A program made the position numbers and the translations under genes. A DNA stretch of 64,000 nucleotides from a virus. Positions 1 to 64,000 of the stretch are shown here, piece after piece (within the stretch, counting starts at the first letter, position 1; each line of letters begins with the position of its first letter). The notes beneath the pieces were generated by a model that worked only from the letters and a program-made list of their open reading frames with translations, had not been told where the DNA came from and made no database searches. Where the stretch lies: positions 1-64,000 of the IMG/VR virus record IMGVR_UViG_3300017780_006957; one strand, written 5' to 3'.

Positions 1-98
1 AATGCAACTTGAGCTTCATAAGCAACTGCGCGATTCTTAGATGCCATAGCTTTGATAAGCTCGACTTGTTCAGGAGTTCTTTTTAAAGTAATTTTCAT
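1..98 (-). CDS. Probable major capsid protein, N-terminal fragment (runs off the window start)
   Basis: ATG at 98 gives MKITLKRTPEQVELIKAMASKNRAVAYEAQVA; follows the terL-portal-protease-decoration gene order. Confidence 0.5.
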   Translation of the reverse strand, partial: MKITLKRTPEQVELIKAMASKNRAVAYEAQVA

Positions 99-120
99 AA
101 ATTATTGTTGATTGTTAAGA

Positions 121-735
121 TTAAAGTCCAAGAGCGATGACAGCATATGTGCCAGCAAATTGGTCTGTGGTTGTACCCGACGAACGTGATCCAGTACCGA
201 CAACAAGGCCGACGCGGAAAATGTCATTGATAGCGCAGCCTGTAACGGTTCCACTAACGCCAGATGCAAGCTTAACGCCAGATCCAACTCCCAATGCACC
301 ATTATATGCACCAGATGTCAATGTGAAAATGCCTCTAGTTGCAACTGGAACTGATTGTCCAGGAAGAACGCACTGAAGCTCTTCAGCCTTTTGTGGGTAA
401 TAGAGAAGCTTTTCTCCATTTTCGTCTGTTTGAGCGGTTTGACGAAGAGTGATGCCAAGAAGTCCGTCACCACTAGTGGCTGGCTTAATCTTCAAGGAAA
501 CGCTTGGATATTGATTTGCTCCAACGAATGGATAATCAGTTTTGCCAAGATACGAATCGGTAGCATAAGTGATTGGGTCTAAGTTGAAGTCTCCCACAGC
601 TGTGGTAACGAATACACCAGCGTCACCAAAAGATGATCCTGTTGTCGATGAATTGACATATGCGCTTTGAAGGGCGAACATGTTGATGACATCATTGTCA
701 TCATATTGTCTGAATGGTAAAATACGAAGTGCCAT
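121..735 (-). CDS. Putative head decoration/cement protein
   Basis: 204 aa, Gly/Thr/Ser-rich and beta-strand-like; lies between protease-scaffold and the presumed capsid gene. Confidence 0.5.
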   Translation of the reverse strand: MALRILPFRQYDDNDVINMFALQSAYVNSSTTGSSFGDAGVFVTTAVGDFNLDPITYATDSYLGKTDYPFVGANQYPSVSLKIKPATSGDGLLGITLRQTAQTDENGEKLLYYPQKAEELQCVLPGQSVPVATRGIFTLTSGAYNGALGVGSGVKLASGVSGTVTGCAINDIFRVGLVVGTGSRSSGTTTDQFAGTYAVIALGL

Positions 736-764
736 AATTTTATTGTTTTAGATTGTTTTAGATT

Positions 765-2303
765 TTATGAGATTGTGATATTTTCACGCTTAAATGCTCC
801 AGAAAACTTTTCACGGAGCGATTGTGTTTCGCGGGAAGATTGTTCGTTGGAAGAGGAGATTCCTGCTTCCGAAGATTCGACGTTATCAAGAATTTCTTCT
901 GTAGAAGGAGCTTCTTCTTCATTTTCGTCTGGCTCTTTTTCTGAGGAAGCTGTTGAGATTTTTTGAATTCTTTTTTCAACTTCAGCATTGATGCGAGCTT
1001 GGATTTCAGCTTCGAAGGCTGCTTTGATTTCTTTATCTTTTGATTTCCAAAGAACGGATAATTTATTTTGGAATGAAGCGAAAGCTTCTTCTGTTAATTC
1101 AAGATCTTTAAGTTCTGACGCAAGAAATTCACGATCAGAATCTTCAAGAGCATACTTTTGATCGATAACGTCCATGCGCTCATTAAATGATGCAATAGCT
1201 TCTTGGGCTTTTTGATTTGCTTCAAAAGATTGAATTTTATCTAGAGCTTCAACTAATTGTGATTTGACGGAATCAACCGAATCCTTGAGTTCGGCATGTT
1301 CTCTCGCAATAGCTTCTTTTTCTGATCTGGCTGATTCGATATCATTGCGATACTCTTCATCCTTCTGCTTGATTGCTTCAGCAAATGTGCTGGTCATAGA
1401 TGCTACGGCTTCTTCTGAAAATTTCTTTTCAATAAGAAGAGTCTTCAATTCGGAAATAACGTTTTCTAATTCCATAGTAATTTTCTTTTTATTTGTTACA
1501 TCAATAATTCCACTTTGTGAAACTTTTTTTAATTCTTTATCTCTTTTATCTACAATTGTGACGTTTGTGGGTTCGCTATCTTTCATATAGATACCTTTTA
1601 CATTCGCAGCTGGACTTGCAGTAAAGCCAATACCTAACGGATAAATTTTTCCTTTGATTAATCTAAAAATATCAAGCCCATCTTTTGTTTTGCCAGTTCC
1701 CCCATAAACTTTTAAGCAGGTTTTAAGCTCCTCTATTTGTTTCGGGTCGGAAATTATTTTGGCATCGTTTAAATTTGTGCTGCCTAATGCGATATCGTAA
1801 TCAGTAAATCCAACTTCCCAACTTGTGGATATTTTTTGGTAATATGCATCATTGGGGTCAGCTGATCTTTCAATTAAATCAACAAAATCTTTATTGGCGG
1901 AACGATAAACAACAGCTCCCAAAGCTATATTAAATGGCTGCGTTTCTCCTTTTAAATTTTCCGCATCTAATATTTCATTAGTGGAATAATCGCTAAATCC
2001 AGCACTTGCAATATGCCCAACTATCTTTTGTTTATTATGTTCAATATTGGTTGGTTTATGTAAGAAATTTTTGGTAAAAGCCAAAGCTGTTTCTGTATCC
2101 ATTCCATCTCCATTTTTATTAAACATATTAACAACTGCCGCATTAAAGGATACGCCAATTAAATCAATATTTTGTTTATAATCTATTCCCTGCGGAATTA
2201 AAGATTCAAGGTTATCTAACGATGCGTTTGAGATAAATGAATTTTCATTTATTTCGCAAGGATTAATAAAAGCCTCAAAAGTAGTGGTATATTTGTAATC
2301 CAT
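765..2303 (-). CDS. Prohead protease fused to a coiled-coil scaffold
   Basis: N-half has HKPTNIEH, SWEVGF and GIGFTASPAA motifs typical of phage prohead proteases; C-half is an acidic coiled coil. Confidence 0.7.
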   Translation of the reverse strand: MDYKYTTTFEAFINPCEINENSFISNASLDNLESLIPQGIDYKQNIDLIGVSFNAAVVNMFNKNGDGMDTETALAFTKNFLHKPTNIEHNKQKIVGHIASAGFSDYSTNEILDAENLKGETQPFNIALGAVVYRSANKDFVDLIERSADPNDAYYQKISTSWEVGFTDYDIALGSTNLNDAKIISDPKQIEELKTCLKVYGGTGKTKDGLDIFRLIKGKIYPLGIGFTASPAANVKGIYMKDSEPTNVTIVDKRDKELKKVSQSGIIDVTNKKKITMELENVISELKTLLIEKKFSEEAVASMTSTFAEAIKQKDEEYRNDIESARSEKEAIAREHAELKDSVDSVKSQLVEALDKIQSFEANQKAQEAIASFNERMDVIDQKYALEDSDREFLASELKDLELTEEAFASFQNKLSVLWKSKDKEIKAAFEAEIQARINAEVEKRIQKISTASSEKEPDENEEEAPSTEEILDNVESSEAGISSSNEQSSRETQSLREKFSGAFKRENITIS

Positions 2304-2309
2304 TTTAAA

Positions 2310-2639
2310 TTACTTTTTTCCCATCTTTTTCAAAATAGCTTCCTGTAAAGCTGGTGGCAATTTCTTTTGGGCTGGAGTAAGTCCACCAGAAGGAGATTCC
2401 TCGGCTAGCATTTTCTGCATTTTAGGGTAGTTGCCAGCGCAGGTATTCATGGTTTGCTTCTTGTCCATTCCAGCAGTATTGACGAACATGTCGTCATCCA
2501 TAGCGCAGGAACTCATATAAGATTTATAGACTCCAGATTCTTTTTCATCCATTGATGAGAGTGAGATTTCCGTTTCTCCGTTATTAATAATAACAGTTTT
2601 AACTAATGGTAATACGATTTCGTTTGGTTCAATTTTCAT
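2310..2639 (-). CDS. Hypothetical head-module protein
   Basis: 109-aa ORF overlapping the portal stop. Confidence 0.6.
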   Translation of the reverse strand: MKIEPNEIVLPLVKTVIINNGETEISLSSMDEKESGVYKSYMSSCAMDDDMFVNTAGMDKKQTMNTCAGNYPKMQKMLAEESPSGGLTPAQKKLPPALQEAILKKMGKK

Positions 2640-4644
2640 TTGATTTACTATGGTATAAGATTGCTGATGAATAATTATCTAATTGATGATCACTGGAAAT
2701 ATCTAAAATATCATCCATTATGCCCAACGATTCAATATTTTCAAAATTGTTTACACAAGAAATTAATTGTTCGTTCCAATTTTCTAAATTAGCAGAACAT
2801 ACTACGGCTTCGCATAATTTATCCAGCATCTGTTCTTGCAGCTTATTGAATTTTTTAATATTTAATGAATCTTTCAATAATTGTTTTGCAGAAGATCTCA
2901 CTTTTTCAATTTCATAAACGATATTTTGAATTCCTTTTCTAGAATAAGACGCTTTTGTGATAGGGATGCCAGTAGTTCCTGGTGGACGACCAGCCACCTT
3001 TGCTGTTTTATTGATGGCTGGAGCTGGAACGCCAATGCCCCCACCTTTCGGTAATTTAGGAGCAGGTGCTGGAATAACTGGAACTCCTCCAACAATGGGG
3101 TTATAGTAACCTTTCTTTCTCTCTTCAATATAAGTCTCTTGAGCGGGGGTAAGTTCGTCTGCTGTTGGAAATTTTCCATTATGGAACATCTCAATACCCT
3201 GTTGTGGAGTTAATACACCAAGTTCAATTAATCTCGTAGCCGCTCTCATTAATTGAGTTTCATCCCTCATATCAAGATCCTTAAATGTGGCTGTTGGATA
3301 TGATCTGAATCCTAAATCAATAGAAATTCTTTTTATTTCTTTTTGTAGGAAATCATTTAAAAATGCATATCTAGATTCTTTTAGTCTATCAGTAAAGATT
3401 TGAGCTTTTACTTCTGTGGCACTATATTTCTCTTCGCCAACAACAATATTCTGAAGTCCTTGCTTAATATCTTCATTTAAAATTGCATATTTTTCTTTTC
3501 CTAATACTTTATTAAGATCGGGAATAATAAAGTCCGCTTTGGTTGTATAGTCTGAAATAAGAACTCTGCCAACGCTTTCATTTTTGAATAAAGTTTGCAT
3601 AGCGTTTAAATTTTGTGGATTAATTCCACCTTTATCTGGCTCCGCACCCATAGTAATCAATAGAACCACATTCTCCACAGTTCTTGTGATAGCTTGATCC
3701 ATCTTCTTAAGCTCAAGCTTTGCATTAATATCCTCTAAGACTGGATAACCAAATGGAATTGCAAATGGCTCATAATCTTGCTTTTTATAAAACGAATATG
3801 AAAGTTTTTTGGGATCAATTTTAATTTTTAATCCATCTTTATAATAAGTTCCTTTTTTAATGGCTTCTTGAACATCTTTATCTAAGCCGTTAAATATGTC
3901 TCTATCCTCTTCGGTTACTGGATTTTGTAATCTAGCCATTTCATATTCTGAAAGAATTTTTTCAAATGCCCCGACAGCAAAAGTCGAAGTTCTTTTGGCG
4001 ACAACATCGAAAGGGTTCAATAAAATATATCTTACTGGTATTTGATTAATAATTTTGCTTTCTGGAGTGCCAGAAGAAGATAATTTCATAAAATCATTAA
4101 TAGTAAATTTACCATCAACGCGATACAAGAAAACATTTCCGCTTCTATAGTATTCTCTAAAATACTGGTCTTTTAAATTCCAAATATTAATTTTTTTAAA
4201 CCAATCTTCAAAAAATTCTCTACTTTTAGATGTCCCACCTTCTAGAAAAATATCTGTATTGGCAAATTCAGACATAATATCAATTGCGTTTCTAAAGACA
4301 GCAACATTTGCATATGCTTTTTGGCAAAGTTCAATTGCATCTCTGACATGAACACCGTCTGAGGCGTAATGATAAGGAAGCATACCTCTTCGGATGCTAC
4401 TGAAGCGATCTATAGTTTCAGAAACAGCGGCTCTATTGATGCGAGTCTTAGTTTGCATTCCACCAGAACTGGTTCTTGATGCAGAAGCTCTTGACTCTGA
4501 AACATACGAAGCGTCTGAAACATAAAATGGATCTCCACATAATTCTGGAGAAAAGACTTGAGATTCTTGCGCTATAGATACATTATTAGGATTACCAAAC
4601 TTATCCCAATACTCAGATTTTTTATTATAATTTCTCTTTGCCAT
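2629..4644 (-). CDS. Portal protein
   Basis: 671 aa directly downstream of terL; AYANVAVFRNAIDIM and REYYRSGNVFLY are portal-like segments. Confidence 0.75.
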   Translation of the reverse strand: MAKRNYNKKSEYWDKFGNPNNVSIAQESQVFSPELCGDPFYVSDASYVSESRASASRTSSGGMQTKTRINRAAVSETIDRFSSIRRGMLPYHYASDGVHVRDAIELCQKAYANVAVFRNAIDIMSEFANTDIFLEGGTSKSREFFEDWFKKINIWNLKDQYFREYYRSGNVFLYRVDGKFTINDFMKLSSSGTPESKIINQIPVRYILLNPFDVVAKRTSTFAVGAFEKILSEYEMARLQNPVTEEDRDIFNGLDKDVQEAIKKGTYYKDGLKIKIDPKKLSYSFYKKQDYEPFAIPFGYPVLEDINAKLELKKMDQAITRTVENVVLLITMGAEPDKGGINPQNLNAMQTLFKNESVGRVLISDYTTKADFIIPDLNKVLGKEKYAILNEDIKQGLQNIVVGEEKYSATEVKAQIFTDRLKESRYAFLNDFLQKEIKRISIDLGFRSYPTATFKDLDMRDETQLMRAATRLIELGVLTPQQGIEMFHNGKFPTADELTPAQETYIEERKKGYYNPIVGGVPVIPAPAPKLPKGGGIGVPAPAINKTAKVAGRPPGTTGIPITKASYSRKGIQNIVYEIEKVRSSAKQLLKDSLNIKKFNKLQEQMLDKLCEAVVCSANLENWNEQLISCVNNFENIESLGIMDDILDISSDHQLDNYSSAILYHSKSNEN

Positions 4645-4691
4645 AACTTATTATAAGTTACACCTTAAAGTATTAAAGTTGACTTTGAACT

Positions 4692-6551
4692 TTAAATAAG
4701 AATTGGAGTAAACGTGCTTTGTATGTTTTGCACCTTTTGATTCATCATATCAAAATGAATAGATATCATCCAATTGCCTAAAACTAAAGCAGAGTAAGAG
4801 TCTTTTCTCGCTTTATCAGCGCCTCTTTGTTTTTTTAAATTATACGGCAAATCAAAACTCTGCGTACCTTGTGTGCTTGTCGATACTTGAATCAAAGCAC
4901 ATTCTACTTTTATTAAATCCAACATATCTTTTTGATGCTCAACGAAATCGATCATTTTTGCGCCATCAGGTTGATTGTCATCAAAATTTTTGATAAACTT
5001 TAAATCTTTGATTGGTATAGAGCTTTTTCTTTGCATATTATAATCGTCGTCCATAGCTGAACCAGCAAAGTATATATTCTTATGATCAAAAGCCGATTGT
5101 AGAGATTCATTTGCGTATCTAATCCATTGAGAACTTGGCTTCCTTAAATAAACAATTTTTTTGGTTTGCAAGTTGTATTGATTTCTTGCATCTCGCAATC
5201 CAGATTCATATTCTTGTAAGTCATCAAAATTAGCATCAATAACATCCAATTTAATACCAAGTTGTTTAAATATTTCACTTTCATTACATGAATTAATAAA
5301 TTGAACTCCTCCATTATAATCGGCTACGATTGAGACAATATTAAAATAATTTAATAAATAAGATAAATAAACAATATGACTCTTTAAGTTTGTTCCAGAC
5401 ATAGCATAACTATGAACTATGGTTCCCCTTGGTTTATTTTTATCTCTTTTAATCAATACCATTGCAAAATCATCAGAGCTTTCGCTTTCTGACCAAGATG
5501 GGTCAATTGATAAAATATATTCATCATCAGGATTACCTACGACTTCGACGCTTTGACCTTCGCCATCGGGAATAGTACATTCCATCATTTTACTTACTTT
5601 AAAGTATCCAGAGCTATCATCTGTGAATACAGCACCGAATTCTCTACTAAACTGAGCTTCGCTCATCGTAGCCTTTGCCTGATTGATCAGATTCTGGTCA
5701 TATAATTGATCAGGAGCGCAATCATAGCTAAAATGCATAATAGTCCTATGAGCGCCATCCTGATCGTTTTTATTCAATATCAGTGACTCATACTGAGAGT
5801 ATAGTTTGAATAGATATTCAAACCGATAAGACGCAGAAGATAAACCAATAATTTTATTATTTGGCCACTGCTTCCTATCTTCTTCTTTCATTTTACCATT
5901 ATCTATTAATTTAGTTTCTAAATCATATATTTCTTGGCGTTCTGTTGGATTTTCAACGACAGAAAGGAATGGCATAATAACTTCATTCAAGACTTTTTCT
6001 GGCATTAACAAAAGCTCATCAATAATCATTCTTTGAAAACGGAAACCACGAAGTTTTTCTCCATCCCCAAGTGGGAGTGCTGTTATTTTGCTTCTGCCAA
6101 TTTCCATAGTCCATTGGTCATTACTTTTTGAAATTCTGGTAATAGCTTGAGCAAATAATTCTGCTTTTGGGCTAAGACTGATTTCTTCCATTTTATTGAA
6201 AATCATTTTCGCCTGACGAAAGGATTTACTAATTAAACCGATATGAACTCCTTGATGAAGAGTTGCATCCAAGATGGCATAAACGGCTGTTGAGAAAGAT
6301 TTACTCATTCCTCGGCTCCAAATGCCTAAAAAGTAATCTGTTTCCATCATGGCTTTAATCGACATGTGTTGAAACGGAAATAATTTAACTCCAGTTAATA
6401 ATTCAGAAGCAAACGATGGGTTTTCTCTTAAAAATTTATAAAATAATATCTTAGCTTCGTGTTCTTCAATATAACCTTCTTTTTCTAATATTTCTTTATT
6501 AATATCAGGAAAAGTTTTTCTTCTTTTTTGTATTCCGTGTTCCCAAGCCAT
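4692..6551 (-). CDS. terL: Terminase large subunit
   Basis: LFPFQ Q-motif, WSRGMSKS Walker A, LRGFRF-MIIDE Walker B, LSSA motif III, RNase H-like ILSIDPS domain. Confidence 0.9.
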   Translation of the reverse strand: MAWEHGIQKRRKTFPDINKEILEKEGYIEEHEAKILFYKFLRENPSFASELLTGVKLFPFQHMSIKAMMETDYFLGIWSRGMSKSFSTAVYAILDATLHQGVHIGLISKSFRQAKMIFNKMEEISLSPKAELFAQAITRISKSNDQWTMEIGRSKITALPLGDGEKLRGFRFQRMIIDELLLMPEKVLNEVIMPFLSVVENPTERQEIYDLETKLIDNGKMKEEDRKQWPNNKIIGLSSASYRFEYLFKLYSQYESLILNKNDQDGAHRTIMHFSYDCAPDQLYDQNLINQAKATMSEAQFSREFGAVFTDDSSGYFKVSKMMECTIPDGEGQSVEVVGNPDDEYILSIDPSWSESESSDDFAMVLIKRDKNKPRGTIVHSYAMSGTNLKSHIVYLSYLLNYFNIVSIVADYNGGVQFINSCNESEIFKQLGIKLDVIDANFDDLQEYESGLRDARNQYNLQTKKIVYLRKPSSQWIRYANESLQSAFDHKNIYFAGSAMDDDYNMQRKSSIPIKDLKFIKNFDDNQPDGAKMIDFVEHQKDMLDLIKVECALIQVSTSTQGTQSFDLPYNLKKQRGADKARKDSYSALVLGNWMISIHFDMMNQKVQNIQSTFTPILI

Positions 6552-6554
6552 AAC

Positions 6555-7469
6555 TTATAATTTCTTTGACCAAAAATATTGGATATCCGTTTTCCACAAT
6601 GACTTACCCAATACTAATAATTTAGGGATAAGCTCTACGCTTAGATCTCTAGATCCACTAAATACGAATTGGCAGCAGTCCCCATACTCTCTTTGCAATT
6701 CCCTCATATTATGAAAGACATATTTAAGATTAAATTTCTTATAGCTTTGTTTGTTATAATCATCCATCGAATGTAGCGGAGCTTCTATAACAATAAATAG
6801 ATAACAACCCAAACTTCTACATCTTTCTAATTCTTTTGCGAATCTATTATATGAATTAGTTACAGTTGCACAAAAATCAGCAAATGATTTTCTATCGACA
6901 TGAGTATAATTATAATTATCACCACCCACTGCGTAGTCTCCTATATCTAATTTTAAAATACTAGATTTTTTAAACTTTAGTGGCTGCTGCTCCCTCGTAT
7001 CTATTAAAACATTTATATTTGAATAATCATTCCAGAATTCTTTTGGCAGTTTTGAATTAAACATAGGTTCAACCAAACACTCTTTACATGCATCCGTGTA
7101 GCTGCCAAAATATTTTTTATAAACATCAATATCAGGCAAGCCAATAGTCCAAAGCTCAACAGAACTTAATGCTGACTTTAAATTTTTGCTCTTTATTCTT
7201 TTTTTAAGAAGATCTATTATGTAGCTTTTTACAGCGCCAAATGGTGCGGTATCACACCATTGTTTCAATTGATGAGATTGTGAAAAGTCCTTTTCGAAAT
7301 ATTCTTCATAATTTTTAAATGGCAATAACTCGCCAGTCAATTTATTTTTTCTTTGAAAGTGCTTGACATAGTAATCGCCCAGCAGCATATCGTGTTTCTT
7401 GATATGAGCGTGTAAGCTTTTTAGAGCATCAAATGATGCATCACATTCTTTACAATTAAATGACATCAT
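6555..7469 (-). CDS. C2H2 zinc finger plus ERCC4/XPF-type nuclease
   Basis: CKEC...HIKKH; IDTREQ, GDY, DRKSxxDF and FIVIE ERCC4 motifs. Confidence 0.75.
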   Translation of the reverse strand: MMSFNCKECDASFDALKSLHAHIKKHDMLLGDYYVKHFQRKNKLTGELLPFKNYEEYFEKDFSQSHQLKQWCDTAPFGAVKSYIIDLLKKRIKSKNLKSALSSVELWTIGLPDIDVYKKYFGSYTDACKECLVEPMFNSKLPKEFWNDYSNINVLIDTREQQPLKFKKSSILKLDIGDYAVGGDNYNYTHVDRKSFADFCATVTNSYNRFAKELERCRSLGCYLFIVIEAPLHSMDDYNKQSYKKFNLKYVFHNMRELQREYGDCCQFVFSGSRDLSVELIPKLLVLGKSLWKTDIQYFWSKKL

Positions 7470-8505
7470 CTTGATGGACCCCTAGAACTCTTGCTCGCCA
7501 TTCAGACATTCCCTCTAAACGGTGAGCTTCTTCTCTGACTAATTCTTTTTGCATTTCTGCAATACGAACCATATTATTGCGTTCGTCCTGTTCTTGAAAT
7601 AATTGAACTATTGATAAAATTGAAGCATTTTCTTTGTTTTTGCTTTTCATCCTTTCGGCGCGATCACCTTGCAGTTTCTTTGTAAGATTTTCGATTCTAG
7701 TTTCGCACTGATGATACTCTCCGCTTTTAGATTTAATAATCTCCGATAATCTATTAGTCATGTCGCTTTGATCATTAGCTTCATCAAACAATTCATTAAG
7801 CTTATTTAAGTGTTTGCTTACAACTTCCAAATTAATAATTTCTTTACAAACATTAAGATATAAGTTAATCTCATCAGCAGTAATGTCTGGCTTATCCCAT
7901 GTTAAACGAATGAATTCTTGTTCAAACAATTCTCTATCTTCTCTTGATAGGTAATTATTCATAATTCTTACGAATCTTGAATTATTTAAATTAATGCCCA
8001 ACTTTTCAGCTCTAATTTTATATTGGCGATTAAGCTTATCTTCTTGAAGATCGCCGCCAGTTGCATCATTAATCTTTTTGACTATTCTAGATATTGATTT
8101 TGGAGCTATATAACTTGTTAATAATCCCACATCTTGTGATGGAACTATATCTGGATTAATTTCTCGCAAAACATCTAAAACAGATCTCTGCTCGATACTC
8201 AGTGATTTAATCTCCCTATCTGGAAAAATTAATTCGGCAATTTTTAATGAAGATGAGCCAGACTTAGCTTGATCAACAATAAATTCTTTTTCTTCTTTCG
8301 AAAAGAAGATTCCTTCTTTCTTTTCTTTTTTGGTAGTATCAAAGCTTATCTCATTATCAATTAAAAATTTTCTAACAAGTCTTCCCTCTTTGCATCTACC
8401 GTCTAACTTATCGTCATTAAAGCACTTTTGTGTTAATTCTATCAAAGAGCTAATTTTTTTGCAATTTTCCAATAAAAATTCTTTATTTTCTTCAGTAAGT
8501 TTCAT
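7456..8505 (-). CDS. Hypothetical coiled-coil protein (possibly terminase small subunit)
   Basis: 349 aa with an HTH-like segment and C-terminal coiled coil, two genes upstream of terL; function inferred from position only. Confidence 0.4.
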   Translation of the reverse strand: MKLTEENKEFLLENCKKISSLIELTQKCFNDDKLDGRCKEGRLVRKFLIDNEISFDTTKKEKKEGIFFSKEEKEFIVDQAKSGSSSLKIAELIFPDREIKSLSIEQRSVLDVLREINPDIVPSQDVGLLTSYIAPKSISRIVKKINDATGGDLQEDKLNRQYKIRAEKLGINLNNSRFVRIMNNYLSREDRELFEQEFIRLTWDKPDITADEINLYLNVCKEIINLEVVSKHLNKLNELFDEANDQSDMTNRLSEIIKSKSGEYHQCETRIENLTKKLQGDRAERMKSKNKENASILSIVQLFQEQDERNNMVRIAEMQKELVREEAHRLEGMSEWRARVLGVHQDDVI

Positions 8506-9193
8506 TTACAATAATGTCAAAGTTTTTTATGATGTCTTCTGCCTTTTTTTGAAAGATGGACTTAAGATTTTTTACTTGTCTATATCCTGCTTTTCTCTTT
8601 TTTTCATTAGTTTTATAACCCATATAAGATGCGACATCCTCTTCTGTGCAATTTTCAAAAAACATCATATAATAAGCCCGATAATGTGTTTCGCTTAATT
8701 GGGACTTCATATGATCATTTAATTTATTAACGGAAAGATCATAAGAAAAGCTGTTATCTATTTTCGAACTAATTTCATTTACATGGTTCTCCGTTGATAA
8801 TGTTATTTTTAAATCTAAACCTGTTTTTTTGAAAGCAGACCATTTATCATATAATTTGCATTGATTATCTTGAATGCCGCTATTTGTCGCAGAACAAGTA
8901 TTTTCTCCTGTATTAAATTGACAATTTACACAAGGACGAACATAATTACCATAATGGTTTCTGACCAAATTTCTAATTTGATTCGATATGATGCGACCAA
9001 TCCAAGGTTCAAGAGGGCGTTCTTGATCCCACATATGCCATTTTTTATGGATATGAATTTTAATAATTTGTGATACATCTTCAAAATCAAACCAATTGAT
9101 AGCGTTAAGTTGCCATTTATTTTTTTGTTTATTGATTGCCGCTTCAATTATGTCTGAATTGTCTTCAAAGGTTTGATGATTATTTTTTTTCAT
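8492..9193 (-). CDS. Phage sigma70-family (ECF-like) factor with a Cys-rich insertion
   Basis: Region-2-like DFEDVSQ...WD-ERPLEPWIGRIISNQIRNLVR; region-4-like TEEDVASYMGY helix-turn-helix; CVNC...C...C insert. Confidence 0.65.
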   Translation of the reverse strand: MKKNNHQTFEDNSDIIEAAINKQKNKWQLNAINWFDFEDVSQIIKIHIHKKWHMWDQERPLEPWIGRIISNQIRNLVRNHYGNYVRPCVNCQFNTGENTCSATNSGIQDNQCKLYDKWSAFKKTGLDLKITLSTENHVNEISSKIDNSFSYDLSVNKLNDHMKSQLSETHYRAYYMMFFENCTEEDVASYMGYKTNEKKRKAGYRQVKNLKSIFQKKAEDIIKNFDIIVNETY

Positions 9194-9524
9194 CAATAAA
9201 ATCATCTACAGATCTTCTGCGAGTTGGTTTGAAGGAGTTCTGGGTATTTTGGCCAAACAAGCTGCCAAAGTTGAAGGAGTGGTTTCCGCCATCAGATTCA
9301 ATATCTACATCGAGCTTTCTGATATTTGGCACACTAGCCACGCTCGTCTCATCTTCATCAAGATCATCATCTTCCTGATCTAGATTTTCAAACGATTGAG
9401 ATGGCAATATCTTTTTCGCAATAGCAATAGACCCTAAACTATTACCACATTTTGTACAAAAATTTGGTTTAGCTAGATTATACTGTAACTTATTGCCACA
9501 ACTAGAGCAAAAAATATGATTCAT
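9180..9524 (-). CDS. Zinc-ribbon protein
   Basis: FCSSCG...FCTKCG followed by an acidic tail. Confidence 0.7.
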   Translation of the reverse strand: MNHIFCSSCGNKLQYNLAKPNFCTKCGNSLGSIAIAKKILPSQSFENLDQEDDDLDEDETSVASVPNIRKLDVDIESDGGNHSFNFGSLFGQNTQNSFKPTRRRSVDDFIDEKK

Positions 9525-9648
9525 ATATATACATTAAGTATATATAGTAAACCATACTTTTTCAATAATGATAACAAAAAAAATCTTTTAAATTGAGCTT
9601 TTCGCAGCTTGAGCGTAAGATGTTTTAGTGTCACATGTAATTACACAA

Positions 9649-10380
9649 TTATTGTTGTTCTAGCTTTCGAATAATGAATTTTAATATTTGACTCCTAACA
9701 ATATCTGATTCGTCAAAAGAAAATGAGCATATTCCATTTTCTGTAGACTGCTGATCATTAAAAATATTAAACATTTGACTAAATCCGCCTTTGTGATGGA
9801 TGTCGCTTTGCATAAAGTCTCCGCAAATAATAATTTTAGTATCTTCCCCAATACGGGTAATCAAAGTGGTTAATTCTTTGAATGTAAAATTCTGAGCTTC
9901 ATCAGCAACAATCAATTTATCTCTCCAACTTGCCCCTCTTAAGAAGTTAATTGGCGCTGCGGCTATTTTTCCCTCATTTTTTAGGAATGCCACATCTCCA
10001 GCATGAATGATTTCTTCAAGTTTGTCATAAAGCGGCATTAAGAACGGATCAAACTTCTCCGATATATCTCCAGGTAGTGAACCAAGCCCTTTATCGGCGC
10101 TTTCAGCGATACTTCTTATATAAATAAGATCTTTTTCTTTGTGCTGTTGCATTAATTGCAATGCCCCATAAAGAGATAGATATGTTTTTGAGGTTCCAGC
10201 TGGTCCTGAAATAAATATGATTTTATTTTCGGGGTTTAAAATTATCTCCAGTAGATCTTTTTGTTTTTCAGTAAATTTGAATTTTTTAGATTTGAATTTT
10301 ATTGGCTGATTTAATAATGTTTTAATGTCAGCAACATCGATCTCTTTCCTTTTCACTTTCGCAGCTTTTTTAATGGCCAT
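9649..10380 (-). CDS. phoH: PhoH-family ATPase
   Basis: GPAGTSKT, LGSLPGD, FLRGASW, DEAQN, TRIGE and GDFMQSD motifs; start placed at MAIKK (10380), after a GTGTAA motif. Confidence 0.9.
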   Translation of the reverse strand: MAIKKAAKVKRKEIDVADIKTLLNQPIKFKSKKFKFTEKQKDLLEIILNPENKIIFISGPAGTSKTYLSLYGALQLMQQHKEKDLIYIRSIAESADKGLGSLPGDISEKFDPFLMPLYDKLEEIIHAGDVAFLKNEGKIAAAPINFLRGASWRDKLIVADEAQNFTFKELTTLITRIGEDTKIIICGDFMQSDIHHKGGFSQMFNIFNDQQSTENGICSFSFDESDIVRSQILKFIIRKLEQQ

Positions 10381-10411
10381 GTTATAATAATTACACTTAC
10401 ATATTGAAATA

Positions 10412-13045
10412 TTAAACAACAATTTCTTTAATTGAAACTTGAGTTGTTAAAGTTTCATTTTCTTGAATATTTGTCTGTTGCGAAAAGATATTTGCCCCTG
10501 ATTTCATTGCAATTGTCGCCCCAATAGTATTTTGGGCATTTTTTAATATTAAGTTTAAATCTGATGGGAGTTTTGATCCAGAAAAATTTATAAACGATGT
10601 TAAATCGGTAGAAGAGATATCCATTTGTTTTTCTACTGTATCTAATATAAAATTGCTAGCATTTGTTTGGCCCAAATTGTAAATGGGTGATCTTCCGCAA
10701 TTAACGGAATATCTAATAGAATTTTGAATATTACTAACAAATCCCGTTGTCGAGGAAATTGAACAAGTGTTTCCATTAATCATTGTATTTGCAAATCCAG
10801 TTGTTAAATCAATAGAAGCGGTATCTGTTGGCACATTAAACGAATATGTATTTCCAATTCCAATAACTCCTAATGTTGGAATATATTCAGTAGAATAGGG
10901 TAACGGCTCTAATTGCGCTCCGTATGCATATATAGCATCACCAGATGATTCTATTTCAATTCCTATCAAGGGATCTATAGCAGCTGGAAATGAATACCTT
11001 ACCCATTCGCTACTTAATTCGGGATTAATATTTATCCAATTCGTTCCGCCATCAAGCGTATAATTAATATTTCCAGTGCCAAAATGTCTTTTTAAATAAA
11101 TAGAAAAAGTTTTTTGCAAATTTGAAATAAATCCGTAATTATAAATAAATCCAGCATTTTGAGTTGCGTATAACTGTATTTTATTAAATTTGAGAATATA
11201 AGATTTGTTTATGTTGGATAGCCCATAATTTATGTGACTATATCCATCATCCCCCCACTGTATTCCTACATTTGGATTTGGAATAAAAATTCCAGAAGCA
11301 GTAATTGTATTATATCTTATTTCTATATCTCCAGTATTAAAATATAATTGTATTTGATATGTTTGAGGCTGTGAGCCGCTAAGAGCATTTACTGCGCTGT
11401 ATTCAATGATGAATTTATCAGTTTCTTGTTTATACCAAATTTTCCCACCACTAGCAAACATATCTCTCCAATAAGCGGCAATAAATTTTTTGGTAGTAGA
11501 TGGAATAGGAAAGTCTTGGTTTTGATAATCAGCATATCCTTGATCAGCGGAATCAAAAGAAATTATTCCATTATTGCTTATAAATACTTTTGAATAAGCC
11601 GCGCCTCCCATTGTAAATGTTTTTCCAGAAATAAAAGCTATACCAGTTGATAAATCATTATTAGTTTGCAATGACGATAAAAAAGTACCATCACCAGTTA
11701 TACTGGACCATGAAAATGGTTGCTGATTGTCTATTGCAAAAACTGAAGCATCAGTAACTGTTTGGCCTTTGCCTGAAATTAATGTCGCTTTATAGCCGCC
11801 AGTAGGATCTAGCTGATTTCCTATTGGCTCCTCGCAATTCGTATATAGATAATTGATGCCAGTTAACGATTCACTGTATAATAACTCATTTGTAGATGCT
11901 GGGGTAGTTATTGTTACATATTGTTGATTACTTACATTTAATACTGGTGCATTATTAACTATATAGCTGGCACTCAAACCAACGGGTTTAAATGGCTCCA
12001 CACTAACATCGTAATTGCTTAAATAACAGCCACTATAAATATTATTACCAAATCTAATATTATAAAAATTGTCTCCCGAAGAATCTAAAATAGTATTTAA
12101 TGCTCCAGAGGTTTCAGTATTAACATAGGAATTAAAAGAAATCTTTGCCTGTAAAGCTGCGCCATTAGTAAACTGACGATTTTGATCTATATCAACGCCC
12201 AATAATCTTGATGCATCATTTTGCGCCTGATAATCAATAGTTATGTTTTGGGCTGGGATATAATTATATGCTTTACCAAATATTAATTTTGTATGCGGCG
12301 AAACATAACCAGTAATTCCATTGACTGCATCGGCGGACAAAACACCAGTTAATGAAGCAGATCCAGAAGTAGAATTTGGAGCATAATAATCATTGTTTTG
12401 AAACATATAATAAAAAGACGTTCCTGTTGGATCATTAATTGCATTTAAAATTCCACTAGCAGATACTCCCAGACCAGAACATATCACTCCTGTATAAGCA
12501 GATGTTCCATAATATTTCCAGCCAGAACTAAAACCAGTTCCTGATGCATAAAATATACTGCCAATTGGACCTGGCGAGTAGTTGTCATAATAATCCAAAC
12601 TATATGTATCGTTACTTCCTGACCATTTTAATATTATAGCAAATGGAGTGAGTCCAGTATTCATATAATCAATGGTGTTACTACCCGAATTATAACCAGA
12701 AAAATATAATTCAGGCAGTAGCGCCTCTGGAAAAGAATCTGGTTCGATAGTTCTGCTTCCATCCAAATTATAAAAAACCAAAGATCTAAATTGCGGCAAA
12801 AGTATTTGCGCGTCTGGCGCTGTGTAATTTATTTTCGGCGCAAAGAGTTGTTCATAGTTTGAAGCATTACCAGAAACCCGCGTAAAAGAGTTGTTTAAAT
12901 ACTGCACAGAAGTGTTTTGGGCAGTGGATTTATTTATCATGTATAATGAATTATCAATTCCATTTGGATCATAGATATTGGCGAAGGGTAAAGTATCTAA
13001 GCTGTCTTCTTTTCTGATATATACTGGGAGGTCGCTGTAGTTCAT
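10412..13045 (-). CDS. Virion protein, tail-tube-like core with inserted carbohydrate-binding-like and NIDO-like domains
   Basis: 877 aa; NIDO-like VFISNNGIISF...FIAAYWRDM...TYQIQL; spike-like NELLYSE...AYGAQLE...EYIPT; tube-like SIRYSVNCGRSPIYNLG. Confidence 0.45.
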   Translation of the reverse strand: MNYSDLPVYIRKEDSLDTLPFANIYDPNGIDNSLYMINKSTAQNTSVQYLNNSFTRVSGNASNYEQLFAPKINYTAPDAQILLPQFRSLVFYNLDGSRTIEPDSFPEALLPELYFSGYNSGSNTIDYMNTGLTPFAIILKWSGSNDTYSLDYYDNYSPGPIGSIFYASGTGFSSGWKYYGTSAYTGVICSGLGVSASGILNAINDPTGTSFYYMFQNNDYYAPNSTSGSASLTGVLSADAVNGITGYVSPHTKLIFGKAYNYIPAQNITIDYQAQNDASRLLGVDIDQNRQFTNGAALQAKISFNSYVNTETSGALNTILDSSGDNFYNIRFGNNIYSGCYLSNYDVSVEPFKPVGLSASYIVNNAPVLNVSNQQYVTITTPASTNELLYSESLTGINYLYTNCEEPIGNQLDPTGGYKATLISGKGQTVTDASVFAIDNQQPFSWSSITGDGTFLSSLQTNNDLSTGIAFISGKTFTMGGAAYSKVFISNNGIISFDSADQGYADYQNQDFPIPSTTKKFIAAYWRDMFASGGKIWYKQETDKFIIEYSAVNALSGSQPQTYQIQLYFNTGDIEIRYNTITASGIFIPNPNVGIQWGDDGYSHINYGLSNINKSYILKFNKIQLYATQNAGFIYNYGFISNLQKTFSIYLKRHFGTGNINYTLDGGTNWININPELSSEWVRYSFPAAIDPLIGIEIESSGDAIYAYGAQLEPLPYSTEYIPTLGVIGIGNTYSFNVPTDTASIDLTTGFANTMINGNTCSISSTTGFVSNIQNSIRYSVNCGRSPIYNLGQTNASNFILDTVEKQMDISSTDLTSFINFSGSKLPSDLNLILKNAQNTIGATIAMKSGANIFSQQTNIQENETLTTQVSIKEIVV

Positions 13046-13297
13046 TTTTTTTCCTTTTTCCTTTCATTGTTACACTTGTTTTTGTTTTTAGTTTTTTCCT
13101 TTTTCCAAAATACGGTCCCGTATTTTTTTTACTTTACGTTTAGAGCTTTTGTGAATGAGTGGATGAGAAAGTGAGGAAACTGTCCCCCCGCCGTTTCTGT
13201 TAGGTTAGACTAACAGAAGTTTTGAGTAATGGGGGGGGGTCAGTCTAACGGTCTGTTAGCCTAACGGTCTGTTAGCTCAGCATGGCCACGACATAGG

Positions 13298-13327
13298 AAA
13301 GCCCCGCCTTGTGAGGGCGGGGCTTTT
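13298..13327 (-). terminator. Intrinsic terminator
   Basis: AAAGCCCCGCC-TTGTGAG-GGCGGGGCTTT hairpin just downstream of the ORF ending at 13341. Confidence 0.75.
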
Positions 13328-13340
13328 CGGTTAGGTTAGA

Positions 13341-13583
13341 TTAGATGATGCCTTTGATATGAAGGGAGCGAAATTTTTCAATATCGCCGTCGTCGTGGTC
13401 TATCACATTGGCGACGAAATACCACTCGCCAGTCTTAACGGCACAAGCGATTTTGTCCACCGATACGATGGTAAAATTCCGATAGTCGTCGGTGTGGGGT
13501 AGAGCGGCGGCGGCGGCGGTTGCATAGCGGACGGATTGCCCGACGATACGGGTAACGATTGCGGTGGCTTCAATGATGGTCAT
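13341..13583 (-). CDS. Small hypothetical early protein
   Basis: MTIIEATAIV... downstream of a minus-strand TTGTGG...CATTCT promoter of the array type; ends at a terminator. Confidence 0.6.
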   Translation of the reverse strand: MTIIEATAIVTRIVGQSVRYATAAAAALPHTDDYRNFTIVSVDKIACAVKTGEWYFVANVIDHDDGDIEKFRSLHIKGII

Positions 13584-13756
13584 TTCAGGTATTCTGGTTT
13601 GGACTAGGGGCGGGGGCCTTGTGCCTCCCGACAAGGAAAGAATGCCATAGGACGGACCTTGCCACAAGCTTTCTTTTGTTCTTTTCAAAAGATTTTTTTC
13701 TGAAAAAAAAGGTTGACGACCTCCCGCGAGATCGGTCTAACGGAAATGTAGAGTGG

Positions 13757-13835
13757 CTATACTATAGCAAAGCTATACTATACTATACCATACTATACTA
13801 ACGGATGGTTAGAAGCTATACTATAGCTATACTAA
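13757..13835. repeat. Degenerate CTATA pentamer tandem repeat
   Basis: ctatactatagcaaagctatactatactataccatactatactaac...gctatactatagctatactaac. Confidence 0.75.
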
Positions 13836-13837
13836 CA

Positions 13838-13869
13838 AAATCTAACAGAACGCCCCTTCTGTTAGATTT
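13838..13869. repeat. 32-bp palindrome, copy 1
   Basis: AAATCTAACAG-AACGCCCCTT-CTGTTAGATTT. Confidence 0.9.
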
Positions 13870-13954
13870 CTGTCACTAATCTGTCACTAAGTTCTGCTAG
13901 ACCATTGTCAAGCTTTTTCTCAAAAGAAAGTTTTTTAATTGAACGAAATAGTTC

Positions 13955-13989
13955 TTGTGGTGGGTCCGTTCTTGTCCTATGATTTGGCC
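13955..13989 (+). promoter_or_regulatory. Sigma70-type leaderless promoter
   Basis: TTGTGG-17bp-TATGAT-6bp-ATG with an upstream A/T tract. Confidence 0.75.
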
Positions 13990-14259
13990 ATGTCCACGAC
14001 ATCCACCACCCGCCTAGTCCAAGTCCAATTCAACGTTGAAATTGGAGAAATTGAAAAAGAGTTGACCTTTGAATTCGAATACACGCCAAGTTGCAAAGGC
14101 TCACGCGACTTTTACGGTCAACAAAATGAGCCTGATACTAATGACGAAATGGAATTCGTCGCCGCCTATGACGAGGACGGCGAGGAGGTCGAAATCGCTT
14201 GCAAGCAAGAAATCGAATGCGCTTGTCAACTTGCATGGCAAGAGGTAGCAAACGACTAA
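13990..14259 (+). CDS. Small acidic early protein (paralog of 17101-17367)
   Basis: EYTPSCKGSRDFYGQQNEPD...DEDGEEVEI; start defined by the leaderless promoter. Confidence 0.8.
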   Translation: MSTTSTTRLVQVQFNVEIGEIEKELTFEFEYTPSCKGSRDFYGQQNEPDTNDEMEFVAAYDEDGEEVEIACKQEIECACQLAWQEVAND

Positions 14260-14298
14260 TCCAACCGCCCCCCGCAAGGGGGGCAAACCCTTTGCCCC

Positions 14299-14406
14299 AT
14301 GAAAATACTAACCGAAATCACATTCTGCGCGTTCCTTGGCCTCGCGCTTGTCACCGCCCCGCTTGCGTTGCGAGCGGTCCTCAAGCTGATAGAATCTATC
14401 AACTAA
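14299..14406 (+). CDS. 35-aa hydrophobic peptide
   Basis: MKILTEITFCAFLGLALVTAPLALRAVLKLIESIN, ending just before a terminator. Confidence 0.5.
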   Translation: MKILTEITFCAFLGLALVTAPLALRAVLKLIESIN

Positions 14407-14419
14407 CTCTAATCTAGCA

Positions 14420-14446
14420 GCCCACCCGAAAGGGTGGGTTTCTTTT
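14420..14446 (+). terminator. Intrinsic terminator (array family)
   Basis: GCCCACCC-GAAA-GGGTGGGT followed by TTCTTTT. Confidence 0.85.
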
Positions 14447-14473
14447 CTGCTAGAATCTAACCGTTAGTGACGA

Positions 14474-14505
14474 AAATCTAACAGAACGCGGCTTCTGTTA
14501 GATTT
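14474..14505. repeat. 32-bp palindrome, copy 2
   Basis: AAATCTAACAG-AACGCGGCTT-CTGTTAGATTT. Confidence 0.9.
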
Positions 14506-14712
14506 CTGTTAGAGTCTAACTATTAGGCCGTTACAAAATCACAGCCTAATCTAACTATTAGACCGTTAGAAAATCACAGCCTAACTCCCCATTCTGTTAC
14601 TTTTCTGCTAGGTAAATCTGCTAGGCTGTTGTCAAGCTTTTTCTTAAAAAAAGTTTTCAAATTAAGCGAAAAAGATCTTGCGGCGGGTCCGTTTCTCACC
14701 TATTCTTTGGCC

Positions 14713-14847
14713 ATGTCCAACACCGCCCAACTCCTAGAACAAGCCACCTGTTACTGCATTTATTTCGTGACCTTTATCGTCTGCCCCGTCATCGCGGGGT
14801 ATGCCCTAACAACTCTTTACTTCATCTTCAAAGACTTTCCCAACTAA
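14713..14847 (+). CDS. Small membrane protein, leaderless
   Basis: TTGCGG(14678)-17-TATTCT-6-ATG; hydrophobic, 44 aa. Confidence 0.65.
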   Translation: MSNTAQLLEQATCYCIYFVTFIVCPVIAGYALTTLYFIFKDFPN

Positions 14848-14848
14848 C

Positions 14849-14977
14849 ATGAAAACCCTCCTCTTCAACCTAACAAGAATCCTTTTCGCTACGGTAGCGT
14901 GTGCTACCTTCTGGGCCTTTGTCGCCTATGGTATCCACTCTGTCATTCAACCCTTCTTCCCATACTACCTACCATGA
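14849..14977 (+). CDS. Small membrane protein
   Basis: MKTLLFNLTRILFATVACATFWAFVAYGIHSVIQPFFPYYLP; ATGA overlap with the next ORF. Confidence 0.55.
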   Translation: MKTLLFNLTRILFATVACATFWAFVAYGIHSVIQPFFPYYLP

Positions 14978-15243
14978 CATCTAACGTCCAAGAGTTCCTT
15001 AAGAATCCAATTGATGCGCCACGCCACAAGGCTCGCGTCCTAGTCAATAGGGCAGTGAAAGATCTATCAGGTGGGGCTGTATGTCTCAGTGATCTAGCAG
15101 ATACGTTCAACCTGTGTGCTGGGTTGGATGAGTTGGAAGAGCTGATAGATGAGGCTGACGAGTTCACCCCCATGCAAGACCTGCTAGACGTAGCCCAAGA
15201 CATTGCGGCACAACTGCTAGAAGAAGAGGGCTTCCCCGCCTAA
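14974..15243 (+). CDS. Small acidic early protein
   Basis: MTSNVQEFL...LDELEELIDEADE...LLEEEGFPA; translationally coupled. Confidence 0.7.
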   Translation: MTSNVQEFLKNPIDAPRHKARVLVNRAVKDLSGGAVCLSDLADTFNLCAGLDELEELIDEADEFTPMQDLLDVAQDIAAQLLEEEGFPA

Positions 15244-15352
15244 CAGATCAAGCCCTGAGCATGGCGATAAAAGGCTCTAACTTTCTAACTGGTGGACATG
15301 GTAAGTCCTCGCCCCTGCGAGTGTAGGGCGGGGCAGTCTGCTAGAATCTAAC

Positions 15353-15384
15353 AAATCTAACAGGCCCCCTCTTCTGTTAGATTT
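15353..15384. repeat. 32-bp palindrome, copy 3
   Basis: AAATCTAACAG-GCCCCCTCTT-CTGTTAGATTT. Confidence 0.9.
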
Positions 15385-15518
15385 CTGTCACTAATCTGTC
15401 ACTAATCTGTCAGTAAATTCTGCTAGGAAAATGTCAAGCTTTTTCTCAAAAAAAAGTTTTCGAATCGCATGAAATAGTTCTTGCGGGTTTCTAGGTTTTC
15501 TGCCATTCTCTCCTTGCC

Positions 15519-15692
15519 ATGACACTACTTGCACCACTACTGATCCAACTCGAAATTGCCGAACGCGAAACCTCCGACCTCTGGCGCGAAACGCCTTGGG
15601 ACGAAAAAGGTTTTGAGTTGAATGAAAATTTGATTCGCTCCCTCAGAAATGCGATCATCGCAATCGACCCGACCGCCTACGAAATCCTCTGA
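15519..15692 (+). CDS. 57-aa early protein
   Basis: MTLLAPLLIQLEIAERETSDLWRETPWDEK...; between promoter TTGCGG(15481)-17-CATTCT and a terminator; absent from the supplied ORF track. Confidence 0.7.
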   Translation: MTLLAPLLIQLEIAERETSDLWRETPWDEKGFELNENLIRSLRNAIIAIDPTAYEIL

Positions 15693-15701
15693 ACCCTAAC
15701 A

Positions 15702-15729
15702 ACCCACCCGAAAGGGTGGGTTCCTTTTT
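15702..15729 (+). terminator. Intrinsic terminator (array family)
   Basis: ACCCACCC-GAAA-GGGTGGGT followed by TCCTTTTT. Confidence 0.85.
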
Positions 15730-15780
15730 GGTTAGAATCTAACAGAAAAAACTAGCAGCTTTTTAACAGTTTAGTGACGG

Positions 15781-15812
15781 AAATCTAACAGGCCCCCTTT
15801 TCTGTTAGATTC
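15781..15812. repeat. 32-bp palindrome, copy 4
   Basis: AAATCTAACAG-GCCCCCTTTT-CTGTTAGATTC. Confidence 0.9.
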
Positions 15813-15976
15813 TTGTTGGGATTCTGTTAGAGTCTAACTATTAGGTCATTAAAAAATCACAGCCTATTTAGGCATTAAAAAATTGCAGCCTGTCAAGTCT
15901 TTTCTCAAAAAAAAATAATCAAAGAAAACACAAAAAAGATCTTGTCGTGGGGTAAAATTTCACCTATTCTCCGAGT

Positions 15977-16129
15977 ATGAGCTTGCTCCCATTCCCAGCC
16001 GATTCCACTGAGTTCGAAGAATACGTTTCCGTCATGGAGGCTATGGCCGACGAGGCTATCGCGTCCACGCCCGATCCGCGCCCTGAAAATTTCTACTATG
16101 AAGATGGTCCTCGCTCCTACGCCCACTGA
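15977..16129 (+). CDS. 50-aa acidic early protein (paralog of 16588-16863)
   Basis: MSLLPFPADSTEFEEYVSVMEAMADEAIASTPDPRP...; promoter TTGTCG-17-TATTCT-6-ATG. Confidence 0.8.
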   Translation: MSLLPFPADSTEFEEYVSVMEAMADEAIASTPDPRPENFYYEDGPRSYAH

Positions 16130-16131
16130 TT

Positions 16132-16338
16132 ATGTATACCGTTGAATATTACCTTGTCGTTCCCCGCGCCGTGCGTGTCGGGGTTGCCATCCACTCCTCG
16201 CCCAAGGAGGCTTATCGTCTGGCTGTTTGCCGCGCCTACGATGCCTCTGCCGCCTCTGGCGGGTGTGAGAGTATCGGGGTGGAGGGCTACACCATGTGGC
16301 TTGATGGCAAAAAAATCCACTCCTTTTGCGACATTTAA
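16132..16338 (+). CDS. Small hypothetical early protein
   Basis: Starts 2 nt after the previous stop and ends at a terminator. Confidence 0.6.
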   Translation: MYTVEYYLVVPRAVRVGVAIHSSPKEAYRLAVCRAYDASAASGGCESIGVEGYTMWLDGKKIHSFCDI

Positions 16339-16345
16339 TCTTGAC

Positions 16346-16374
16346 AACCCGCTCGAAAGGGTGGGTTTCTTTTC
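16346..16374 (+). terminator. Intrinsic terminator (array family)
   Basis: ACCCGCTC-GAAA-GGGTGGGT plus a T tract. Confidence 0.8.
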
Positions 16375-16401
16375 GGTTAGAATCTAACAGAAAAGTAGTA
16401 G

Positions 16402-16433
16402 AAATCTAACAGAAGGCGTGTTCTGTTAGATTT
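16402..16433. repeat. 32-bp palindrome, copy 5
   Basis: AAATCTAACAG-AAGGCGTGTT-CTGTTAGATTT. Confidence 0.9.
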
Positions 16434-16587
16434 CCGTTAGAACCCAACTATTAGGCTGTTAGAAAATCACAGCCTATTTAGGTGTAGAAAAATTGCAGCC
16501 TGTCAAGCTTTTTCTTAAAAAAAAGTTTCAGAATAATGCAAAATAGTTCTTGTCATTGGTTCGTTTTTTAGTCATCCTCTGGTCGTT

Positions 16588-16863
16588 ATGAACCTCATTC
16601 CATTCCCTGCTGATTCCGCCGATTACGAAGAATACACCAGCGTTATGAACGCGATGGCTGACGAGGCCAATGCGTCCGCGCCCGATCCCGAGCCTGATGG
16701 CTGGTCGCCCGATGAAGAATCCGATGAGCTTCGCGCTCGTGAAGACGGTGACTACTACGCCAACCTCTACGAGCGCGAGGACGATTACGATGACGGTGAT
16801 CCCTACGGGTGCGACGATCAAATTTCTGAGTATGGCATGGAAGGGTGCTGCGGCGACTTCTGA
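16588..16863 (+). CDS. Very acidic early protein
   Basis: MNLIPFPADSADYEEYTSVMNAMADEA...EDDYDDGD; has its own promoter and terminator. Confidence 0.8.
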   Translation: MNLIPFPADSADYEEYTSVMNAMADEANASAPDPEPDGWSPDEESDELRAREDGDYYANLYEREDDYDDGDPYGCDDQISEYGMEGCCGDF

Positions 16864-16872
16864 ACCCTAACA

Positions 16873-16900
16873 GCCCACCCGAAAGGGTGGGTTCATTTTT
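16873..16900 (+). terminator. Intrinsic terminator (array family)
   Basis: GCCCACCC-GAAA-GGGTGGGT followed by TCATTTTT. Confidence 0.85.
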
Positions 16901-16927
16901 GGTTAGAATCTAACAGTTTAGTGACGA

Positions 16928-16959
16928 AAATCTAACGGAACGCCCCTTCCGTTAGATTT
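16928..16959. repeat. 32-bp palindrome, copy 6 (compensatory change in both arms)
   Basis: AAATCTAACGG-AACGCCCCTT-CCGTTAGATTT. Confidence 0.9.
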
Positions 16960-17100
16960 CTGTCACTAATCTGTCACTAAATTCTGCTAGAAAAATGTCA
17001 AGCTTTTTCTTGAAAAAAAGTTTTAGGAAAGACATAAAAAAAGCTTGTTGCTAGTCCGCTTCTGAACTATCTTCGGGCGTCTCCAAACCACCTAAAAAAA

Positions 17101-17367
17101 ATGAGCAAGCAAGTTGAAATATTCATGGATGTTGAAAAGCTGAATTCTGATGGCGATGTAATCGGATGTGACAGTATTCTTGTCGTTGGCGAATATTCGC
17201 CAGCGGAGAGAGGATCTTGTGATTACTACGGCCAAGCGATGGAACCCGACCTTCCCGATTCCATGGAAATCCTTTCTGCCACGACTGAGGATGGCGAGGA
17301 AATCGACCTTGGAAAATGCGAAGAAAGAGTCGCCTTAGAACTCCTATGGGAAGCGATTGCAGATTGA
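17101..17367 (+). CDS. Small acidic early protein (paralog of 13990-14259)
   Basis: EYSPAERGSCDYYGQAMEPD...TEDGEEIDL. Confidence 0.8.
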   Translation: MSKQVEIFMDVEKLNSDGDVIGCDSILVVGEYSPAERGSCDYYGQAMEPDLPDSMEILSATTEDGEEIDLGKCEERVALELLWEAIAD

Positions 17368-17375
17368 GCCTAACG

Positions 17376-17404
17376 GCCCGCCCTAACAAGGCGGGCTTCT
17401 TTTT
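17376..17404 (+). terminator. Intrinsic terminator
   Basis: GCCCGCC-CTAACAA-GGCGGGC followed by TTCTTTTT. Confidence 0.8.
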
Positions 17405-17431
17405 GGTTAGAATCTAACGGTTTAGTGACAG

Positions 17432-17463
17432 AAATCTAACAAAACGCCTCTTCTGTTAGATTT
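17432..17463. repeat. 32-bp palindrome, copy 7
   Basis: AAATCTAACAA-AACGCCTCTT-CTGTTAGATTT. Confidence 0.88.
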
Positions 17464-17631
17464 TCGTTAGATCTGTTACTTACTCAGTATTAAGGACTTA
17501 TCTATTTACAGCCTATTTAATTGCAGATGAATTGCAGCCTATTTGTCAAGAAAAAAATCACAGGACAGTAGAAATAAATATCCAAAAAAGATCTTGCAAG
17601 GGCCATTGTTCTCTGTCATTCTCTCCTCGCC

Positions 17632-17784
17632 ATGAAACTACTAAAGAAAATCTACTACTATCTCAACCCACTTCCTGCCCCCAAATACGGCGCATCAATC
17701 TTTGAACAAAAAAGCTGGTTGACAAAGCAAACCGAGGAGGCTATGTTTCGCCAAGCGAAAGCTCACATCTATCAAACACGCTAA
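17632..17784 (+). CDS. 50-aa basic early protein
   Basis: MKLLKKIYYYLNPLPAPKY...; promoter TTGCAA(17594)-17-CATTCT. Confidence 0.55.
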   Translation: MKLLKKIYYYLNPLPAPKYGASIFEQKSWLTKQTEEAMFRQAKAHIYQTR

Positions 17785-17794
17785 CTCTCCACAT

Positions 17795-17977
17795 ATGAAA
17801 ATATATAAAATTCCCTGCGTTTGGGAAGTCTATGGACACTTGGAAATCGAAGCTGAATCATTGGAAGGCGCGATTTCTATTGCTGAAGATGACGATACCA
17901 ACCTGCCCATTGAAAGCTCTTACATTGAAGGATCTTTTTGGGTTGATTGCGACGGCATTGACCTTGACGAAGAATAA
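17795..17977 (+). CDS. Small acidic hypothetical protein
   Basis: EIEAESLEGAISIA motif seen in many small phage early proteins. Confidence 0.7.
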   Translation: MKIYKIPCVWEVYGHLEIEAESLEGAISIAEDDDTNLPIESSYIEGSFWVDCDGIDLDEE

Positions 17978-18016
17978 AATTGACAAAGGGGGCGAAAGCC
18001 CCCACACTTTCCCCGT

Positions 18017-18337
18017 ATGAATACACTACCACCACCACCCGCCATTATCAAAGTGAACACAGACTTCTCCGCAGGATTGGATCTTCGTAATCCATTAGAA
18101 TCTGCCGCCTATCTTAAAGCAGCAAGCCACTTCCTCTCATCTTGGCCGCAAGATTGGTCTGCCGAACGCCTTTGCTTGGCAATGATTGACGAGGAATCTC
18201 CTGATAAAGATCTAGTCAAACCTTGGGAAGCTCTAACAAAAGACCTTCACCCAATGGATGACCCCTTGTTCTTTGTGGAAGAATTAATCAATGGCTTGGC
18301 CGAGGACTTTTTGATCTTTCTATCAGAAAACGCATGA
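18017..18337 (+). CDS. Hypothetical acidic protein
   Basis: 106 aa; preceded by TTGACA-17-CACACT. Confidence 0.7.
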   Translation: MNTLPPPPAIIKVNTDFSAGLDLRNPLESAAYLKAASHFLSSWPQDWSAERLCLAMIDEESPDKDLVKPWEALTKDLHPMDDPLFFVEELINGLAEDFLIFLSENA

Positions 18338-18507
18338 ACGCTCTCGAAAAACTTCAAGATGTAAAAGAGTATATCTCCACTCTAATTAACGGGAGCGAAG
18401 CCGAAGCTATTGATCTATTGGTCAACTATGGCGAAATGATGGAAGAAAATCTAGCAGAAGTAATAAAAGAATTATTCGATGAAACATCTAGTCCTAACAA
18501 TCCATAA
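18334..18507 (+). CDS. 57-aa acidic protein
   Basis: ATGA overlap with the previous ORF; MNALEKLQDVKEYIST... Confidence 0.6.
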   Translation: MNALEKLQDVKEYISTLINGSEAEAIDLLVNYGEMMEENLAEVIKELFDETSSPNNP

Positions 18508-18617
18508 AAATCATGTATCTTATCGCATGGGCAATCGTTGTGGCAGTCATTGTTTTTCTGGCGACCCGCCGCAGAAAGTAGTTGACTACCTAATCAAACT
18601 AATCAATCCTTCTTCAC

Positions 18618-18806
18618 ATGAAATCATTTGAACGCACCGCCGAATCTATCGAACTCGATCCTTGCTCAAGCTATTGGTTAAAAGAAAGAATTAAAGAACT
18701 CCGTGAGCGCGATCCTTTCGACGCTTTGCGCGACATTGAAACATTGAATTGGCTTTTTGAAATGAGAGCCGAAGAATTGAAACCTTCTTACATGAAAGGG
18801 CTTTAA
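18618..18806 (+). CDS. Hypothetical protein
   Basis: DPCSSYWLK...RDPFDALRDIETL; TAATG coupling to the next ORF. Confidence 0.7.
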   Translation: MKSFERTAESIELDPCSSYWLKERIKELRERDPFDALRDIETLNWLFEMRAEELKPSYMKGL

Positions 18807-19126
18807 TGTTAACCGTGCAAGAAGCCGATTGTTTTATCAAATTAGAGTTGAAATCGTGGGGTCTAAAAAACTATTCGTGGGAATGGGCGGGCTTTTCTCA
18901 TTTGGGAGAAGCTCACCCCCATAAAAACAAAATTAAATTGTCTCCACGAATTCTTTCCTCCTCTGCTCTTCTGATTGAAATTGTAAAACATGAAATCGCC
19001 CATTGTTTAGATTGGAATGAACGTGGGACATTTGCAAGAAATGGCAAAAATGATTTTCATGGTAAAAATTGGAAAAAATACTGCTTGCTTGTCGGATGCC
19101 GTCCGCGTAGATTGATCCCGTTATGA
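18806..19126 (+). CDS. SprT-like zinc metalloprotease
   Basis: IKLS...HEIAH...HGKNWK SprT signature. Confidence 0.8.
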   Translation: MLTVQEADCFIKLELKSWGLKNYSWEWAGFSHLGEAHPHKNKIKLSPRILSSSALLIEIVKHEIAHCLDWNERGTFARNGKNDFHGKNWKKYCLLVGCRPRRLIPL

Positions 19127-19284
19127 AAACAATTGATATGACTCCCACTTGGTCTGATATTCTTCCCATTCTGATTCGTCTGATTGGAAACTACAAAACC
19201 CACAAAGATGCATCTATCGAATTGGCTCGCATGGCCAAAATGGCTGATGCCTATATTGAAAGCCAAAAAACAAAAGATTTCTAG
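19123..19284 (+). CDS. 53-aa hypothetical protein
   Basis: MKTIDMTPTWSDILPIL...ELARMAKMAD; ATGA overlap. Confidence 0.6.
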   Translation: MKTIDMTPTWSDILPILIRLIGNYKTHKDASIELARMAKMADAYIESQKTKDF

Positions 19285-19342
19285 TTGACATGGTGTGGGT
19301 AAGGGCGAGGGGGTCTGGTAGCCTCCTCGCCCAACTCGCTGA

Positions 19343-19374
19343 AAATCTAACAGAAGAGGGCCGCTGCTAGATTC
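19343..19374. repeat. 32-bp palindrome, copy 8 (spacer inverted)
   Basis: AAATCTAACAG-AAGAGGGCCG-CTGCTAGATTC. Confidence 0.88.
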
Positions 19375-19557
19375 TGTTAGAAATCTGTTACTTTTCTGTT
19401 AGTCGAGCTGTTAGGCGATAAAAGATGAAAAACAATGAAAAAGATGTGGACAAGTCCGCTGGCTGTGCTATTCTTTCCCCAGCGAAAGCAAACAAAAGAA
19501 GACCAGATGCTTCGCCCCAGCAGAAAGGGGCAACCTCAAACCAAACCACACAAAAAA

Positions 19558-20352
19558 ATGTCACTCATCATTGCAAAAAACAAAGTCAACGCCGAACAAC
19601 TCGCTTCCGTTTTCACCCCTGAAAAAACCGAATCGTTTCAGCCAATCCCTCACTTCGGCCTTGTCGAGCTTACCCGTGAAGCTATTGGCCGCGCTGGTCT
19701 TTCCATCTCTCAAGAAGAGCATTCGCTTGCTCGCGGTGGTCAACGCTACTTCGGCGGCTTCGCCCTCTCTGGTCTTGACATCACGGGCGCGGATCGTCAA
19801 ATCGTGTTAGGTCTTCGGAACGCTCACGATAAATCCTTTGCCGCTTCGATTTGCGTTGGCAATCGCATGATGGTCTGCGAAAACCTTTGCTTCTCTTCGG
19901 ATATCAAGCTCGCTCGTCGTCACACCACGAACATCATGACGGACCTTCCCCGTGTCCTTGCCGATGCTGTTGGGCGTGTCGTCTCTCATTGGAATGACAT
20001 GGGCAATCGGATTGAAAGCTACAAGCAAACCGAAATCACCCGTGACCGCGCCGCTGATCTTCTGATCGACCTTGTGGATTCCAAAGCATTCCCTGCGCGT
20101 GAAATCTACAACGCCGTGCAAGAGTTCCGCAACCCTCGCCACGAAGAGTTCAAAGGCGGCTCCCTGTGGACGCTCTACAACTCTGTGACCGAAAACCTCA
20201 AGGGTGGCGACCTTTCCAAGTTGCCTTTCCGCACGATGACCGCGCAAAGCATTTTTGACCGTATCGCGGGACATCGCCCAACAATTGAAAGCGTCATTGA
20301 TCTTGCCGATGCTGGCGAGGAAATGGAAACGCTGATCGTTGCGGGAGCGTAA
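19558..20352 (+). CDS. DUF932-like protein
   Basis: FQPIPH...LGLRNAHDKS...RMMVCENLCF...RRHT...SLWTLYNSVTE pattern; start at MSLII. Confidence 0.7.
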   Translation: MSLIIAKNKVNAEQLASVFTPEKTESFQPIPHFGLVELTREAIGRAGLSISQEEHSLARGGQRYFGGFALSGLDITGADRQIVLGLRNAHDKSFAASICVGNRMMVCENLCFSSDIKLARRHTTNIMTDLPRVLADAVGRVVSHWNDMGNRIESYKQTEITRDRAADLLIDLVDSKAFPAREIYNAVQEFRNPRHEEFKGGSLWTLYNSVTENLKGGDLSKLPFRTMTAQSIFDRIAGHRPTIESVIDLADAGEEMETLIVAGA

Positions 20353-20406
20353 CGCCTAACGGGGCGAGCCTAACGGCTCGCCCTAACTTTTGGTTAGGAT
20401 CTAACA

Positions 20407-20438
20407 GAATCTAGCAGCAGCCCTCTTCTGTTAGATTT
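20407..20438. repeat. 32-bp palindrome, copy 9
   Basis: GAATCTAGCAG-CAGCCCTCTT-CTGTTAGATTT. Confidence 0.88.
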
Positions 20439-20561
20439 CTGCTGAAAAAGCTGTTAGTGGTTTTCTGTTAGGCTTTGTCAAGTAAAAAAGCATGAAAAAT
20501 AAAAATCATTTTAATAAAGAAAAACCTTGTGGCTGGTCCGCTCTTTCGATACTCTTTGGCC

Positions 20562-20738
20562 ATGCAGACGAAGTTTTACACCCTCTCAAATTCATTCCGC
20601 ACCATCAAGCTCGCAACCTCCCGCTTTGGTTGTTTCATCAATAACGGTGAATTGGTTTATCGCATCAAAAGAAAAGAAGCGGCGAATGCCATGCGTTACG
20701 CTCGCGCCACTAACGGCAAAGTCTCCACAATGAAATAA
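20562..20738 (+). CDS. Small basic early protein, leaderless
   Basis: TTGTGG(20527)-17-TACTCT-6-ATG. Confidence 0.7.
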   Translation: MQTKFYTLSNSFRTIKLATSRFGCFINNGELVYRIKRKEAANAMRYARATNGKVSTMK

Positions 20739-20749
20739 TAATAAAAAAA

Positions 20750-21214
20750 ATGAATACCACCACCATCATCATGTCAATCGTCGCGTTGCTTTTGTTCTCT
20801 GCCATCTTTTTTCTTATACAAGATGAAATCCGAGTCGCAAAGCGGAATGCTGCTAGATACCGAGCCTATTGCAAAAAGCTGATAGACGAAAACGATTCTC
20901 TCCTGAACCATAAACCAAAACAAACCGTGAACAAAACACTAGACCAACTGATTGCCGAAACCAAAGGAAAATTCTTTTCCGTCACCTTTACCAAAAAAGA
21001 CGGTTCCGTTAGGACCATCAATGGCAAAGATAAATATCGTCGCCTCTTGGCTGGCGGAACTAACCGAGTCGAAGGATTGGGTTATGTCTCGTTCGTCAAC
21101 CGCAACGCCTCTAACATCCTAACAAAGAAGGGTGGCCAATGGGCTTGCGCTCACAAGGAAGGGGTTCTAACATTCAAGTGCGGCGAAATCAAAGCCGAGT
21201 TTGTGAAAGCCTAA
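20750..21214 (+). CDS. Membrane-anchored protein with a C-terminal SH3/WYL-like beta domain
   Basis: N-terminal TM helix; GKFFSVTFTKKDGSVRTING motif. Confidence 0.6.
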   Translation: MNTTTIIMSIVALLLFSAIFFLIQDEIRVAKRNAARYRAYCKKLIDENDSLLNHKPKQTVNKTLDQLIAETKGKFFSVTFTKKDGSVRTINGKDKYRRLLAGGTNRVEGLGYVSFVNRNASNILTKKGGQWACAHKEGVLTFKCGEIKAEFVKA

Positions 21215-21223
21215 CAACTAACA

Positions 21224-21252
21224 GCCCCACCCGAAAGGGTGGGGTTCTTTTT
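21224..21252 (+). terminator. Intrinsic terminator (array family)
   Basis: GCCCCACCC-GAAA-GGGTGGGGT followed by TCTTTTT. Confidence 0.85.
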
Positions 21253-21267
21253 GGCTCGCATCTAACA

Positions 21268-21299
21268 GAATCTAACAGCTGCCCTCTTCTGTTAGATTT
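21268..21299. repeat. 32-bp palindrome, copy 10
   Basis: GAATCTAACAG-CTGCCCTCTT-CTGTTAGATTT. Confidence 0.88.
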
Positions 21300-21372
21300 T
21301 TGTTAGGCTCTATCAGGATAAAATAAATGAACTATTTATTGACATAAATTCACAGGCTGGTATCTTACACCC

Positions 21373-21684
21373 ATGCAAACGCTATTCGAATACCAGTCCA
21401 CTTACGCCGCCACTCCTGAGTATCGCATCGCTCGCCCTAACGGGTGCGTGTCATTCATGGCATCAGTTGAACATGATGAAGACGAGGCAGATGATTTCTT
21501 GTTAGAAAGAATCTTCGCTCTTTGCAATCACGGTTCTGGCCGTGAACATGAGCAGTTCAAAGTCACCCCTATCCCTTCTCTTTCTGTGGGAGACTATGTA
21601 AAATTGGGTTGCAGGAAGGGCGACGTTGTGCGACTCTATCGCTGCGAACCAACTGGATGGAGTCAATCATTCACTACTAACTAA
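21373..21684 (+). CDS. Hypothetical early protein (YodL-like motif), leaderless
   Basis: TTGACA-16-TATCTT-6-ATG; LERIF..CN...SLSVGDYV...YRCEPTGW. Confidence 0.65.
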   Translation: MQTLFEYQSTYAATPEYRIARPNGCVSFMASVEHDEDEADDFLLERIFALCNHGSGREHEQFKVTPIPSLSVGDYVKLGCRKGDVVRLYRCEPTGWSQSFTTN

Positions 21685-21688
21685 AAAC

Positions 21689-22063
21689 ATGAAAGTCAGA
21701 ATCTATTACAACTTCCACAAGAAACTCTTCTCTGTTCAAGAGAAGGTGAACGGATCTTGGAAGGTCGTTGAATACACAAAGGAAATCTTTCTCCGCAATG
21801 CAACGTTCAAGGTGAGCGAAGCAGGGCGGCAAAGAGTCTTGAAAGAAAAGCGTAAAAATGTTCATGCGTTCATCTTGGGCGAGCGTTTCCCCTTCATCCC
21901 CAAGTCTTTTGTCTATCGTGACGAAATTTCTTACAACCCTTACAAGGGGCCGAACTTTATGGTAGTATCAGAAGACAAGCCTCTCGACAAGGCCAAATAT
22001 GTTACTATACTCAACGGCAAGGTGATAGCTCTGATTCCCGAATTCAAAGGAATAAGGATCTAA
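21689..22063 (+). CDS. Conserved phage hypothetical protein
   Basis: MKVRIYYNFHKKLFSV...GRQRVLKEKRKNVHAF...YNPYK. Confidence 0.75.
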   Translation: MKVRIYYNFHKKLFSVQEKVNGSWKVVEYTKEIFLRNATFKVSEAGRQRVLKEKRKNVHAFILGERFPFIPKSFVYRDEISYNPYKGPNFMVVSEDKPLDKAKYVTILNGKVIALIPEFKGIRI

Positions 22064-22072
22064 CGACCAACA

Positions 22073-22100
22073 GCCCCGCCCGAAAGGGTGGGGTTTTTTT
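22073..22100 (+). terminator. Intrinsic terminator (array family)
   Basis: GCCCCGCCC-GAAA-GGGTGGGGT followed by TTTTTT. Confidence 0.85.
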
Positions 22101-22105
22101 GGTTG

Positions 22106-22137
22106 AAATCTAACAGAACGGGGCGGCTGCTAGATTT
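22106..22137. repeat. 32-bp palindrome, copy 11 (spacer inverted)
   Basis: AAATCTAACAG-AACGGGGCGG-CTGCTAGATTT. Confidence 0.88.
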
Positions 22138-22258
22138 CTGTTAGAGCTTCTGTTAGAAATGCGTTAGGCTTCTGTTAGAGGATTGTTAGGGCCAGAAAAA
22201 TAAATAAAAATCATTAAAAAGAGCTTGCAAGGTCCGCTTCAAACGCTAAGATTTGGCC

Positions 22259-22957
22259 ATGTCACTCCTCAACTCTGGAAATAGCAAGACCCGCAAGGGT
22301 GAAAAAAAAGGCTTCACAACCTACGGCATTCACTTGGCCCCAGCCTCTCTATCAGGTTTCAATGTCTGCGACTCGTCAAGTGCGGGTTGCCGTTGGGCTT
22401 GTCTCAACACTGCGGGGCGCGGTGCAATGACTTCCGTTCAACGCGCACGAATCAAAAAAACGCTTTTCTTCTTTAAAGACAAGCAGGGTTTTCTAGCAGA
22501 ACTTTGGGCCGAGGTTGCAAAATCTATCAAGTCAGCTGCCCGTAAAAACATGATCCCTTGCTTTCGTTTAAATCTCACTTCGGATTTGCCGTGGGAAAAA
22601 ATTAAATTCAACGGGCAAAGTGTCATGGAAGCATTTCCTAACGTGCAATTTTATGACTATTGCAAGTCTCCCGAACGGATGACTAAATTTGTCAATGGTG
22701 AAATGCCAAAAAATTATCACCTCACGTTTTCAAGATCGGAAACTAACGGTGCGCTTGCTTTGGCTTTCCTGCGCTCTGGCGGAAACGTCGCAATGGTTTT
22801 CCGCAAGTCTCTTCCTGCTACATACTACGGCCACGAAGTGATCGACGGCGACGAAACGGACTTGCGTTTCTTGGACGGATCGGGTAAGATTATCGGGTTG
22901 AAAGAAAAAGGACTCGCCAAAAAAGATGCAACGGGCTTTGTGTTAGAACCAGCATGA
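22259..22957 (+). CDS. GP88-family protein, leaderless
   Basis: NVC...GC..CLNTAGRG, FRLNLTSDLPWE, QFYDY, NYHLTFSRSE and DGDETDLRFLD motifs; promoter TTGCAA-16-TAAGAT-6-ATG. Confidence 0.7.
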   Translation: MSLLNSGNSKTRKGEKKGFTTYGIHLAPASLSGFNVCDSSSAGCRWACLNTAGRGAMTSVQRARIKKTLFFFKDKQGFLAELWAEVAKSIKSAARKNMIPCFRLNLTSDLPWEKIKFNGQSVMEAFPNVQFYDYCKSPERMTKFVNGEMPKNYHLTFSRSETNGALALAFLRSGGNVAMVFRKSLPATYYGHEVIDGDETDLRFLDGSGKIIGLKEKGLAKKDATGFVLEPA

Positions 22958-23015
22958 GTATAGAAAATTTTGTAATTTTAATAATTATTATTCTTTTAAT
23001 ATCACACCGCAGCAC

Positions 23016-23225
23016 ATGAAAATTTTTCGCCAGTTAATTGAGACAGAACAAATCGGATGGTTCATTGCCGATGCCACACATGACGATGGCAAGATCCAAT
23101 CCCTGAAGGTTTTCCCTATCAGTAGTGACGGGGGTGTCGAGCAAGCTCTGGAATATGGGATGGTTACTCTATCCTCGCTCGTTGAAAGAATGCAAGAACA
23201 TCTAACGAAAAGCATCGAGGAATAA
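23016..23225 (+). CDS. Hypothetical protein
   Basis: 69 aa, ending before the terminator at 23237-23265. Confidence 0.6.
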   Translation: MKIFRQLIETEQIGWFIADATHDDGKIQSLKVFPISSDGGVEQALEYGMVTLSSLVERMQEHLTKSIEE

Positions 23226-23292
23226 CGACCTAACAAAACCTGCCCCTCTGAAGGGGGCGGGTTTTGTTAGGGATCTAACGAGAATCTAGCAG

Positions 23293-23324
23293 AAATCTAG
23301 CAGCCGCCCTCTTCTGTTAGATTT
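23293..23324. repeat. 32-bp palindrome, copy 12
   Basis: AAATCTAGCAG-CCGCCCTCTT-CTGTTAGATTT. Confidence 0.88.
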
Positions 23325-23435
23325 CACCTACACCTCTAGCCACACCTGTTAGATGGTGCTTATTTAGAGAGTTATTTATTTACAGGCTATTCATTCACAG
23401 GCATTATTAAGGCTCTGTGAATTCACAGGCGTTTT

Positions 23436-23510
23436 TGGTAGGTCGTGATGGAATCGAACCATCAACTAAAAATTAGAAGTTTCTTGTTATATCCATTTAA
23501 CTAACGACCC
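23436..23510 (-). tRNA. tRNA-Arg(UCU)
   Basis: GGGTCGT/ACGACCT acceptor, CTTCTAA anticodon loop, TTCGATT T-loop, encoded CCA. Confidence 0.9.
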
Positions 23511-23602
23511 AAAAATTATTTAATCACTTATACTTTATACTAAAGCCGCGCCCTATGTCTTATATACTATACATTGATTATCTTATTTGTCAATATATAT
23601 AT

Positions 23603-23872
23603 TTACAGAAGATCCCAAGCGTCCATGCCGCGAGCTTCAAGAAGCTCCTCTTCATGGCTTGCGCTTGCATCGTAGGGATCAACGTAGTTCCAGTAGCCGA
23701 ACCATTCGTTTTCTTGTCCTTCCAATCGAAGACGAGCCTTCTTGTCGAAGTGAGTGCGGCCTTCTTGGCAATAGGAACAGCTGCCATGATTGCGGCATGA
23801 GCGATCAAACCTCTTGCTTCCACGATATGGTTTGCGATATTCTTTCTTGTTGTCGATGGCTTTACCAAGCAT
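23603..23872 (-). CDS. Conserved phage hypothetical protein
   Basis: RKPYRGSKRFDRSCRNHGSCSYC motif. Confidence 0.65.
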   Translation of the reverse strand: MLGKAIDNKKEYRKPYRGSKRFDRSCRNHGSCSYCQEGRTHFDKKARLRLEGQENEWFGYWNYVDPYDASASHEEELLEARGMDAWDLL

Positions 23873-23892
23873 AATGTTATTTGTTTTTATTT

Positions 23893-24297
23893 TTATTCTT
23901 CGTGGGCTTCATCTTGATAGCCGCCCATTTGATACTCATTATTTCGCGCCGAAATCTGGCTCATGAAATTCTCATAGCGAACACTAGAACTTATAATTTC
24001 TTTTGCTTGTTTAATTGCCTCCTTAGTAAACTTATATACATTAGGAGGAATCGGCAGGTGATCGTTGTATTCTTTATTTGCCGCCCAGTGTTTATCCCAC
24101 ACTTTAAAGTATTCTTTTAGAATCAAGAACTTTCGAAACTGATTGACACTAGGCATGTAGATAAGACTACCAAACAAATGATCAGAGGTATTACATCCAT
24201 AAATATTTTCTGCTAGAACTGCGTCTTCTGTTGCTGTTGGTCCAGTTACCCCTACTGCGATTCCAAGACCATTATTTGAAACAATATATTTATTCAT
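23893..24297 (-). CDS. Hypothetical protein
   Basis: Start MNKYIV a few nt after the ruvB-like stop. Confidence 0.55.
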   Translation of the reverse strand: MNKYIVSNNGLGIAVGVTGPTATEDAVLAENIYGCNTSDHLFGSLIYMPSVNQFRKFLILKEYFKVWDKHWAANKEYNDHLPIPPNVYKFTKEAIKQAKEIISSSVRYENFMSQISARNNEYQMGGYQDEAHEE

Positions 24298-24301
24298 ATG
24301 A

Positions 24302-25201
24302 TTAGATTTTTGTGAGTGCGCGGATGCCAGTGTCGGTGATTTTTCTAGCACCGTCAATCTTTAAGAATCCAAGGCGCAAAAGATTAATCTCTGCATCTCG
24401 TTGGATACTTGTCCTTGATAGTCCAGTAGAAGCAGATAGCATTGCCAACGTGCAATCTCCACGACTCTTGAGGGTGTTGAGGATCTCTACTTCCGTATTG
24501 GTAAGACCATAAGCCTTGATATCCAGAACATCGCGGAGCTTATCCCAGTCTTTGCGGCCAAAGATTGCTACGTTATTGGATTCGCAATACATCTCAATTT
24601 CTTTTGAGCGTTTAACTGCGGAGCGAGCATTACCACGAAGGGTGAAACTAATATCTTTGATTACATCATCTTGGAAAGTAACCCAGTCCAAACGCTTAGT
24701 AAGGATATCGGCAAGCTCTGAAGATTGATATGGTTTAAAATCAATAATAGTCAGGCGATCTTTAAACGGCGCAAACAGTTTATCTGGCTCTGTAGTGGCA
24801 AAGATGAAACTCTGACGCTCAAAGTTAAACTCAAAGTTATTTTCGCGCCATTGAAAGTGTTTCTTACTTACTCCTTCTACATTGAAGATAGTAAGGAAGG
24901 ACATAACCAATTCTTTTGGTAGCGCATGTGCTTCGTCAAACAGAACGGTGATGTCACTATCCATGATGATGGGCATGAAGATCTGTTCAAAGAACTGCTC
25001 GCTGTTCTTAATGGTGGAGCAATTAATCTCAAGCAATGGTTTATTCAACTCCTTGGCGAAAGCCTTGGAGAATTCTGTCTTGCCCAAACCCTTTGCTCCA
25101 TTGAACATAAGGAAGGGAGTGATGCCAGTTGCCTTGTGAGCATCAAGATAGAAAGAGAGTTGCTTCTTGATGTGATTTTGGCCAATTAGTGATTCGAACA
25201 T
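24302..25201 (-). CDS. ruvB: RuvB-like AAA+ Holliday-junction branch-migration ATPase
   Basis: LIGQ..IK, GAKGLGKT, LFDEAH, FATTE, APFKDR, RGNARSA, and a C-terminal winged-helix-like ...GARKIT. Confidence 0.8.
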   Translation of the reverse strand: MFESLIGQNHIKKQLSFYLDAHKATGITPFLMFNGAKGLGKTEFSKAFAKELNKPLLEINCSTIKNSEQFFEQIFMPIIMDSDITVLFDEAHALPKELVMSFLTIFNVEGVSKKHFQWRENNFEFNFERQSFIFATTEPDKLFAPFKDRLTIIDFKPYQSSELADILTKRLDWVTFQDDVIKDISFTLRGNARSAVKRSKEIEMYCESNNVAIFGRKDWDKLRDVLDIKAYGLTNTEVEILNTLKSRGDCTLAMLSASTGLSRTSIQRDAEINLLRLGFLKIDGARKITDTGIRALTKI

Positions 25202-25220
25202 TTTGTTTTATGTGTTTAGG

Positions 25221-25460
25221 TTAGTTAGCTGGAGTGAGGACAAACTCAATCTTGGGCTGTTCCTCGACTACCTCGCGGATCGGGGAGAGTGTGGCGACTG
25301 GAGTTTCGACTGTCAAGCCAATTTCTTCCAACCATTTTTTACTCACCACGATTCGTGAGTTCATTCCAACCGCATTAAGGAGGTCGGAGATGTTTACTCT
25401 TACAAAGGAGGTCGATCCTGCTGGACGACCACGGCGTTTGGTATGTGCTTCGTTGCTCAT
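25221..25460 (-). CDS. Small DNA-binding protein with an AT-hook-like motif
   Basis: KRRGRPAGS; promoter TTGACG-17-TACTCT upstream. Confidence 0.65.
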   Translation of the reverse strand: MSNEAHTKRRGRPAGSTSFVRVNISDLLNAVGMNSRIVVSKKWLEEIGLTVETPVATLSPIREVVEEQPKIEFVLTPAN

Positions 25461-25620
25461 GTGGGCAACAGAGTAATATCTTAGAACGTACCCGTCAACA
25501 TTTTTTCACATAAAAAATAATTAATCTAAACGAATGAAAACAAATGAGAATCTCTGGAATCAACTGAAAACAAACGAAAGATTAAATATCGGCGCGAAAT
25601 GGATCTATTTCAATTGTTTA

Positions 25621-25752
25621 TTATTTGGCGCGAAATCATTCACAGGCAAATTACATTATTTGGCCCCAAAGCATTCGCAGACGAATGTGTTATTTGGCCG
25701 AAATTAATTCACAGGCAAAATCATTATTTGGCAAAAATTTATTCACAGGTAG
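25621..25752. repeat. Four tandem ~34-bp iteron-like repeats
   Basis: TTATTTGGC-N8-ATTCRCAG units at 25621, 25656, 25690 and 25724. Confidence 0.8.
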
Positions 25753-25775
25753 TATTAGCCCGTGTAAATACCTAC

Positions 25776-26003
25776 ATGACTAACGAAAATAAAAAACTAT
25801 TGATTGGCCTTCTTGAAGAATTCTTTTCTGATTACGACATAAACGAAAGGAACATGTTGTTTAATAACGATGTAGCAAAGTGTCTAAAGAAAAATCTGCT
25901 GCAAAAAGGAAGATGGAAGAACCTTTCCAGAGGAAAGCTCATCGATGGATTCAAGCATAAAGAAAACTTAAATAAAGCAGATAAAAATGAATGCCCATTT
26001 TAA
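25776..26003 (+). CDS. Hypothetical protein
   Basis: MTNENKK start after a GTGTAA motif at 25762. Confidence 0.55.
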   Translation: MTNENKKLLIGLLEEFFSDYDINERNMLFNNDVAKCLKKNLLQKGRWKNLSRGKLIDGFKHKENLNKADKNECPF

Positions 26004-26144
26004 TTATGGGTATTAGCGCGGCCTAATGCATAATGGCATAAGTATTTACGCGGCCTAATGCATATTTGTCTTATTTTTGGCTTTTTTTGTATTATACCCC
26101 TATAAAAAGTTAACTTTTTTACCCCTAAAAGGTATTAGCCCCCG

Positions 26145-26372
26145 TTAATCCTTTTTGTTTTTTATTTTTTTTATGTGTTTTTCCCAAATATTCTCTGGTT
26201 CAGGCTCCTCTTCTTCGATTTCGCCGAACAAATTCTTCATCATGCTGCTGTGAACGCCCTCAATAAAGGCAATAAAGCAAGTAAAAAAGGTCACAAAACC
26301 TATCGCCAGCCCCGCTAGCGGGGCTAAAACGACCGCGAAAACCATCCCAAATGTATAAATTACGACTTTCAT
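26145..26372 (-). CDS. Small membrane protein
   Basis: Hydrophobic N-terminal half. Confidence 0.55.
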   Translation of the reverse strand: MKVVIYTFGMVFAVVLAPLAGLAIGFVTFFTCFIAFIEGVHSSMMKNLFGEIEEEEPEPENIWEKHIKKIKNKKD

Positions 26373-26830
26373 AGTGACACTAGTATGCGCTACAACCCTT
26401 ATAGAATCAAGGAAAATCGTAAAAAAGTTAAAAAAACAAAAGAAAATAGAAATTTAACTTGAATAATCCACTATCATTTTCCCATCATCTCTTATTATCC
26501 CCTGCTGTTTCTTTTGTTTCCTCTATATTATCTCTTATGTTTACTGTATAGGGATGGTGTGTGTAACCCTTATTCCATAAGGGATTGTGGGGTTTTTACG
26601 AAAGAGATTTCGTGAAGATGGAGGGGGTGAAACGAGACCTAAAACAAGGTAAAAATTGATTAAAAAACACACAAAAATACACCCTAGTACAGATACTTTC
26701 AAATAAACTCTGCATATGAAGTCAATTCACAGATGGAATAGTTTGGAAATAGCTTTCCGTAGTTTCAAGCAATTTATATTTTTAATATATAATTTACAGC
26801 AATCCTTTACAATTACATGTAATAATATGT

Positions 26831-27130
26831 ATGAAAAGATTAACTTCTATCAAAGTGTTAGACCATAAGGTAAAAATTGAATACATGGAACACATAGATA
26901 ACTGGGGAGAATGCGATTCAGATCGCCTTATTATTCGCCTCTCTAATGAGTGCTTAGAAGACGATAGAATCCATTACGCTACTTTACTGCACGAAGTGAC
27001 ACACTTGATCTTGCGGCTCTCTGGAGTCGCTTATATGGAAGCAAATGACGAGGAAGCTTACGTTAGGTGCATTGAGAATCTACTTATACCTTGGGTATTG
27101 AAGAATCAAAACATTCTTGGCCCGAATTAA
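26831..27130 (+). CDS. Putative zinc metallopeptidase (HExxH)
   Basis: TLLHEVTH...EEAYV. Confidence 0.65.
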   Translation: MKRLTSIKVLDHKVKIEYMEHIDNWGECDSDRLIIRLSNECLEDDRIHYATLLHEVTHLILRLSGVAYMEANDEEAYVRCIENLLIPWVLKNQNILGPN

Positions 27131-27509
27131 TTTCTCCTTTTAAGTAATCGACGGCTTTTAATAAGATTTTATAATCATCATTGAATGCTCCTAGTGCTCT
27201 ATTGCATTTGTGGCATAGCCAACCGCGAAACTCTTTTGTTTTATGGTCATGATCTAAGACCCAAGATCCCCTTATTGCTCCACCCTTGCCTTTGGATTGT
27301 TCGTTATTTAATCCACAGATGGGGCAAACATAATCTTCATTTGGTTCTTTTATAGTCCTTCTTAGGGATCGACTTACTATTGATAATTCATTAGAGCATT
27401 TCTTACATCCAGATCTGAGGTGTTTTGCCCCGCTATTTCTCGCAAAACAATTCACAGGCAAAACCTGAAAACATTTACTGCATGTTTTTGTTTCATCAGA
27501 CTCAATCAT
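27084..27509 (-). CDS. Endonuclease VII-type (HNH-like) nuclease
   Basis: CPICG...LDHDH...RGWLCHKCNRALG. Confidence 0.85.
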   Translation of the reverse strand: MIESDETKTCSKCFQVLPVNCFARNSGAKHLRSGCKKCSNELSIVSRSLRRTIKEPNEDYVCPICGLNNEQSKGKGGAIRGSWVLDHDHKTKEFRGWLCHKCNRALGAFNDDYKILLKAVDYLKGEINSGQECFDSSIPKV

Positions 27510-27966
27510 GTTCTTTCCTTACCATTTTGTCTGCTATGGATATCAAATCAATAGTGGGAATAATGGTCATTAGGTCTAGTCTTGTTTTTCTCGCATAGAG
27601 TTTATAAACCTGTGGCTCCATAGATACTTCCATCACCATATCGTCTATAATTTCTTGAAGTTTCTGCCTTGAAACTATAACCCAATAGCTTCGCGTTTCG
27701 AAAGCGATGTAATCTGCCTGACCATATAGCCATCCCTTTTTACCATTGACGTTTTTTAATTCAATATAATGAATCCTATCTGTAGGATGTTCATCAGATC
27801 TGCGAAATTTTTTCATCGCTTTAACATCATATTTGATATTACCATTGGCAACATCCCAATGTTCAAAGATGTTTTGATCTCTAGTCGCCTCAATTGGATT
27901 AGGTAATATGGCTGCAAAACGCTTTTCAGCTATTTCTCCATATTCATAAGATTTGGCCCATTTCAT
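27502..27966 (-). CDS. PD-(D/E)xK-like nuclease
   Basis: AEKRF...EHWD...YDVKA...IELKNVNGKKGWLYG. Confidence 0.6.
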   Translation of the reverse strand: MKWAKSYEYGEIAEKRFAAILPNPIEATRDQNIFEHWDVANGNIKYDVKAMKKFRRSDEHPTDRIHYIELKNVNGKKGWLYGQADYIAFETRSYWVIVSRQKLQEIIDDMVMEVSMEPQVYKLYARKTRLDLMTIIPTIDLISIADKMVRKEHD

Positions 27967-27995
27967 AATTGATTAAGGTAGCAAGAGGTTTTTGC

Positions 27996-28367
27996 TTATT
28001 TTGCGATGATTTCCCAAAGGGTAGTTTTGTATTCTCTCACAATCGCGTATTGTTTTGTTTCAAACAACTCTTCTGGAAGGTAATGAGTTTTTTCTTCTTT
28101 GCCATTCCTAGTGAAGCCTTCAATCACATGGCAATTGTAACCGTCAAGCATATAAAAGCCTTCTTCATCTTTCAGCACTGGAAGCTTCTCACCAGCCTCA
28201 TATTCTACTTTTGTATAGACGTCTTGAACAGTGATTTTTTCCTTCAACGTGTGTTCAGAAAAGGCATTTGCCTGTGTAGTCTTGACTTCTGTTTTGATTG
28301 GCTCAAGGACAAGAGCTTCGTTTTTGAATTGCGGAGCGGTGGTTGGTGTATTGAGGAGCGTTTTCAT
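27996..28367 (-). CDS. Hypothetical protein
   Basis: 123-aa ORF in operon orientation. Confidence 0.6.
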   Translation of the reverse strand: MKTLLNTPTTAPQFKNEALVLEPIKTEVKTTQANAFSEHTLKEKITVQDVYTKVEYEAGEKLPVLKDEEGFYMLDGYNCHVIEGFTRNGKEEKTHYLPEELFETKQYAIVREYKTTLWEIIAK

Positions 28368-28429
28368 ATAGTTAGATTAATTGATCTTTTAAAAATCAAC
28401 AAGAAGAAATTTGTAATGGATAAACTTCA

Positions 28430-29086
28430 TTAAAAAGTATATTTTAATGTGTCGATATCCTTCTCAAACACTTGTTTGACGATTTCTTTGGTGTTATTAT
28501 TGAAGTAGTCCTGATAAAATTTGTGATTGGTGCTGTTTTTATGAGGAAGTTCTGGCTGAATGTGGGAAATATTATACTCTTTTAGCATTTGCGCGAACTC
28601 TTCTTGTAGATTTTCGAATCTCAATATCTCTTTTGGAGGATAAAATCCCTCCATCCATTGAGTTTGTTTGTGTGAAGCGATGAAATTAGGATCATCTTCG
28701 TAATCTTTTAGCAGTTCACAGAAAACTTCAAAAGTCATTTCTGTTTTAATATTATATAAACGCCCCAAATCATTTTTTAGTGCAAAATAATACATTGAAA
28801 CCGCCCGATCCCAAGGATTCCTTACTATACAAAAAGAAAAATAATTAGCCATTTCTCTTTTGAGGACATTATAAACCTCATTTGGTTTGGCGTGAGTAGG
28901 ATCAAACCAACCTCTATAGAGTTTTTTGTCTGCTAACTCATGAAATCTTTTTTCATGTTTTTTAATCAAATTAAATTGCCCAAGATGCTCAGACATTGAA
29001 GTGCTGGCATTTTTGGGTATGCGATAAAATAGAAGATGAAAGATCCATCCTCCACCTCCCATTAATCTTGGCAAAAACTCTTCCAT
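28430..29086 (-). CDS. Sulfotransferase family 2 protein
   Basis: IPKNASTS (5'-PSB), VRNPWDRAVSMY (3'-PB), RFENLQEEF. Confidence 0.85.
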   Translation of the reverse strand: MEEFLPRLMGGGGWIFHLLFYRIPKNASTSMSEHLGQFNLIKKHEKRFHELADKKLYRGWFDPTHAKPNEVYNVLKREMANYFSFCIVRNPWDRAVSMYYFALKNDLGRLYNIKTEMTFEVFCELLKDYEDDPNFIASHKQTQWMEGFYPPKEILRFENLQEEFAQMLKEYNISHIQPELPHKNSTNHKFYQDYFNNNTKEIVKQVFEKDIDTLKYTF

Positions 29087-29215
29087 TAAACTTTTTTATA
29101 CCTATCCTTAGCCTTATTCAAGGAGAGCGCGAAATTAAGCTGCCCAATGGTCCACGAATCACATAGAAAAGTTTTACCCTTAAACGTATACTTTTCTTGT
29201 TTCATTTGTTTTAGA

Positions 29216-30139
29216 TTAATCATTTTGGTTATTTAGTTTATTAAAAATATCTTCTGCGTGTTTTTGATCTAATGCCGTCCATCCCTTAATACCCCATTGA
29301 TTATTAGACGGTGGGAATTCTGCTGGTGGCATATAAACTCCAGCCATAGTCATGCCATTGTGAGATTGAATTTTAATTACCTCCCAATTAATGCTGTTTG
29401 AAATCCTGCTTTTACCAGAAGCGATAGCGAGATTATTATCGCGGCGAATGATTTGATAATCATAACCATTTTTTGCGTATTCAGTTAATTCTTTCATGAT
29501 TTATTTTCTATTTATTTAATATTTGCCACCACTCTTAAATGAGTGATACAATGCCCAAATAGTAACACATGCTCCAGTAAGAAACAATGCCCAAAATGTA
29601 ATAAAAGCTTGAATAGTATTTATGATAAAGTCAATCATGGTTTCCATAAGTTCAGTGTTCTCAAGAATGCTTCGGCGCGTTCCTCGGCTGGTGCGGATAC
29701 ATCGTGATCCAGCGCGACTAGATACAGCCCATATCCTCCAGTTTCATTGTAGCCAGATTCCCTGTTCAACGCGCCCTCCGCATCGTGCATCGCGTTAAGG
29801 TCATTGAGGTAGTCGGGTAACAACTTGATTATTTTAGGGTGTCGAATGTCATTCATGCGGTATCCAGTTCCGCTTGTTTTATTTGGTGAATACACAAATG
29901 TATTTGCACCGTCTGATTCAATCCTCCACCCACACGCTTCCGCGATGGCGATTCTCTGTTGTTCAGGATTCATGATTACTATAAGTTAAAAGTTGTTCAA
30001 GCCAGTCACCCGAAAGTAATTCCAGCGGATAAGTTTCTTTGTTTTCCAGATTTTTAGATCTCCAATGGTCCTCGAAATCTTCCAGAATTTTAAGTTGTTC
30101 AAAAATAAATTCGTCTAGTGTCAAGTATTGTGTTGGCAT
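29216..30139 (-). other. Block of small hypothetical CDSs (29216-29497, 29635-29973, 29963-30139)
   Basis: Co-oriented ORFs; 29635-29973 carries the LPDYLNDLNAMHDAE phage motif. Confidence 0.6.
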
Positions 30140-30143
30140 ATTA

Positions 30144-30614
30144 TTAAAGTTTATAAATAACAAAGTGAATATCCGCAAATTGATTCTCAATATATTCAAG
30201 AATCGAATGAACGATACTCCATTCTCCTCCCGCTAATCCACATCCCATACCGTGTGGTATGGCTAAAATATACGGCCTATCGTCTTTCGAATCAAGAATA
30301 AACTCACAAATTCTCCAGATCCCATCGTGGATAAAATCGTATTGACAATTTCGTTTTAATGGATTTCCATTATTGCCAATGGCTATCTGACCATAGAGAT
30401 TATAAATTGTTTTATTCTCTTCTTCATCCGAATATGTAAAAAATCCCAATTTAAGATTATCGCCATATAAAGATTCACAGTCAGCTTTGTAAGCGTTTGG
30501 ATATTTGATTTTAATTTGTTTGGCTATTCCTGCGCCGAAAGTATGATAAAGATTACAGCAATGAACCATACCATGCCATTCACCGTCGAAGATATTTTTA
30601 TTAATTAATTGCAT
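30144..30614 (-). CDS. Macrodomain (ADP-ribose binding/hydrolase) protein
   Basis: MVHCCN...FGAGIAKQIK..YP and GMGCGLAGGEW. Confidence 0.85.
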   Translation of the reverse strand: MQLINKNIFDGEWHGMVHCCNLYHTFGAGIAKQIKIKYPNAYKADCESLYGDNLKLGFFTYSDEEENKTIYNLYGQIAIGNNGNPLKRNCQYDFIHDGIWRICEFILDSKDDRPYILAIPHGMGCGLAGGEWSIVHSILEYIENQFADIHFVIYKL

Positions 30615-31140
30615 ATTGTGAGTGATTTGAAAACCATTCTGGAATAGCTCTTTTTGTCCATTTGGCAAACGGAGCTTTATCACAGATATAATATAAACGA
30701 TATTTTTCGACTACAGATAATGAATCAAATGCTGGATGATGACGACAGTTTTGATCTGCTGCGATAGCTACAGGAAACTCTAGAAGATCTCCGTCTGGTA
30801 CTTGGGCTTTATTGAGATTATCTACTACCCAGTTAATAAAAGGAGCGACAAAATGTGGATTATAACCACGAAAAAGTCTTTCTTCTTCTAGAGCAATAGT
30901 ATGATCTACTAGCCAAAACATATTAGCTAGTGTTTTGCGCGTCCAAATACTAGACGGATGGTTCCAATGTGAATACTTACGAACGGTTCCTGCTTTTGTA
31001 TGTGGAGCAATCTCAAGATCTTTAATAAGAAAACAATTAGTAAGCATTTGAACACTTTCCAAAACCATCTTATTGATATGAGCATTGCACATTTGCTGTG
31101 CAGCAATAACAGGATTTTTGTCGATAACGAAAATATTCAC
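30601..31140 (-). CDS. Pyrimidine-dimer DNA glycosylase (DenV-like family)
   Basis: MNIFVID.NP..AAQ..C..HINKM.LES.QML and HWNHPSSIW. Confidence 0.75.
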   Translation of the reverse strand: MNIFVIDKNPVIAAQQMCNAHINKMVLESVQMLTNCFLIKDLEIAPHTKAGTVRKYSHWNHPSSIWTRKTLANMFWLVDHTIALEEERLFRGYNPHFVAPFINWVVDNLNKAQVPDGDLLEFPVAIAADQNCRHHPAFDSLSVVEKYRLYYICDKAPFAKWTKRAIPEWFSNHSQYAIN

Positions 31141-31160
31141 GGTCTATTTATTTTTAATGA

Positions 31161-32565
31161 TTAAAAAGGAATGTCGTCTTCTTCCTGTTCTTGAATAGCA
31201 GTGATCTGGGTTTCCTTCTTGGGTGCGGCTTTTTCTTGCTTGGGCTTCTTACTGGAATCTCCAAGTTCATTTTTCTCAATCAGCCAATCAGCTACTTCTA
31301 CAGAGCAGAGAGGCAGAAGTCCGTCTTCTGCATCTTCGGAAGTGATTAGTTTCGCTTGACTCTTGGGGAACCAAATAAGATTGTCTGTTTTTTCAGATGC
31401 ATTCTTTTTTTGTTCTTTCTTGAATCCGTATGCTTTTTCTGTTTCGTGAGCGAGGTATAGATTAATTGTCATGTTTTGATTGTATAGAGGTTTGAGTCAT
31501 TGTCAATATTTTATTTCTCCCAAACATTAACTACCATCCCTTTGCCCCTAACGCAATATTCAGTATTATCAAGGTCTATTCCGTTGTAGTGTACGGAGCA
31601 AAGGTAATCAACACCATTTGGTCCTTCGGCAATACAGATCTTTAACAATTTGGGATCAAAGGTTTCGGCTTCAAAAGTATCACCAAAAATGGTTCCTTTT
31701 TCGTATGAATTACATTCCATTATTTGTTCTGGGATATCATCGTATTGAACTTCTGATTCTAAATGTTCGATTATATTTTCATGTTTTTCGATAAAGTCTT
31801 GAAATTTTTCGCATAAGATCTCTTCGTAAGATCCATCGTCTTCGACCTTATCAACGGTAATAAAACAAGAATCTAAATCTGGTCCAGTAAGATGACAGAA
31901 AATGTCTTCATGATCGTCCCAATAGGACGCTTCACCATCTTTAATTAAGAAATTAAATTCTTCTGGAATTCCTTCGAAATCCTCTGGATTGCATAAATAT
32001 TCTTCAATCGTAAAATCTTCTTCATTTTGTTTTTGAAACCAAAATGAAAAACTATCTTCGTTCAAAGCGACAAAAACGCTTTCTACTCCGTGACCGCTAA
32101 GTCTTACTGTGTATTTATTCATGATCTTTTGTAAAATATAATTCTTTTTCTTCAAATAACTCTTTGACGGTATCTTCGGGAAACGTCTGATGAATCAATA
32201 TCGTCTTGAAAGCGCCAACCCAATCATCGATGGTTGCATCCCAGTTTAAGGTTAACTGTAAAGAATCATTGAGTCTATAGCCTTCAACTTTGATCGTAAT
32301 TTTATTGTCTTTATTTGGTATCATAATCACGGTTTTGAATGCCAACTAGCTGGTCTACTAGATCGGCCAGTGATTGATCATCTAGTAATACCATATCGGT
32401 ATATGGTTTTCCTTTTAAACATTCCCACGCAAGAATCAGCCGATTTTTGAATGAGCGATTTTGTGGATCGGTTTTAAACAATGAAATTTCTGTGCCGAAT
32501 CCATGATCATGCTCGACCCATAGACCTTCACTACCGCACTCACATTTAAAAAATTTACCTTTCAT
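31161..32565 (-). other. Block of hypothetical CDSs (31161-31472, 31511-32122, 32115-32324, 32311-32565)
   Basis: Co-oriented ORFs; 31161-31472 ends in EEEDDIPF (SSB-tail-like); 31511-32122 is very acidic. Confidence 0.6.
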
Positions 32566-32566
32566 A

Positions 32567-32959
32567 TTATTTCAATAATGCTTCGATGATTTTTTCGGCG
32601 TTCTCCTGTATAGATGGATACTCAAGCGTGTTAAATTGCTCTCCATGTTTAGCGATAAATGCCTGCCAATCCGCGAGAGCTTCGGGAGTTAATGGACGTT
32701 TAGATGGTCGAGCTTCGCTTGCTTCACGAATAATTTTAATCAATTCGTCTTCTTTGTCTCTTGCAGCGGCAGAGATTTCTGATCTACTTGGGTATACTTG
32801 CTGTCTAATCGAAGTGCTTCCTGGAGCAACCTTGACAAGCCACCAACCTTCGCGCAATCCTTCGTAGGCCCAAATGTCACTTGCAGGAATATATCTACGG
32901 CCTACCTTTTTGTAAAGCTGATTATCTTGTTTATCTAGTATTCTATTATATGCTGTCAT
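32567..32959 (-). CDS. Hypothetical protein with a duplicated N-terminus
   Basis: MTAYNRILDKQDNQLYKKVGRRY; a homologous N-terminal remnant lies at 33687-33782. Confidence 0.7.
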   Translation of the reverse strand: MTAYNRILDKQDNQLYKKVGRRYIPASDIWAYEGLREGWWLVKVAPGSTSIRQQVYPSRSEISAAARDKEDELIKIIREASEARPSKRPLTPEALADWQAFIAKHGEQFNTLEYPSIQENAEKIIEALLK

Positions 32960-33033
32960 ATTTTATATTATTATATTAAAGTTCCTTTTAAAAATTTCTG
33001 TGCGTATGATGGATTGAGTGTATAAATAATTAT

Positions 33034-33714
33034 ATGGAAAATGATATTGAATTTGTGGATTGCTGTTCTAACTCAGGTGTATATAAAATTTCGTCCGCAG
33101 ATGGTTATTTTTATATTGGATCTACAATTAACATAAGCAATAGATGGAAAGAACATAAAAATAAATTATTAAACGGTACACATGAAAACACTCATATAAG
33201 AAATAGATTTAAAAAATATATCCAATTATGGAGATTTGAATTACTTGAAGAAACAGCCGCAGATTATGAATATATATTACAAAGTGAACAGCATTATTTG
33301 GATTTACTGTTTCATGATAAAAAATGTATGAATATAAATCCGTCTGCTTTTAAACCACCTTCTCAACTTGGTAAATCAAAATCTATATTACATACTGCTA
33401 GGATAATTTTAAGTAAATTGCAACGAGGTATTTATAAGAATGCAAATATAGCAGATGCAACTCTACAGTTATTAATAGATGATGAGGCTACAGAATATAA
33501 TGTGAGGGATATTTGCATTAAGTTATTGAATAAAGAAGAATTAAATATAGAGTTTAAAGGTACGCGTCAACGAGGTATTCCAAGACCTGACACAAGTGAA
33601 CGAATGAAAGGTAATACATTGAGAAAAGGTTGTGTTGGCACATTTACAGGCAGAAAACATACAGAAGAAACAAAAGAAAAAATGCGTCAATCAAGATTAA
33701 ATAGAGACAAATAA
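33034..33714 (+). mobile_element. Free-standing GIY-YIG homing endonuclease with NUMOD3
   Basis: SGVYKI...FYIGS...RWKEH, C-terminal KHTEETKEKMR; opposite strand to its neighbours. Confidence 0.85.
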
Positions 33715-33782
33715 TATTTTCGACCGACCTTTTTATAGCGAATTTGATTCATCTTATCGTAAATTCTTGTTTCTGCGTTCAT
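33687..33782 (-). pseudogene. Orphaned 5' end of the 32567-32959 gene
   Basis: MNAETRIYDKMNQIRYKKVGRKY, then runs into the endonuclease gene and stops. Confidence 0.7.
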
Positions 33783-34134
33783 ATTTTATATAAATTAATT
33801 CTCCCAGCGCCCAATATGCTCAATTTTCACACCCTTTGGTGGTAAAATAGATAACATATTTACTTTTTCAGTCAAATCATTTATTTCTTCTCTTAATTCA
33901 GAGATAAGCGCAAGTAAATGTTCGATTTCTGCTTCAAGTTGAATGTTTGTCATATTAATAACGATTTTTTAAACGAATAAAAACATTTTTATTTTGTTCC
34001 AAGATTTCATCGAGCATATTAAAACAATATTCTTTCCAAACTTCCTCTGAAATAATTCCACTTTGAACTTTAGCAAACATCTCGTAGTATTGGTCGTTTT
34101 CCATGTGAGGATTATGTCATTTATTGGTATTTTG

Positions 34135-34821
34135 TCAAGCTTTTCTGTGCTCTTTTATTTCCTCAATCGCCAAAATTGTAGAATAGCATTCAGCAAAGTC
34201 AACCCAATAACTCTCATGGAAATGTCCATGATATGCTTTCGACGGCTGGCAAAGTTTAATTAATTCGCTATGTTCAATACGCTCCTTATAGCATAAGTCC
34301 CAAAGCGTTGGATCTTTTTCGCACCAACCACTAATACCTTCTTTGTCAAAGGGTCCAATCCAACTTGGTGCAGAATGGGTAATAAGAACATCGCACTTTT
34401 CGACAAGTTCTGGTTTTAAAACAAACCCTTCATCGCTCCAATAGCTCAATCCTTCCTTACGCCAAGCTCGATCAATGCTTACTGCGCCACCAACAAACAA
34501 AAACTTTTCTCCGTTGATCGTTTCAGTATGATAATCGGGAAGTAGTTTAAAGTGGCTCAGGTCGATTCGTTCAGAACCATTGAAATACAGTGGATCATCG
34601 TGATTACCCCGAATCGACATAAAAACAATATGTCTCTCTTCAAAAAATTCATTCACACGAACGCATCCTTCACGTTCACCCTCTGGGGAATAGTGAAACC
34701 CCATACCTAAGTCACCAACACAAATCAATGTGCAGTCACGTAAATCGAGGTCAGTAACTTTTTTCATTAGGCGATTAAATGCGCCGTGAATGTCTCCGAT
34801 AATGTAAATTGGGTTGCTCAT
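34135..34821 (-). CDS. Calcineurin-like metallophosphoesterase
   Basis: GDIHG, VGDLG, GNHD, LITH and HGHFH motifs. Confidence 0.9.
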   Translation of the reverse strand: MSNPIYIIGDIHGAFNRLMKKVTDLDLRDCTLICVGDLGMGFHYSPEGEREGCVRVNEFFEERHIVFMSIRGNHDDPLYFNGSERIDLSHFKLLPDYHTETINGEKFLFVGGAVSIDRAWRKEGLSYWSDEGFVLKPELVEKCDVLITHSAPSWIGPFDKEGISGWCEKDPTLWDLCYKERIEHSELIKLCQPSKAYHGHFHESYWVDFAECYSTILAIEEIKEHRKA

Positions 34822-35010
34822 ATTGTAATGTATTTTTGCTCTTTTAAATAGTGAATGATGTCATTTTGTTGTGATTTTGTATAATACTTTTTGAGTTTGC
34901 GCCTTGTTTCTATTGTGGAATAATTCCTATATGCTTCTGCAAAGCTATAATGAAAAACAAAGCCATGTTTAGGAAAAATGACATTATCTCCATCAATACA
35001 ATAACACATT

Positions 35011-38000
35011 TTAACTGTCTTTAGTTGCAGAAAATCCCAATTGTTTTGCTGTTTTAGGTGATAGCGTTGCATACCACGATCCTTTCTTGCAAAGATCTCC
35101 TGCTTCACCTGTATGCTGACATGTCTTTGAAGTAAGATACTCAGCAAATCGAATCATACCTTCGACATAATCGTCTCCTCCATCGGCGTATACTCGTAGA
35201 GTTCCAAACTTTTCTTTGTATTGAGCGATCTTTGCTTGCTCGGGTTTGGTATGAATGTATAAGTCGCGCATGAACCAACAAGCGATTTTCGATGTAAGTC
35301 TTCGAACCTTCATTGAGAATTTTGCATCAATCTTTGCTCTTTGCTCTGGCGTCGGAGAAGCAAACTTACGAATCACAAATGTGCCTTTGTATGGATTAAA
35401 AATTGCGTTGACTTTCCAGTTAATAGGCTTCCACATTTTTTCATTGATCCAAGCTTTGATCTTTTTATTGGGATTAATTTTGCCCCGTTGAGTATTTTTA
35501 ATATAGTTATCAATACTGCCGAATAGATGATCTACGATTGTCTCCCATCCTTTAGGGCAATCATTCCAGCATCGATGCATTTGTGGTAGCAGTTCGCCAT
35601 CTTCTCCTGTATAGAAAAGGTTAGGATACTTTTTAAACAGATGTTGCTCAAAGTCATAATCTTCTTTGACTTCTGCTTCGATTTTTTCTTTTAGTTCTTT
35701 TACGGTTTTAGTTTTCATATGTTTTTTATGTTATTATTATTATATTAGTGTCGCCTTATTCGTAATCACTCAACCAATAGAAATCATAATTGCGATCATT
35801 TTTAATGACTTTGAATTGTGTGCATCCTTGTTCAAACCAATTCAATACCACTCTTTGAATATACGGCAAAGTTTCATCAAACCAACCCTCACTCAGCTTA
35901 CCTCCTTCATCTCTATATTCAATGATGGTTACAATATTTTCTGTGGTCATACTACTGCTTTTCAAACAAAGCTTTTAATCTCTCGTATTCAGAATGATCT
36001 CTGGCAATTTTTTGCTCGGCACGTTCTTTGTCATACTTTAATCGATTTTCGTATTCTTGGTCAGTTTCAAAGCGTTTACCTTGAAGCTTAAGATGATAAC
36101 CGCCTTCATAGCAAGCATCTTCGTAGATTTTTAAATCTGTCCAATCCTTTGAATATTTTTCTTGTAACGATTGAAGATATTCAATCGCTTTATCAATACT
36201 CATCTCGTCTAGATCAAGATCAGTAGCGTCTCTTCTGTGAATTAATTTTTCCATAGCGTTTCTTTAAGAATGTAGTATATCGGTAGTCCAATTATAATCA
36301 ACAACAAAATAAGCATTTCTGGATTTCTTTTGTGAAAGAACCATTCTTGCTTTAATTCATATTTAAAGTCTTCCCATTTCATAATTTATTTAAATCTTTA
36401 TCAAATAATCCAAGCACCCAATCCAATCTAAACTGAGCATTAAAACGATCACTGATGTAAAACAAATCAATAAGAATATCTTCTTCGCTCTTGTAGCCGT
36501 ATGTATCCAATGGACTTCTGTAATCTCCTCCAAAATAATCAGTAGCGGCAAGCCATTTAGATTGTGCAGCAATCACTCCAGCATAAGGATGAATAATCTC
36601 TTTTGCGTTTTCTAAAGTTATACCTTGACTATAAAAATTAGAAAACACATGCTTAGCCAAAAGTTTACAACGCACTTGTGCTTTCTTTTCGAGACGATTT
36701 TTAGTGCTATTCTTCATGGATACATTTTACTGTGTTTGTCGGCATTGTCAAGTACTTTTCCTTTGCAATATTCTTCGTGATGATACCCCCAATACTCACC
36801 ACAGTCTTGGCAGTGTGTTATAGGATTTCCCTCCCAATCTTTTAATGGAACATTTTCTAGGTTAAAAACCTTATCAATAGAATATTTAATAATCTTACTT
36901 TCAAGATCTTCTACTTGTATTCGCAGTTTAAGATTCTCTTCAATCAATAACTCTGGTTGATACTCACTATCATCCAATTCACCTAGAGCCTTTAGAGCAA
37001 TCATTCGGCATGTTTCTGCTTTACGATTCTTCTTGGTGATTTCCTCCAGTGCCTTGATGTAATGATCACAGTGACGCTTCATATCTTCCAGATCGTGCTC
37101 CTCTTTGGTCGGTTGATAGTTTGGCACGTTCTTCAAGATATGATTCAGCATTTGAGTAGTCGTAAGATCTTTCTTTGCTCCAAAGCCAGTATAATATCTA
37201 TAGGTCATTTCAATCTCACCTTGTAGAGTTTCCAATTCCATTTCCGAAATAGAACATGCGTCAACTAGTCGCTCGTTTATTTCTGATAGGCGTTTGATAT
37301 TATAGGCATCGCCATTAACTACTGCCTGAAGGTTGCTACAGCGAGATTCAAGTCGGTTAATTTCTTTTGCGAAATGAGCATTTGCTTCACGAAGGTTGGC
37401 TAGGTCGGCTGGCAGACATACCATATCTTTATGCTCTACAAGTCTATCGGCATAATCTTTTGCTTCTTGTAATTCAGTTTTTAGTTTTTTATTCTCAGCG
37501 GCGATCTCTTCAAGACGATCTGCCGCTTCTGCGATTGCTGCTGTAGCAACACCATCTTCGCAATAAATATCATGTAAAAGAATCTTCATCGCTCCAATAA
37601 TTGTTTCTGTGCTTGATCTCATATTTTAATTACCGTCTTCTGGTCCTGTTTGAAAGAGTGTATCGATTTTCTTTAGATTAGCAAGGATTGTTTCTTGACT
37701 CATCGAAATATTTCGAGCGATATAAATCTGATGACAAATATGAGTGAGTAAGACAAGTTGCTCTTCTTGTGTATAGTTATGAATCTGGGTTAGTTTTCCA
37801 GTTGGAAGTTTTGTGTGCTTTTTCATACCTTATTATAACAGAGTTCCTAATTAATTTTACCTTCCCAATCAAAACTCCACATATTGAAAAATGGCATGTC
37901 ACGTTCAGCGTCATAAGCCTCAATCTCTTCTAGCCAAACATATGTCGAAGAGGAATTAAGTTGAGTTTTACGCACGGTATATTCCTGTCCAATGGCAAGA

Positions 38001-38119
38001 TACTTTTGATCGGTTATTACATTGGTATGCCATGCGTGTGTGCAAGGTTGAGTAAACGTAACTTTTTGCCCATCTTTCGGGAGTCCCATTCTTTCCTTAT
38101 CTTTTTCAAATATGCTCAT
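35011..38119 (-). other. Block of hypothetical CDSs (35011-35718, 35952-36254, 36379-36717, 36714-37622, 37626-37826, 37847-38119)
   Basis: Tightly packed co-oriented ORFs; 35011-35718 carries the QYKEKFGTLRVY phage motif. Confidence 0.6.
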
Positions 38120-38130
38120 GCTTTTAATAG

Positions 38131-38508
38131 TTAGGGATTCTCAAAGATGTTGCCAAAGAAGATGCCGATTACCTCGATATCATCCTCGCCCCAAATTCCC
38201 CGAATATCATTTTTATTAATCCAAGTTAAAAAACACCCTTCATCAAAAATCACTTTACCAACAAAGTTTTCATTTACATATTGGTCGGATGTCGCTTTTA
38301 CAATATCTCCTTCGTAGATGTCTATACCATTCTTATCTTTTAGACCAGTGCATTGTTGAACGAGATATTCATTGTCAGGGACTCTAATCATATCATTTTC
38401 TACAATATCCAAAAAATATAAATGACCATCAAAATCAAAAAAACATTCATCTTTTGTAAAGAACTTCTCTGAGGTCTTTGACCATACTCTAAATTTTAGT
38501 TTTCTCAT
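38131..38508 (-). CDS. YopX-family protein
   Basis: LKFRVW...QCTGLKDKNGIDIYEGDIV...EVIG. Confidence 0.85.
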   Translation of the reverse strand: MRKLKFRVWSKTSEKFFTKDECFFDFDGHLYFLDIVENDMIRVPDNEYLVQQCTGLKDKNGIDIYEGDIVKATSDQYVNENFVGKVIFDEGCFLTWINKNDIRGIWGEDDIEVIGIFFGNIFENP

Positions 38509-38538
38509 GCTTTTAATAGTTTCTCGGTTTGTCATAAT

Positions 38539-40148
38539 TTAATGAATATAAATTGCTTCACAATCAAACGGATCGTCATCACGGTCAGTCACTTCATGAT
38601 TACCATAATACCATTCAGTATACGCATTAAGTTTAATCTTAACTTCACCAGCTTGATGAGCTTCATCAACTCCTCCTTCATAACCACCAACAATAACCAT
38701 CGTTTCTGGATCGTAAGTGCTTAGTTTTTCAATTAATTGTTTTACGTTCATGCCCACAAATGTTGATGATATTTAACGATAGCGTTCATGGCCCACAAGT
38801 CTTTTTCTTCGATTAGTTTTTCGAGACGATTTGTTTCGGCGTATGCTTCTTCAAAACTCATACCATATAGCTCTTCGCATGAACGCATGCATGATGATTT
38901 GTTCCCTGCGGCATCAACCTTTGGTTCTCTAAACATTCCATGAACCCCAGGAAGCTCTTCTGGATAAGAATTGTCATGTTCTTTTTCAAGCATTGGCCGC
39001 TCAGTCTTAATATAGTTATAAACCGAACGAAGAAGAGTGTCTCTTGCTTTTAAAGTATTAATATATTCTTGAGACACGTGTCCCGCTTTAAGATCCTCGC
39101 TCCAGTCCATTTGATCCTGAAGCCCCTCTTCCTTTTCTATATAATGAATGAGGCACTCAAAAAGCAAATGTGGTATGAGTGATGTCTTATCACACCATGT
39201 ATTTGGAATGCTTTTAGTAAGCCACTTTTGTCGTGGATTAAACCATGCTGAAATTTGATATTTCAAATCCCACCAAAAGTAACTATTAAATAGCAGAGAT
39301 GGGTGCTTAAGCACTCTCAACGGATTGGTTTTATATGTGTTAATCATTAGTATTCTTCTTTCCAAGTATCGTGTAGATTATACCTTAACATACGGTGAGA
39401 TCCAATCAAAAAGTTTATAGGATCTTGGACACCAATATTTCCATTGCAACATTCTTCTACGATATATTGAGTAACCACTTCTTCCAGTGAAGACAGTCTA
39501 TTCGCTTCATTTACATATCGAGTGATTTTATCTGGCAATGCGGCATAGGACAAGTCTTCACCAGTGATTGGTACTCGCTCGTAGATATCAAACAGCAGTT
39601 GACGTACTTCTGCTTCAGTGAGTTCAGACACAAATTGAATTGTATGTTTCATTTTTAATTTGTTTTAATTCTTGTAGTAAGCCTTTTGCTTTCTTTTCCA
39701 ACGCTTCACGGCAATAATTATAAGTGCCGTCTGGTCGTTTACCATTTGAAGCAAGTTCGACAAATTCGCGGAGTTTTGTTGCTTCGGTAATATTATAAAT
39801 TTCGAGCGGACTTAAGCTATTCATATGATTATAATACCAAAGTTCCTACGGAAAGTAAACAAGAAAATGTCAAATATTCCAAGTGGTTTCCGTCACAGAA
39901 TCGCCGCATGTCTCACAGTAACCATCCTCGGTTTCACAAGAGTCATATTGGAAACAACCAATTAAGTCATCGACTGAGACAGTATTTTGTCTCAGTTCTT
40001 CTTTAAACTTTTCACATAGGTAATCCACAAATTCATCGATCTGCTCTTGAGTCATTGGATTATATTCACCGTAAATATCCTGTCCATTTACTGTAGTGCC
40101 AAACGATCTACATCCCTCGCTTTTAACAATTTTATATTTGGTCTTCAT
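38539..40148 (-). other. Block of hypothetical CDSs (38539-38757, 38748-39365, 39347-39652, 39624-39824, 39870-40148)
   Basis: Overlapping co-oriented ORFs. Confidence 0.6.
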
Positions 40149-40663
40149 AGTCTGTCTTTGAGGAATTTCTTGATATTTTCAAAGAAATCTTCATCGTTTA
40201 GATTGTTACCATAATACTCTGGGGTCTGATGGTAATTTTTTGTGACGATACCCATCATATCCATTTTGTCGCAATTATAACGAGGTGGTAGGTTATCAAT
40301 AAGCACATTATCTTTATCTGCGATAGGCATCTTCATCACTCCTTCGCCACCATAACCAAAGGAAATTTTATATTGCTGAATGTCTTCGCGTGTAAAAATA
40401 TGAGCATAGTCTAAACCAAACTCACCCAGTCGATTTAATGCTTCGGCATATTCGCGTGTAGCGGTCGTGAGAATATAAACATTTTCTTTGCCAATGAGGT
40501 CGTTATAATATGCAAAGAGATCTTTCGCGCATGGTCGAATGATCGTACGATAAGTATGCACATCTTCGGGAAGCATAAATTCGACATGTGTTTGACCTGG
40601 ATCATTATTCACTGTTGTGTGCAAGATGCACTCATCGAGATCTTGAAATATTCTTTTTATCAT
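40145..40663 (-). CDS. HAD-superfamily phosphatase (FCP1/NIF-like)
   Basis: DLDECILHT, IRP, LTTATREYA, VLIDN. Confidence 0.75.
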   Translation of the reverse strand: MIKRIFQDLDECILHTTVNNDPGQTHVEFMLPEDVHTYRTIIRPCAKDLFAYYNDLIGKENVYILTTATREYAEALNRLGEFGLDYAHIFTREDIQQYKISFGYGGEGVMKMPIADKDNVLIDNLPPRYNCDKMDMMGIVTKNYHQTPEYYGNNLNDEDFFENIKKFLKDRL

Positions 40664-40664
40664 A

Positions 40665-40892
40665 TTATTGCTCCCAATTTTTAATAAAAAATGCTGGTGT
40701 AGAATCCCCAACCCACGCACCAAGTTGATTGAACTCATGAAATTCAACAGCATCTTCGTAAGTCATTCCTTCTGCCATCAACTTTTCGATTACCGCATCT
40801 TGATCATAAAGAAGAAAAGGTTCTGATCCGAATCTGACAACTGCGCCCATGATGCAATCATCATAACCATCCATTTTAATTAAGTTTTCCAT
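40665..40892 (-). CDS. Conserved phage hypothetical protein
   Basis: DGYDDCIMG...EFHEFNQLGAWVGDSTPAF. Confidence 0.7.
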   Translation of the reverse strand: MENLIKMDGYDDCIMGAVVRFGSEPFLLYDQDAVIEKLMAEGMTYEDAVEFHEFNQLGAWVGDSTPAFFIKNWEQ

Positions 40893-41116
40893 TTATTTAT
40901 ATTTTAAATTTATAATCAGCGCCAACAAACAACAAAATAAAACAGCAATCAAAGGGTATAATTTTTCATCAGTCATCATTATCATTGTCGTTGTCATGAT
41001 CTTTTTCTTCGATAAAGCTCTCTATGAAAATTAATGTTATTGGAATAATCGACAATAGTATCATTATACCCAACAAATATTTAATAAACATAAAAGCCAT
41101 AAAATTAATTATACAT

Positions 41117-41449
41117 TTAAGAAATTTCACTTTTTATACGCTGCAAAATATCATCTGAACCGCTAACCTTATCAATTAACCCGTCACTATTGAAGACAAG
41201 CAGACATGGGACGCTTTTGATACTATGCAACTTAAAGAAATCCACCTCATCTTCCATTTGCTTAATCTCTACTGTTAAATTCTCTGCGACGATTCTAGAC
41301 TTGAGGACTTTGCAGGGTCCACAAAATCCAGCAGATGCCAAAATCAATTTATTCTTGGGGCTAAAAATATTATCCCAGTTTTCTCTTCCTTCTTTAGAGA
41401 GGGACTTTGATTTGATCAAATCATTTGTGATGTCGTTTCGTGCTGTCAT
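41117..41449 (-). CDS. Thioredoxin/glutaredoxin-like protein
   Basis: FCGPCK and SVP motifs. Confidence 0.8.
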   Translation of the reverse strand: MTARNDITNDLIKSKSLSKEGRENWDNIFSPKNKLILASAGFCGPCKVLKSRIVAENLTVEIKQMEDEVDFFKLHSIKSVPCLLVFNSDGLIDKVSGSDDILQRIKSEIS

Positions 41450-41455
41450 TTTTAT

Positions 41456-41971
41456 TTAATATTTGTTTCGGGCTTGCTCCCATTTTTCTCTTTTATTGTA
41501 TAATTCTTCGTCGCTTAATTCAATTGGCTTTTCGTTTTTTGTTAAATCCATAGAAATCAATGAGCCATTATGAAACAAAGCTTTATATTCAATCCATCCC
41601 AGTTCATATCTTTGCCAATCTTCACTATCTGATTGATTATGTTGTTGTTTATAATTTTCATGGTAATAGCATTCATAAAAATTAATACATCCACTAAAGT
41701 CTGTTTTGACCCAAGTTCGTGAAATGGTTTCCATATGTCCCATTCTATCAAAAAGAGATTCTGCGTTTGGAGTCGTAGATTCAATCCATTTTTTTTCCGT
41801 CAACTCTTCCCAAAGAATCCCATCATGATCTATTTTATATAAACACATGTATTGATTAGGAGTATCTTTTGTTTGGAAAGCGATATTTTCTGCGCTACCC
41901 CAAGCGTCAATTACTCTTTGAGGCAAATCAACAAGAGTATATTCACATTTTAAATAATCAAACATTCCCAA
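41456..41971 (-). CDS. Conserved phage hypothetical protein
   Basis: MGMFDYLKC...FQTKD...WIEYKALF motif. Confidence 0.7.
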   Translation of the reverse strand: MGMFDYLKCEYTLVDLPQRVIDAWGSAENIAFQTKDTPNQYMCLYKIDHDGILWEELTEKKWIESTTPNAESLFDRMGHMETISRTWVKTDFSGCINFYECYYHENYKQQHNQSDSEDWQRYELGWIEYKALFHNGSLISMDLTKNEKPIELSDEELYNKREKWEQARNKY

Positions 41972-42063
41972 AATTACTTTTTCTTTCTATTTTTAAATTT
42001 TTAATAGTTACAGGAGGGGTTCCCCAACCCCTCCTGTATTATACTACCACTACAAACGAGTTA

Positions 42064-43059
42064 TCAAGCAAGAAAAACTATTTCTTCGCCATAATTATTC
42101 TTTCCCCAGAGATATCCAAGAGAATTCAAAGAATCAATCACTTTCTCTCTTGAGTAGGTATTTCCTGGAGTAAGAAGGACTTGAATATTCCTAATAAAAT
42201 ACTCTTGATATCCTTCTCCAATTTTTTGATCAATAAAATTATTCAAAAGATTTTCAAATTCTGTATATTCCACGTATTCTTCCGAATACATTTCATTACC
42301 ATCTTCATCACAAACAGACGATTCAATCTCTTCCGAAAAGATATCAATTACCTTATATGCGGATACCCTGCACTTCTGACAATTATAATCTTCAGGAACG
42401 CTAACCACATCTTTTGGATTAATCTTTACGACAACAACCATTCCTTGAGCAAAGTCTTCTGCGTAATTCAAAGATCCAACGTGAAGTCCATACGAGCAAT
42501 GATGTTGACGGTTGTCATCGACATCCCAGCGACGAACCTCAATCTCTTCACCAACTCCATTATAGATCTTTCCAGACGCATCTACCTTACCCTTGAGAAC
42601 CTTGGTTTTCTTATTTCCGCTAATCGACCATCCAGTCGAATTTAGCCCCTTGTAAGCAAGGAAGCATCCATCTTCAGTAATTGGAAGCTCCTTATAAGAC
42701 AAGAAATCATAGAGTTCACGAACAGAATTTGCAGAAGGATTGAGTTGAAGATTGTCCCAAAAATTGCCAAATAGTGATACAGGCAATCCTTCTTGAGCAA
42801 TCGCACGAACCTTATCTGCCAAGGCTTCTGGTAGTTCTTCTCCCTTGTAGATTACTTCTTCTGGAGTGATCTTGAAACCATCTCGTTCAAAGCTACCTGC
42901 GGATTGATCTAGGATCTCAAGAATCGCCGCCTCTTGTTCGCTTTTAGGCAAATCAAAAGCCTTGATGATGCGAACATATTGAACAGAGGATTTGTCAATC
43001 TTGATTGGTTTATTTTGGTGGAAAAATACGATTCCAGTTGCGTTAATGATGTACTTCAT
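42064..43059 (-). CDS. rIIB: rIIB-like protein
   Basis: LPITEDGCFLAYK, CSYGLHVGS, VKINPKDVVSVP.DY and KCRV motifs; downstream of the rIIA-like gene. Confidence 0.85.
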   Translation of the reverse strand: MKYIINATGIVFFHQNKPIKIDKSSVQYVRIIKAFDLPKSEQEAAILEILDQSAGSFERDGFKITPEEVIYKGEELPEALADKVRAIAQEGLPVSLFGNFWDNLQLNPSANSVRELYDFLSYKELPITEDGCFLAYKGLNSTGWSISGNKKTKVLKGKVDASGKIYNGVGEEIEVRRWDVDDNRQHHCSYGLHVGSLNYAEDFAQGMVVVVKINPKDVVSVPEDYNCQKCRVSAYKVIDIFSEEIESSVCDEDGNEMYSEEYVEYTEFENLLNNFIDQKIGEGYQEYFIRNIQVLLTPGNTYSREKVIDSLNSLGYLWGKNNYGEEIVFLA

Positions 43060-43098
43060 ACTGTTTATAATAATTTAGGTTAGCGTTTTTGTCAATGA

Positions 43099-45000
43099 TT
43101 ATTTCATTTTAAGAATCTTTCTCAGGTCTTCTCTTGAATATTTTTCAATATTGTAATGATAATTGCCCAACGAAGTGACAAGTTTAGATCTAATAGAATT
43201 TTCTTGTTGAAGTTTTTCCCAAAAGCAATTCAGCTTTTTGGCATTTTTATCTTTTTTAATTGCATCATGGGTTCTTGAATTAAAATTGACCCATCGTTTC
43301 ATACAGGAATTACGAGCGAATTCTTTTGCCCTTTCTTCTGATTCAATTTTGTCGAAAGATTCTTTTAGTTGTTTTGATTTAAGTGACTTGGCGTTATTCC
43401 AACCAAGTTTCTCCATATCTTTGACAAATACATGAGAGTTACTTTGATGACACTGATTTCGTCCTTCTTTAATACAAATAGAGAATTTCAAAACCTCTGA
43501 AAAATGTTTTGCGTTTTCAATTAGTTCTTTGTTTTGAGTCAATGCTTCTTCTTCATTATTTGCATTAGATAGGTTGTGATATGATCGAATATAATTGTGG
43601 AATTCCAATGCAGTCATTTGATTGGGGTATTTATATCCCCTCTGATCATAAACTGAATAAGTTTTTGGCAACTTATTATTTGAAGTTTTCGGCAACTTAA
43701 TAATCTTTACTGAAGCAATATGAAAATTCTCTTTAATCTTTTCGACATCAGTATTCTTATTATTTAAATCTGAATCAGCGACAAAGTAATAACTCTCTCC
43801 TGTCAGTTTGCAGTAGTTCGTAATTTTATTTAACCAGTAGTCATAATTACCAGTATTTGGTGCAATTAAAATAACTGATTTATTATTTTTCTTAGCAATA
43901 TTACCTTCTTTATTGATTTGAATTACGTTGTGTAAGGTGAAATAAACATCTTTAAACAATACAGACTTCCTTGCTTCAAAGATTTCTCCAGTATACAGGG
44001 AATTATCTAGTTGACTAAGGCAGTCGTCCAAAAGATCAAAAATAGATTTTGATTTAAATTGAGCCAAATCTTCTTCGTTTAATTCTTCAATTGTTTTATT
44101 GATTTTATCAAGCACCAACTTGTTGGCGGTAGTATTTTCAAAATTTTCGCGGCTAATTGGTATCGACATCATTCCAATTGGAATATCAATAACTAAAATA
44201 TGATTTCGTTTAATATTGAAATTTTTATCTTTAACAGAAGATCCATATGTTACTCCTCCCATTTGAAAAATGGTTTCCATATATGATGATGACCCGCCAT
44301 AGTTTAACAACCGAAATTTAAATCCATTTCTTTCGAAAGATTTAATTGTTTCGAATGGAGAAATAATGAGATTACCAATCGTGGCTTCTATTTTTGCTGG
44401 AGACAGGTGAATGAAATCTTGAATTTCTCGTTTGAAGTCAGAATAATCAGCAGAAAAAATAGGAACGGAAACTTCTAATCCTGTTTCGTTTGTATCGCAT
44501 TCATCGATCTTATAGATATGACCAACGGGAACTCCAGAATCTCCAGCACCCAAAACGCAAGTGTAGGTTGTGCATTTTCCATTGAAATAAGAAGTCACAA
44601 AGAAAGTGTCATTATAACAATGCCCAGCTTTCGATCCGACACCAAAGCCACCAATCGAATCATTTGATTTTGATTTTGTTGAGCGGAAATACATTCCAAA
44701 GATGTTGCGAACACCTTCTTCACTCAAACCCTTGGCAAAATCACGAACATAAAAAGTATGTTCGTTGTTTTCAAGACGCAAACCAGTTTGAACAGTTTCT
44801 TTAACGTCGAATTTATTGTGTTCGTCAATAGCATTACAAAGATATTCTCTTACGACGGCTTTGATTTTATTTGAATAAATCTTATCTCGCAAGTGCCATG
44901 TCGCTATTTCCATGCCTTTAAAATCCATACCCATGATAGAGTTTTGCATGTTGTCTGATGTTAAGAGCGGGGAGCAGGTAGCGTTCATTTTCATATCCAA
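43099..45000 (-). CDS. rIIA: rIIA-like GHKL ATPase
   Basis: IYSNKIKAVVREYLCNAIDEH, VRDFAKGLS, STKSKSND.IGGFGVGSK. Confidence 0.85.
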   Translation of the reverse strand: MDMKMNATCSPLLTSDNMQNSIMGMDFKGMEIATWHLRDKIYSNKIKAVVREYLCNAIDEHNKFDVKETVQTGLRLENNEHTFYVRDFAKGLSEEGVRNIFGMYFRSTKSKSNDSIGGFGVGSKAGHCYNDTFFVTSYFNGKCTTYTCVLGAGDSGVPVGHIYKIDECDTNETGLEVSVPIFSADYSDFKREIQDFIHLSPAKIEATIGNLIISPFETIKSFERNGFKFRLLNYGGSSSYMETIFQMGGVTYGSSVKDKNFNIKRNHILVIDIPIGMMSIPISRENFENTTANKLVLDKINKTIEELNEEDLAQFKSKSIFDLLDDCLSQLDNSLYTGEIFEARKSVLFKDVYFTLHNVIQINKEGNIAKKNNKSVILIAPNTGNYDYWLNKITNYCKLTGESYYFVADSDLNNKNTDVEKIKENFHIASVKIIKLPKTSNNKLPKTYSVYDQRGYKYPNQMTALEFHNYIRSYHNLSNANNEEEALTQNKELIENAKHFSEVLKFSICIKEGRNQCHQSNSHVFVKDMEKLGWNNAKSLKSKQLKESFDKIESEERAKEFARNSCMKRWVNFNSRTHDAIKKDKNAKKLNCFWEKLQQENSIRSKLVTSLGNYHYNIEKYSREDLRKILKMK

Positions 45001-45070
45001 AATATATCTGGCATTGAGATTGTTTGCAAGAAAATTATTTGCAAGGGATAAAATAAGTGTAATTCATTTT

Positions 45071-45787
45071 ATGAAAAAATGTTCTAAATGCAGTATCAAA
45101 AAAAATGAAAACGAATTTGATCAATGTAAAAATGTCAAATCTGGCATATATCCTTCATGCAAAGAATGTCGTAAAAAATACAGAATTGAAAATAAAGAAT
45201 TTTTAAAACAAAAAAATAAAGATTATTATGATAAAATCAAAGAAAATGATGATTTTTTAAATAAGAGAAAAATATATTATCAAAAAAATAAAAATACAAT
45301 AATTGAACAATCTAAAATTAACTACAACAAAAATAGAAATTTATATAATAAAAAAAGAAATCTTCGAATAAAATTTCGTTTAAAAAACGAGCCAGAATTA
45401 AAATTAATTAAAAATATAAGAAGAATGATTAATAGAGTAATTACAACAAAAAATCAAAAATCTATTTATTATTTAGGGGTAAAGTCTGCGGAAGAATTTA
45501 TTGAGTTAATGAATCAAAAAACATCTAATAAAAATTGGATTCAAGATGATTATCATATCGACCATATCTGGCAAGTTCATTGGTTTTCGGAAGCTTTAAA
45601 AGAAAATGCAGAAAAAACATGCTTAATGATCAATCATCATAGTAATTTGCGCCCAATACGAGCGGAAGAAAATTTAATTAGATCCAAACAAGATTTTGAT
45701 ATTTTAAAATATGAAGATTTTGCAAAATACAAGAATTATTTAAATATAAGTATTTTAGAAGAAATTAAATTATATAAAAATTGGTAA
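45071..45787 (+). mobile_element. HNH-type homing endonuclease
   Basis: MKKCSKC...CKEC, a Lys-rich linker, YHIDHI...HHSNLRP...EN; GTGTAA upstream; opposite strand to neighbours. Confidence 0.75.
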
Positions 45788-45997
45788 TTAAAAATTCATC
45801 ACAGATTGTCGAACATCTTCTGATTTGGCTACAATTTCTCTAATTGTCTGAACTTTATAAATATAATAATGTTTGCGGGGATTTTCTTCGCAAAGCTTTT
45901 GATATAAATCAAAAATAAGTTTTTTGTTTTCGCTGTAACGGATAATTTGATCTCCGAAATGCAAAAAATACTGGATCACAATGTTTTTATTCATCAT
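45788..45997 (-). CDS. Hypothetical protein
   Basis: 69-aa ORF. Confidence 0.5.
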   Translation of the reverse strand: MMNKNIVIQYFLHFGDQIIRYSENKKLIFDLYQKLCEENPRKHYYIYKVQTIREIVAKSEDVRQSVMNF

Positions 45998-46034
45998 AAT
46001 CCAGTATTATATAGATCGAATTCTAAGTCAAGAA

Positions 46035-46235
46035 TTATTTGTCTTTTGCTTTTCCAACATTCAAAGCGAGAATATCAATTATTTTATAAGCCTTAGCTAA
46101 AAATGATCCTGCTTTTGGCGTTGGGGTGATAGCGGCGATAGCCGATGCGACTGAAATGACTGCTACAACAACACCAAACCAAGGGTATTGTCTAATTATT
46201 TCAACTACTAATTGAGTTATAGATGTAATGTCCAT
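46035..46235 (-). CDS. Small membrane protein, holin-like
   Basis: TM helix plus ASAIAAITPTPK...YKIIDILALNVGKAK. Confidence 0.6.
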   Translation of the reverse strand: MDITSITQLVVEIIRQYPWFGVVVAVISVASAIAAITPTPKAGSFLAKAYKIIDILALNVGKAKDK

Positions 46236-46261
46236 GTCAATTATTACACTTAATTTTGATT

Positions 46262-46483
46262 TTATTCAAAAATTGTGCTTTCAACCATTTTATAATAGTC
46301 ATCAGATAATTCGCCAGCATTATAAATAAAATCAAAAATCCAACCAATATCTGACTCATCTTCTATGAGTAAATCATTAATGAGATTATCAAATAACTCA
46401 TCCTGCTTCTTTTGTAAGGTTGAGATTTCGCGTTTAGCGCATTCAACCAAAACCCTTTGTTCTTCGTTTAGTTTTTTATTCAT
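46262..46483 (-). CDS. Hypothetical protein
   Basis: 73-aa ORF. Confidence 0.5.
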   Translation of the reverse strand: MNKKLNEEQRVLVECAKREISTLQKKQDELFDNLINDLLIEDESDIGWIFDFIYNAGELSDDYYKMVESTIFE

Positions 46484-46635
46484 TTATTTTATTCTTGTTG
46501 CTAATATTAATCCTAGATTGGCCATTGCGTAACTTCCCCAAACAATAAACCACGGCCAGTTGCCTTTGAAGGCATAACTTGCCGCGACATAAGCATAGAG
46601 AAAGAAAACAATAAATACTATTTTTTCTTCTAAAT

Positions 46636-47001
46636 TCATTTTGTTACTTTTATTTCCATAAACATAGGATACTTTTTTATGTAAGACTCTGCTTCTTTTT
46701 TGCTCTTACAATAAATATCTACTACTATATTCGATTTACCAAGTTTACGAGATGCTCTACGGCTTTTAACTGCTGAACCTGTATCTTGCGCCAAAAATGT
46801 TTTGCCCATCTTTGGAATAAAAATCTTAGATTTATAAGGTATAATCTTAGGATCAACAGCAATAGTTTTATTGACTGTCGGTTTAGCCCCAGTAGAAGTT
46901 TGATATCCATCCCAGTAATAGGTTACTCTCGCCATATAAGTTTGTGCATGGCACAAATTACAAGCGAGCAATAACGCAAGTATTAATGTTTTAATTTTCA
47001 T
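46636..47001 (-). CDS. Secreted 3D-domain (MltA-like) cell-wall protein
   Basis: Signal peptide; TIAVDPKIIP, AQDTGSAVK and VDIY motifs. Confidence 0.8.
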   Translation of the reverse strand: MKIKTLILALLLACNLCHAQTYMARVTYYWDGYQTSTGAKPTVNKTIAVDPKIIPYKSKIFIPKMGKTFLAQDTGSAVKSRRASRKLGKSNIVVDIYCKSKKEAESYIKKYPMFMEIKVTK

Positions 47002-47259
47002 GCTAAAATGATAGCATAAAAATTTTATCATGTAAAGAATTTATTTAAATTTCTTTCTTAAAGATAGCTTTAGTATCTTCCCCAAAAAGAATAGCCTCTT
47101 TTTGAGCGTAGATGTCTGCTAATTCTCTATTATCTTCCCTAAAGGATACAGTCATGCCCTCAGTCAATGGGTTTTTGCCTTTGAGTGCATATACATACTT
47201 TTTTGCTTTCGGTGCTTGTTTTGTTTTCATATTAAAAATATTTTGTGTAATAAAGTCAG

Positions 47260-47502
47260 ATGCCAAGACATTTACAATCTCAGATCCATTCAGATTTTTC
47301 TCGTATTTCGGGAACTTGGACTGGCTATAGAGCGCAAATCACTGGCTTGTGGGGTTCTACCTCTAACCATGATGATTTTAATAATCATTTAATTAGAGAA
47401 TATAATCGAAAAATTAATTACCTTAATATGCCAAGTGGATTATATATTATTCCTTATAATGCAGGTTTCAGTTATACTACTGATATTAGTAAGCTTACTT
47501 AA
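47260..47502 (+). CDS. Small late protein
   Basis: GTGTAA upstream; contains SG/TG motifs. Confidence 0.5.
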   Translation: MPRHLQSQIHSDFSRISGTWTGYRAQITGLWGSTSNHDDFNNHLIREYNRKINYLNMPSGLYIIPYNAGFSYTTDISKLT

Positions 47503-47506
47503 AAAA

Positions 47507-47529
47507 TGGAGCGGAATGTCAGAGTGAAA
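47507..47529 (-). pseudogene. 3' fragment of a Gly-type tRNA
   Basis: TTTCACT-CTGAC-ATTCCGC-T-CCA on the minus strand, overlapping the endonuclease stop. Confidence 0.55.
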
Positions 47530-48175
47530 TATAATATTTAATAAAAGTTATACATTTTTCAAGAAAAATTGGAAAATCATTTTTTTTCTTATAATTTAAA
47601 TCATTAGATGAAATTCTCATTATATTCCAACCATTTTTTATTAAATTTGAATCTCTAATAGCATCTTTTTCTTTGTCGTGCCATTTTATACCATCATATT
47701 CTATATTTATTTTATAATCTGGTAAAGCTATATCGAGATAAATATTATCGACTTTGTACTCTTGTTGTAATTCTGGAAATATCTTTTTTAATTCTTCAAA
47801 TAATATATTTTGCCAATAAGATTTTTTACCAGCACATTTCTTATTTGGATGTTTTTCTGGATTTAATTTAAAAAATTCTTTTTTTGATAAAGACATTTTT
47901 AATTTACTTTCATCGCTTCTTTTTGAACCAAGATTTTTTAAAGATAAAGCTTTTTTTCTTTCAAGAGTCCAACTTTCTTTAAGTTTTTGTTTTCTATCCT
48001 CAGTACAAGGTAAAGTTTTTTTGCCTTTTATTGGAGATATTCTACCAGTTGCTTTTTGACTTCTTATTGAATTAATTTCTTCAGTCCAAATTCTTGAATT
48101 AGCGCAAGATCTAGAACAAAAAATACCACTGCCAAATGTTCCATTATGATCTATATTGCATTTTTTACATTGCAT
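47519..48175 (-). mobile_element. Homing endonuclease (zinc finger, NUMOD3, DUF559/Vsr-like domain)
   Basis: CKKC...FCSRSC, RSDESKLKMS, YLDIA...INIEYDGIKWHD. Confidence 0.8.
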
Positions 48176-48218
48176 ATAATTATTTACACAATCGAACTAA
48201 CTTTATGAATTAAAAAAA

Positions 48219-48292
48219 TGGTGCGTTATGTGGTAGTCGAAACCACGCTACTAGAGTGGAAGTCTAGTGTGCTACCGTAACACTTATAACGC
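48219..48292 (-). tRNA. tRNA-Gly(UCC)
   Basis: GCGTTAT/ATAACGC acceptor, CTTCCAC loop, TTCGACT T-loop, CCA. Confidence 0.88.
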
Positions 48293-48297
48293 AAAAT

Positions 48298-48369
48298 TGG
48301 TGGAGCATTTCGGAACTGCCCCGAAGTCCGCAATGCATATAGCATTACGTCGAAATCTATATATGCCCC
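48298..48369 (-). ncRNA. Minimal tmRNA-like RNA (tRNA-like domain only)
   Basis: GGGGCAT-ATATAGATTTCGAC-GTAATGC-TATAT-GCATTGC-GGAC-TTCGG-GGCAGTT-CCGAA-ATGCTCC-A-CCA; G3.U70 pair, no D-stem. Confidence 0.8.
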
Positions 48370-48852
48370 TTAACTTTCTTTATTAAACATTACATAATTA
48401 TGAACAGAAACAACATAATCTTCTGCTACAGCAAGTTTACCCTGCATCCATGTTTCTGTCAAGTTATCTTGCACTTTTAAATCATCTAAAGCTGCCAAAA
48501 TGTTTTCGGCGTGAGATTTGATTGAAGCAATAGATCCAATAGCCATTTCATAAAGATCTTTCTTGTATTCGGTCAACTCCTCTTCTGGACTTTCATCTTC
48601 CATTTCTGGAGCATTAAAATCCACTTCTTCAGCCTTGCTAACTTTTTTAAGTGGTTCTGCAAAATCAAGAAATTCATCATCGCCAGATCCGACGACAACA
48701 TCAGCAGAAGCTTTGGCTTGATCGAATTGAGTATAACAGATTGCAATGCGCTGTTGATTGTCTTTGAACTTAGGGTCTTTGGCTACTTCAGAGATGCAGC
48801 GGCCCACAAAATCCTTTTTCTTTTCTTTTTTCTCAGGAGTTGGTAAAGGCAT
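48370..48852 (-). CDS. Late hypothetical protein
   Basis: MPLPTP...DFVGRCI...QRIAICY motif; GTGTAA upstream. Confidence 0.65.
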   Translation of the reverse strand: MPLPTPEKKEKKKDFVGRCISEVAKDPKFKDNQQRIAICYTQFDQAKASADVVVGSGDDEFLDFAEPLKKVSKAEEVDFNAPEMEDESPEEELTEYKKDLYEMAIGSIASIKSHAENILAALDDLKVQDNLTETWMQGKLAVAEDYVVSVHNYVMFNKES

Positions 48853-48880
48853 AATTTTATATTTAAAATATATTACACTT

Positions 48881-49126
48881 TTAATGCATGAAGTTAATAA
48901 TTTTCTGAACAGCGACTTCAATGTCCGTTGCGTCTCTTATGATTTTATCTTCAGACCAACTATGGGCCGCATTATATGAGTGATTTTTCATCAATTTATT
49001 TGTTTTTAAATCTACCCAATGGAAAGACTGCCAATCGACAAGATCTTTTAGGTTTTTTATGGTGATTCTCTGTTCTTCATATTTGTTGATTTCGATTTCA
49101 ATAGTAGATGTTCCTTTGATTTTCAT
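48881..49126 (-). CDS. Hypothetical protein
   Basis: 81-aa ORF. Confidence 0.5.
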   Translation of the reverse strand: MKIKGTSTIEIEINKYEEQRITIKNLKDLVDWQSFHWVDLKTNKLMKNHSYNAAHSWSEDKIIRDATDIEVAVQKIINFMH

Positions 49127-49139
49127 AATAAGAAAGGCA

Positions 49140-49227
49140 AGGACAGTGCGAGATTCGAACTCGCGGTGAGCTTAACGCCCACTTCAGTTTTCAAGACTGA
49201 CGTATTAATCCACTCTACCAACTGTCC
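49140..49227 (-). tRNA. tRNA-Ser(UGA)
   Basis: GGACAGT/ACTGTCC acceptor, CTTGAAA loop, long variable arm. Confidence 0.9.
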
Positions 49228-49359
49228 GTTTAATTATCCTTGGCCGCGATACTTTTTTCTATAATTTTTTGAATTCTTTAGATGAGAGGTCTTGCTTTTA
49301 GCATGGATTCCCTTGCGCTTCTTAGACTTTACACCGTTTTTTTGGTTCTTCTTGTTCAT

Positions 49360-49980
49360 TTATTTATTGTTTAGATAGAATTTTTTTAGCACTACTTTAT
49401 TTAAGCCTCTACGACTTTCGATTTCAGGAATGATTGTTTTACGAATCCAATTTCTTTCATACCTTTGATCTTCGTTGCTCTCATCAATTTGAAGATACTT
49501 GAAAAGATTGTTTTTGTCAACCCAATTTTCAAAATTCTTTTTAATGTTCAAGATGAATGGGCGATAGATAGAAAAAGAATTAAAATCAGTAAATTCTTGA
49601 ATTGGTTTGTGTTCTGGGCAACCTTTTAAAGTATTACTTATATAACTCTCTACAGCGTCTTGTAAATGCTGGCATTGAATAATTGACCCACCCACTTGAG
49701 AAAAGAATTTTAATCTTTCTTTCCTTAGTCCATCTTCAATATTTTTATCAATCTTAATAGAACATTTTTCTGTGATAAGATTAATTTTATAGTCAGAACA
49801 AAATCTTTCGCAAGCCTTTTGCATAAGGTTGTTTTGCGGTCTTTGATTATGATTATAGTGAATAGCTTGAAATTTTTGTCCAGATTTATGAAGAAAATGA
49901 GCGCAAGCTAGACTATCTATACCGCCAGAGATAGCAATACTATAAGTTTTTGGTAGGTATTTTTTATTTATTTTGATCAT
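49360..49980 (-). CDS. tilS: tRNA(Ile)-lysidine synthetase-like PP-loop ATPase (N-terminal domain only)
   Basis: IAISGGIDS, HYNHNQR, QHLQDAVES, RPF, DESN...YERNWIR. Confidence 0.85.
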   Translation of the reverse strand: MIKINKKYLPKTYSIAISGGIDSLACAHFLHKSGQKFQAIHYNHNQRPQNNLMQKACERFCSDYKINLITEKCSIKIDKNIEDGLRKERLKFFSQVGGSIIQCQHLQDAVESYISNTLKGCPEHKPIQEFTDFNSFSIYRPFILNIKKNFENWVDKNNLFKYLQIDESNEDQRYERNWIRKTIIPEIESRRGLNKVVLKKFYLNNK

Positions 49981-50028
49981 TTAATTAAAAGATTATGATA
50001 TTTATCATAATCAGTGTATAATAGTTAT

Positions 50029-50388
50029 ATGCAAAAATGTAATCATTGTCAAGCGAATTTATCTGGTAATCAAACTAAATGGTGTTCGGATAAATGCAAA
50101 CATTCTGTCGCAAATGCGAAACATCAAAATTATCAAGCTCAACAGGAAAGAGGCAAGTCTAGAAAAAGAGATTTAATTAAAATGAAAGGCGGCGGATGTG
50201 AAATTTGTGGTTATAAAAAATCTACAGCCGCTCTATGTTTCCATCATTTAGACCCTTCAATAAAAAAATTTGAATTAGATATAAGAAGCTTATCAAATAG
50301 AAGACTAGATTATATCTTGGATGAAGCCTCAAAATGTCAATTACTTTGCTCTAATTGTCATATGGAAGTTCATCATGGTTTAGTATAA
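50029..50388 (+). mobile_element. HNH endonuclease
   Basis: CEICGY...LCFHH.DP...KCQLLCSNCHMEVH. Confidence 0.8.
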
Positions 50389-50396
50389 AATTAAAG

Positions 50397-50486
50397 TACA
50401 AAAGGTGAGACTCGAACTCACAAAGGACTTTCACGTCCATAACGGTTTATGAAACCGCGCCCTTAACCAATTCGGGTCACTTTTGC
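50397..50486 (-). tRNA. tRNA with CAU anticodon (Ile2 or Met) and a long variable arm
   Basis: GCAAAAG/CTTTTGT acceptor, GCGGT-TTCATAA-ACCGT, variable arm GGAC-GTGAAA-GTCC, TTCGAGT T-loop. Confidence 0.8.
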
Positions 50487-50499
50487 ATTATTTAGAAAG

Positions 50500-50577
50500 T
50501 GGTAGTCACGGTGGAATTCGAATCCACACTGTAATGATTTTAAGTCATTTGTCTCCTACCAGTTGGACTACGTGACC
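50500..50577 (-). tRNA. tRNA-Leu(UAA) with a short variable loop
   Basis: GGTCACG/CGTGACT acceptor, CTTAAAA loop, CCA. Confidence 0.88.
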
Positions 50578-50617
50578 TTTTTTATTTTATCTCACTGACT
50601 TACTCAGTGATGTCCTT

Positions 50618-50646
50618 ATCTTACTCTTAGTTGGCGGGATTGTCAA
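50618..50646 (-). promoter_or_regulatory. Sigma70-type promoter for the tRNA/tilS block
   Basis: TTGACA-17-TAAGAT. Confidence 0.7.
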
Positions 50647-50692
50647 CTTTTTTCTGCAAAAAAAGTGTAATGAGATTAAACACATTAAAATT

Positions 50693-52003
50693 ATGTCCGC
50701 TCAATACACTTTTAATCACCTTGGGCAGCTGTCCCACAGTGCAGCCACAATGCCGTGTCTTTATGATAGCGCACAAGATGTATATAGACCAATAAATGAT
50801 TTAGATTTTGGTGGCCAAGGAAGCTATACATCAAAGGGAAGATTAAAAACTTCAAACGTCGAAACGTTCTTCTTTAATACATTTCAATATGGTAAAGAAA
50901 CCGATATTTGGGACGAATCAACTGCAAATGGTGGTTCAGGAATATACGATTCTAACATTAATCAAATTGATATGTCAGTCAGTAATATCTCTGGATCTGA
51001 ATGCGTTAGACAGACAAAAAATGTCCAAAGATATGTTCCTTCAAGAAATTCTAATTTAGCTTTTGCGGTTAAATTAGGAAATCCAACTCTTGGAATTAGA
51101 AGACGTTTTGGTTTGTTTGAGCCAAACGATGGAATCTTTTTCGAAGATGGCGGCGATAATAATTATTATTGTGTTATCCGTAGTTCTGTTAGCGGCTCAG
51201 TGAATGAAATTAAAGTCGCAAGAAACAATTGGAATGGTGACAAATTAGATGGAACTGGACCAAGTAAAATAATTGCAAATCCGCAAGCTCAACAATTAAT
51301 TGCCATTGATTATGAATGGTATGGTGCTGGTGAGATAGGATTTAATTATGTTATTAATGGATCTCCCGTGAGAATACACACATTTAATACAGCAAATAAT
51401 TTTACTGATCCTTGGTGCAAAACTCCATTCTTACCTATAAGAGTAGAAATAACAAACACTAGTGGCGGTCAATCTAGCGGTAGATATCATATTTATCAAG
51501 GATCAAATTCATTAACCTCAGAAGGAAATTCATTAAATCTTGGCGTTGCAGAGTCTATTTCTACATCAATAGATGGAAAAGAAATTCCTAAAGATATATT
51601 TTATCCGTTAATAAGCTTAAGATTAAAATCTAATTCACTTAAAGGAGTTGTTTTTCCAAGACATTTTCAAGTAGCAACTACTGAAAATAATGTCCATGTT
51701 TTTTATAAAATACTTAGAAATGCCGCTATATCTGGGGCTGTTTGGCAAAATCATCCAGATACTAATTCATTTGTTCAATATGATATTTCTGGAACAGCAT
51801 ATAGTAATGGGCAAACTGTTGATGATGGTTTTGTTGTATATGGATCTTCCGCAGGTCAAATAGAACTTGATGATGCATTAAATTATCAAATAGGTAGAAG
51901 CGGCATGGGTCTATACAGTGATACTTACACATTGGCCGTAGCTCATACGGCATCCACAAATAGAAGCGTCATAGGATCTATGTCTTGGATTGAACAGAGA
52001 TAA
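50693..52003 (+). CDS. Putative virion structural protein
   Basis: 436 aa, beta-rich and SG-rich; GTGTAA upstream; has its own terminator. Confidence 0.55.
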   Translation: MSAQYTFNHLGQLSHSAATMPCLYDSAQDVYRPINDLDFGGQGSYTSKGRLKTSNVETFFFNTFQYGKETDIWDESTANGGSGIYDSNINQIDMSVSNISGSECVRQTKNVQRYVPSRNSNLAFAVKLGNPTLGIRRRFGLFEPNDGIFFEDGGDNNYYCVIRSSVSGSVNEIKVARNNWNGDKLDGTGPSKIIANPQAQQLIAIDYEWYGAGEIGFNYVINGSPVRIHTFNTANNFTDPWCKTPFLPIRVEITNTSGGQSSGRYHIYQGSNSLTSEGNSLNLGVAESISTSIDGKEIPKDIFYPLISLRLKSNSLKGVVFPRHFQVATTENNVHVFYKILRNAAISGAVWQNHPDTNSFVQYDISGTAYSNGQTVDDGFVVYGSSAGQIELDDALNYQIGRSGMGLYSDTYTLAVAHTASTNRSVIGSMSWIEQR

Positions 52004-52004
52004 T

Positions 52005-52036
52005 AAAAAAGCCTATCTTTTGAAGATAGGCTTTTT
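52005..52036. terminator. Bidirectional intrinsic terminator
   Basis: AAAAAAGCCTATCTT-TTG-AAGATAGGCTTTTT between convergent units. Confidence 0.85.
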
Positions 52037-52043
52037 AATGAAA

Positions 52044-52130
52044 TGGAGCTAAAGGTGAGATTCGAACTCACGGTGCGCTTTCGCATCTCGATTACAAATC
52101 GAGTCCTTTCGACCACTGAGGGACTTTAGC
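52044..52130 (-). tRNA. tRNA-Thr(UGU) with a class II (long variable arm) body
   Basis: GCTAAAG/CTTTAGC-T-CCA, CTCGA-TTTGTAA-TCGAG, variable arm TGCG-AAAG-CGCA. Confidence 0.8.
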
Positions 52131-52164
52131 AAAATATTAATTAATAATGGTTATGAAGTAAAAA

Positions 52165-52238
52165 GGCTCCCAGTTTTGGCAACGATCCAAACTCACACTG
52201 CTTAACAGGCAGGTCGCACGCCCTGTGCGTTACTGGGA
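52165..52238 (-). tRNA. tRNA-Asn(GUU) with an atypical T-loop
   Basis: TCCCAGT/ACTGGGA acceptor, G73, CTGTTAA loop, T-loop ATCGTTG. Confidence 0.78.
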
Positions 52239-52268
52239 TTTATATCTTATTATATAAGAATAAGAAAG

Positions 52269-53458
52269 TTTTTCTATCGCTGAAGAAGTCCCCCGTTTCC
52301 ACAGAGGTCAATGACCCTTCTTCACTTTTCTACAAGTACTAACTCGCTGGAGAGTTTGACCACGCGATGCGTAGCTACACTCATTTTCCTGTCCGTTTTC
52401 TCTGAATACTTCGGGCGATCAAAACGCACGATAGAAAATTGACCAATTCCTGACCTGCCGCGCACTACTTTATCAGGTATAGCCGCTTGCAGTCAGGCAA
52501 TTGGAAATGGTTTTGCGGCTCAGGTCGCTATATCGTGCAATGTGTTCCCAACCGAATAATCGTCTCGAAAGACTCGATTTCTATCAACTGCATTAACCCA
52601 TCACTGAATCGTGCGTTTTATGTTGACTACCTTGCACAAACGTCTTAGTTGACGAATACCCCTCAATGACCGCAAAATTAGTTTATCTGTCAGACCTTAA
52701 CGCCTATGCCCCTCGCGCATAGACAGCATCTTCGCTGGTTCACGGATGGGCCACTTTGTAGTGCCGTAAGTGCAGCACCTCAGACGGATCTCCAGCATAG
52801 GTCTTCACAGCTGTGTGTAGATATTCTCGACAGATAAAAAATGCAGAAGAGATTGGATTCGAACCAATATTGTACCATACTGCCCTTGGGCATCCAAGGA
52901 ATCGAACCTTAACGAAATAACCGTCGCTATTGCATTGCCGTTATGCTACTCTTCTAAAAAAGGTGGCTAGAGTGTTTGTGGAATCTCAGGAATTGCATCC
53001 TGTTATACTAGTAACTTGCCAGATTCCCTCTAGCCATTGAAAATTTGTCCATAGAGTATGCACTCTCAATGCGTTATGCAGGACTGGCACTAGCTATATG
53101 AATCCTTATAGCTGGAGAAGGAAGCCCGTAACCTTCATATGGCTTTTTATATTTACAATGTATGGTTATTAACCCACACGGAATTTCAAGCATTAACCCA
53201 CTACGTATATGGTAACTCACCGATTTCCATTGCAAAAATTAATATTCCTTTAATGGTAGGCGTTGTCGCATTCAAATCTCTACCCACCACAATCGCTTCA
53301 AGATTCTCGTTCGCTTACCGCACGGGGCATGAAGCCCCTTGTCCCATTAAGGGAATAAAATTTTTAAAATTTTTATTTATTAAAGAACAGTATTTTATCT
53401 CTAATCGTTGACTAGAGAGGATCTTTCGAATCTGAGTGACTCCTATTCAATCGATCTA
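52269..53458 (-). ncRNA. Tandem cluster of unassigned structured ncRNAs
   Basis: GC-richer stretch without a credible ORF, made of units each closed by a terminal helix and separated by A/T linkers. Confidence 0.7.
52842..52955 (-). ncRNA. tRNA-like RNA with an expanded anticodon region containing a second T-loop hairpin
   Basis: AGAAGAG/CTCTTCT acceptor, GCAT-AACGGCA-ATGC D-arm, ATTGG-TTCGAAT-CCAAT T-arm, internal AAGG-TTCGATT-CCTT. Confidence 0.7.
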
Positions 53459-53463
53459 TTTAG

Positions 53464-53492
53464 ATAATAACTTATGTTTTCGCTTATGTCAA
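53464..53492 (-). promoter_or_regulatory. Sigma70-type promoter heading the ncRNA cluster
   Basis: TTGACA-17-TATTAT. Confidence 0.7.
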
Positions 53493-53495
53493 CTT

Positions 53496-53714
53496 TTATC
53501 TTAGATTTAATTCACTCTCTACTTTTCGGAATCTGTCATCAGAATGCCAGATTTCATTTACTTGTGGAGTATAAACTCCATCAAGGGTTTGAATCGGGAC
53601 GTTCTTTTGCAGCTTTAAAGTAGAAGGTTGATAAATTTTCCAGTTCTTCACGTTCTCGTTTGAGTTCCATACGCAGGAGGTCTGCGCGATCAGCAGAAGA
53701 GCTGCCCCCATCAT
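53496..53714 (-). CDS. Putative o-spanin (Rz1-like lipoprotein)
   Basis: MMGAALLLIAQTSC lipoprotein-like signal; starts inside the upstream ORF in another frame. Confidence 0.5.
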   Translation of the reverse strand: MMGAALLLIAQTSCVWNSNENVKNWKIYQPSTLKLQKNVPIQTLDGVYTPQVNEIWHSDDRFRKVESELNLR

Positions 53715-53850
53715 TACGCAGCTTTTCAATTTCGTCAAGTATTTCTTTTTGTCTATTTTTTGATTTGATTCTGATTTCATAATAAAATGATTTGTTTTTT
53801 AAGTTTAAATAAAGTTCCAGTGATTTAATTAAAGAAGTTAAAATTCCCAT
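53581..53850 (-). CDS. Putative i-spanin-like (Rz-like) coiled-coil protein
   Basis: Overlaps the lipoprotein ORF; helical; the TM segment is weak. Confidence 0.4.
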   Translation of the reverse strand: MGILTSLIKSLELYLNLKNKSFYYEIRIKSKNRQKEILDEIEKLRNDGGSSSADRADLLRMELKREREELENLSTFYFKAAKERPDSNP

Positions 53851-53856
53851 ATTAAA

Positions 53857-54420
53857 TTATATAAAACTTTTCCACTCTTTTCTAATTTTGGACACCTGAA
53901 GAAAAAGATTAGGAATTACTGGAGCTTTTACTATTTCATTTTTAATATTAAAAAATGGAGAATGATCGGACTTCTTTTGATTGCAGTCAAGACAAGCCAA
54001 AGTCCTATTTTCGTGTTCATCAGTTCCGCCCTTACTTTTTGGTTTGATGTGATCAATAGTAAGATCTGCGATTTTAAATTTCTTTAAACAATACTGGCAA
54101 ATAGAATCATGAATTCTGCTTAATTCCGCCAAAGATAGTTTTTTCTTTTTGGGTTTTTTAAAAAATTTACTGGTTACAATAATAATTGTTGGAATTGGCC
54201 AAGAGCGTTTTGCGCTACGAAGAACGGGCTGATCTTCATGGAACTCCGCATAATCATTCCACTTCTCTATAGAATCAAACAAATTATTGTTTTTATCTAA
54301 AGCGGTGACATTTTGACTTAATAGATGCGCGAAAGCAGCCTTTGCTGTGATGGCAGTGATAGGTTGCCAAGCGTTATTAAGTAAGAGTGTGGTTCTAGTA
54401 TTGCAATCTACGATGTTCAT
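53857..54420 (-). CDS. HNH endonuclease (McrA-like)
   Basis: TLLLNNAWQPI, CQYC, LTIDHIKPKSKGG, LACLDCN. Confidence 0.85.
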   Translation of the reverse strand: MNIVDCNTRTTLLLNNAWQPITAITAKAAFAHLLSQNVTALDKNNNLFDSIEKWNDYAEFHEDQPVLRSAKRSWPIPTIIIVTSKFFKKPKKKKLSLAELSRIHDSICQYCLKKFKIADLTIDHIKPKSKGGTDEHENRTLACLDCNQKKSDHSPFFNIKNEIVKAPVIPNLFLQVSKIRKEWKSFI

Positions 54421-55097
54421 TAATCAATAACTTGCCCCAAAAACATTGGGAAGATTTTAGATAAAGCTATAGCGCATTGTTTTGCAACTTCAATATGCTC
54501 TTTCTGAGTCCCATTGCCAGTGCGAACTTCAAGATAATGAATCCAACTACGAATAGTTCCGTTCATATATAAACGACTCATCATATTTCCTTCTGGAAGA
54601 ACTGATCGAGCTACTTCTTTTGCTATCCCATTTTCAATAGCCCAATCATAAGTTTCTTTTGCTTTTTCAATTAATTGTTTTTGTCTAACTTCCCAACGAT
54701 AAGAAAGAACTTCATTATTTGTTTCTACTGAATTTTGACGATTCTTTGTATCTTGAAGACGGGCTTCGCGGACTACCATTGGCAATACAGAAGTAGGATC
54801 TGCATAACGCTGAGAAAATTCTTGAAAAGCAAATGATCTGTGGCGAAGAATTTGGCGAGCAATATCTCTTGTCGTTTCGATTTCAAGAACAGCGTTACAC
54901 ATTTCAAATGGTGAAAAATGTTTGTGTTTAAGAAGATAATTAATCAACTTATCTGCCGTATCCATATTCATTTGATTAGAAGGATTAGACACTCTTCCGC
55001 AAAATGTGATTAGATCGGAAATGGTTTCCACTCCTGTTCCAGCAAAATAATCTTTATCAGGAATTGTATAGCCGACTAGTTTTACTTTATTACTCAT
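54420..55097 (-). CDS. thyX: FAD-dependent thymidylate synthase
   Basis: HFSPFE, RQILRHRSFAFQEFSQRY, AKEVARSVLP, TQKEH. Confidence 0.95.
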   Translation of the reverse strand: MSNKVKLVGYTIPDKDYFAGTGVETISDLITFCGRVSNPSNQMNMDTADKLINYLLKHKHFSPFEMCNAVLEIETTRDIARQILRHRSFAFQEFSQRYADPTSVLPMVVREARLQDTKNRQNSVETNNEVLSYRWEVRQKQLIEKAKETYDWAIENGIAKEVARSVLPEGNMMSRLYMNGTIRSWIHYLEVRTGNGTQKEHIEVAKQCAIALSKIFPMFLGQVID

Positions 55098-55767
55098 TAG
55101 TTTTTAAATTGTATTGATTTTCATAAAAAGAACAAGACAAATCTCCATTATTATAATATTTTTTATCAGACTTTGGGTAATTCGAAATAATTTCATAGTT
55201 CAATGAAGCTTTCATTTGTTTCTTTTGCTTCTTTGAGCCAACAAAAAAGAAATATCTGTGCTTTGGCATAGGTTTTATCTTTTGTATATTATTTTCTTTG
55301 GCCCAAATAGCTGGCTTAGTAATGCCTAGCTTATCTCTAAGGGTCATTGGGTGGGTTGCCACTCCATCAATCAAATAAAGACTGTCATGAGATACTGTTG
55401 CGCCTGTATATAGCCAATTTGTTGCTTGATAAACTATACCACTATGTCCATGAGCCGAATCTGCATAGCTTATAATCGCACAGAACCGCTCTTTAAGCAT
55501 TTTAGTAGATTGACTAATCAAAAATGATGCGGCGTTTTTTACATCATTATCTACGACTAATCTAGTCAATTCATAAAGTCTAAAATCCCTATCTTTAAAT
55601 GCGTATTTTTGAATAGGTGCTGACGGTTGACCAAAGCAACATACTCCAATAAGTTTGTTATCATTAAAAAGACCAAAGCCTTCCCAGAAAATGCCAAGTC
55701 TTTTGGAGTAGTGTTTATTTGATATGATTAAATCAGCTATTGATTTATCAATTCTTTTGACGGTCAT
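55090..55767 (-). CDS. Mom-family (GNAT) DNA modification protein
   Basis: HYSKR, LIGVCCFG, ELTRL, ISYAD..GH.GIVYQATNWLYTG. Confidence 0.8.
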   Translation of the reverse strand: MTVKRIDKSIADLIISNKHYSKRLGIFWEGFGLFNDNKLIGVCCFGQPSAPIQKYAFKDRDFRLYELTRLVVDNDVKNAASFLISQSTKMLKERFCAIISYADSAHGHSGIVYQATNWLYTGATVSHDSLYLIDGVATHPMTLRDKLGITKPAIWAKENNIQKIKPMPKHRYFFFVGSKKQKKQMKASLNYEIISNYPKSDKKYYNNGDLSCSFYENQYNLKTNE

Positions 55768-56099
55768 ACATTTTTGACGAATAGGCCATCAATGACACGC
55801 CCACGCCTATCCTTAATGACATCGTATGCACTGGCAAGGCATTCGATAAAATCAACATCAACTTTATGGCAAAGCATCATAAGAGTAACTCCCATGTCAC
55901 CAATACCGTCAATCACTTCTTCCATTGCTTTTTCTTTTGCTTTTTCTGTTTTTGCGTCTGCAAAAGCAACAAGAGCGTTCATTGTTTCATCCAACTCTTC
56001 TTGAGTTTTATGCAGCTGTTTAATTGGAGTAGAAAATTCAAAAATATTCCTATCCTTACCCCACTGCACAATCTTTTCTTTTAGTTCTTTGTATTCCAT
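55764..56099 (-). CDS. MazG-like nucleotide pyrophosphohydrolase
   Basis: WGKDRNI...KTQEELDE...DGIGD...AYDVIKDRRG. Confidence 0.85.
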   Translation of the reverse strand: MEYKELKEKIVQWGKDRNIFEFSTPIKQLHKTQEELDETMNALVAFADAKTEKAKEKAMEEVIDGIGDMGVTLMMLCHKVDVDFIECLASAYDVIKDRRGRVIDGLFVKNV

Positions 56100-56102
56100 A
56101 AA

Positions 56103-56396
56103 TTATCCGATATTAATTTCAGTAGGCGCGATAGATTCAAGTTCGCCGCAAATAGATTGAATCTCCTTCTGGTCCATTTCTTTGGCGATGGAGCGTAATT
56201 TACTTACTTCAGAACAGAAGAATTTAAATTTGTCATCTTGCTCTATGGTTTTTTTGTTTTGATTGTCATAAATGCCGAAATCAAAGACTTCAAAACGAGT
56301 AGGATCAATGCAGCGTTCAATTGGATCATAGTTGCTGTTTCCAACAACATAATCGAAAATGTCACCCACAGAGATCTTAATTTTAAACGAATTCAT
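56103..56396 (-). CDS. Hypothetical protein
   Basis: 97-aa ORF. Confidence 0.55.
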   Translation of the reverse strand: MNSFKIKISVGDIFDYVVGNSNYDPIERCIDPTRFEVFDFGIYDNQNKKTIEQDDKFKFFCSEVSKLRSIAKEMDQKEIQSICGELESIAPTEINIG

Positions 56397-56490
56397 TATT
56401 ATTTAGTTAATTATTTTTTTTATTTATTGCGTTCAACGCAAAAACAGATTACCAATAAATAGATCACCAGTCAAGATCTTTTTGAAGATT

Positions 56491-57258
56491 TTAAACGCAC
56501 GAAGCAATTAATGAGGCTTCATCATCTCTTCTTACCAAAAGACCATCAAGACCCTTGCCAATCCACAGCCTTTTCATCTTGCGGACTTCGTTGGCGATGG
56601 CTTCGTAATTTTTTGAATCAATTAAATTTCTGATATTAAGCATTTCAATCCTACTCGGACCAGAAACCGATGCGCCTCTATTAAAAACAAGACTGACTAA
56701 CGCTCCAAAAGCATCTGGGTGGAGTTTGTCGGAATTAGGAAAAGCTTTTTTTGTTTCGTTTATAAAGCGCGGCAATGTATTCTTTTTAAAAACAATTTCT
56801 GCGGCATCCCAAGATACTTCAATGTCTTTTACGCTTGAAATAGCGGCTTTCGCATTGGAAGATTTTTTTCCAAGGTGTTGAAGCAATCGAATATAAGATT
56901 GGGTATCCAAAATTCCCTTCCAATCTTCTGAGAATTGATATGATGTGTTATAGCCTAAATCGTAGCCTATGCCGATTGTTACGCCGCTTTCGCCTCCAGG
57001 ATAACAAGGATGTTTTAAGCATTTATTATAATAACTTGCGCCGCCGCCAACTTCATATTTAAGAATAAGCGCAAATGATTTTGCAGATAAAGGGTTGGAT
57101 TCATTATTTGAATTAACGACAGGAATTTCGGCAGGTTGCTCGCCAGTTATTTTAATAAGTATTTGTTTCCATGTGTTTGGGCCATCGATTCCATCAGCAT
57201 TTAAATTCAAAGCCTTTTGGACTTTGGTTATTAATTCTTTTTTATTTGCAAATTCCAT
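56491..57258 (-). CDS. Endolysin (peptidoglycan-binding domain plus lysozyme/pesticin-like muramidase)
   Basis: VQKAL..ADGIDGPNTW; YEVG, SGVTIGIGYDLG, ALVSLVFNRG, GLLVRRDDEA. Confidence 0.85.
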   Translation of the reverse strand: MEFANKKELITKVQKALNLNADGIDGPNTWKQILIKITGEQPAEIPVVNSNNESNPLSAKSFALILKYEVGGGASYYNKCLKHPCYPGGESGVTIGIGYDLGYNTSYQFSEDWKGILDTQSYIRLLQHLGKKSSNAKAAISSVKDIEVSWDAAEIVFKKNTLPRFINETKKAFPNSDKLHPDAFGALVSLVFNRGASVSGPSRIEMLNIRNLIDSKNYEAIANEVRKMKRLWIGKGLDGLLVRRDDEASLIASCV

Positions 57259-57265
57259 ATTTTTA

Positions 57266-57625
57266 TTAGTTAAAATCTTCTGATTGAACCTCATCCTCGT
57301 ATACAGGCAACAACGCTTGCATTTCTTCTGTAGTCAATTCTTGAACATCTGGGAATAATCCCTGATTAAAAACATCAACTAATTTTAACGACCAAAGGGC
57401 TGTGTAAGCTTTTCTTCCATCAGTAAGATCTGTAAGAGAAGCTGTTTCTGGGAATCTTAAAGCTCTAAGAGTTGTATGTTCACTATCATCCCAACCACAA
57501 GCAATAGTTTTGACTGTTAATAGTCCATCAGTTGCATCTTCTCCAAATTGTTCATTGAGAAGTGGAAGTTGTTCTACTAGTGCTTCTGGAAAAGCAAATG
57601 TTTTAAATTCTGTTGAGAAGTTCAT
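57266..57625 (-). CDS. Hypothetical protein (possible fibre-associated chaperone)
   Basis: Acidic, 119 aa, directly after the paralog array. Confidence 0.45.
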   Translation of the reverse strand: MNFSTEFKTFAFPEALVEQLPLLNEQFGEDATDGLLTVKTIACGWDDSEHTTLRALRFPETASLTDLTDGRKAYTALWSLKLVDVFNQGLFPDVQELTTEEMQALLPVYEDEVQSEDFN

Positions 57626-57654
57626 ATGTTATTTTAGTTTATTAATTGTATATT

Positions 57655-58509
57655 TCAATATGGCATATTCAGCCCTGAGCCTATAGTTTGTCTGAATAGT
57701 TGTTTAAATAAGTTTGAGATATTTAATCCTAAAGCCCTTTGGAATACTACAGCGAATGCTCCTGTATCGGCTCTAGTTGCTGATGTTCCATATGTATTGA
57801 ATAAGAAACTATTTGTGCCTGTTGCAAGATATGGTAATACACCTATACCTTCTTGAGTATTACCCGTGGAGTTATTTTGCTGAACAAAATAGTTTCCATT
57901 AACAGGGTCATATATATTATTAGTTTGACCAAAATAATAATTATAACCTGACGGTGTTGGACCTGGTGTTATTCTTGCATATTTTTGAGCAAAAGATGGG
58001 GTAAGAGCGCTACTTCTCATAAGTGTTTGTCCATTGGGTTGAAATATTGACAAAGCTAACTTGGCTGTAGCATCATTCGTCGTACCACTATTATCTAATG
58101 TAACTAATAAAGTAAATGGAAGTATATTTGTTGATCTAAAAACTCCACATAGAGAAGCTTGAGTCCATCCAGTTGTTCTCACAGGAATATCTATTCTTTT
58201 ATAGTTTACTACTTGATCAAAGAATATACCAGACCCATCGCTATTCCATACAGGGCTATTTGTCATAGTACCATTATAAGTGCCTAATCCACCTAGACTA
58301 TAAACAGTAGATCCAGTACCAGCATTATGAATACTTCTCATTGGCCAACAAACCATAGAATTCCATAATCCTAGTTTCTTTGTTCCTATTACAAATTTAT
58401 TAATTTGTTTTAAGTTTTCGGGCAATATAGTTTTACCACTACCCACTTTAACTCTAGTAGCAAAAGCAATAGTGTCTTTATCTAATCCAAATGTTCTTGT
58501 TCTTGGCAT
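57655..58509 (-). CDS. Receptor-binding-like virion protein, paralog 5
   Basis: Shared KKLGLW.MVCWPMR..NAG.GS.VYSLGG N-part and TIG.GL.P C-end. Confidence 0.55.
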   Translation of the reverse strand: MPRTRTFGLDKDTIAFATRVKVGSGKTILPENLKQINKFVIGTKKLGLWNSMVCWPMRSIHNAGTGSTVYSLGGLGTYNGTMTNSPVWNSDGSGIFFDQVVNYKRIDIPVRTTGWTQASLCGVFRSTNILPFTLLVTLDNSGTTNDATAKLALSIFQPNGQTLMRSSALTPSFAQKYARITPGPTPSGYNYYFGQTNNIYDPVNGNYFVQQNNSTGNTQEGIGVLPYLATGTNSFLFNTYGTSATRADTGAFAVVFQRALGLNISNLFKQLFRQTIGSGLNMPY

Positions 58510-58510
58510 A

Positions 58511-59326
58511 TTATGGTAATCCTAATGTTTTTCCGATTGTTGCTTTACATAGATTATAAAAACTTAATTGAGTGCTATCGTCAAGTGCTTTATCAAAGTC
58601 AGCCGCTAAAGACATTGTTCCATTAAGTCCTCTATCGTTCAAACCACCTCCTTGCATTGCCATGCATCTAATGTTATTTGTGTCTGCAATCGGAAAGGCT
58701 ACTCTCGTTGTCGTATTCTTGGAGGCTCCATTTCTGAAGGAATATGCTTGATTAAAATTTAATGCACTGGAAAGACAAACTCTTTGATTATTGTTGACGG
58801 TTTGGCTTAAAGTTGTTCTATTTAAAGAAACTCCCCACTGGAAAAGATTTGAAAAGAAAAATCCTTCCCCTGATGGGGATGCAAACCCAAGATTATAATT
58901 AGATGTTAATAGATAAACTTCCTCTAATGTGAGCGCATTTCGAATAAAAATGGATATTATATTTCTTGTAAAATAATTTGTTTTTTTGGTGTTTAAGAGT
59001 TGAATATAAGGTGGGGGATTTCCTAGACCAGTAGATCTAATACCATCAATTTCCCATACTATGTTGCCAACAGCTATGCCCATTTTTGTTGAATCAAGAA
59101 GACTGCATACGCTTTGTCCTGCGCCCACATTATATCTATTACTCATCAACCATATTTCTCCACTACCCCATATCCCCAAATCTTTTAATCCAATAATAAA
59201 ATTATCAATATCAACAGCATCAGCATTAGTTATCTTATCTAGACCATTTAATTGTCTATAAGTATTAACTCTATTGAGATAACGTTTAGTATCTATGTCG
59301 AAAGTGTATTTTCGTGTAGTAGGCAT
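58511..59326 (-). CDS. Receptor-binding-like virion protein, paralog 4
   Basis: IDNFIIGLKDLGIW...KATIGKTLGLP. Confidence 0.55.
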   Translation of the reverse strand: MPTTRKYTFDIDTKRYLNRVNTYRQLNGLDKITNADAVDIDNFIIGLKDLGIWGSGEIWLMSNRYNVGAGQSVCSLLDSTKMGIAVGNIVWEIDGIRSTGLGNPPPYIQLLNTKKTNYFTRNIISIFIRNALTLEEVYLLTSNYNLGFASPSGEGFFFSNLFQWGVSLNRTTLSQTVNNNQRVCLSSALNFNQAYSFRNGASKNTTTRVAFPIADTNNIRCMAMQGGGLNDRGLNGTMSLAADFDKALDDSTQLSFYNLCKATIGKTLGLP

Positions 59327-59327
59327 A

Positions 59328-60179
59328 TTAAGGTAATCCTAAGTTTTTGCCGATTGTTGTTTTTATTAAAGCGTATACATTTAAATATTCGGCAGGTGAT
59401 ATATATCTATTTGCTATCATCATTAAAGCCATCGCACCTTGAAAGTAATCTCCCGAACCTGTTTGACCATTTCTAGCTCCGATACCCATAGTATTAAATG
59501 TAGCATTACTAAAGAAACTCAATGCTTTAGTACCAGCGTTTGTAGTTGTGTTAATAGAAGCAGCTAGCCCTGTGGTTAAGCTTTCACCAAAGGATACATA
59601 ATTAACATGCATTGCTGCTGTGTTGTAAGGTGAATAAAATCTAGATCCTGCACTTGTACCATCAGAAGGTGATGAACCAAAGGTTACAAAAAGACCACCG
59701 ACGTTAATGCCAACATACGAATGAGATTGTACATTTATACGAAATCCTCTTGTAGTAGCAGTGACTCCATCATTAGCTAGTAATGCTCTAGCTGCTGTAG
59801 TGTAATCTGGTTGATGTAAACATATCATACTAAACCCAGCAACAACAGGACTATTTAAAAAATTAGGTATTCTTATATACTGTGAATTAGCGGCAGTAAA
59901 ATTAATACCAGATGATCCCCACGAAGGACCGTTTATCATAACACCATCAAACTTTCCTATGCCTCCAAATGATAATATGTTAGCTCCAGAACCCAAGTTA
60001 TGCTGGCTTCTAAAAGGATAAACAATAATGTTTTGTAGTAAATTTAATTGTTTTAATCCCGCTATGAAATTATCTATGTCTGCGATATCAGACAAATTTA
60101 ATTCTCTACCATAAGAATATAATCTTCTTAGATATTGTCTTGTCTCAGTTTGGAGACCATATGATTTAGAATTTACCAT
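59328..60179 (-). CDS. Receptor-binding-like virion protein, paralog 3
   Basis: IDNFIAGLKQLNL...KTTIGKNLGLP. Confidence 0.55.
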   Translation of the reverse strand: MVNSKSYGLQTETRQYLRRLYSYGRELNLSDIADIDNFIAGLKQLNLLQNIIVYPFRSQHNLGSGANILSFGGIGKFDGVMINGPSWGSSGINFTAANSQYIRIPNFLNSPVVAGFSMICLHQPDYTTAARALLANDGVTATTRGFRINVQSHSYVGINVGGLFVTFGSSPSDGTSAGSRFYSPYNTAAMHVNYVSFGESLTTGLAASINTTTNAGTKALSFFSNATFNTMGIGARNGQTGSGDYFQGAMALMMIANRYISPAEYLNVYALIKTTIGKNLGLP

Positions 60180-61009
60180 TATAAAATTTCTTCTATTATT
60201 CCTGTTGTAACAGTAGGCTTATTCTTAGCTATTAGAGTATTTGTGCCGTATAAATCTCTACCATCTGATGTGCCTGATCTTTCATTCAATGGCCAATATG
60301 AAACTAGACCATTTACTAGTGATGGTGTGTAATATATAGCTTCTAAAAATGATCTACCACTACCTGAATTATATAACGATGTTCTCTCTGCCGCTGTTAA
60401 TACTCTTGACCATTGCCAAATTCTTGCTGCTTGACCATTTAATGACACATCAACAGGATTCCAAGCGGCAGCTATTCTTAAATCTCCAACATTAGAAGTG
60501 AACCCTCCAGCTAAAACAGCAGATACTATAGCTCCATCATCAACTTGAATATAATAAGAAGATCCATCATACCAACCATTGACTAATTGCCAATTATTTG
60601 ATGGTGCTATATTACTAGATATATTTGTTGTGCCATATTTAGCAAAATAGATATATGTTCCAAAATATAATGCTGGCCCTCCTTGACCCTTGCCTATTAT
60701 AGTTCCATTATTTGACCCTTTAAACCAAGCAACAAAAGTAAAAGGTGAAGTTGTAAAGTTAATGGTAGAATTGGTTGGACAACTCATATGTTGAGATGCA
60801 GCTCCTCCTGTGCTTCCTGAACCACCAGCAAAACTTCTAGTTGTTGTACTAGTAGAATTTGGTAATGATAAATTATTTGTTTTCCTGAGAATAAAATAAT
60901 CATTAACTGCTTTTACTCCAGCAGTATTAAGAGAAAATCCACTATTACCTTCCATTCTCTTAAGGAAGGCTTTTGTTTCTTTTTCTAAATTGTAATATCT
61001 TTTTGCCAT
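60179..61009 (-). CDS. Virion protein with a LamG/ConA-like domain, paralog 2
   Basis: Shared N-terminal helix; FTFVAWFK, WSRVLTAAE...LYN, LVSYWPLNE. Confidence 0.65.
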   Translation of the reverse strand: MAKRYYNLEKETKAFLKRMEGNSGFSLNTAGVKAVNDYFILRKTNNLSLPNSTSTTTRSFAGGSGSTGGAASQHMSCPTNSTINFTTSPFTFVAWFKGSNNGTIIGKGQGGPALYFGTYIYFAKYGTTNISSNIAPSNNWQLVNGWYDGSSYYIQVDDGAIVSAVLAGGFTSNVGDLRIAAAWNPVDVSLNGQAARIWQWSRVLTAAERTSLYNSGSGRSFLEAIYYTPSLVNGLVSYWPLNERSGTSDGRDLYGTNTLIAKNKPTVTTGIIEEIL

Positions 61010-61010
61010 A

Positions 61011-61904
61011 TTATGGTAATCCTAAGCCGTTTCCGAGGGTGTTTTTATAGAGATCTGTAAACTGAATGCCTTGATCGTAAATATCTATGTTAGCGTGTAA
61101 TAAAAATGGAAGATTCCATGTTTGATTGTTAGTGCTGGTATACGTATATCTAAAATCAACTGTTGTTACTCCTCCATTCCAATCGAAGCTTGCATTGGAC
61201 GCAGATTTAGGCGTTTTGTTATAATATCCTCTTGCTGAGGATATTGAATTAACCGACATGATTACACTCTTGAATGTCGAGCTTGTGAAAGAGCCGAAGT
61301 TTAATTGCTGCGTTCTCCATGCCAAATATTCTCTATTGCCTCCTGGTAGGTAAAAAAGTTTACCATTAAACATGCTATGCCCTACTACACTATTTGATGT
61401 ATATCCAGAAGTATTAGAGTTATCAACTGTCACCATAGCACATGGAACATTTGACAATTTTAAAGACGGTACATTCAAATAACTATTATTAACTGACCAA
61501 AAAATTCCTAAACTACTCCAACTAACAGCATTAACAAGCGTTCCGTTATGAACACCTAACCCACCTAAACTATACACTGTTGATCCAGCTCCAGCATTCT
61601 GATAATTTCTCATTGGCCAACAAACCATATTCTGCCAAAGACCCAATGTCTTCATTCCTCTAGTAAACCAAAGCACTTCACATCTCCCCAAAGGATCTGT
61701 GACTCCTGCTCTACTGAGATATGCATCACCATCTACATCATTAAAGCCTAAGCTAAGCCTAGACCAATCACCAGACTTCTTTAGACTTTCTACTCTATCA
61801 TTAATGGCTTTTATTGCAGAAGAAGACACAACGATACCTTGTTCGCTCTGTAAGCGATTTATATAGGATTTTACTTCGTTTTGTATTCCGTAGAATTTCA
61901 TCAA
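61011..61904 (-). CDS. Receptor-binding-like virion protein, paralog 1
   Basis: Duplicated N-module; GMKTLGLWQNMVCWPMR...LYKNTLGNGLGLP. Confidence 0.55.
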   Translation of the reverse strand: MMKFYGIQNEVKSYINRLQSEQGIVVSSSAIKAINDRVESLKKSGDWSRLSLGFNDVDGDAYLSRAGVTDPLGRCEVLWFTRGMKTLGLWQNMVCWPMRNYQNAGAGSTVYSLGGLGVHNGTLVNAVSWSSLGIFWSVNNSYLNVPSLKLSNVPCAMVTVDNSNTSGYTSNSVVGHSMFNGKLFYLPGGNREYLAWRTQQLNFGSFTSSTFKSVIMSVNSISSARGYYNKTPKSASNASFDWNGGVTTVDFRYTYTSTNNQTWNLPFLLHANIDIYDQGIQFTDLYKNTLGNGLGLP

Positions 61905-62728
61905 ACTCCCTCCCAGAAAATATAACGACCAGTTGATCCAGATATGGTATTTACGGAGACATCTCCTTTGTATCTGTCATCAAAGAATTTTTCTCCTCTA
62001 GCGTCGAATTCAGCTGTTCCAGGATATAACATAAAATTAAATGAACTAGTATTACAGCCTAAACCATATTTCACATACAACGGAACTGTCCCGAAATTTT
62101 GCCCAACTAAAGTAATTCTATTGGAATTACCAGATACCACTTGAGTGCCGACTCCAGATGAAGAAGTTCCACTAATTAACCCAGTAATATAATTTGACAC
62201 AGATCCATATCCAATATCAAAATTAGTAACACTATCAATATCTTTATCCAAATCGGCCTGATATGCTAATGCTCCGCCATTATCTTTGTCGAAGTTGAAT
62301 GATACAGCATCATTGCGGCCATAATTTGGATAGAATCCACTGCCCATATCTACTGCTCTTCCTCCAACATTTTGAATTTCAATAGGAACTACTGCGGAAT
62401 ATAAACCAGTAGATGTTCCTGATCCAGTAAGATAACCAGTAAGATAACCAGATGCTAAGTCTACTCTTTCGTTTGGAGCGTCATAGAAAATCTGAAGGCG
62501 ATTTGTATCTGCCATCACTCCGCTCGTAGTATAATTTAATTTTAAAGAATTATTTCCTACGCCTGTAATGTATCCACCAGCAGTTGGATCTGCAAAATTA
62601 TAAATAATTTTATTTTGAGTAACATTGGTAACTAAAAGAAAATTCTCTAAAACTAATCCAGAATATTGGGTAAGCTGAACTATTCCTGAGTTTGAATTAA
62701 AATTATAACCTGTAATTAATTTTTTCAT
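61901..62728 (-). CDS. Virion structural protein
   Basis: LLVTNVT...IIYNFADP...LQIFYD motif; TG/SG-rich. Confidence 0.6.
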   Translation of the reverse strand: MKKLITGYNFNSNSGIVQLTQYSGLVLENFLLVTNVTQNKIIYNFADPTAGGYITGVGNNSLKLNYTTSGVMADTNRLQIFYDAPNERVDLASGYLTGYLTGSGTSTGLYSAVVPIEIQNVGGRAVDMGSGFYPNYGRNDAVSFNFDKDNGGALAYQADLDKDIDSVTNFDIGYGSVSNYITGLISGTSSSGVGTQVVSGNSNRITLVGQNFGTVPLYVKYGLGCNTSSFNFMLYPGTAEFDARGEKFFDDRYKGDVSVNTISGSTGRYIFWEGV

Positions 62729-62734
62729 ATTTTA

Positions 62735-64000
62735 TTATAAAGCTATTGCGTAAGCGATAGATAAAATTTTTGCACTTTCTATCTGTTGATATATATTATA
62801 TACCCCACTTATTGTTAAATTTCCACTAATATTTATGTTACCACTTATGCTTTGGTCGCCAGTTGTATATACAAGATTGTTAATTCCTGTGATAAAGCCG
62901 CTTGGGTTTGAACTAGCATAAAACTGACCAGTTTGAGTGTTTAAAACATAAGAGCCAGTAGAATTAGATAAGCTGGTGATTTGGGTCTGAAGACCCCCAC
63001 TGATACCAGTAACATAAACTTGAGTTGCGTAAGAAGAAAGATCAACCCCAGTGATAAAACCAGAGGGATTTGATGAAGCGTAAAATTGACCAGTTTCTAT
63101 TTTTAAAACATAACTTCCTGTTTGGCTATTTAATGTAGAGATTTGAGTTTGTAATCCGCCACTAATCGTAGCCACCTCTTCTAAAGAAGCAATAGTATCT
63201 AAAGTACTTAAATCACTTGCTCTAGTCGATATTCCAAATTTAAATTTATCGGAATGGTCAAAGCCAATAATTGCGCCCGAATCATTTATTCCAGTTAAAC
63301 CAGATCCAGTAACAAAGAATATGCCGCCATCAACTGCACCACCAGTCAAATTCAGCATTATATAATTACTTGAAACGTTTGTATTGGTTGTATTGATTAT
63401 GGTTTCAACGCCAGTTACATATAGATTATTAATGTAAACATTGTCGTGGAATGTTTTAGTCCCGAGGATTGTTTCTGCGCCAGTTGCATTTACATACCTA
63501 GATTCAGATTCATTTTTTGTATAATAATTACCAGAAAATGATAAATCGACTCCAGTAATATATCCCGAAGGGTTAGTGTTTAGATAATAGGAGCCTGTTT
63601 TATTATTAAGAGCGGTTATTTGATGCTGTAGCCCACCGCTTATTCCTGTAACGTAACCAGTTGGCGCGTATTGGTTTGGATTATTAGATGAATAAAACTG
63701 ACCAGTTTGGCTGTTCGTGATGAAGTTTCCAGTTTCTGATTTTAATGCGTAAGAACCTGTTTGATTATTTAAAACAGTAATTTGCCCTTGTAAATATCCA
63801 CTAACACCAGTTACTTCTGGTTGAGCAGTAATATCACCACTTAATAAAATTCCAGTGCCATTAACTGTTGGGCGAGAATAGAAATTTTTAATTCCAGAAA
63901 TATTTTGATTTCCAAAATCATAAACAATATTATTAATTCCAGTAATAAATCCAGATGGATTTGATGAAGCGTAGAATGCGCCCGTTTCTGAATGAAGAGT
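62735..64000 (-). CDS. Tail-fibre-like repeat protein (partial; start probably beyond the window end)
   Basis: The frame stays open upstream of 63358; repeated TGQFYASSNPSGFITG, SGGLQTQI and TGDQSISG units. Confidence 0.7.
   Translation of the reverse strand, partial: TLHSETGAFYASSNPSGFITGINNIVYDFGNQNISGIKNFYSRPTVNGTGILLSGDITAQPEVTGVSGYLQGQITVLNNQTGSYALKSETGNFITNSQTGQFYSSNNPNQYAPTGYVTGISGGLQHQITALNNKTGSYYLNTNPSGYITGVDLSFSGNYYTKNESESRYVNATGAETILGTKTFHDNVYINNLYVTGVETIINTTNTNVSSNYIMLNLTGGAVDGGIFFVTGSGLTGINDSGAIIGFDHSDKFKFGISTRASDLSTLDTIASLEEVATISGGLQTQISTLNSQTGSYVLKIETGQFYASSNPSGFITGVDLSSYATQVYVTGISGGLQTQITSLSNSTGSYVLNTQTGQFYASSNPSGFITGINNLVYTTGDQSISGNINISGNLTISGVYNIYQQIESAKILSIAYAIAL

Follow-up and report, generated by a model that had tools for sequence, protein, structure and literature searches.

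Each of the twelve 32-bp palindromes in the 64,000-nucleotide stretch of DNA analysed here (the window) lies at the centre of a boundary module between self-contained transcription units, and in related phages the cassettes have been reshuffled at these boundaries, much like the promoter-early stem-loop (PeSL) cassettes of T4-type phages. The source is a large (~130–165 kb) uncultured lytic freshwater phage with a hyperplastic accessory-gene island. The reading preferred here, with a confidence slightly better than even, is that each module joins a PeSL-like terminator/promoter boundary to a putative platform for a DNA-binding protein, and that the cassettes are shuffled by homologous exchange, not by integron- or pdif-like recombination.

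The island (13195..23430, + strand) consists of about 12 promoter-gene-terminator cassettes of accessory, probably early, genes and is richer in GC than the flanking sequence (45%, 0.43–0.46, vs 33%, 0.32–0.36). Its left neighbours are late and packaging genes, including TerL (4692–6551), and to the right lie a tRNA-Arg (23436–23510) and − strand replication genes, including a clamp loader (24302–25201). The similarity of TerL to SPbeta/949-type large siphoviruses is only distant, and the phage is not T4-type. The first cassette gene, encoding an 80-aa member of the F00 family with a WYL/Sm-like SH3 barrel (13341..13583, − strand), is inverted compared to its orientation in relatives L009, L002, and L008. 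Among the + strand cassette genes are those for a SprT-like metalloprotease (cassette 7, 18806..19126), a DUF932 protein (cassette 8, 19435..20352), a mycobacteriophage L5 gp82-family protein (cassette 10, 21689..22063), and a GP88-family protein (cassette 11, 22259..22957).

A pattern search of the 64 kb for RAATCTARCRG-N10-CYGYTAGATTY recovered all 12 palindromes reported in the initial annotation, compared to 0.01 expected from shuffles: P1 (13838..13869), P2 (14474..14505), P3 (15353..15384), P4 (15781..15812), P5 (16402..16433), P6 (16928..16959), P7 (17432..17463), P8 (19343..19374), P9 (20407..20438), P10 (21268..21299), P11 (22106..22137), and P12 (23293..23324). Eleven matches were exact and P7 had one mismatch, with no copies outside the island elsewhere in the 64 kb; P12 closes the last cassette and has no + strand gene downstream. 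The compensatory change ascribed to P6 is present in both arms as a symmetric ACGG/CCGT variant, and the inverted spacers ascribed to P8 and P11 were confirmed by the G-rich strand being on top in both, while the orientation of the P5 spacer is ambiguous. P8 is an inverted copy of P9 (1 nt difference across 32 bp), its right arm being CTGCTAGATTC, the variant of the DUF932 cassette, and P11 is a near-inverted copy of P12. The DUF932 and GP88 cassettes are each bounded by inverted copies of the whole site; the sites flanking most cassettes share one orientation. The spacer, described as fixed in length, is 10 bp in the window copies and throughout the 59 distinct copies from relatives, a constancy that for the relatives is partly by construction, as these were collected with a fixed-N10 pattern. 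Across the 59 copies the arm cores ATCTA (positions 3–7) and TAGAT (positions 26–30) are invariant and the spacer is variable. Spacers differ from copy to copy within one genome, though less so than between genomes (3.58 vs 5.13 differences; 0/2000 permutations), and the arm variants at the two ends of a cassette were A/A in 44 instances, G/G in 7, and mixed in 4.

At each site, CTAAC/GTTAG units are arrayed on both sides of a GC-rich core, and the innermost pair forms the palindrome. The CTARC units are strictly polar (243 left vs 16 right of the palindrome), GYTAG units occur mainly on the opposite side (178 right vs 79 left), and unit spacing peaks at 11 bp (81 of ~180 right-side intervals). 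The density of the TCTARC hexamer is 7.7 per kb in the island vs 0.4 per kb outside. One example of a flanking array, CTGTCAC-TAAT-CTGTCAC (13870..13887, + strand), has units 11 bp apart and is repeated at 15385 and 16960, with units elsewhere being CTGTTAGA or CTGCTAGA; at the left island boundary (13150..13340), which is conserved in relatives and contains C6 and G9 runs, the units have the opposite arrangement (TTCTGTTAG-GTTAGA-CTAACAGAA). The order of parts proposed in the initial annotation can be read directly in the sequence and is supported by terminator and promoter scans: an intrinsic terminator, 1–6 CTAAC units in one orientation, the 32-bp palindrome, 2–5 opposite GTTAG units, TGTCAAG with an A/T tract, a promoter, and the ATG. 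Terminator-like sites, including the CCCACCC-GAAA-GGGTGGG type, numbered 28 compared to 11.7 expected; one is AGCCCACCC-GAAA-GGGTGGGTT with a T run (14419..14440, + strand), with equivalents at 15701, 16346, 16872, 17375, 20361, 21223, and 22072. The promoter consensus, TTGnnn-17-TAnnCT, ends 6–9 nt 5′ of the ATG. The cassette 1 promoter (TTGTGG-17-TATGAT, 13955..13983, + strand) ends 6 nt before the ATG at 13990, and others are built in the same way (14678–14706, 15481–15509, 15942–15970, 16550–16578, 17594–17622, 20527–20555, and 22225–22252). From this arrangement, the cassette mRNAs are predicted to be leaderless, without a Shine-Dalgarno sequence, and probably expressed early. Internal promoter-like sites within multi-gene cassettes carry no palindrome.

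Cassette order varies among relatives, and wherever the order has changed among those of type I, the joint contains a palindrome. To the left of the palindrome the sequence tracks the upstream cassette and to the right the downstream cassette, while whole spacers move with one neighbouring cassette, as is expected if crossovers fall in the arms. The initial annotation asked whether cassettes break at the palindrome centre; reordered cassettes do meet at the palindrome, but spacers are not split at the centre. Strain-level joints cluster near palindromes, with others in the −35 region (16552 to 13966, three runs) and at gene boundaries, an outcome that the initial annotation had named in advance as speaking against site-specific shuffling. 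In the complete relative G005, units and elements are restricted to its island. Sister phages with flanking genes 97–99% identical have a 75-bp double-palindrome element (~85 bp with linkers) in place of the 10-bp core; in one of them, the element with its linkers lies between ATCTAACAGAAG and GGCCCCTTCTGTTAGATTT, the arm/core border. As with the 32-mer of the window, this palindrome-GC core-palindrome element, 75–77 bp in a related 140-kb phage of the same group, occurs at cassette boundaries and has AT-rich inverted repeats around the GC core. Its palindromes carry TATCAACGACTTA, fitting the IHF consensus WATCAANNNNTTR, whereas the 32-mer does not fit, and the only match to this consensus in the island is not at a palindrome. 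Lineage-specific motif types with GC-rich cores occupy the same place (TAAGTCGTTGA double palindromes, a AAACTTACA type, and a TTTACCTAGGCC type), which argues for a co-evolving binder.

A repeated nucleoprotein platform, one of two possibilities raised in the initial annotation, provides the better fit to the polar units, spaced mostly at 11 bp, and the lineage-specific motif types, but the binding protein was not found, with the relatives searched yielding no OmpR-type winged-helix domain, no HU/IHF, and no MrpR-like protein. Most likely, a sequence-specific DNA-binding protein of phage, virion, or host origin would nucleate on the palindrome and spread outward over the phased units, producing a complex of ~120 bp that may act in cis on the transcription units through control of the early promoters and/or a block to read-through. 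The arrays stop at least ~50 bp upstream of the −35 and are therefore not classical occluding operators. Several features are not accounted for by a plain operator: the asymmetric GC core, the within-genome likeness of spacers, the shared arm variants, and the inverted sites flanking the DUF932 and GP88 cassettes. As the module is present 12 times in direct order, it would also provide a target for homologous exchange, both from cassette to cassette and between co-infecting relatives. Crossovers in the shared arms could then add, remove, or reorder entire cassettes, a mechanism already proposed for PeSLs (PMC4122927).

An alternative that appears unlikely is binding of the units by a response regulator of the host from the OmpR/PhoB family (e.g., PhoB), which would tie the early genes to the phosphate state of the host. 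Sites of this family are direct-repeat units with an 11-bp spacing geometry, similar to the direct repeats here, which form arrays of 2–6 with a predominant spacing of 11 bp. The CTGTCAC-TAAT-CTGTCAC element matches 16 of 18 positions of what we take to be the E. coli Pho box consensus, but most units are CTGTTAGA, which departs from the Pho repeat at two positions, and, unlike Pho boxes, the arrays do not take the place of the −35. A phoH gene is located near the island (9649–10422), and the CTAAC units are retained in sister phages despite a different central element; a host protein would be needed, as no OmpR-type phage gene was found in the relatives searched. The mirroring of the arrays about the palindrome is unusual for the family, and the array was found in none of 185,579 bacterial species-representative genomes.

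Site-specific cassette exchange of an integron, pdif, or lox-like kind, where an enzyme would cut at the arm/core border and cassettes would move as circles, is quite unlikely. Searches for a tyrosine recombinase (PF00589) in three complete relatives (G001, G002, and G005; 134–148 kb), for a serine recombinase (PF00239) in two (G001 and G002), and for either among the ~70 window ORFs scanned with Pfam were negative, the last in agreement with the earlier statement that no recombinase gene is visible in the window. The site geometry (13-6-13 or 11-10-11, with an asymmetric core), the palindrome at the joint of every type I order change, the arm variants that stay with a cassette at both ends, the inverted whole sites around the DUF932 and GP88 cassettes, and the insertion of the sister-phage element and linkers at the arm/core border would all suit such an enzyme. 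However, the cores differ among copies of one genome, which would block tyrosine-recombinase exchange, the spacers are passed on whole with one neighbour, other joints fall in promoters and at gene boundaries, and cassettes with inverted flanking sites were never found inverted among the relatives compared. Cassette shuffling as proposed in the initial annotation is upheld by the differing orders and the joints at palindromes, but its recombinase-driven, integron/pdif-like version is not.

Less probable still is a structure-driven hotspot without a specific binder, where cruciforms or stalled replication would be cut by endonuclease VII and seed exchange. The phage does encode an endonuclease VII family protein (27084–27509) and every junction type is a long inverted repeat, but the 10-bp centre is GC-rich and non-palindromic, which disfavours cruciform extrusion, and conservation of the arms far exceeds the needs of pairing. 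Arm pairs at positions 8/25 (A/T, 41; mixed, 17; G/C, 2) do not covary, arguing against both an RNA hairpin and a cruciform, with mixed-arm palindromes being common (17/60), and the polar flanking units are left unexplained. Similarly, it is very unlikely, and marginally more so, that the central elements spread among boundaries as selfish miniature palindromic insertions, without function for the phage; the replacement of a 10-bp core by the 75-bp element and linkers between nearly identical genes and the within-genome likeness of spacers would be consistent with this, but each terminator-promoter boundary has strictly one element, with none at any other position in a complete 134-kb genome, the architecture is kept across at least four motif types, and no transposase was found. 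A role at the RNA level, as a back-up terminator or a processing hairpin, is highly improbable, for although the palindrome sits just 3′ of each terminator with a possible 11–13 bp stem and one copy scored as terminator-like on the − strand, sense-strand A/C mismatches (8) are about as frequent as G/T pairs (9), the flanks are only three A and three T, spacer orientation flips independently of gene direction, and an Rfam search of the window returned only tRNAs.

Compared to known systems, integron attC and pdif (Xer) modules also have cassettes bounded by imperfect palindromes, and pdif modules have inverted flanking sites like those of the DUF932 and GP88 cassettes; here, by contrast, no integrase was found, each cassette has a promoter and terminator of its own, the core varies from copy to copy, and, unlike pdif, same-orientation sites flank most cassettes. 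Cooperative repeat arrays of small dimeric regulators, such as ParR on the 11-bp iterons of R1 parC, the omega protein on 7-bp heptads, and KorB on the 12 OB sites of RK2, share the many short units in fixed phase and in direct and inverted arrangement. Their units nucleate a large complex and one protein coordinates many operons, though these systems, unlike the present one, serve plasmid partition or global control.

The SPBRE operators of Bacillus phage SPbeta are likewise a short conserved element repeated in the intergenic regions of a large phage, where one phage protein, MrpR (YopR), binds and controls many transcription units (PMC10516654). MrpR has a tyrosine-recombinase fold without recombinase activity (PMC10516654), such that a lox-like site geometry need not mean recombination. 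The SPBRE differ in being a 15-bp motif with 9 ChAP-seq peaks in a temperate phage, for which phased unit arrays are not described (PMC10516654), and no homologue of MrpR, present in SPbeta, was found in the window or relatives. The PeSLs of T4-type phages (Arbiol et al. 2010, PMC2839356; Comeau et al. 2014, PMC4122927) lack several features seen here: the 32-bp palindrome (GC core fixed at 10 bp) and the polar units, at a mostly 11-bp spacing, between stem-loop and promoter, the predicted leaderless mRNAs without Shine-Dalgarno sequences, an island 12 GC points above the genome, and a phage outside the T4 type. Both, however, place a composite of terminator stem-loop, AT-rich tract, and host-type early promoter between small accessory ORFs, cluster these in a hyperplastic region between conserved modules, and have close relatives that differ by the insertion, deletion, replacement, or displacement of ORFs beside the motifs, the proposed route for the PeSLs being exchange through mini-circles, homologous or possibly site-specific (PMC2839356, PMC4122927).

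The 12 palindromes that the initial annotation had placed in the island (13195–23430) were all recovered by pattern search exactly where it had placed them, with no match to RAATCTARCRG-N10-CYGYTAGATTY elsewhere in the 64 kb window and 0.01 matches expected from shuffles. The window is part of a large phage, with genes for the terminase large subunit (TerL; 4692–6551), a clamp loader (24302–25201), rIIA (43099–45000), and a virion protein (50693–52003), as well as seven tRNAs; an Rfam search of the window returned tRNAs only. The best TerL matches were to SPbeta/949/E3-type large phages at only 22–28% identity, and the phage has no close relative among 50,697 phage records, in which neither the island (by near identity) nor an 877-aa neighbour (by tblastn) had a match. 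The island (13.2–23.4 kb) sits between the packaging and replication modules, adjoins tRNA-Arg at its right end, and differs from its surroundings in GC content (0.43–0.46 vs. 0.32–0.36) and coding strand (island genes on the plus strand, both flanks on the minus strand). Recognisable products were DUF932, GP88, the mycobacteriophage L5 gp82 family, a SprT-like protein, and a weak WYL_2 match, the remainder being small orphans, several of them very acidic. The island is hyperplastic, and probably an early and anti-defence region.

Between the island and the terminase gene are a sigma-70 region 2 protein (8492–9205), PhoH (9649–10422), and an ERCC4 nuclease with a C2H2 finger (6555–7469). The left island boundary is sharp (13150–13340), with GAGGAAACTGTCCCCCCGCCG kept in one relative contig (L002) and the flank aligning through ~13244–13258 with three others (L009, L034, and L036). 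After GAGGAAACTGTCCCCCCGCCG there are oppositely arranged units (TTCTGTTAG-GTTAGA-CTAACAGAA), a G9 run, and two copies of CTAACGGTCTGTTAG. Several relatives' contigs start or end at this boundary, which may mark a site of packaging or a physical end, or may simply be where assemblies break.

Within the island, the repeating unit runs from a promoter through 1–8 ORFs, an intrinsic terminator, CTAAC units, the palindrome, GTTAG units, and TGTCAAG with an A/T tract to the next promoter, an order of parts claimed previously and here read directly in the sequence together with promoter and terminator scans. Promoters have the form TTGnnn-17-TAnnCT with an A/T tract upstream and, in 8 of 11 cassettes, end 6 or 9 nt 5′ of the ATG with no Shine-Dalgarno sequence; from this sequence arrangement, we infer that the cassette mRNAs would be leaderless or nearly leaderless. 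Terminator-like sites (28 vs. 11.7 expected) often consist of CCCACCC-GAAA-GGGTGGG and a T run, with GGTTAGAATCTAAC and more CTAAC units following them. The first cassette meets its palindrome (P1) via a CTATACTATA-type repeat run (~13760–13835) in place of CTAAC units.

Using 66 distinct junctions from the window phage and its relatives, it was possible to determine how the units are distributed around the palindrome. CTARC occurred predominantly to the left (243 vs. 16 to the right) and GYTAG to the right (178 vs. 79 to the left), with a sharp peak in the spacing of successive units at 11 bp and favoured right-side positions at +9, +20/21, +31/32, +43, and +54 from the centre. The palindrome is the innermost pair of this two-sided unit array and not a separate object. 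Units were concentrated in the island (TCTARC hexamer density, 7.7/kb compared to 0.4/kb outside), with no unit clusters outside the island in the window or in a complete 133.8-kb relative (G005). Across 59 distinct copies, the arm cores ATCTA and TAGAT were invariant, and the 10-bp spacer was GC-rich, asymmetric, and variable. At position 8/25, variation in one arm of a palindrome is independent of that in the other (A/T, n = 41; mixed, n = 17; G/C, n = 2), sense-strand A/C mismatches are as common as G/T pairs at this variable position, and the flipped spacer orientation reported for copies 8 and 11 with gene direction unchanged was confirmed; because of these three properties, the palindrome is neither an RNA hairpin nor a simply symmetric structure.

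Loci of relatives, gathered via the clamp loader and via the protein of the first cassette gene family (F00), indicated that the GC-richer island is constant in this phage group while the boundary element varies. Many relatives possess two palindromes with TAAGTCGTTGA-type arms around a ~20-bp GC core, each containing TATCAACGACTTA, which fits the IHF consensus; others have AAACTTACA arms around GACCCCTACGGGGTC, the combination TTTACCTAGGCC...GGCCTAGGTAAA, or a 22-bp GC core between CTAACAGATTTTT and AAAAATCTGTTAG. On two contigs (L110, 3866–7354; L109, 8191–8300 and 11641–11741), GTTAG-T-CTAAC mini-palindromes lead into CTAACAGATTTTT, a ~22-bp GC core, and AAAAATCTGTTAG, the same units with a longer centre. 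The sister contig IMGVR_UViG_3300036985_006080, with a clamp loader 99% identical to that of the window and largely the same cassettes (76–96% DNA identity for those that align), retains the CTAAC and GTTAG units and has a 75-bp double-palindrome element in place of the 10-bp core of the window; at its boundary between cassettes F04 and F03, this element and its linkers lie between ATCTAACAGAAG and GGCCCCTTCTGTTAGATTT. As the units are kept and the centre is changed, the two are separable modules. Common to all versions are AT-rich inverted arms resembling binding sites and a GC-rich centre and, mainly because this architecture is kept while the sequence changes, a DNA-binding protein may have co-evolved with the boundary.

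The same palindrome was found by pattern scans in arrays on ~20 viral and metagenome contigs, and the public runs holding the island were mostly freshwater and lake metagenomes. Thirteen single-copy AT-rich metagenome matches (e.g., L001, L003, L007, and L013) were judged to be chance or unrelated, and a palindrome scan of 185,579 species genomes yielded no array and no host clue, only single unrelated terminator-like hairpins, several in Aureispira MAGs. When cassette families were defined by the similarity of cassette interiors, cassette order was not conserved among relatives: the window runs F00, F07, F02, F07, F01, F01, u, F03, F05, F04, F08, F06, end; L006 runs F12, F01, F00, F10, F02, F04, F03, F05, F06, F08, end; and L021, L028, and L031 run F05, F04, F06, F08. 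Flanks are 85–97% identical to the sister contig and the island is rearranged. Cassette orientation was constant except for the first cassette (13341–13838; the F00 gene with its own promoter and terminator), which the window, L026, and L012 carry in the orientation opposite to that in L009, L002, and L008. Where neighbourhoods differ, each side of the palindrome goes with its adjoining cassette, the left-hand sequence with the upstream one and the right-hand sequence with the downstream one.

Shuffling via homologous exchange at the repeated boundaries is the best-supported account of this rearrangement. The spacer 5′ of GP88 is AACGGGGCGG, AACGGGGGCG, or AACAGGGGCG irrespective of whether F08 or F04 precedes it, and such travel of whole spacers with one neighbour is expected from crossovers in the shared arms and not from cuts at the centre. 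Among near-identical strains, joints read on assembled contigs (20 listed runs) included one in the −35 region (16552 to 13966, seen in three runs) and clean gene-level deletions within a cassette (17780 to 18017 and, with 5 bp of microhomology, 18333 to 18479). Scattered joints are the behaviour reported for the promoter-early stem-loops (PeSLs) of T4-type phages (PMC4122927). The ends of BLAST blocks against the window (25 of 152 within 30 bp of a palindrome centre) were not used as a breakpoint map because many reflect the fast divergence of intergenic DNA.

A plain operator combined with homology leaves several features unexplained. Spacers from one genome differed less from each other than from those of other genomes (3.58 vs. 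5.13 differences; 0 of 2,000 permutations), and the arm variant was commonly shared by both ends of a cassette (A/A, n = 44; G/G, n = 7; mixed, n = 4), for which the Fisher test (p = 6e-6) overstates independence as orthologous cassettes were counted repeatedly. The DUF932 cassette of the window is bounded by CTGCTAGATTC and GAATCTAGCAG, one at each end; P8 repeats P9 in inverted orientation over 32 bp with a single difference, and P11 and P12 around GP88 are likewise inverted copies in the window, L006, and L021. These features leave a low probability to a more active mechanism. We consider it improbable that the boundary is a purpose-built exchange joint, at which a non-canonical enzyme or complex on the phased units would cut or pair boundaries and move self-expressing genes between phages. 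Such a joint, a recombinase-independent ‘moron integron’ if it exists, is suggested by the inverted arm pair that each cassette owns, the arm variants shared by both ends across neighbourhoods, and an ~85-bp IHF-type element that replaces the core at the arm/core border in sister phages.

Site-specific exchange is disfavoured: no recombinase was found in the relatives and window ORFs searched, the cores of the 12 copies differ (mean, 3.6 differences per 10 bp within one genome), spacers are inherited whole, and joints fall elsewhere. The ~70 ORFs scanned in the window included no recombinase, in agreement with the initial annotation, and no transposase; their nucleases were of the endonuclease VII, GIY-YIG, HNH, and ERCC4 types. 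That annotation had suggested a search of the rest of the genome for the enzyme. Among relatives, a tyrosine recombinase (PF00589) was absent from three complete genomes (G001, 140 kb; G002, 148 kb; and G005, 134 kb, a carrier of CTAAC units) and from the partial records searched alongside, and a serine recombinase was absent from G001 and G002. Its proposal of cassette shuffling held in so far as order differs among relatives and joints occur at the palindrome; the site-specific version was not supported, as other joints are scattered over the −35 region and within cassettes, the pattern that the annotation had itself given as a refutation of that version.

The boundary itself is best read as a PeSL-like module to which a phased platform for a candidate DNA-binding protein has been added, which favours the nucleoprotein platform over the integron- or pdif-like shuffling offered beside it. 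MrpR (YopR) of phage SPbeta has a dead tyrosine-recombinase fold and binds the repeated SPBRE operator (PMC10516654). The window, the loci, and four genomes of relatives (G001–G004) contained nothing significantly similar to SPbeta YopR by tblastn and genome searches, though divergence could hide a homologue. HU/IHF had no credible match in the related records searched (one sub-threshold, 13.5 bits), searches of relatives were likewise negative for an OmpR-type winged helix, and the IHF consensus WATCAANNNNTTR had a single island match, at 18286, outside the palindromes. A 349-aa protein (7456–8505) with a weak YopR-like tblastn match (E = 1.4) was rejected as it resembles a small terminase, with an HTH and coiled coil and no PDB match.

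The F00 protein (13344–13583) was also rejected as a specificity protein. Across the 19 loci compared, variants of F00 follow junction types I, II, and IV, a correlation read as linkage, and the predicted structure (pLDDT 89) is that of a WYL/Sm-like SH3 barrel, for which the weak best matches were the WYL domains of BrxR, PafBC, CapW, and DriD (E ~0.1, probability up to 0.97). Judging from this fold, F00, a family of 172 homologues that are all unnamed, is possibly a decoy for WYL-sensor defence regulators and not a dsDNA reader. Stand-alone barrels of this type occur among the first cassettes (13344–13583 and 20750–21214), and may likewise serve as decoys, with WYL-domain regulators of defence (e.g., BrxR, CapW, or PafBC) as targets.

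A 79-aa protein with a KRRGRPAGS motif (25221–25460, minus strand) gave a low-confidence model and no fold or sequence match; its promoter, TTGACG-17-TACTCT, is of the predicted leaderless island type and ends 9 nt 5′ of the ATG. Four iterons (TTATTTGGC, ~10 nt, ATTCACAGGCAAA) lie upstream of its gene (25560–25750), and the iteron-related motifs ATTCACAGGC and xCAGCCTATTTA occur at the right island end (23380–23430) and in some cassette spacers (15860, 16470, 17509, and 17535). CTGTCAC-TAAT-CTGTCAC is present at three boundaries and, with the unit geometry, is reminiscent of Pho boxes and other OmpR-family arrays, a tentative lead, though the position relative to the −35 is a misfit.

Several genes inside and outside the island merit mention. 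Very acidic small proteins (13990–14259, 15977–16129, 16588–16863, and 17101–17367) have common N-terminal or central motifs (e.g., MxLxPFPADSxxxEEY and YYGQ..EPD); they resemble families of paralogues and may act as DNA mimics or in some other anti-defence role. Elsewhere are a Mom-family protein (55090–55767; a DNA adenine modification family), ThyX (54420–55097), a sulfotransferase (28430–29086), and an endonuclease VII family protein (27084–27509), and the phage may modify its own DNA. A row of seven minus-strand ORFs (56491–62728; 267–297 aa), one with a lysozyme domain and two with weak concanavalin-like lectin matches, may constitute a paralogous family with a role in the tail or in host recognition.

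How phages gain and reshuffle small self-expressing accessory genes (‘morons’ and anti-defence genes) is still poorly explained. To our knowledge, PeSLs are the only described mechanism for moron reshuffling and are thought to act through plain homology; the repeated boundary of the window additionally bears what looks like a dedicated protein-docking array. This raises the questions of what protein demarcates early transcription units at these boundaries, and whether it serves regulation only or guides exchange as well. Close relatives supply natural array variants (a 10-bp core, a ~32-bp core, a 75-bp IHF-type element, and other arm sequences), and the island gathers candidate early or anti-defence genes in a small space, among them WYL-like barrels that stand alone, small and highly acidic proteins, and the SprT-like, DUF932, GP88, and L5 gp82 families, all predicted to be expressed from leaderless mRNAs.

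Among known systems, the boundary shares with PeSLs a composite stem-loop terminator, AT-rich tract, and host-type early promoter directly 5′ of small ORFs, clustering in a hypervariable region between conserved core modules, and, in comparisons of close relatives, indels, replacements, and displacements located at the motifs or close to them. For PeSLs, mini-circles that form between tandem motifs have also been proposed. PeSL hosts are T4-type myoviruses, whereas the window phage, which has rIIA and a clamp loader, is not T4-type by TerL. Integrons have an IntI tyrosine recombinase adjoining the array and promoterless cassettes under a common Pc promoter; here, no such enzyme occurs in the ORFs scanned, nor PF00589 in G001, G002, and G005, and each cassette has its own promoter and terminator. 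Recombining lox, FRT, and dif sites have an identical 6–8 bp overlap, unlike the differing cores of the 12 copies, and pdif modules have alternating, oppositely oriented flanking sites, whereas those of the window are inverted only around DUF932 and GP88 (9 of 12 sites in the same orientation). The SPBRE system uses a phage-encoded MrpR (YopR), to which the window phage has no significant match. Pho box and OmpR-family arrays are direct repeats of 11-bp units, as are the window arrays (spacing mode, 11 bp), but a Pho box lies ~10 bp upstream of the −10 and replaces the −35, whereas in the window a recognisable −35 is present and lies 50 bp or more downstream of the array ends. Relative to these systems, the polar arrays of 11-bp units, the interchangeable central modules, and the leaderless cassettes predicted here are new features of the window boundary.

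Follow-up and report, generated by a model that had tools for sequence, protein, structure and literature searches.

The RNA and its surroundings

The 64-kb stretch of viral DNA analyzed here (the window) carries on its minus strand, at positions 48298..48369, a 72-nt gene for a tmRNA that has a tRNA-like domain (TLD) only, lacks a tag sequence and encodes its own CCA end. We refer to this RNA as the mini-tmRNA. Its assignment is based on its sequence, its fold, its score with a dedicated covariance model (R1, see below) and the partial matches it gave to tmRNA families and to no others. The gene begins with the 5' strand of the acceptor stem, GGGGCAU (48363..48369, with G1, G2 and G3), all seven residues of which pair with 48302-48308, including a G3.U70 pair. 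There follows a stemless D-loop, AUAUAGAUUUCGAC (48349..48362), which is of the A18 G19 type and has UUCGAC at its 3' end, and then a hairpin, P2 (48330..48348), in which GUAAUGC (48348-48342) and GCAUUGC (48336-48330) form seven base pairs closed by the 5-nt loop UAUAU (48341-48337). This hairpin stands where the entire mRNA-like domain with its pseudoknots would be. A GGAC junction (48326..48329), which aligns to CGGAC in the consensus sequences of the Rfam families tmRNA_permuted and alpha_tmRNA, precedes the T-arm (48309..48325), where UUCGG (48325-48321) and CCGAA (48313-48309) form five of five pairs around a variant T-loop, GGCAGUU (48320-48314; G54 G55 C56 A57 G58). The gene ends, still on the minus strand, with the 3' strand of the acceptor stem, AUGCUCC (48308-48302), and ACCA (48301-48298), representing the discriminator A73 and the encoded CCA.

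The segments of the mini-tmRNA are in the standard order (5' half, hairpin, 3' half) and not permuted. Its minimum free energy fold consists of three helices (acceptor, P2 and T) at -26.3 kcal/mol (z = -3.3), a stability reached by 0 of 200 shuffled sequences; the D stem is absent from this fold and a 5-nt loop is found instead of a 7-nt anticodon loop. The full alanine identity set is present, comprising G1-C72, G2-C71, G3.U70 and A73, plus the CCA end. A preliminary description had read the RNA as a TLD in which the mRNA-like domain is replaced by a hairpin loop, and every element of that structural reading is present, base for base.

Immediately upstream on the same strand is an ORF (48370..48921) with a probable ATG start at 48852, giving a product of ~160 residues, whose TAA stop codon abuts G1 with zero spacer; no Pfam or PHROG family was matched by this ORF. 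On the other side, 5 nt downstream of the CCA of the mini-tmRNA, is a tRNA-Gly(UCC) gene (48219..48292, minus strand) that was identified by both ARAGORN and Rfam and is followed by a T-run. The mini-tmRNA and tRNA-Gly(UCC), being on the same strand, probably share a common precursor. ARAGORN called seven tRNAs in the 64-kb window, and the mini-tmRNA is situated among this tRNA cluster, heading a tRNA sub-cluster. A 1.2-kb array of further tRNA-like or structured RNAs is located at 52.2-53.5 kb of the window.

The source phage is low-GC and uncultured, and is related to a contig of ~140 kb (G001). Its best protein match was a virion protein with ~50% identity to Synechococcus myoviruses, its RIIA protein reached only ~30%, and an 877-residue ORF had no match at all. 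Neither the 2-kb region around the mini-tmRNA nor the RNA alone had a megablast or blastn match among isolate phages. Judged by these comparisons, the source phage is distant from cultured phages.

Detection, close relatives and the phage family

The tmRNA assignment made in the preliminary description was examined with ARAGORN and with Infernal and the Rfam tmRNA models. ARAGORN, which listed seven tRNAs in the window, did not call the mini-tmRNA, and Rfam, applied to the whole window at gathering score, identified tRNAs only and no tmRNA family. When the mini-tmRNA was scanned alone against all of Rfam (as an 80-nt stretch), the only matches were to tmRNA families and were in its 3' half. 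These were to RF04321 tmRNA_permuted (27.4 bits vs. a gathering score of 47) and RF01849 alpha_tmRNA (22.7 bits vs. 50), both below threshold. There was no match to the tRNA family RF00005 by the mini-tmRNA, nor to the mitochondrial tmRNA family RF02544 by the 80-nt stretch, at E-values up to 10. The Rfam tmRNA models expect a message domain. Two sibling mini-RNAs scored 65 and 51 bits with the bacterial tmRNA model RF00023 under laxer filters, which is above its gathering score.

A covariance model of the minimal RNA itself, R1, was built on 53 phage sequences from which the window RNA and its closest relative (L021) had been left out. R1 identified the window mini-tmRNA over its full length with a score of 57.5 bits (E 7.6e-11), while the second-best match in the 64 kb was an ordinary tRNA-Arg with 18.9 bits. 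The mini-tmRNA is far above chance. The same model gave 53.2 bits for the RNA of mycobacteriophage DS6A, to which we return below. ARAGORN also made "tmRNA" calls of 324-343 nt that end at the mini-RNAs of three other loci (L009, L051 and L087). We rejected the L009 call as an artefact, as it has its 5' end inside a coding region and an unlikely tag peptide; the other two are likely artefacts of the same kind.

To examine conservation of the locus independently of the RNA, viral contigs were searched with the protein of the upstream ORF. All six viral contigs that were found to have a homolog of this ORF (68-80% identity) also have an R1 match, at 35-56 bits, which starts 0-1 nt past the stop codon and is followed by tRNA-Gly or tRNA-Ser. 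The downstream tRNA arrangement of the window is repeated in four contigs (L121, L125, L131, and L135). Relative to the RNA of the window, the nearest relative (L021, on the same contig as L121) has three compensatory double changes and zero disruptive ones: C5-G68 is replaced by U5-A68 in the acceptor stem, and A-U by G-C and G-C by A-U in P2. Metagenome contigs provided more close relatives (L128, L130, L131, L133, and L135). Among the close relatives the P2 stems are preserved by compensation while the sequence and length of the loop vary, from which we infer that the hairpin is a structural cap and not a message. The preliminary description had named a deletion relic among the findings that would overturn its reading; a relic is ruled out by the presence of a mini-tmRNA at the same site in six of six related contigs and by the compensatory changes. 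Judged by this synteny and pattern of change, the mini-tmRNA is a real, functional phage gene with a fold under selection.

The window RNA is one member of a large group. A search pattern (GGGG, 9-13 nt, TTCGAC, 12-42 nt, GGAC, 21 nt, TCCACCA) that fixed G3 and U70 but put no constraint on acceptor pairs 4-7 or on the T stem matched at least 119 viral contigs or loci, with a handful estimated by chance. Among the matches listed there are 89 unique RNAs of 64-85 nt, and all of these have seven of seven acceptor pairs and five of five T-stem pairs. A second pattern, which constrains only the end of the D-loop, GGAC and the T-loop, identified at least 120 additional loci. Based on these searches, the same architecture is carried by hundreds of phage contigs. 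Mini-RNAs were also found, as pattern matches in genome contigs, in bacterial metagenome-assembled genomes (MAGs). Many of the genome-contig matches to the first pattern were rejected as chance matches in high-GC DNA or as permuted tmRNA genes of alphaproteobacteria, and a match was accepted as a mini-RNA only if it had 12 of 12 stem pairs.

The second pattern left the acceptor unconstrained and so allowed the alanine identity to be assessed. It gave 92 unique matches with a perfect T stem, 90 of them with a complete acceptor helix, and G1-C72, G2-C71, G3.U70, and A73 are present in all 90. The same set is found in the syntenic clade of the window and in DS6A. By this distribution, the alanine identity reflects selection and not the design of the search. 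CCA is encoded by only 23 of these 90 RNAs, which implies that the first pattern captured about a quarter of the family.

For covariation analysis an alignment of 53 sequences was drawn from the first-pattern RNAs, with the window RNA and its nearest relative excluded. In this alignment 98% of the cells are paired, and both partners vary in 13 of the 18 pairs. Covariation scored 0.707, vs. 0.18 in shuffles (none of 500 reached the observed value) and at most 0.15 for slid registers. The UUCGAC and GGAC junction elements are conserved in the family. Conserved short homologs with covariation, for which the preliminary description had proposed that phage contigs be searched, were found in large numbers. 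Full-text searching of the literature found no paper describing a widespread phage family of mini-tmRNAs or TLD-only RNAs; in both size and uniformity the family goes well beyond what published work would suggest.

A tRNA was present within 300 nt in only 15 of 118 family loci, and the tRNA-cluster setting is a trait of the clade of the window and not of the family. A conserved partner protein was sought across the 153 loci with unique RNAs, and the largest cluster of neighbors spans 13 of these. The commonest neighbors in the 153 loci are the prohead protease, capsid protein, HTH proteins, endonuclease VII and a DnaB-like protein, and no hydrolase or rescue factor was linked to the mini-RNA.

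The elbow and comparison with known tmRNAs

The T-arm of the window RNA has 5 bp and a 7-nt loop, and family-wide covariation at 18:55 and 19:56 supports a tRNA-like elbow between the D-loop and T-loop. In the 89 listed sequences, T-loops with UC or CC at 55-56 have a D-loop GG in 48 of 49 cases, those with GC have AG (29 of 30; the window RNA is of this AG type) and those with UU have UGA (10 of 10). The 19:56 pair (alignment pair 13-64) is G-C in 42 and A-U in 7 RNAs of the 53-sequence alignment, and positions 54 and 58 covary by eye (U/A, G/G, C/A, and A/U). Both main types occur within the syntenic clade of the window: an AUAG D-loop with a GGCRGYU T-loop in the window RNA, L021, L128, L130, and L135, and GG with UUCRAUN in L122-L126. 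Such a switch of elbow type within one clade is what would be expected if a tRNA-like elbow is maintained by selection.

The alpha_tmRNA consensus has the D-loop AAAUAGGAUCGAC and, after CGGAC, the T-loop GGCgGUA, and the AUAG/GGCAGUU combination of the window RNA is the same elbow type. Such an elbow might indicate that the host, or the origin of the RNA, is alphaproteobacterial. We examined the alpha-type T-loop as a marker of an alphaproteobacterial host, or as mimicry of the host TLD, and neither was upheld as a rule. In three Firmicutes MAGs the mini-RNAs have the AG/NGC elbow and the genomes' own tmRNAs have the canonical GG/UUCGA; because of these cases, and because both elbow types are found in the clade of the window, the alpha-type elbow is an unsafe host marker. 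Two other MAGs contain a mini-RNA whose T stem, and almost all of whose acceptor stem, is the same as in the host tmRNA, and such resemblance suggests that in at least some lineages the mini-RNAs were probably captured from hosts.

One phage TLD-only tmRNA has already been published, and by its sequence features the window mini-tmRNA is of the same type. Mycobacteriophage DS6A was listed as having a "TLD only" tmRNA by Hudson, Lau and Williams 2014 (PMC4131195); this RNA is tmID 11587 of the tmRNA Website and is repeated in the 2025 tmRNA database paper (PMC11915505). The DS6A RNA (L120:979-1061) is absent from the annotation of its GenBank record, much as the window RNA was missed by ARAGORN and Rfam. 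Both RNAs are phage-encoded, in one piece and in standard order, with a 7-bp acceptor, G3.U70, A73, a D-loop that has no stem and ends in GAC, one closing helix in place of the mRNA-like domain and a T-arm. They differ in that the DS6A RNA is ~80 nt, with a longer P2 region containing an internal A-rich loop, whereas the window RNA has 72 nt and a simple hairpin; in that DS6A has GGUCGAC and GCAC where the window RNA has UUCGAC and GGAC; and in that DS6A combines a UUCGAUU T-loop with a GG D-loop, in contrast to the AG/GGCAG elbow variant of the window RNA. Furthermore, CCA is encoded in the window RNA but not in that of DS6A, and DS6A is a high-GC, temperate-type Mycobacterium siphovirus, whereas the window RNA is in the tRNA cluster of a low-GC phage. 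A DS6A-like TLD-only RNA is reported to cause strong inhibition of tmRNA in E. coli (Mao et al. 2009, as cited in PMC4131195 and PMC11915505).

All of the TLD features of the window RNA are common to bacterial tmRNA (ssrA, RF00023) and to the two-piece alphaproteobacterial form (RF01849 and RF04321). However, the resume codon, tag ORF, stop codon and pseudoknots of bacterial ssrA tmRNA are all missing from the window RNA, and its gene, unlike that of two-piece tmRNA, is in the standard order, with a coding piece found neither in the window nor in G001. Natural reductions to a TLD of similar size are known from organelles: tmRNAs without a coding sequence occur in jakobid mitochondria, including a "re-permuted" gene of Jakoba libera, and, at ~65 bp, in the plastids of two Mallomonadaceae, where they are retained alongside SmpB (PMC11915505). 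The organellar RNAs differ from the phage RNA in that they are not viral and their SmpB is nucleus-encoded, whereas the phage RNA would depend on the SmpB of its host. The mitochondrial forms are of alphaproteobacterial descent (PMC11915505) and are alike in architecture to the window RNA, with no match at the sequence level. The design is also that of synthetic TLD fragments, in which the 5' and 3' parts of a tmRNA are joined by a small loop, as in the 63-nt T. thermophilus TLD (5' 25 nt, UUCG and 3' 34 nt; PDB 2CZJ) that was crystallized with SmpB (PMC3929946); these differ in being man-made and in having canonical T-loops, and they imply no function in vivo. It is established that binding of SmpB to the TLD stimulates aminoacylation, and that the TLD.SmpB complex imitates a complete tRNA in both the A and the P site (PMC3929946).

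The partner coding piece that would make the RNA an ordinary two-piece tmRNA, and which the preliminary description had listed among the findings against its reading, was looked for together with smpB. No coding piece was found in the window or in G001, and no smpB gene was found near the RNA or in G001. Within the 64-kb window there was no tmRNA-family match outside the mini-tmRNA at the Rfam gathering score and no second R1 match at a tmRNA-like score, the array at 52.2-53.5 kb had no tmRNA-family match at E-values up to 5, and no short ORF ending in Ala-Ala-stop is present between 45 and 54.5 kb. As P2 is closed by its own loop, the RNA has no strand free to pair with a coding piece. The related contig G001 (139,990 bp, estimated as 100% complete by CheckV) has no RF00023, RF04321 or RF01849 match besides its own mini-RNA. 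An SmpB domain was absent from three phage genomes that carry mini-RNAs (G001 included, all 100% complete by CheckV) and from the window ORFs near the mini-tmRNA. A full-length tmRNA elsewhere in this phage of the ~140-kb class, beyond the 64-kb window, is possible, given that G003, an unrelated phage, combines a complete tmRNA (94 bits) with a mini-RNA (65 bits).

Possible roles in ribosome rescue

On balance, we consider it probable that the mini-tmRNA acts at the ribosome as a competitor of the host tmRNA, blocking or diverting tagging. By analogy with tmRNA biochemistry, the mini-tmRNA would be cut from a precursor containing the ORF, the RNA and tRNA-Gly by RNase P and 3' processing, and would be charged with alanine by the host AlaRS through G3.U70 and A73. 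Host SmpB would then bind the D-loop/T-loop elbow and the UUCGAC/GGAC junction, and EF-Tu would deliver the complex to stalled ribosomes with an empty mRNA channel, where the mini-tmRNA would accept the nascent chain in competition with host tmRNA. As neither a resume codon nor a stop codon would be offered, the ssrA degradation tag would not be added, and the net outcome would be that host trans-translation is blocked or diverted during infection. The invariance of G3.U70 and A73 leads us to argue that charging, and hence EF-Tu binding and ribosome entry, is selected. The inhibition data in the literature do not require ribosome entry, as a pure SmpB sponge would suffice.

A further point against this reading is that the T-loop of the window RNA, GGCAGUU, is without U54 and U55, unlike the E. 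coli and T. thermophilus TLDs used in biochemistry.

A second reading, which we judge to be appreciably less probable, is that the RNA performs a productive rescue without a tag, in which one or more alanines would be added to stalled chains and a host hydrolase of the ArfB or Pth type would release the chain. The two functions suggested in the preliminary description, sequestration of SmpB/EF-Tu and alanylation without a tag, agree with the two readings that we place first. The payoff would be that the phage keeps the use of the translation machinery while sparing itself both a 350-nt tmRNA and the degradation of its own proteins. The position of the mini-tmRNA in a phage tRNA cluster, a context of translation support, is in keeping with such a role, as are the strict conservation of the alanine identity and the persistence of tmRNAs without coding sequences alongside SmpB in organelles, which suggests a tag-free use (PMC11915505). 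In addition, polyalanine was made in vitro without a template when a TLD fragment was combined with SmpB (Shimizu and Ueda 2006, as cited in PMC3929946). However, with no stop codon the release of the chain would need another factor, and none of the 153 loci has a hydrolase or rescue factor linked to the RNA; moreover, the sole in vivo datum, as related in PMC4131195, is one of tmRNA inhibition.

That same datum has been taken to suggest action away from the ribosome, in that TLD-only RNA inhibited tmRNA whether it was chargeable or not, "perhaps acting by titrating SmpB" (in the account given in PMC4131195). Under this scheme the mini-tmRNA would be purely a sponge, titrating host SmpB, and perhaps AlaRS or EF-Tu, from host tmRNA; the conservation of the UUCGAC and GGAC elements is in keeping with it. 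A sponge would have no need of G3.U70, A73 and an intact acceptor, yet these are invariant in the 90 second-pattern RNAs, the syntenic clade and DS6A, and for this reason we regard off-ribosome titration as rather unlikely.

A more speculative outcome, to which we assign a low probability, is that repeated entry of Ala-TLD.SmpB into ribosomes with empty channels leads to template-free tailing of C-termini with oligo-alanine. If true, this would be the natural counterpart of the polyalanine synthesis obtained in vitro with a TLD fragment and SmpB, and either host fragments would be marked for ClpXP-type decay or ribosomes would be recycled without the host tag. The conserved G54/G55 variant of the T-loop, being unable to carry m5U54 or pseudouridine 55, might free the RNA from dependence on those host modifications.

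It is quite improbable that the RNA serves some other role as a tRNA mimic, such as a handle at which RNase P/Z would define where the upstream mRNA ends, or a decoy aimed at tRNA-directed enzymes or defences of the host. G1 abuts the upstream stop codon in the window and its relatives, so that a cut by RNase P would end the mRNA there, and other tRNA-like RNAs are close by in the same phage; but the contexts of family members are unrelated, with a tRNA nearby in only the 15 of 118 loci noted above, and all members keep the tmRNA-specific UUCGAC/GGAC junction and the alanine identity, which a processing handle would not need. Least probable of all, to the point of being very hard to sustain, is that the RNA is half of a split tmRNA or a degenerating vestige of either a complete tmRNA or an ssrA attachment site, since, while phages that integrate at ssrA do carry ssrA fragments (PMC9004378), P2 is self-closed, the window has neither another tmRNA-family match nor an Ala-Ala-stop mini-ORF in the region searched, the complete relative G001 has the mini form only, and both acceptor halves are present and maintained by compensatory changes.

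Trans-translation is the main bacterial pathway of ribosome rescue and protein quality control and is an antibiotic target. The literature had provided a single phage TLD-only tmRNA, that of DS6A, and one inhibition experiment, and here the architecture is found in hundreds of unrelated phage contigs. Standard annotation, by ARAGORN or by Rfam at gathering score, misses this minimal RNA, and the family is mostly unannotated. The copy in the window has its own particulars: it is 72 nt long, its hairpin is a plain one of 7 bp, its AG/GGCAG elbow is of the alpha type, it encodes CCA, its G1 follows a stop codon with zero spacer, and it heads a tRNA sub-cluster. The family as a whole represents a natural library of minimal candidate ligands of SmpB, AlaRS and EF-Tu, including covarying elbow variants such as AG/GGCAG and GA/UUU, and suggests that interference with, or takeover of, ribosome rescue by phages is a testable and probably widespread theme.

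tRNA and ncRNA region of the window

The tRNA cluster of the window contains a gene for a PP-loop ATPase of 206 residues (window 49360-49980, minus strand; PF01171, 2e-30) that is TilS/lysidine-synthase-like and adjoins an unusually long tRNA gene of 91 nt with the anticodon CAU (window 50396-50486, minus strand). Genes of 84-91 nt annotated as tRNA-Met(CAT) were also present in relatives. The 91-nt CAU tRNA and the PP-loop ATPase may represent a phage tRNA-Ile2 and its modifying enzyme.

Upstream of tRNA-Asn and tRNA-Thr is a stretch of ~1.2 kb on the minus strand (window 52230-53500) that has no credible ORF and in which no match to the tmRNA family was found. It contains a 112-nt match to the tRNA model (window 52844-52955, 40 bits), whose anticodon arm is replaced by a large insertion. 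Genes for three endonucleases of the homing type, one DUF559/MTES_1575-like, one Endo VII-like and one HNH, are situated within and around the tRNA/ncRNA region, at window 47519-48175 (minus strand), 44912-45787 (plus strand) and 53857-54420 (minus strand).

Repeated cassettes

A high-GC repeat region was identified at window 13000-19500, extending to ~23400. The GC content of these ~6.5 kb is 42-45%, relative to ~35% for the phage, and there is no ORF longer than 115 residues across them. The region is built from at least eight repeated cassettes of 500-650 nt, each of which has a G+C hairpin with a U-run, a 33-nt palindrome (AAATCTAACAGAA-N6-TTCTGTTAGATT), TCTGTCACTAA and AAAATCACAGCCTA repeats, a TTGTCAAGC box and one small ORF. 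The region appears to be an array of small cassettes for early genes, with an operator, promoter and terminator in common.

Mini-tmRNAs and full-length tmRNAs in other genomes

At ~12 viral loci belonging to one phage subclade (e.g., L289 and L312), the mini-tmRNA lies between the genes for the prohead protease (Peptidase_S78) and the major capsid protein and is on the same strand as both, and is therefore within the late structural operon. A single phage of 123.6 kb, G003 (IMGVR_UViG_3300025362_000004), which also has ~28 tRNA-like matches, encodes a full-length tmRNA (C1:77588-77979; RF00023, 94 bits) and, 31 kb away, a mini-tmRNA (C1:46486-46567, 65 bits), showing that the two forms can coexist.

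In two MAGs, Bacillota G008 (loci L181/L362) and Victivallales G007 (loci L155/L364), the mini-RNA has a T stem identical, and an acceptor stem nearly identical, to those of the full-length tmRNA of the same bin; in G007 its T-loop and D-loop are unlike those of the full-length molecule. Because the T stem and almost the entire acceptor stem agree, sequence comparison suggests that the mini-RNAs of G008 and G007 were either recently derived from the host tmRNA or are matched to it.

Follow-up and report, generated by a model that had tools for sequence, protein, structure and literature searches.

Organization of the tRNA operon

In an uncultured T4-like phage known from metagenomes (IMG/VR record IMGVR_UViG_3300017780_006957), about 1.2 kb of DNA without genes lie inside a tRNA operon, which raises the question of what this stretch encodes. 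A sequence-only reading had proposed a series of structured non-coding RNAs. We analysed this proposal in the 64,000-nucleotide stretch of DNA that is referred to here as the window. The operon is composed of the following features, all of which lie on the minus strand.

53464-53492, minus strand: sigma-70-type promoter, TTGACA-17-TATTAT, matching 11/12 positions; the best site in the region
52269-53458, minus strand: RNA array, 1.2 kb, gene-free, inside the tRNA operon
52165-52238, minus strand: tRNA-Asn (GUU), called by ARAGORN, in the same direction as the array and at the 3' end of the operon
52044-52130, minus strand: tRNA-Thr (UGU), called by ARAGORN and by Rfam (54.8 bits), its variable region containing a long insert
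52006-52036, minus strand: intrinsic terminator, a 14-bp stem followed by a T-run, which closes the operon

The promoter was found where it had been predicted, and the same letters are present in the 97%-identical relative G001; the more distant phages L162 and L163 also have a promoter at the equivalent position ahead of the array. Both tRNA genes that had been placed downstream of the array were called by ARAGORN. The array thus lies within a promoter-to-terminator span that holds two tRNAs, and all of its RNAs are co-directional with them. The terminator is bidirectional and is shared with a convergent structural gene (50693-52003). In addition, a secondary promoter-like site matching 10/12 positions is located just ahead of tRNA-Asn (52276-52249), and therefore the tRNAs may also be transcribed separately. 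The tRNA island is adjoined by a gene for an HNH endonuclease and is recombination-prone. The GC content of the array is 0.42-0.47, compared with about 0.30-0.36 in its flanks. The linkers between the units had been described as A-rich; they are in fact U/A-rich and above all poor in G (7-9% G versus 19% in the background).

The absence of a credible open reading frame, also claimed earlier, held up, since only short ORFs occur in 52269-53458. The longest one encodes 90 aa on the plus strand (53139-53411), antisense to the units U1 and U2 described below. This ORF cannot be conserved, because in the relative G003 U1 and U2 are separated by about 860 nt with tRNAs between them. Moreover, the relatives carry indels of 1, 4 and 16-19 nt within units, and such frame-breaking indels together with the reordering of units destroy every ORF.

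The array consists of nine conserved modules

The earlier count of 9-10 RNAs was correct as to nine modules (U1-U9), whereas the leader hairpin U0 did not stand. The units are listed in the order of transcription.

53403-53455, minus strand: U0, leader hairpin; folding z = -0.28; a single homologue (94% identical); weak and unsupported as an RNA gene
53243-53357, minus strand: U1, three-way-junction RNA; the window copy is the long form
53154-53235, minus strand: U2, 82-nt RNA; 11 distinct homologues, 3-4 compensatory pairs
53117-53136, minus strand: U3a, 20-nt hairpin that moves apart from U3b in relatives
53047-53116, minus strand: U3b, 70-nt multi-hairpin RNA; 7 distinct homologues
52964-53036, minus strand: U4, 73-nt RNA with a 9-bp closing stem; folding z = -3.9
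52842-52955, minus strand: U5, tRNA-like RNA; Rfam tRNA model (RF00005) at 40.4 bits against a gathering score of 29
52682-52838, minus strand: U6, 157-nt multi-helix RNA; 12 distinct homologues, long invariant unpaired stretches
52508-52677, minus strand: U7, 170-nt multi-helix RNA; 14-15 distinct homologues, one variable-length hairpin
52443-52504, minus strand: U8, 62-nt long hairpin with the invariant 10-nt loop ACCUGAUAAA; folding z = -4.1
52269-52438, minus strand: U9, 170-nt RNA; 15 distinct homologues; folding z = -3.5

The helices said to close the units are real. Judged by z-scores computed against dinucleotide shuffles, folding was strongest for U8, U4 and U9 (z from -4.1 to -3.5) and reached about -2.2 to -2.5 for U1, U5 and U6, while for U0, U2, the stretch 53047-53136 and U7 the z-score was not significant on its own. 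The homologues for the comparative analysis were taken from IMG/VR phage contigs, with 3-15 related sequences per unit used for covariation; support is thin for U4 (4 sequences) and U5 (3 sequences).

The proposed unit boundaries coincide with blocks of homology, as seen from full-length matches for U6 (1-157/157), U7 (1-170/170), U8 (1-62/62) and U2 (1-82/82). Among the relatives, whole units come, go and change their order among true tRNA genes: in G002-G005 full-length units follow another order and have other tRNAs between them, and the sequence just upstream of a unit is often a tRNA 3' end (...CCA plus AUUU). Most units have no fixed tRNA neighbour, and in the window nine of them follow one another with no tRNA between. 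The tRNA islands of the relatives contained about 26 more clusters of segments that are conserved but unassigned. Taken together, conservation, covariation and the way in which units are present, absent or reordered like cassettes show that the units are independent evolutionary modules. Thus, the central claim of a row of distinct structured non-coding RNAs was borne out by the modular conservation and by the compensatory changes.

The covariation was most convincing in U6 and U7, to which 500 shuffles and slid controls were applied. In U6, 15 of 46 pairs have changed on both sides and 98.7% of the cells are paired; in U7 the corresponding values are 11 of 45 pairs and 99.8%. For neither unit did any of the 500 shuffles score as high, and the slid controls yielded 0-4 in each case, so that the compensatory pairs of both units exceed both kinds of control. 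The compensatory changes and the high degree of pair conservation indicate purifying selection on the structure. Several G-U pairs are invariant in U7, which identifies the minus strand as the transcribed one. At the same time, conservation is higher in the unpaired nucleotides than in the helices. We infer from this that every RNA possesses a tertiary fold or a binding partner of its own that is sequence-specific.

Features of the individual units

U1 is built from a closing stem (P1), GACAA, the invariant P2 hairpin GGGGC-UUCAU-GCCCC, GU, a variable P3, CUA or CUUA, and the return strand of P1. IMG/VR yielded this motif from 39 contigs, in 20 distinct variants, and most occurrences lie in tRNA islands. 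P1 comprises 9-13 bp in most of them, and its sequence can be fully replaced with the pairing kept; P3 ranges from 4 bp up to about 60 nt. In the long form 13 of 34 pairs are compensatory. The GC content of the motif region varies from 41% to 67% across the carrier phages. The short form is often followed by U-rich sequence or is found beside promoters of tRNA sub-clusters. A model (R1) built from the short form gave 0 matches in 40 control loci; it aligns the long form poorly because P3 is a large insertion there. The motif was absent from 185,579 prokaryote genomes (one per species), and its 66-nt short form had no match at E ≤ 1 in 50,697 GenBank phages. Being a three-way junction of 62 nt that includes an invariant hairpin, U1 lends itself particularly well, by its compactness, to structural and biochemical studies.

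The closing stem of U2 (6-7 bp), with a hairpin stacked directly on its 3' strand, resembles an acceptor/T-arm minihelix. Its internal hairpin is variable and covarying, being exchanged wholesale with the pairing retained. The repeat UGGGUUAAUGC, which occurs in U2 and U7, was considered as a shared functional element and rejected, as its U2 copy falls within this variable hairpin and none of the other 10 U2 homologues has it. The stretch 53047-53136 had been read as one hairpin series. The hairpins themselves are genuine (9 of 26 predicted pairs in the whole stretch are compensatory), but they do not form a single unit: a 20-nt hairpin is followed by a 70-nt module, and in G002 positions 1-20 and 41-90 of U3 are found about 2 kb apart. 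In G005 several partial paralogous copies of U3b are present. For U4, 4 distinct homologues were available and 2 of 23 pairs are compensatory; its 3' side continues as CC and a run of six U, and the 3' flanks are CCUUUUUU or CCAUUUUU.

In U8, 5 of 17 pairs are compensatory among 10 distinct homologues. In U9 this applies to 8 of 37 pairs, including a change from C-G to U-A in the closing stem, and its homologues extend to the distant lineage of L162 and L163 (49-50% identity in rIIA). Wherever U9 and tRNA-Asn were found on one contig (the window, G002, G003, G005, L162 and L163), U9 is located immediately upstream of this tRNA. The CCA noted after U7 is not a constant feature of the unit, as the homologues have CCA, CAC, CCCA, UUCA or CACU at this place; an encoded CCA on U7 was thus rejected for the lack of conservation. 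Two intron-containing tRNAs reported by ARAGORN at 52282-52458 and 53069-53207 appeared only at -ps80 and were discarded as having no support.

U5 is tRNA-like

U5 had been regarded as unassigned together with the other units, which proved incorrect in view of its match to the Rfam tRNA model. It contains a 7-bp acceptor stem, U8-A9, a D-arm and the canonical T-arm GGUUCGAAUCC. Where a tRNA has its anticodon arm, U5 has a 6-bp stem ending in a tetraloop (GACG, GGCG or GGCA among homologues) and there is no 7-nt loop; in the Rfam alignment a 50-nt insert falls at the anticodon-arm position. Two hairpins are found in the variable region, and one of them, AAGGUUCGAUUCCUU, resembles a second T-arm. 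ARAGORN called U5 when introns were allowed but not in the default mode. Homologues were found in L250 and L251, and the 3-4 compensatory pairs of the unit rest on 3 sequences. The acceptor stem and the T-arm are kept in all three, with one compensatory change in the T-stem, and the L250 homologue is without a D-arm. U5 encodes no CCA. Exactly this unit (52842-52955) is missing from the 97%-identical relative G001, and an exact 29-mer from U5 was not found in IMG/VR. Judged by its sequence, U5 is clearly derived from a tRNA, with which it shares the acceptor stem, the D-arm and the T-arm, and from which it differs in having no anticodon loop and in the extra hairpins of the variable region. 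RNase P and the CCA-adding enzyme recognise the acceptor and the T-arm. Among the units only U5, and loosely U2, have features that fit tRNA-processing enzymes, a point against the maturation of the array proposed below.

Search for known RNA families and related loci

Just one unit, U5, matched a family in Rfam 15, and the other eight supported units are without one. The best non-tRNA scores within units were 13-18 bits, compared with gathering scores of 50-80. None of the units matched RNase P, SRP, 6S, tmRNA, Y-RNA-like RNAs, HEARO, riboswitches or known ribozymes in Rfam 15, and hammerhead, twister, pistol, hatchet, HDV-like and other ribozyme families of this release gave no hits at E ≤ 10. 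GOLLD and ROOL were not detected at the gathering score in the whole window, nor at E ≤ 10 in 51900-53700 and 52500-52845.

The RNA region had no match in 50,697 GenBank phages when searched with megablast and blastn. Relatives of the neighbouring 436-aa structural protein that are 44-55% identical were found at one locus in IMG/VR and at 80 in JGI metagenomes, and none were found in prokaryote genomes. The 80 JGI metagenome loci contained neither a homologous RNA region nor an adjacent tRNA cluster, and no homologous RNA was present at 80 loci of ThyX relatives. Closer relatives of the structural protein (82-88% identical) exist in ENA, Logan and NCBI. The literature search found no description of such arrays of RNAs in tRNA islands. 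All supported units but U5 are thus absent from Rfam 15, but novelty in the strict sense is not borne out: the kind of RNA is a known one, as exemplified by rnaC and rnaD of phage T4, and U5 is tRNA-like.

A model for the RNA array and alternative explanations

Based on these sequence comparisons, we consider that the array is probably a polycistronic operon of stable phage RNAs which is matured by host RNases, that is, a richer version of T4 rnaC/rnaD. A single sigma-70-type promoter would give rise to a transcript of roughly 1.45 kb ending at the intrinsic terminator. On it the nine independent structured RNA genes U1-U9, each 62-170 nt long, would precede tRNA-Asn and tRNA-Thr. Since every RNA has a terminal helix that closes it, both of its ends would be base-paired, as in other stable RNAs, and short G-poor, U/A-rich single-stranded linkers would separate the RNAs. 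We infer that host nucleases of tRNA and rRNA maturation cut in the linkers and at the tRNA-like U5, releasing discrete stable RNAs; an RNase E-type endonuclease and RNase P are the likely enzymes, and RNase III could act on the closing stems. In evolution the RNAs behave like tRNA genes, as cassettes that are gained, lost, duplicated and moved within the tRNA island. The function we favour for them would be in trans: the RNAs would act on host or phage factors involved in tRNA metabolism, in translation or in tRNA-targeting defence, either binding these factors or serving as decoys for them.

It is conceivable, although we hold this only tentatively, that the array is a toolkit of many different trans-acting structured RNAs, each with its own molecular target. 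If so, anticodon-less tRNA mimics such as U5 could decoy tRNA-targeting defence nucleases or tRNA-modifying enzymes, aptamer-like RNAs such as U1, U6 and U7 could sequester host proteins or small-molecule signals, and new ribozymes could be among the RNAs as well. The tRNA islands of uncultured T4-like phages would then be exchange sites for functional RNA cassettes, and dozens of RNA classes in them would still be undescribed.

Could the units instead act in cis, as parts of tRNA precursors such as processing or stability scaffolds, attenuators or leaders tuning the output of tRNAs? The constant position of U9 ahead of tRNA-Asn in six contigs, the U-rich sequence or sub-cluster promoters next to short-form U1, and the CC plus six U after U4 are in line with this. 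However, a fixed tRNA neighbour is missing for most units, the window has nine units in a row without an intervening tRNA, and spacers or terminators would have no need for 60-170 nt of largely invariant unpaired sequence and multi-helix junctions. A cis-acting role of this kind is thus unlikely.

Slightly more doubtful is the explanation that the units are domains of one giant multi-domain RNA, or of a few large ones, acting as a whole in the manner of GOLLD and ROOL. These phage-encoded structured RNAs occur near tRNA islands, form RNA-only nanocages as revealed by cryo-EM and sometimes have embedded tRNAs, which GOLLD can hold in its linker (PMC12286853). Within the array, perfect complementarity of 12 nt exists between U9 (52421-52432) and U7 (52608-52619), and of 10 nt between U8 and U4. 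Nevertheless, the relatives lose, move and interleave units with tRNAs one at a time, every unit closes on itself in whole-region and consensus folds, and neither GOLLD nor ROOL was matched even at E ≤ 10. A conserved pairing between U9 and U7 was also rejected, as it shows no covariation. L169 has an identical U7 segment but a different U9 partner, and L210 and L181 carry other sequence in place of the segment.

We regard it as improbable that at least some of the units are new self-cleaving ribozymes which cut the polycistron themselves. Multi-helix junctions that are compact and have invariant nucleotides, for instance in U1 (a three-way junction), U6 and U7, and the placement of the units where cleavage is needed would suit such a role, but no unit matches any ribozyme family of Rfam 15 at E ≤ 10, the units showed no signature of a cleavage site, and host RNases suffice to process tRNA operons. 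Finally, that the units are decayed tRNA genes, rearrangement junk or short protein-coding genes is very improbable despite the recombination-prone island beside the HNH endonuclease gene, the tRNA origin of U5 and the presence of short ORFs, since no unit but U5 is tRNA-like in ARAGORN or Rfam and the indels and reordering leave no ORF intact, while decay or junk is, as far as the alignments go, already contradicted by the covariation, with its compensatory substitutions and the pair conservation in U6 and U7.

If the model of a matured stable-RNA operon applies, the array could reveal an RNA-based takeover of host translation or an evasion of tRNA-targeting defences. The defined sequences, boundaries and consensus structures provide concrete experimental material.

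Comparison with known systems

Candidate structured RNAs of viruses, DNAVirus_1 to DNAVirus_8495, have been catalogued from IMG/VR (v3.0) (Comput Struct Biotechnol J 2023; PMC10690425). They are covarying intergenic motifs of 29-151 nt, some of them tRNA-like, and tRNA-island cassette arrays are not described in that work (PMC10690425). The homologues of U1-U9 also come from IMG/VR.

GOLLD and ROOL demonstrate that RNAs near phage tRNA islands can have remarkable architectures. Each is a single molecule of 500-800+ nt built on one conserved architecture, whereas the array consists of separable modules of 62-170 nt.

The closest parallel is found in phage T4, in whose tRNA cluster small stable RNAs have been known for about fifty years. 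The T4 annotation lists two such RNAs at the end of this cluster, rnaC and rnaD (species 1 and species 2), whose roles are unknown (PMC3014915). Like the array RNAs, they are non-tRNA structured RNAs, about 120-140 nt long and co-directional with the tRNA cluster, and in both phages a homing-endonuclease gene is located in or beside the cluster. The array likewise lies on the same strand as the tRNAs and within their transcription unit, and the relatives interleave its units with tRNAs. Moreover, the 3' end of T4 rnaC consists of a T-arm and then the 3' strand of an acceptor, as in U5. When nhmmer profiles of U1-U9 were compared with the T4 tRNA region, only generic T-arm matches were obtained for U5 (E 0.014-0.02). 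In contrast to the two RNAs of T4, nine different RNAs follow one another in the window, most of them without tRNA-like ends, and these units belong to a shuffled repertoire of cassettes spread over many uncultured phages. At this locus the phenomenon is thus much richer than two RNAs: one operon with nine conserved RNAs that are swapped among related phages.

Results

Organisation of the proposed RNA operon

The longest ORF-free gap within the 64-kb window, at 52003-53496, lies in the genome of a T4-like phage encoding homologues of rIIA and rIIB, a thymidylate synthase, HNH endonucleases and a structural protein 46-52% identical to those of cyanomyoviruses and a spring-water Caudoviricetes record. 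The sequence-only reading had placed a gene-free stretch between a promoter and two tRNA genes here, and this was borne out, with only short ORFs found in the RNA region:

53492-53464, minus strand: sigma-70-type promoter TTGACA-17-TATTAT, 11/12 positions matched
between this promoter and tRNA-Asn, minus strand: 1.2-kb RNA region
52238-52165, minus strand: tRNA-Asn
52130-52044, minus strand: tRNA-Thr
52036-52006, minus strand: terminator, a 14-bp hairpin common to the convergent structural gene

The GC content of the RNA region was 0.42-0.47 versus about 0.30-0.36 in its surroundings. A 90-aa plus-strand ORF was rejected as a conserved gene because, in a relative, some 860 nt separate the two units to which it is antisense. 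A second promoter-like site (TAGAAA-16-TATAAT, 10/12; 52249-52276, minus strand) lies between the last unit, U9, and tRNA-Asn; it is not conserved in the related contigs L162 and L163, since the corresponding spacing there is only about 12 nt. The tRNA-Thr (UGU; 87 nt) has an 11-nt hairpin insert in its variable region according to the Rfam alignment; bacterial tRNA-Thr is normally class I. The ORF-free segments 49228-49359 (132 nt) and 50578-50692 (115 nt), which adjoin tRNA genes of the same island, may be further RNA cassettes.

Folding and family assignment of single units

All the closing helices proposed for the units were found, and each unit occurs once in the window. The U8 closing stem (52444-52453) is also perfectly complementary over 10 nt to an internal hairpin of U4 (52986-52995) in the window sequence. 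Compared with dinucleotide shuffles, three units folded far better than chance (z -3.5 to -4.1) and three further units moderately so (z about -2.2 to -2.5), while four were not significant taken alone. Nine of the 9-10 RNAs originally counted stand as conserved modules (U1-U9). The leader hairpin U0 (53403-53455) is not counted as an RNA gene, because it has a single near-identical homologue and no folding signal.

At gathering thresholds Rfam 15 detected only the annotated tRNAs. At E ≤ 10 no ribozyme, riboswitch, RNase P, SRP, 6S, tmRNA, GOLLD, ROOL or HEARO model matched the region, and the units described earlier as unassigned remain so except for U5: there the tRNA model gave the sole real match, scoring 40.4 bits over 52844-52955, with the anticodon-arm position taken up by a 50-nt insert.

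Judged by its parts, U5 is a tRNA-like, evidently tRNA-derived RNA: its 7-bp acceptor stem is perfect, U8-A9 and the D-arm are present, and the T-arm is canonical. Where the anticodon arm would be there is a 6-bp stem capped by a tetraloop, and two more hairpins, one of them resembling a second T-arm (7-nt UUCGAUU loop), occupy the variable region. This plan is kept in the homologues from loci L250 and L251, the former missing the D-arm. Such an RNA cannot decode. It retains the acceptor/T-arm minihelix, the element recognised by RNase P and the CCA-adding enzyme.

Relatives and cassette modularity

The RNA region had no match among 50,697 GenBank phages, and the window itself was absent from IMG/VR by an exact 29-mer search from U5. 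For the flanking structural protein, ENA and Logan assemblies contain the nearest relatives (82-88% identical), and loci of its distant relatives (44-55% identical) had no such RNA region. A search with rIIA yielded three IMG/VR contigs (49-50% identity) with a syntenic tRNA cluster, Met-Tyr-Gly-[gap]-Asn-Thr-Pro-Val; in two of the three, L162 and L163, this gap aligns with U9 and a 33-nt piece of the second unit, U1. The pattern AARGGGCTTCATGCCCYGT, taken from that piece, matched 39 IMG/VR contigs, chance expectation being estimated at only a few. Whole-record searches of these contigs and three more pattern scans gave five lineages holding most units, and some units in about 20 more contigs.

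Homology blocks in the relatives end essentially where the unit boundaries had been drawn, with matches running end to end for U6 (157 nt), U7 (170 nt), U8 (62 nt), U2 (82 nt) and U4 (73 nt); the exception is 53047-53136 (U3), a 20-nt hairpin and a 70-nt module that travel separately. The cleanest case of modularity is contig G001, which is 96-97% identical across the operon yet lacks exactly 52842-52954, that is, U5. In four other contigs (G002-G005) the order of the units differs, and true tRNAs (Gly, Pro, Tyr, Met and others) as well as other sequence lie between them. The linkers, previously described as A-rich, are instead U/A-rich and G-poor: the 12 nt flanking the units contain 7-9% G versus 19% in the background, and on the upstream side they frequently comprise a tRNA's CCA end and then AUUU.

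These alignments show that related uncultured phages exchange the modules as cassettes within their tRNA islands. A possible driver of such exchange is an HNH endonuclease gene (187 aa; 53857-54420, minus strand) located about 360 nt upstream of the operon promoter, an arrangement reminiscent of T4, whose tRNA cluster contains the homing endonuclease segB. L162:2100-2673 holds a ~177-codon ORF with its own TTGACT-17-TATAAT promoter inside the RNA array; absent from the sister contig L163, it reads as a gene cassette inserted among RNA cassettes. L162 also has two tRNA-like RNAs not present in the window, one at 1830-1935 (acceptor stem, D-arm and T-arm with a large insert) and one at 2992-3060 (29.4 bits on the Rfam tRNA model).

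When tRNAs, U1-U9 and ORFs of at least 70 aa were masked in the tRNA islands of L162-L267, the 341 ORF-free segments left formed, by rough count, 26 conserved-sequence clusters, so that the phage group as a whole probably has several times as many cassettes as the nine of the window. A ~75-nt RNA of the window (48293-48372, minus strand), itself below the Rfam gathering score, aligns with L162:6398-6465 and L164:4927-4991, which score 47.7 and 40.1 bits on the tmRNA model of Rfam and span it whole in about 68 nt. By their sequence these two correspond to the tRNA-like domain of tmRNA (GGGGC...UUCGAC...T-arm...CCACCA) without the tag-coding part.

Selection on structure

Base pairs changed on both sides among homologues of each unit. 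Shuffle controls cover U6 and U7; the other counts are raw.
Unit (position): distinct sequences; pairs with both-side changes
U1, long form (53243-53357): 5; 13/34
U2 (53154-53235): 11; 3-4
U3 (53047-53136): 7; 9/26
U4 (52964-53036): 4; 2/23
U5 (52842-52955): 3; 3-4
U6 (52682-52838): 12; 15/46 (98.7% of cells paired; 0/500 shuffles as high; slid registers 0-4)
U7 (52508-52677): 14; 11/45 (99.8% of cells paired; 0/500 shuffles as high)
U8 (52443-52504): 10; 5/17
U9 (52269-52438): 15; 8/37

In several units a peripheral hairpin is swapped wholesale or shortened and the remainder is nearly invariant. Long unpaired stretches are invariant in U6 (GAGAAUAUCUACAC and CUACAAAGUGGCCC), U7 (GAUAUAGCGACCUGAGCCG) and the U8 loop (ACCUGAUAAA). 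Since unpaired nucleotides are conserved more than helices, a specific fold or a specific partner is probable for each RNA. Invariant G-U pairs identify the minus strand as functional, because their complements could only form A-C mismatches. Coding is excluded by indels of 1, 4 and 16-19 nt.

U1 has the form of a three-way junction. Most variants have a P1 of 9-13 bp, and P1 differs wholly in sequence between lineages with its pairing kept; J1/2 is GACAA, P2 an invariant GGGGC-UUCAU-GCCCC hairpin followed by GU, and J3/1 CUUA or CUA. P3 ranges from 4 bp and a tetraloop (in the 62-nt short form) to about 60 nt. The motif region has 41% to 67% GC across carrier phages, and U1 usually lies within tRNA islands, on the tRNA strand. 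U1 was not found in 40 control phage loci, in prokaryotes (one genome per species, 185,579 species) or in GenBank phages.

Discussion

The window thus contains a promoter-to-terminator unit with nine independent, conserved, structured, non-coding modules and two tRNAs, and no module belongs to a catalogued family, the tRNA descent of U5 excepted. The modules and tRNAs would be co-transcribed, host maturation nucleases would cut the G-poor A/U-rich linkers, and stable RNAs would result, their ends protected by the closing helices. As for their role, our preferred guess, a speculative one, is trans-acting binding or decoy RNAs directed at tRNA metabolism, translation or tRNA-targeting defence.

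One large GOLLD/ROOL-like RNA is less likely. GOLLD and ROOL do lie near tRNA islands (PMC12286853). However, a perfect 12-nt complementarity between U9 and U7, present in the window, does not covary: locus L169 keeps the U7 segment with a different U9 partner, and in L181 and L210 the segment is replaced. A UGGGUUAAUGC repeat was dismissed as a shared element, since it forms part of a variable hairpin and none of the U2 homologues other than the window copy carries it; the CCA noted after U7 is not conserved among homologues. Together these observations speak against a single co-folded giant RNA. New self-cleaving ribozymes and cis-acting leader or processing elements are likewise less likely readings.

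An IMG/VR catalogue of 8,495 unnamed motifs (PMC10690425) may already include some of the shorter units. Stable RNAs in phage tRNA clusters, of the T4 type, are a known kind, as are GOLLD and ROOL beside tRNA islands. In T4 the tRNA precursor, with its species 1 and 2 RNAs, is cut apart into stable RNAs in the way proposed here, and T4 rnaC, like U5, ends in a T-arm and acceptor strand. Of species 1 and 2 it is stated that their "biological roles are unknown" (PMC3014915). What is new here is the scale and the cassette behaviour, with nine unrelated RNA families in one operon.
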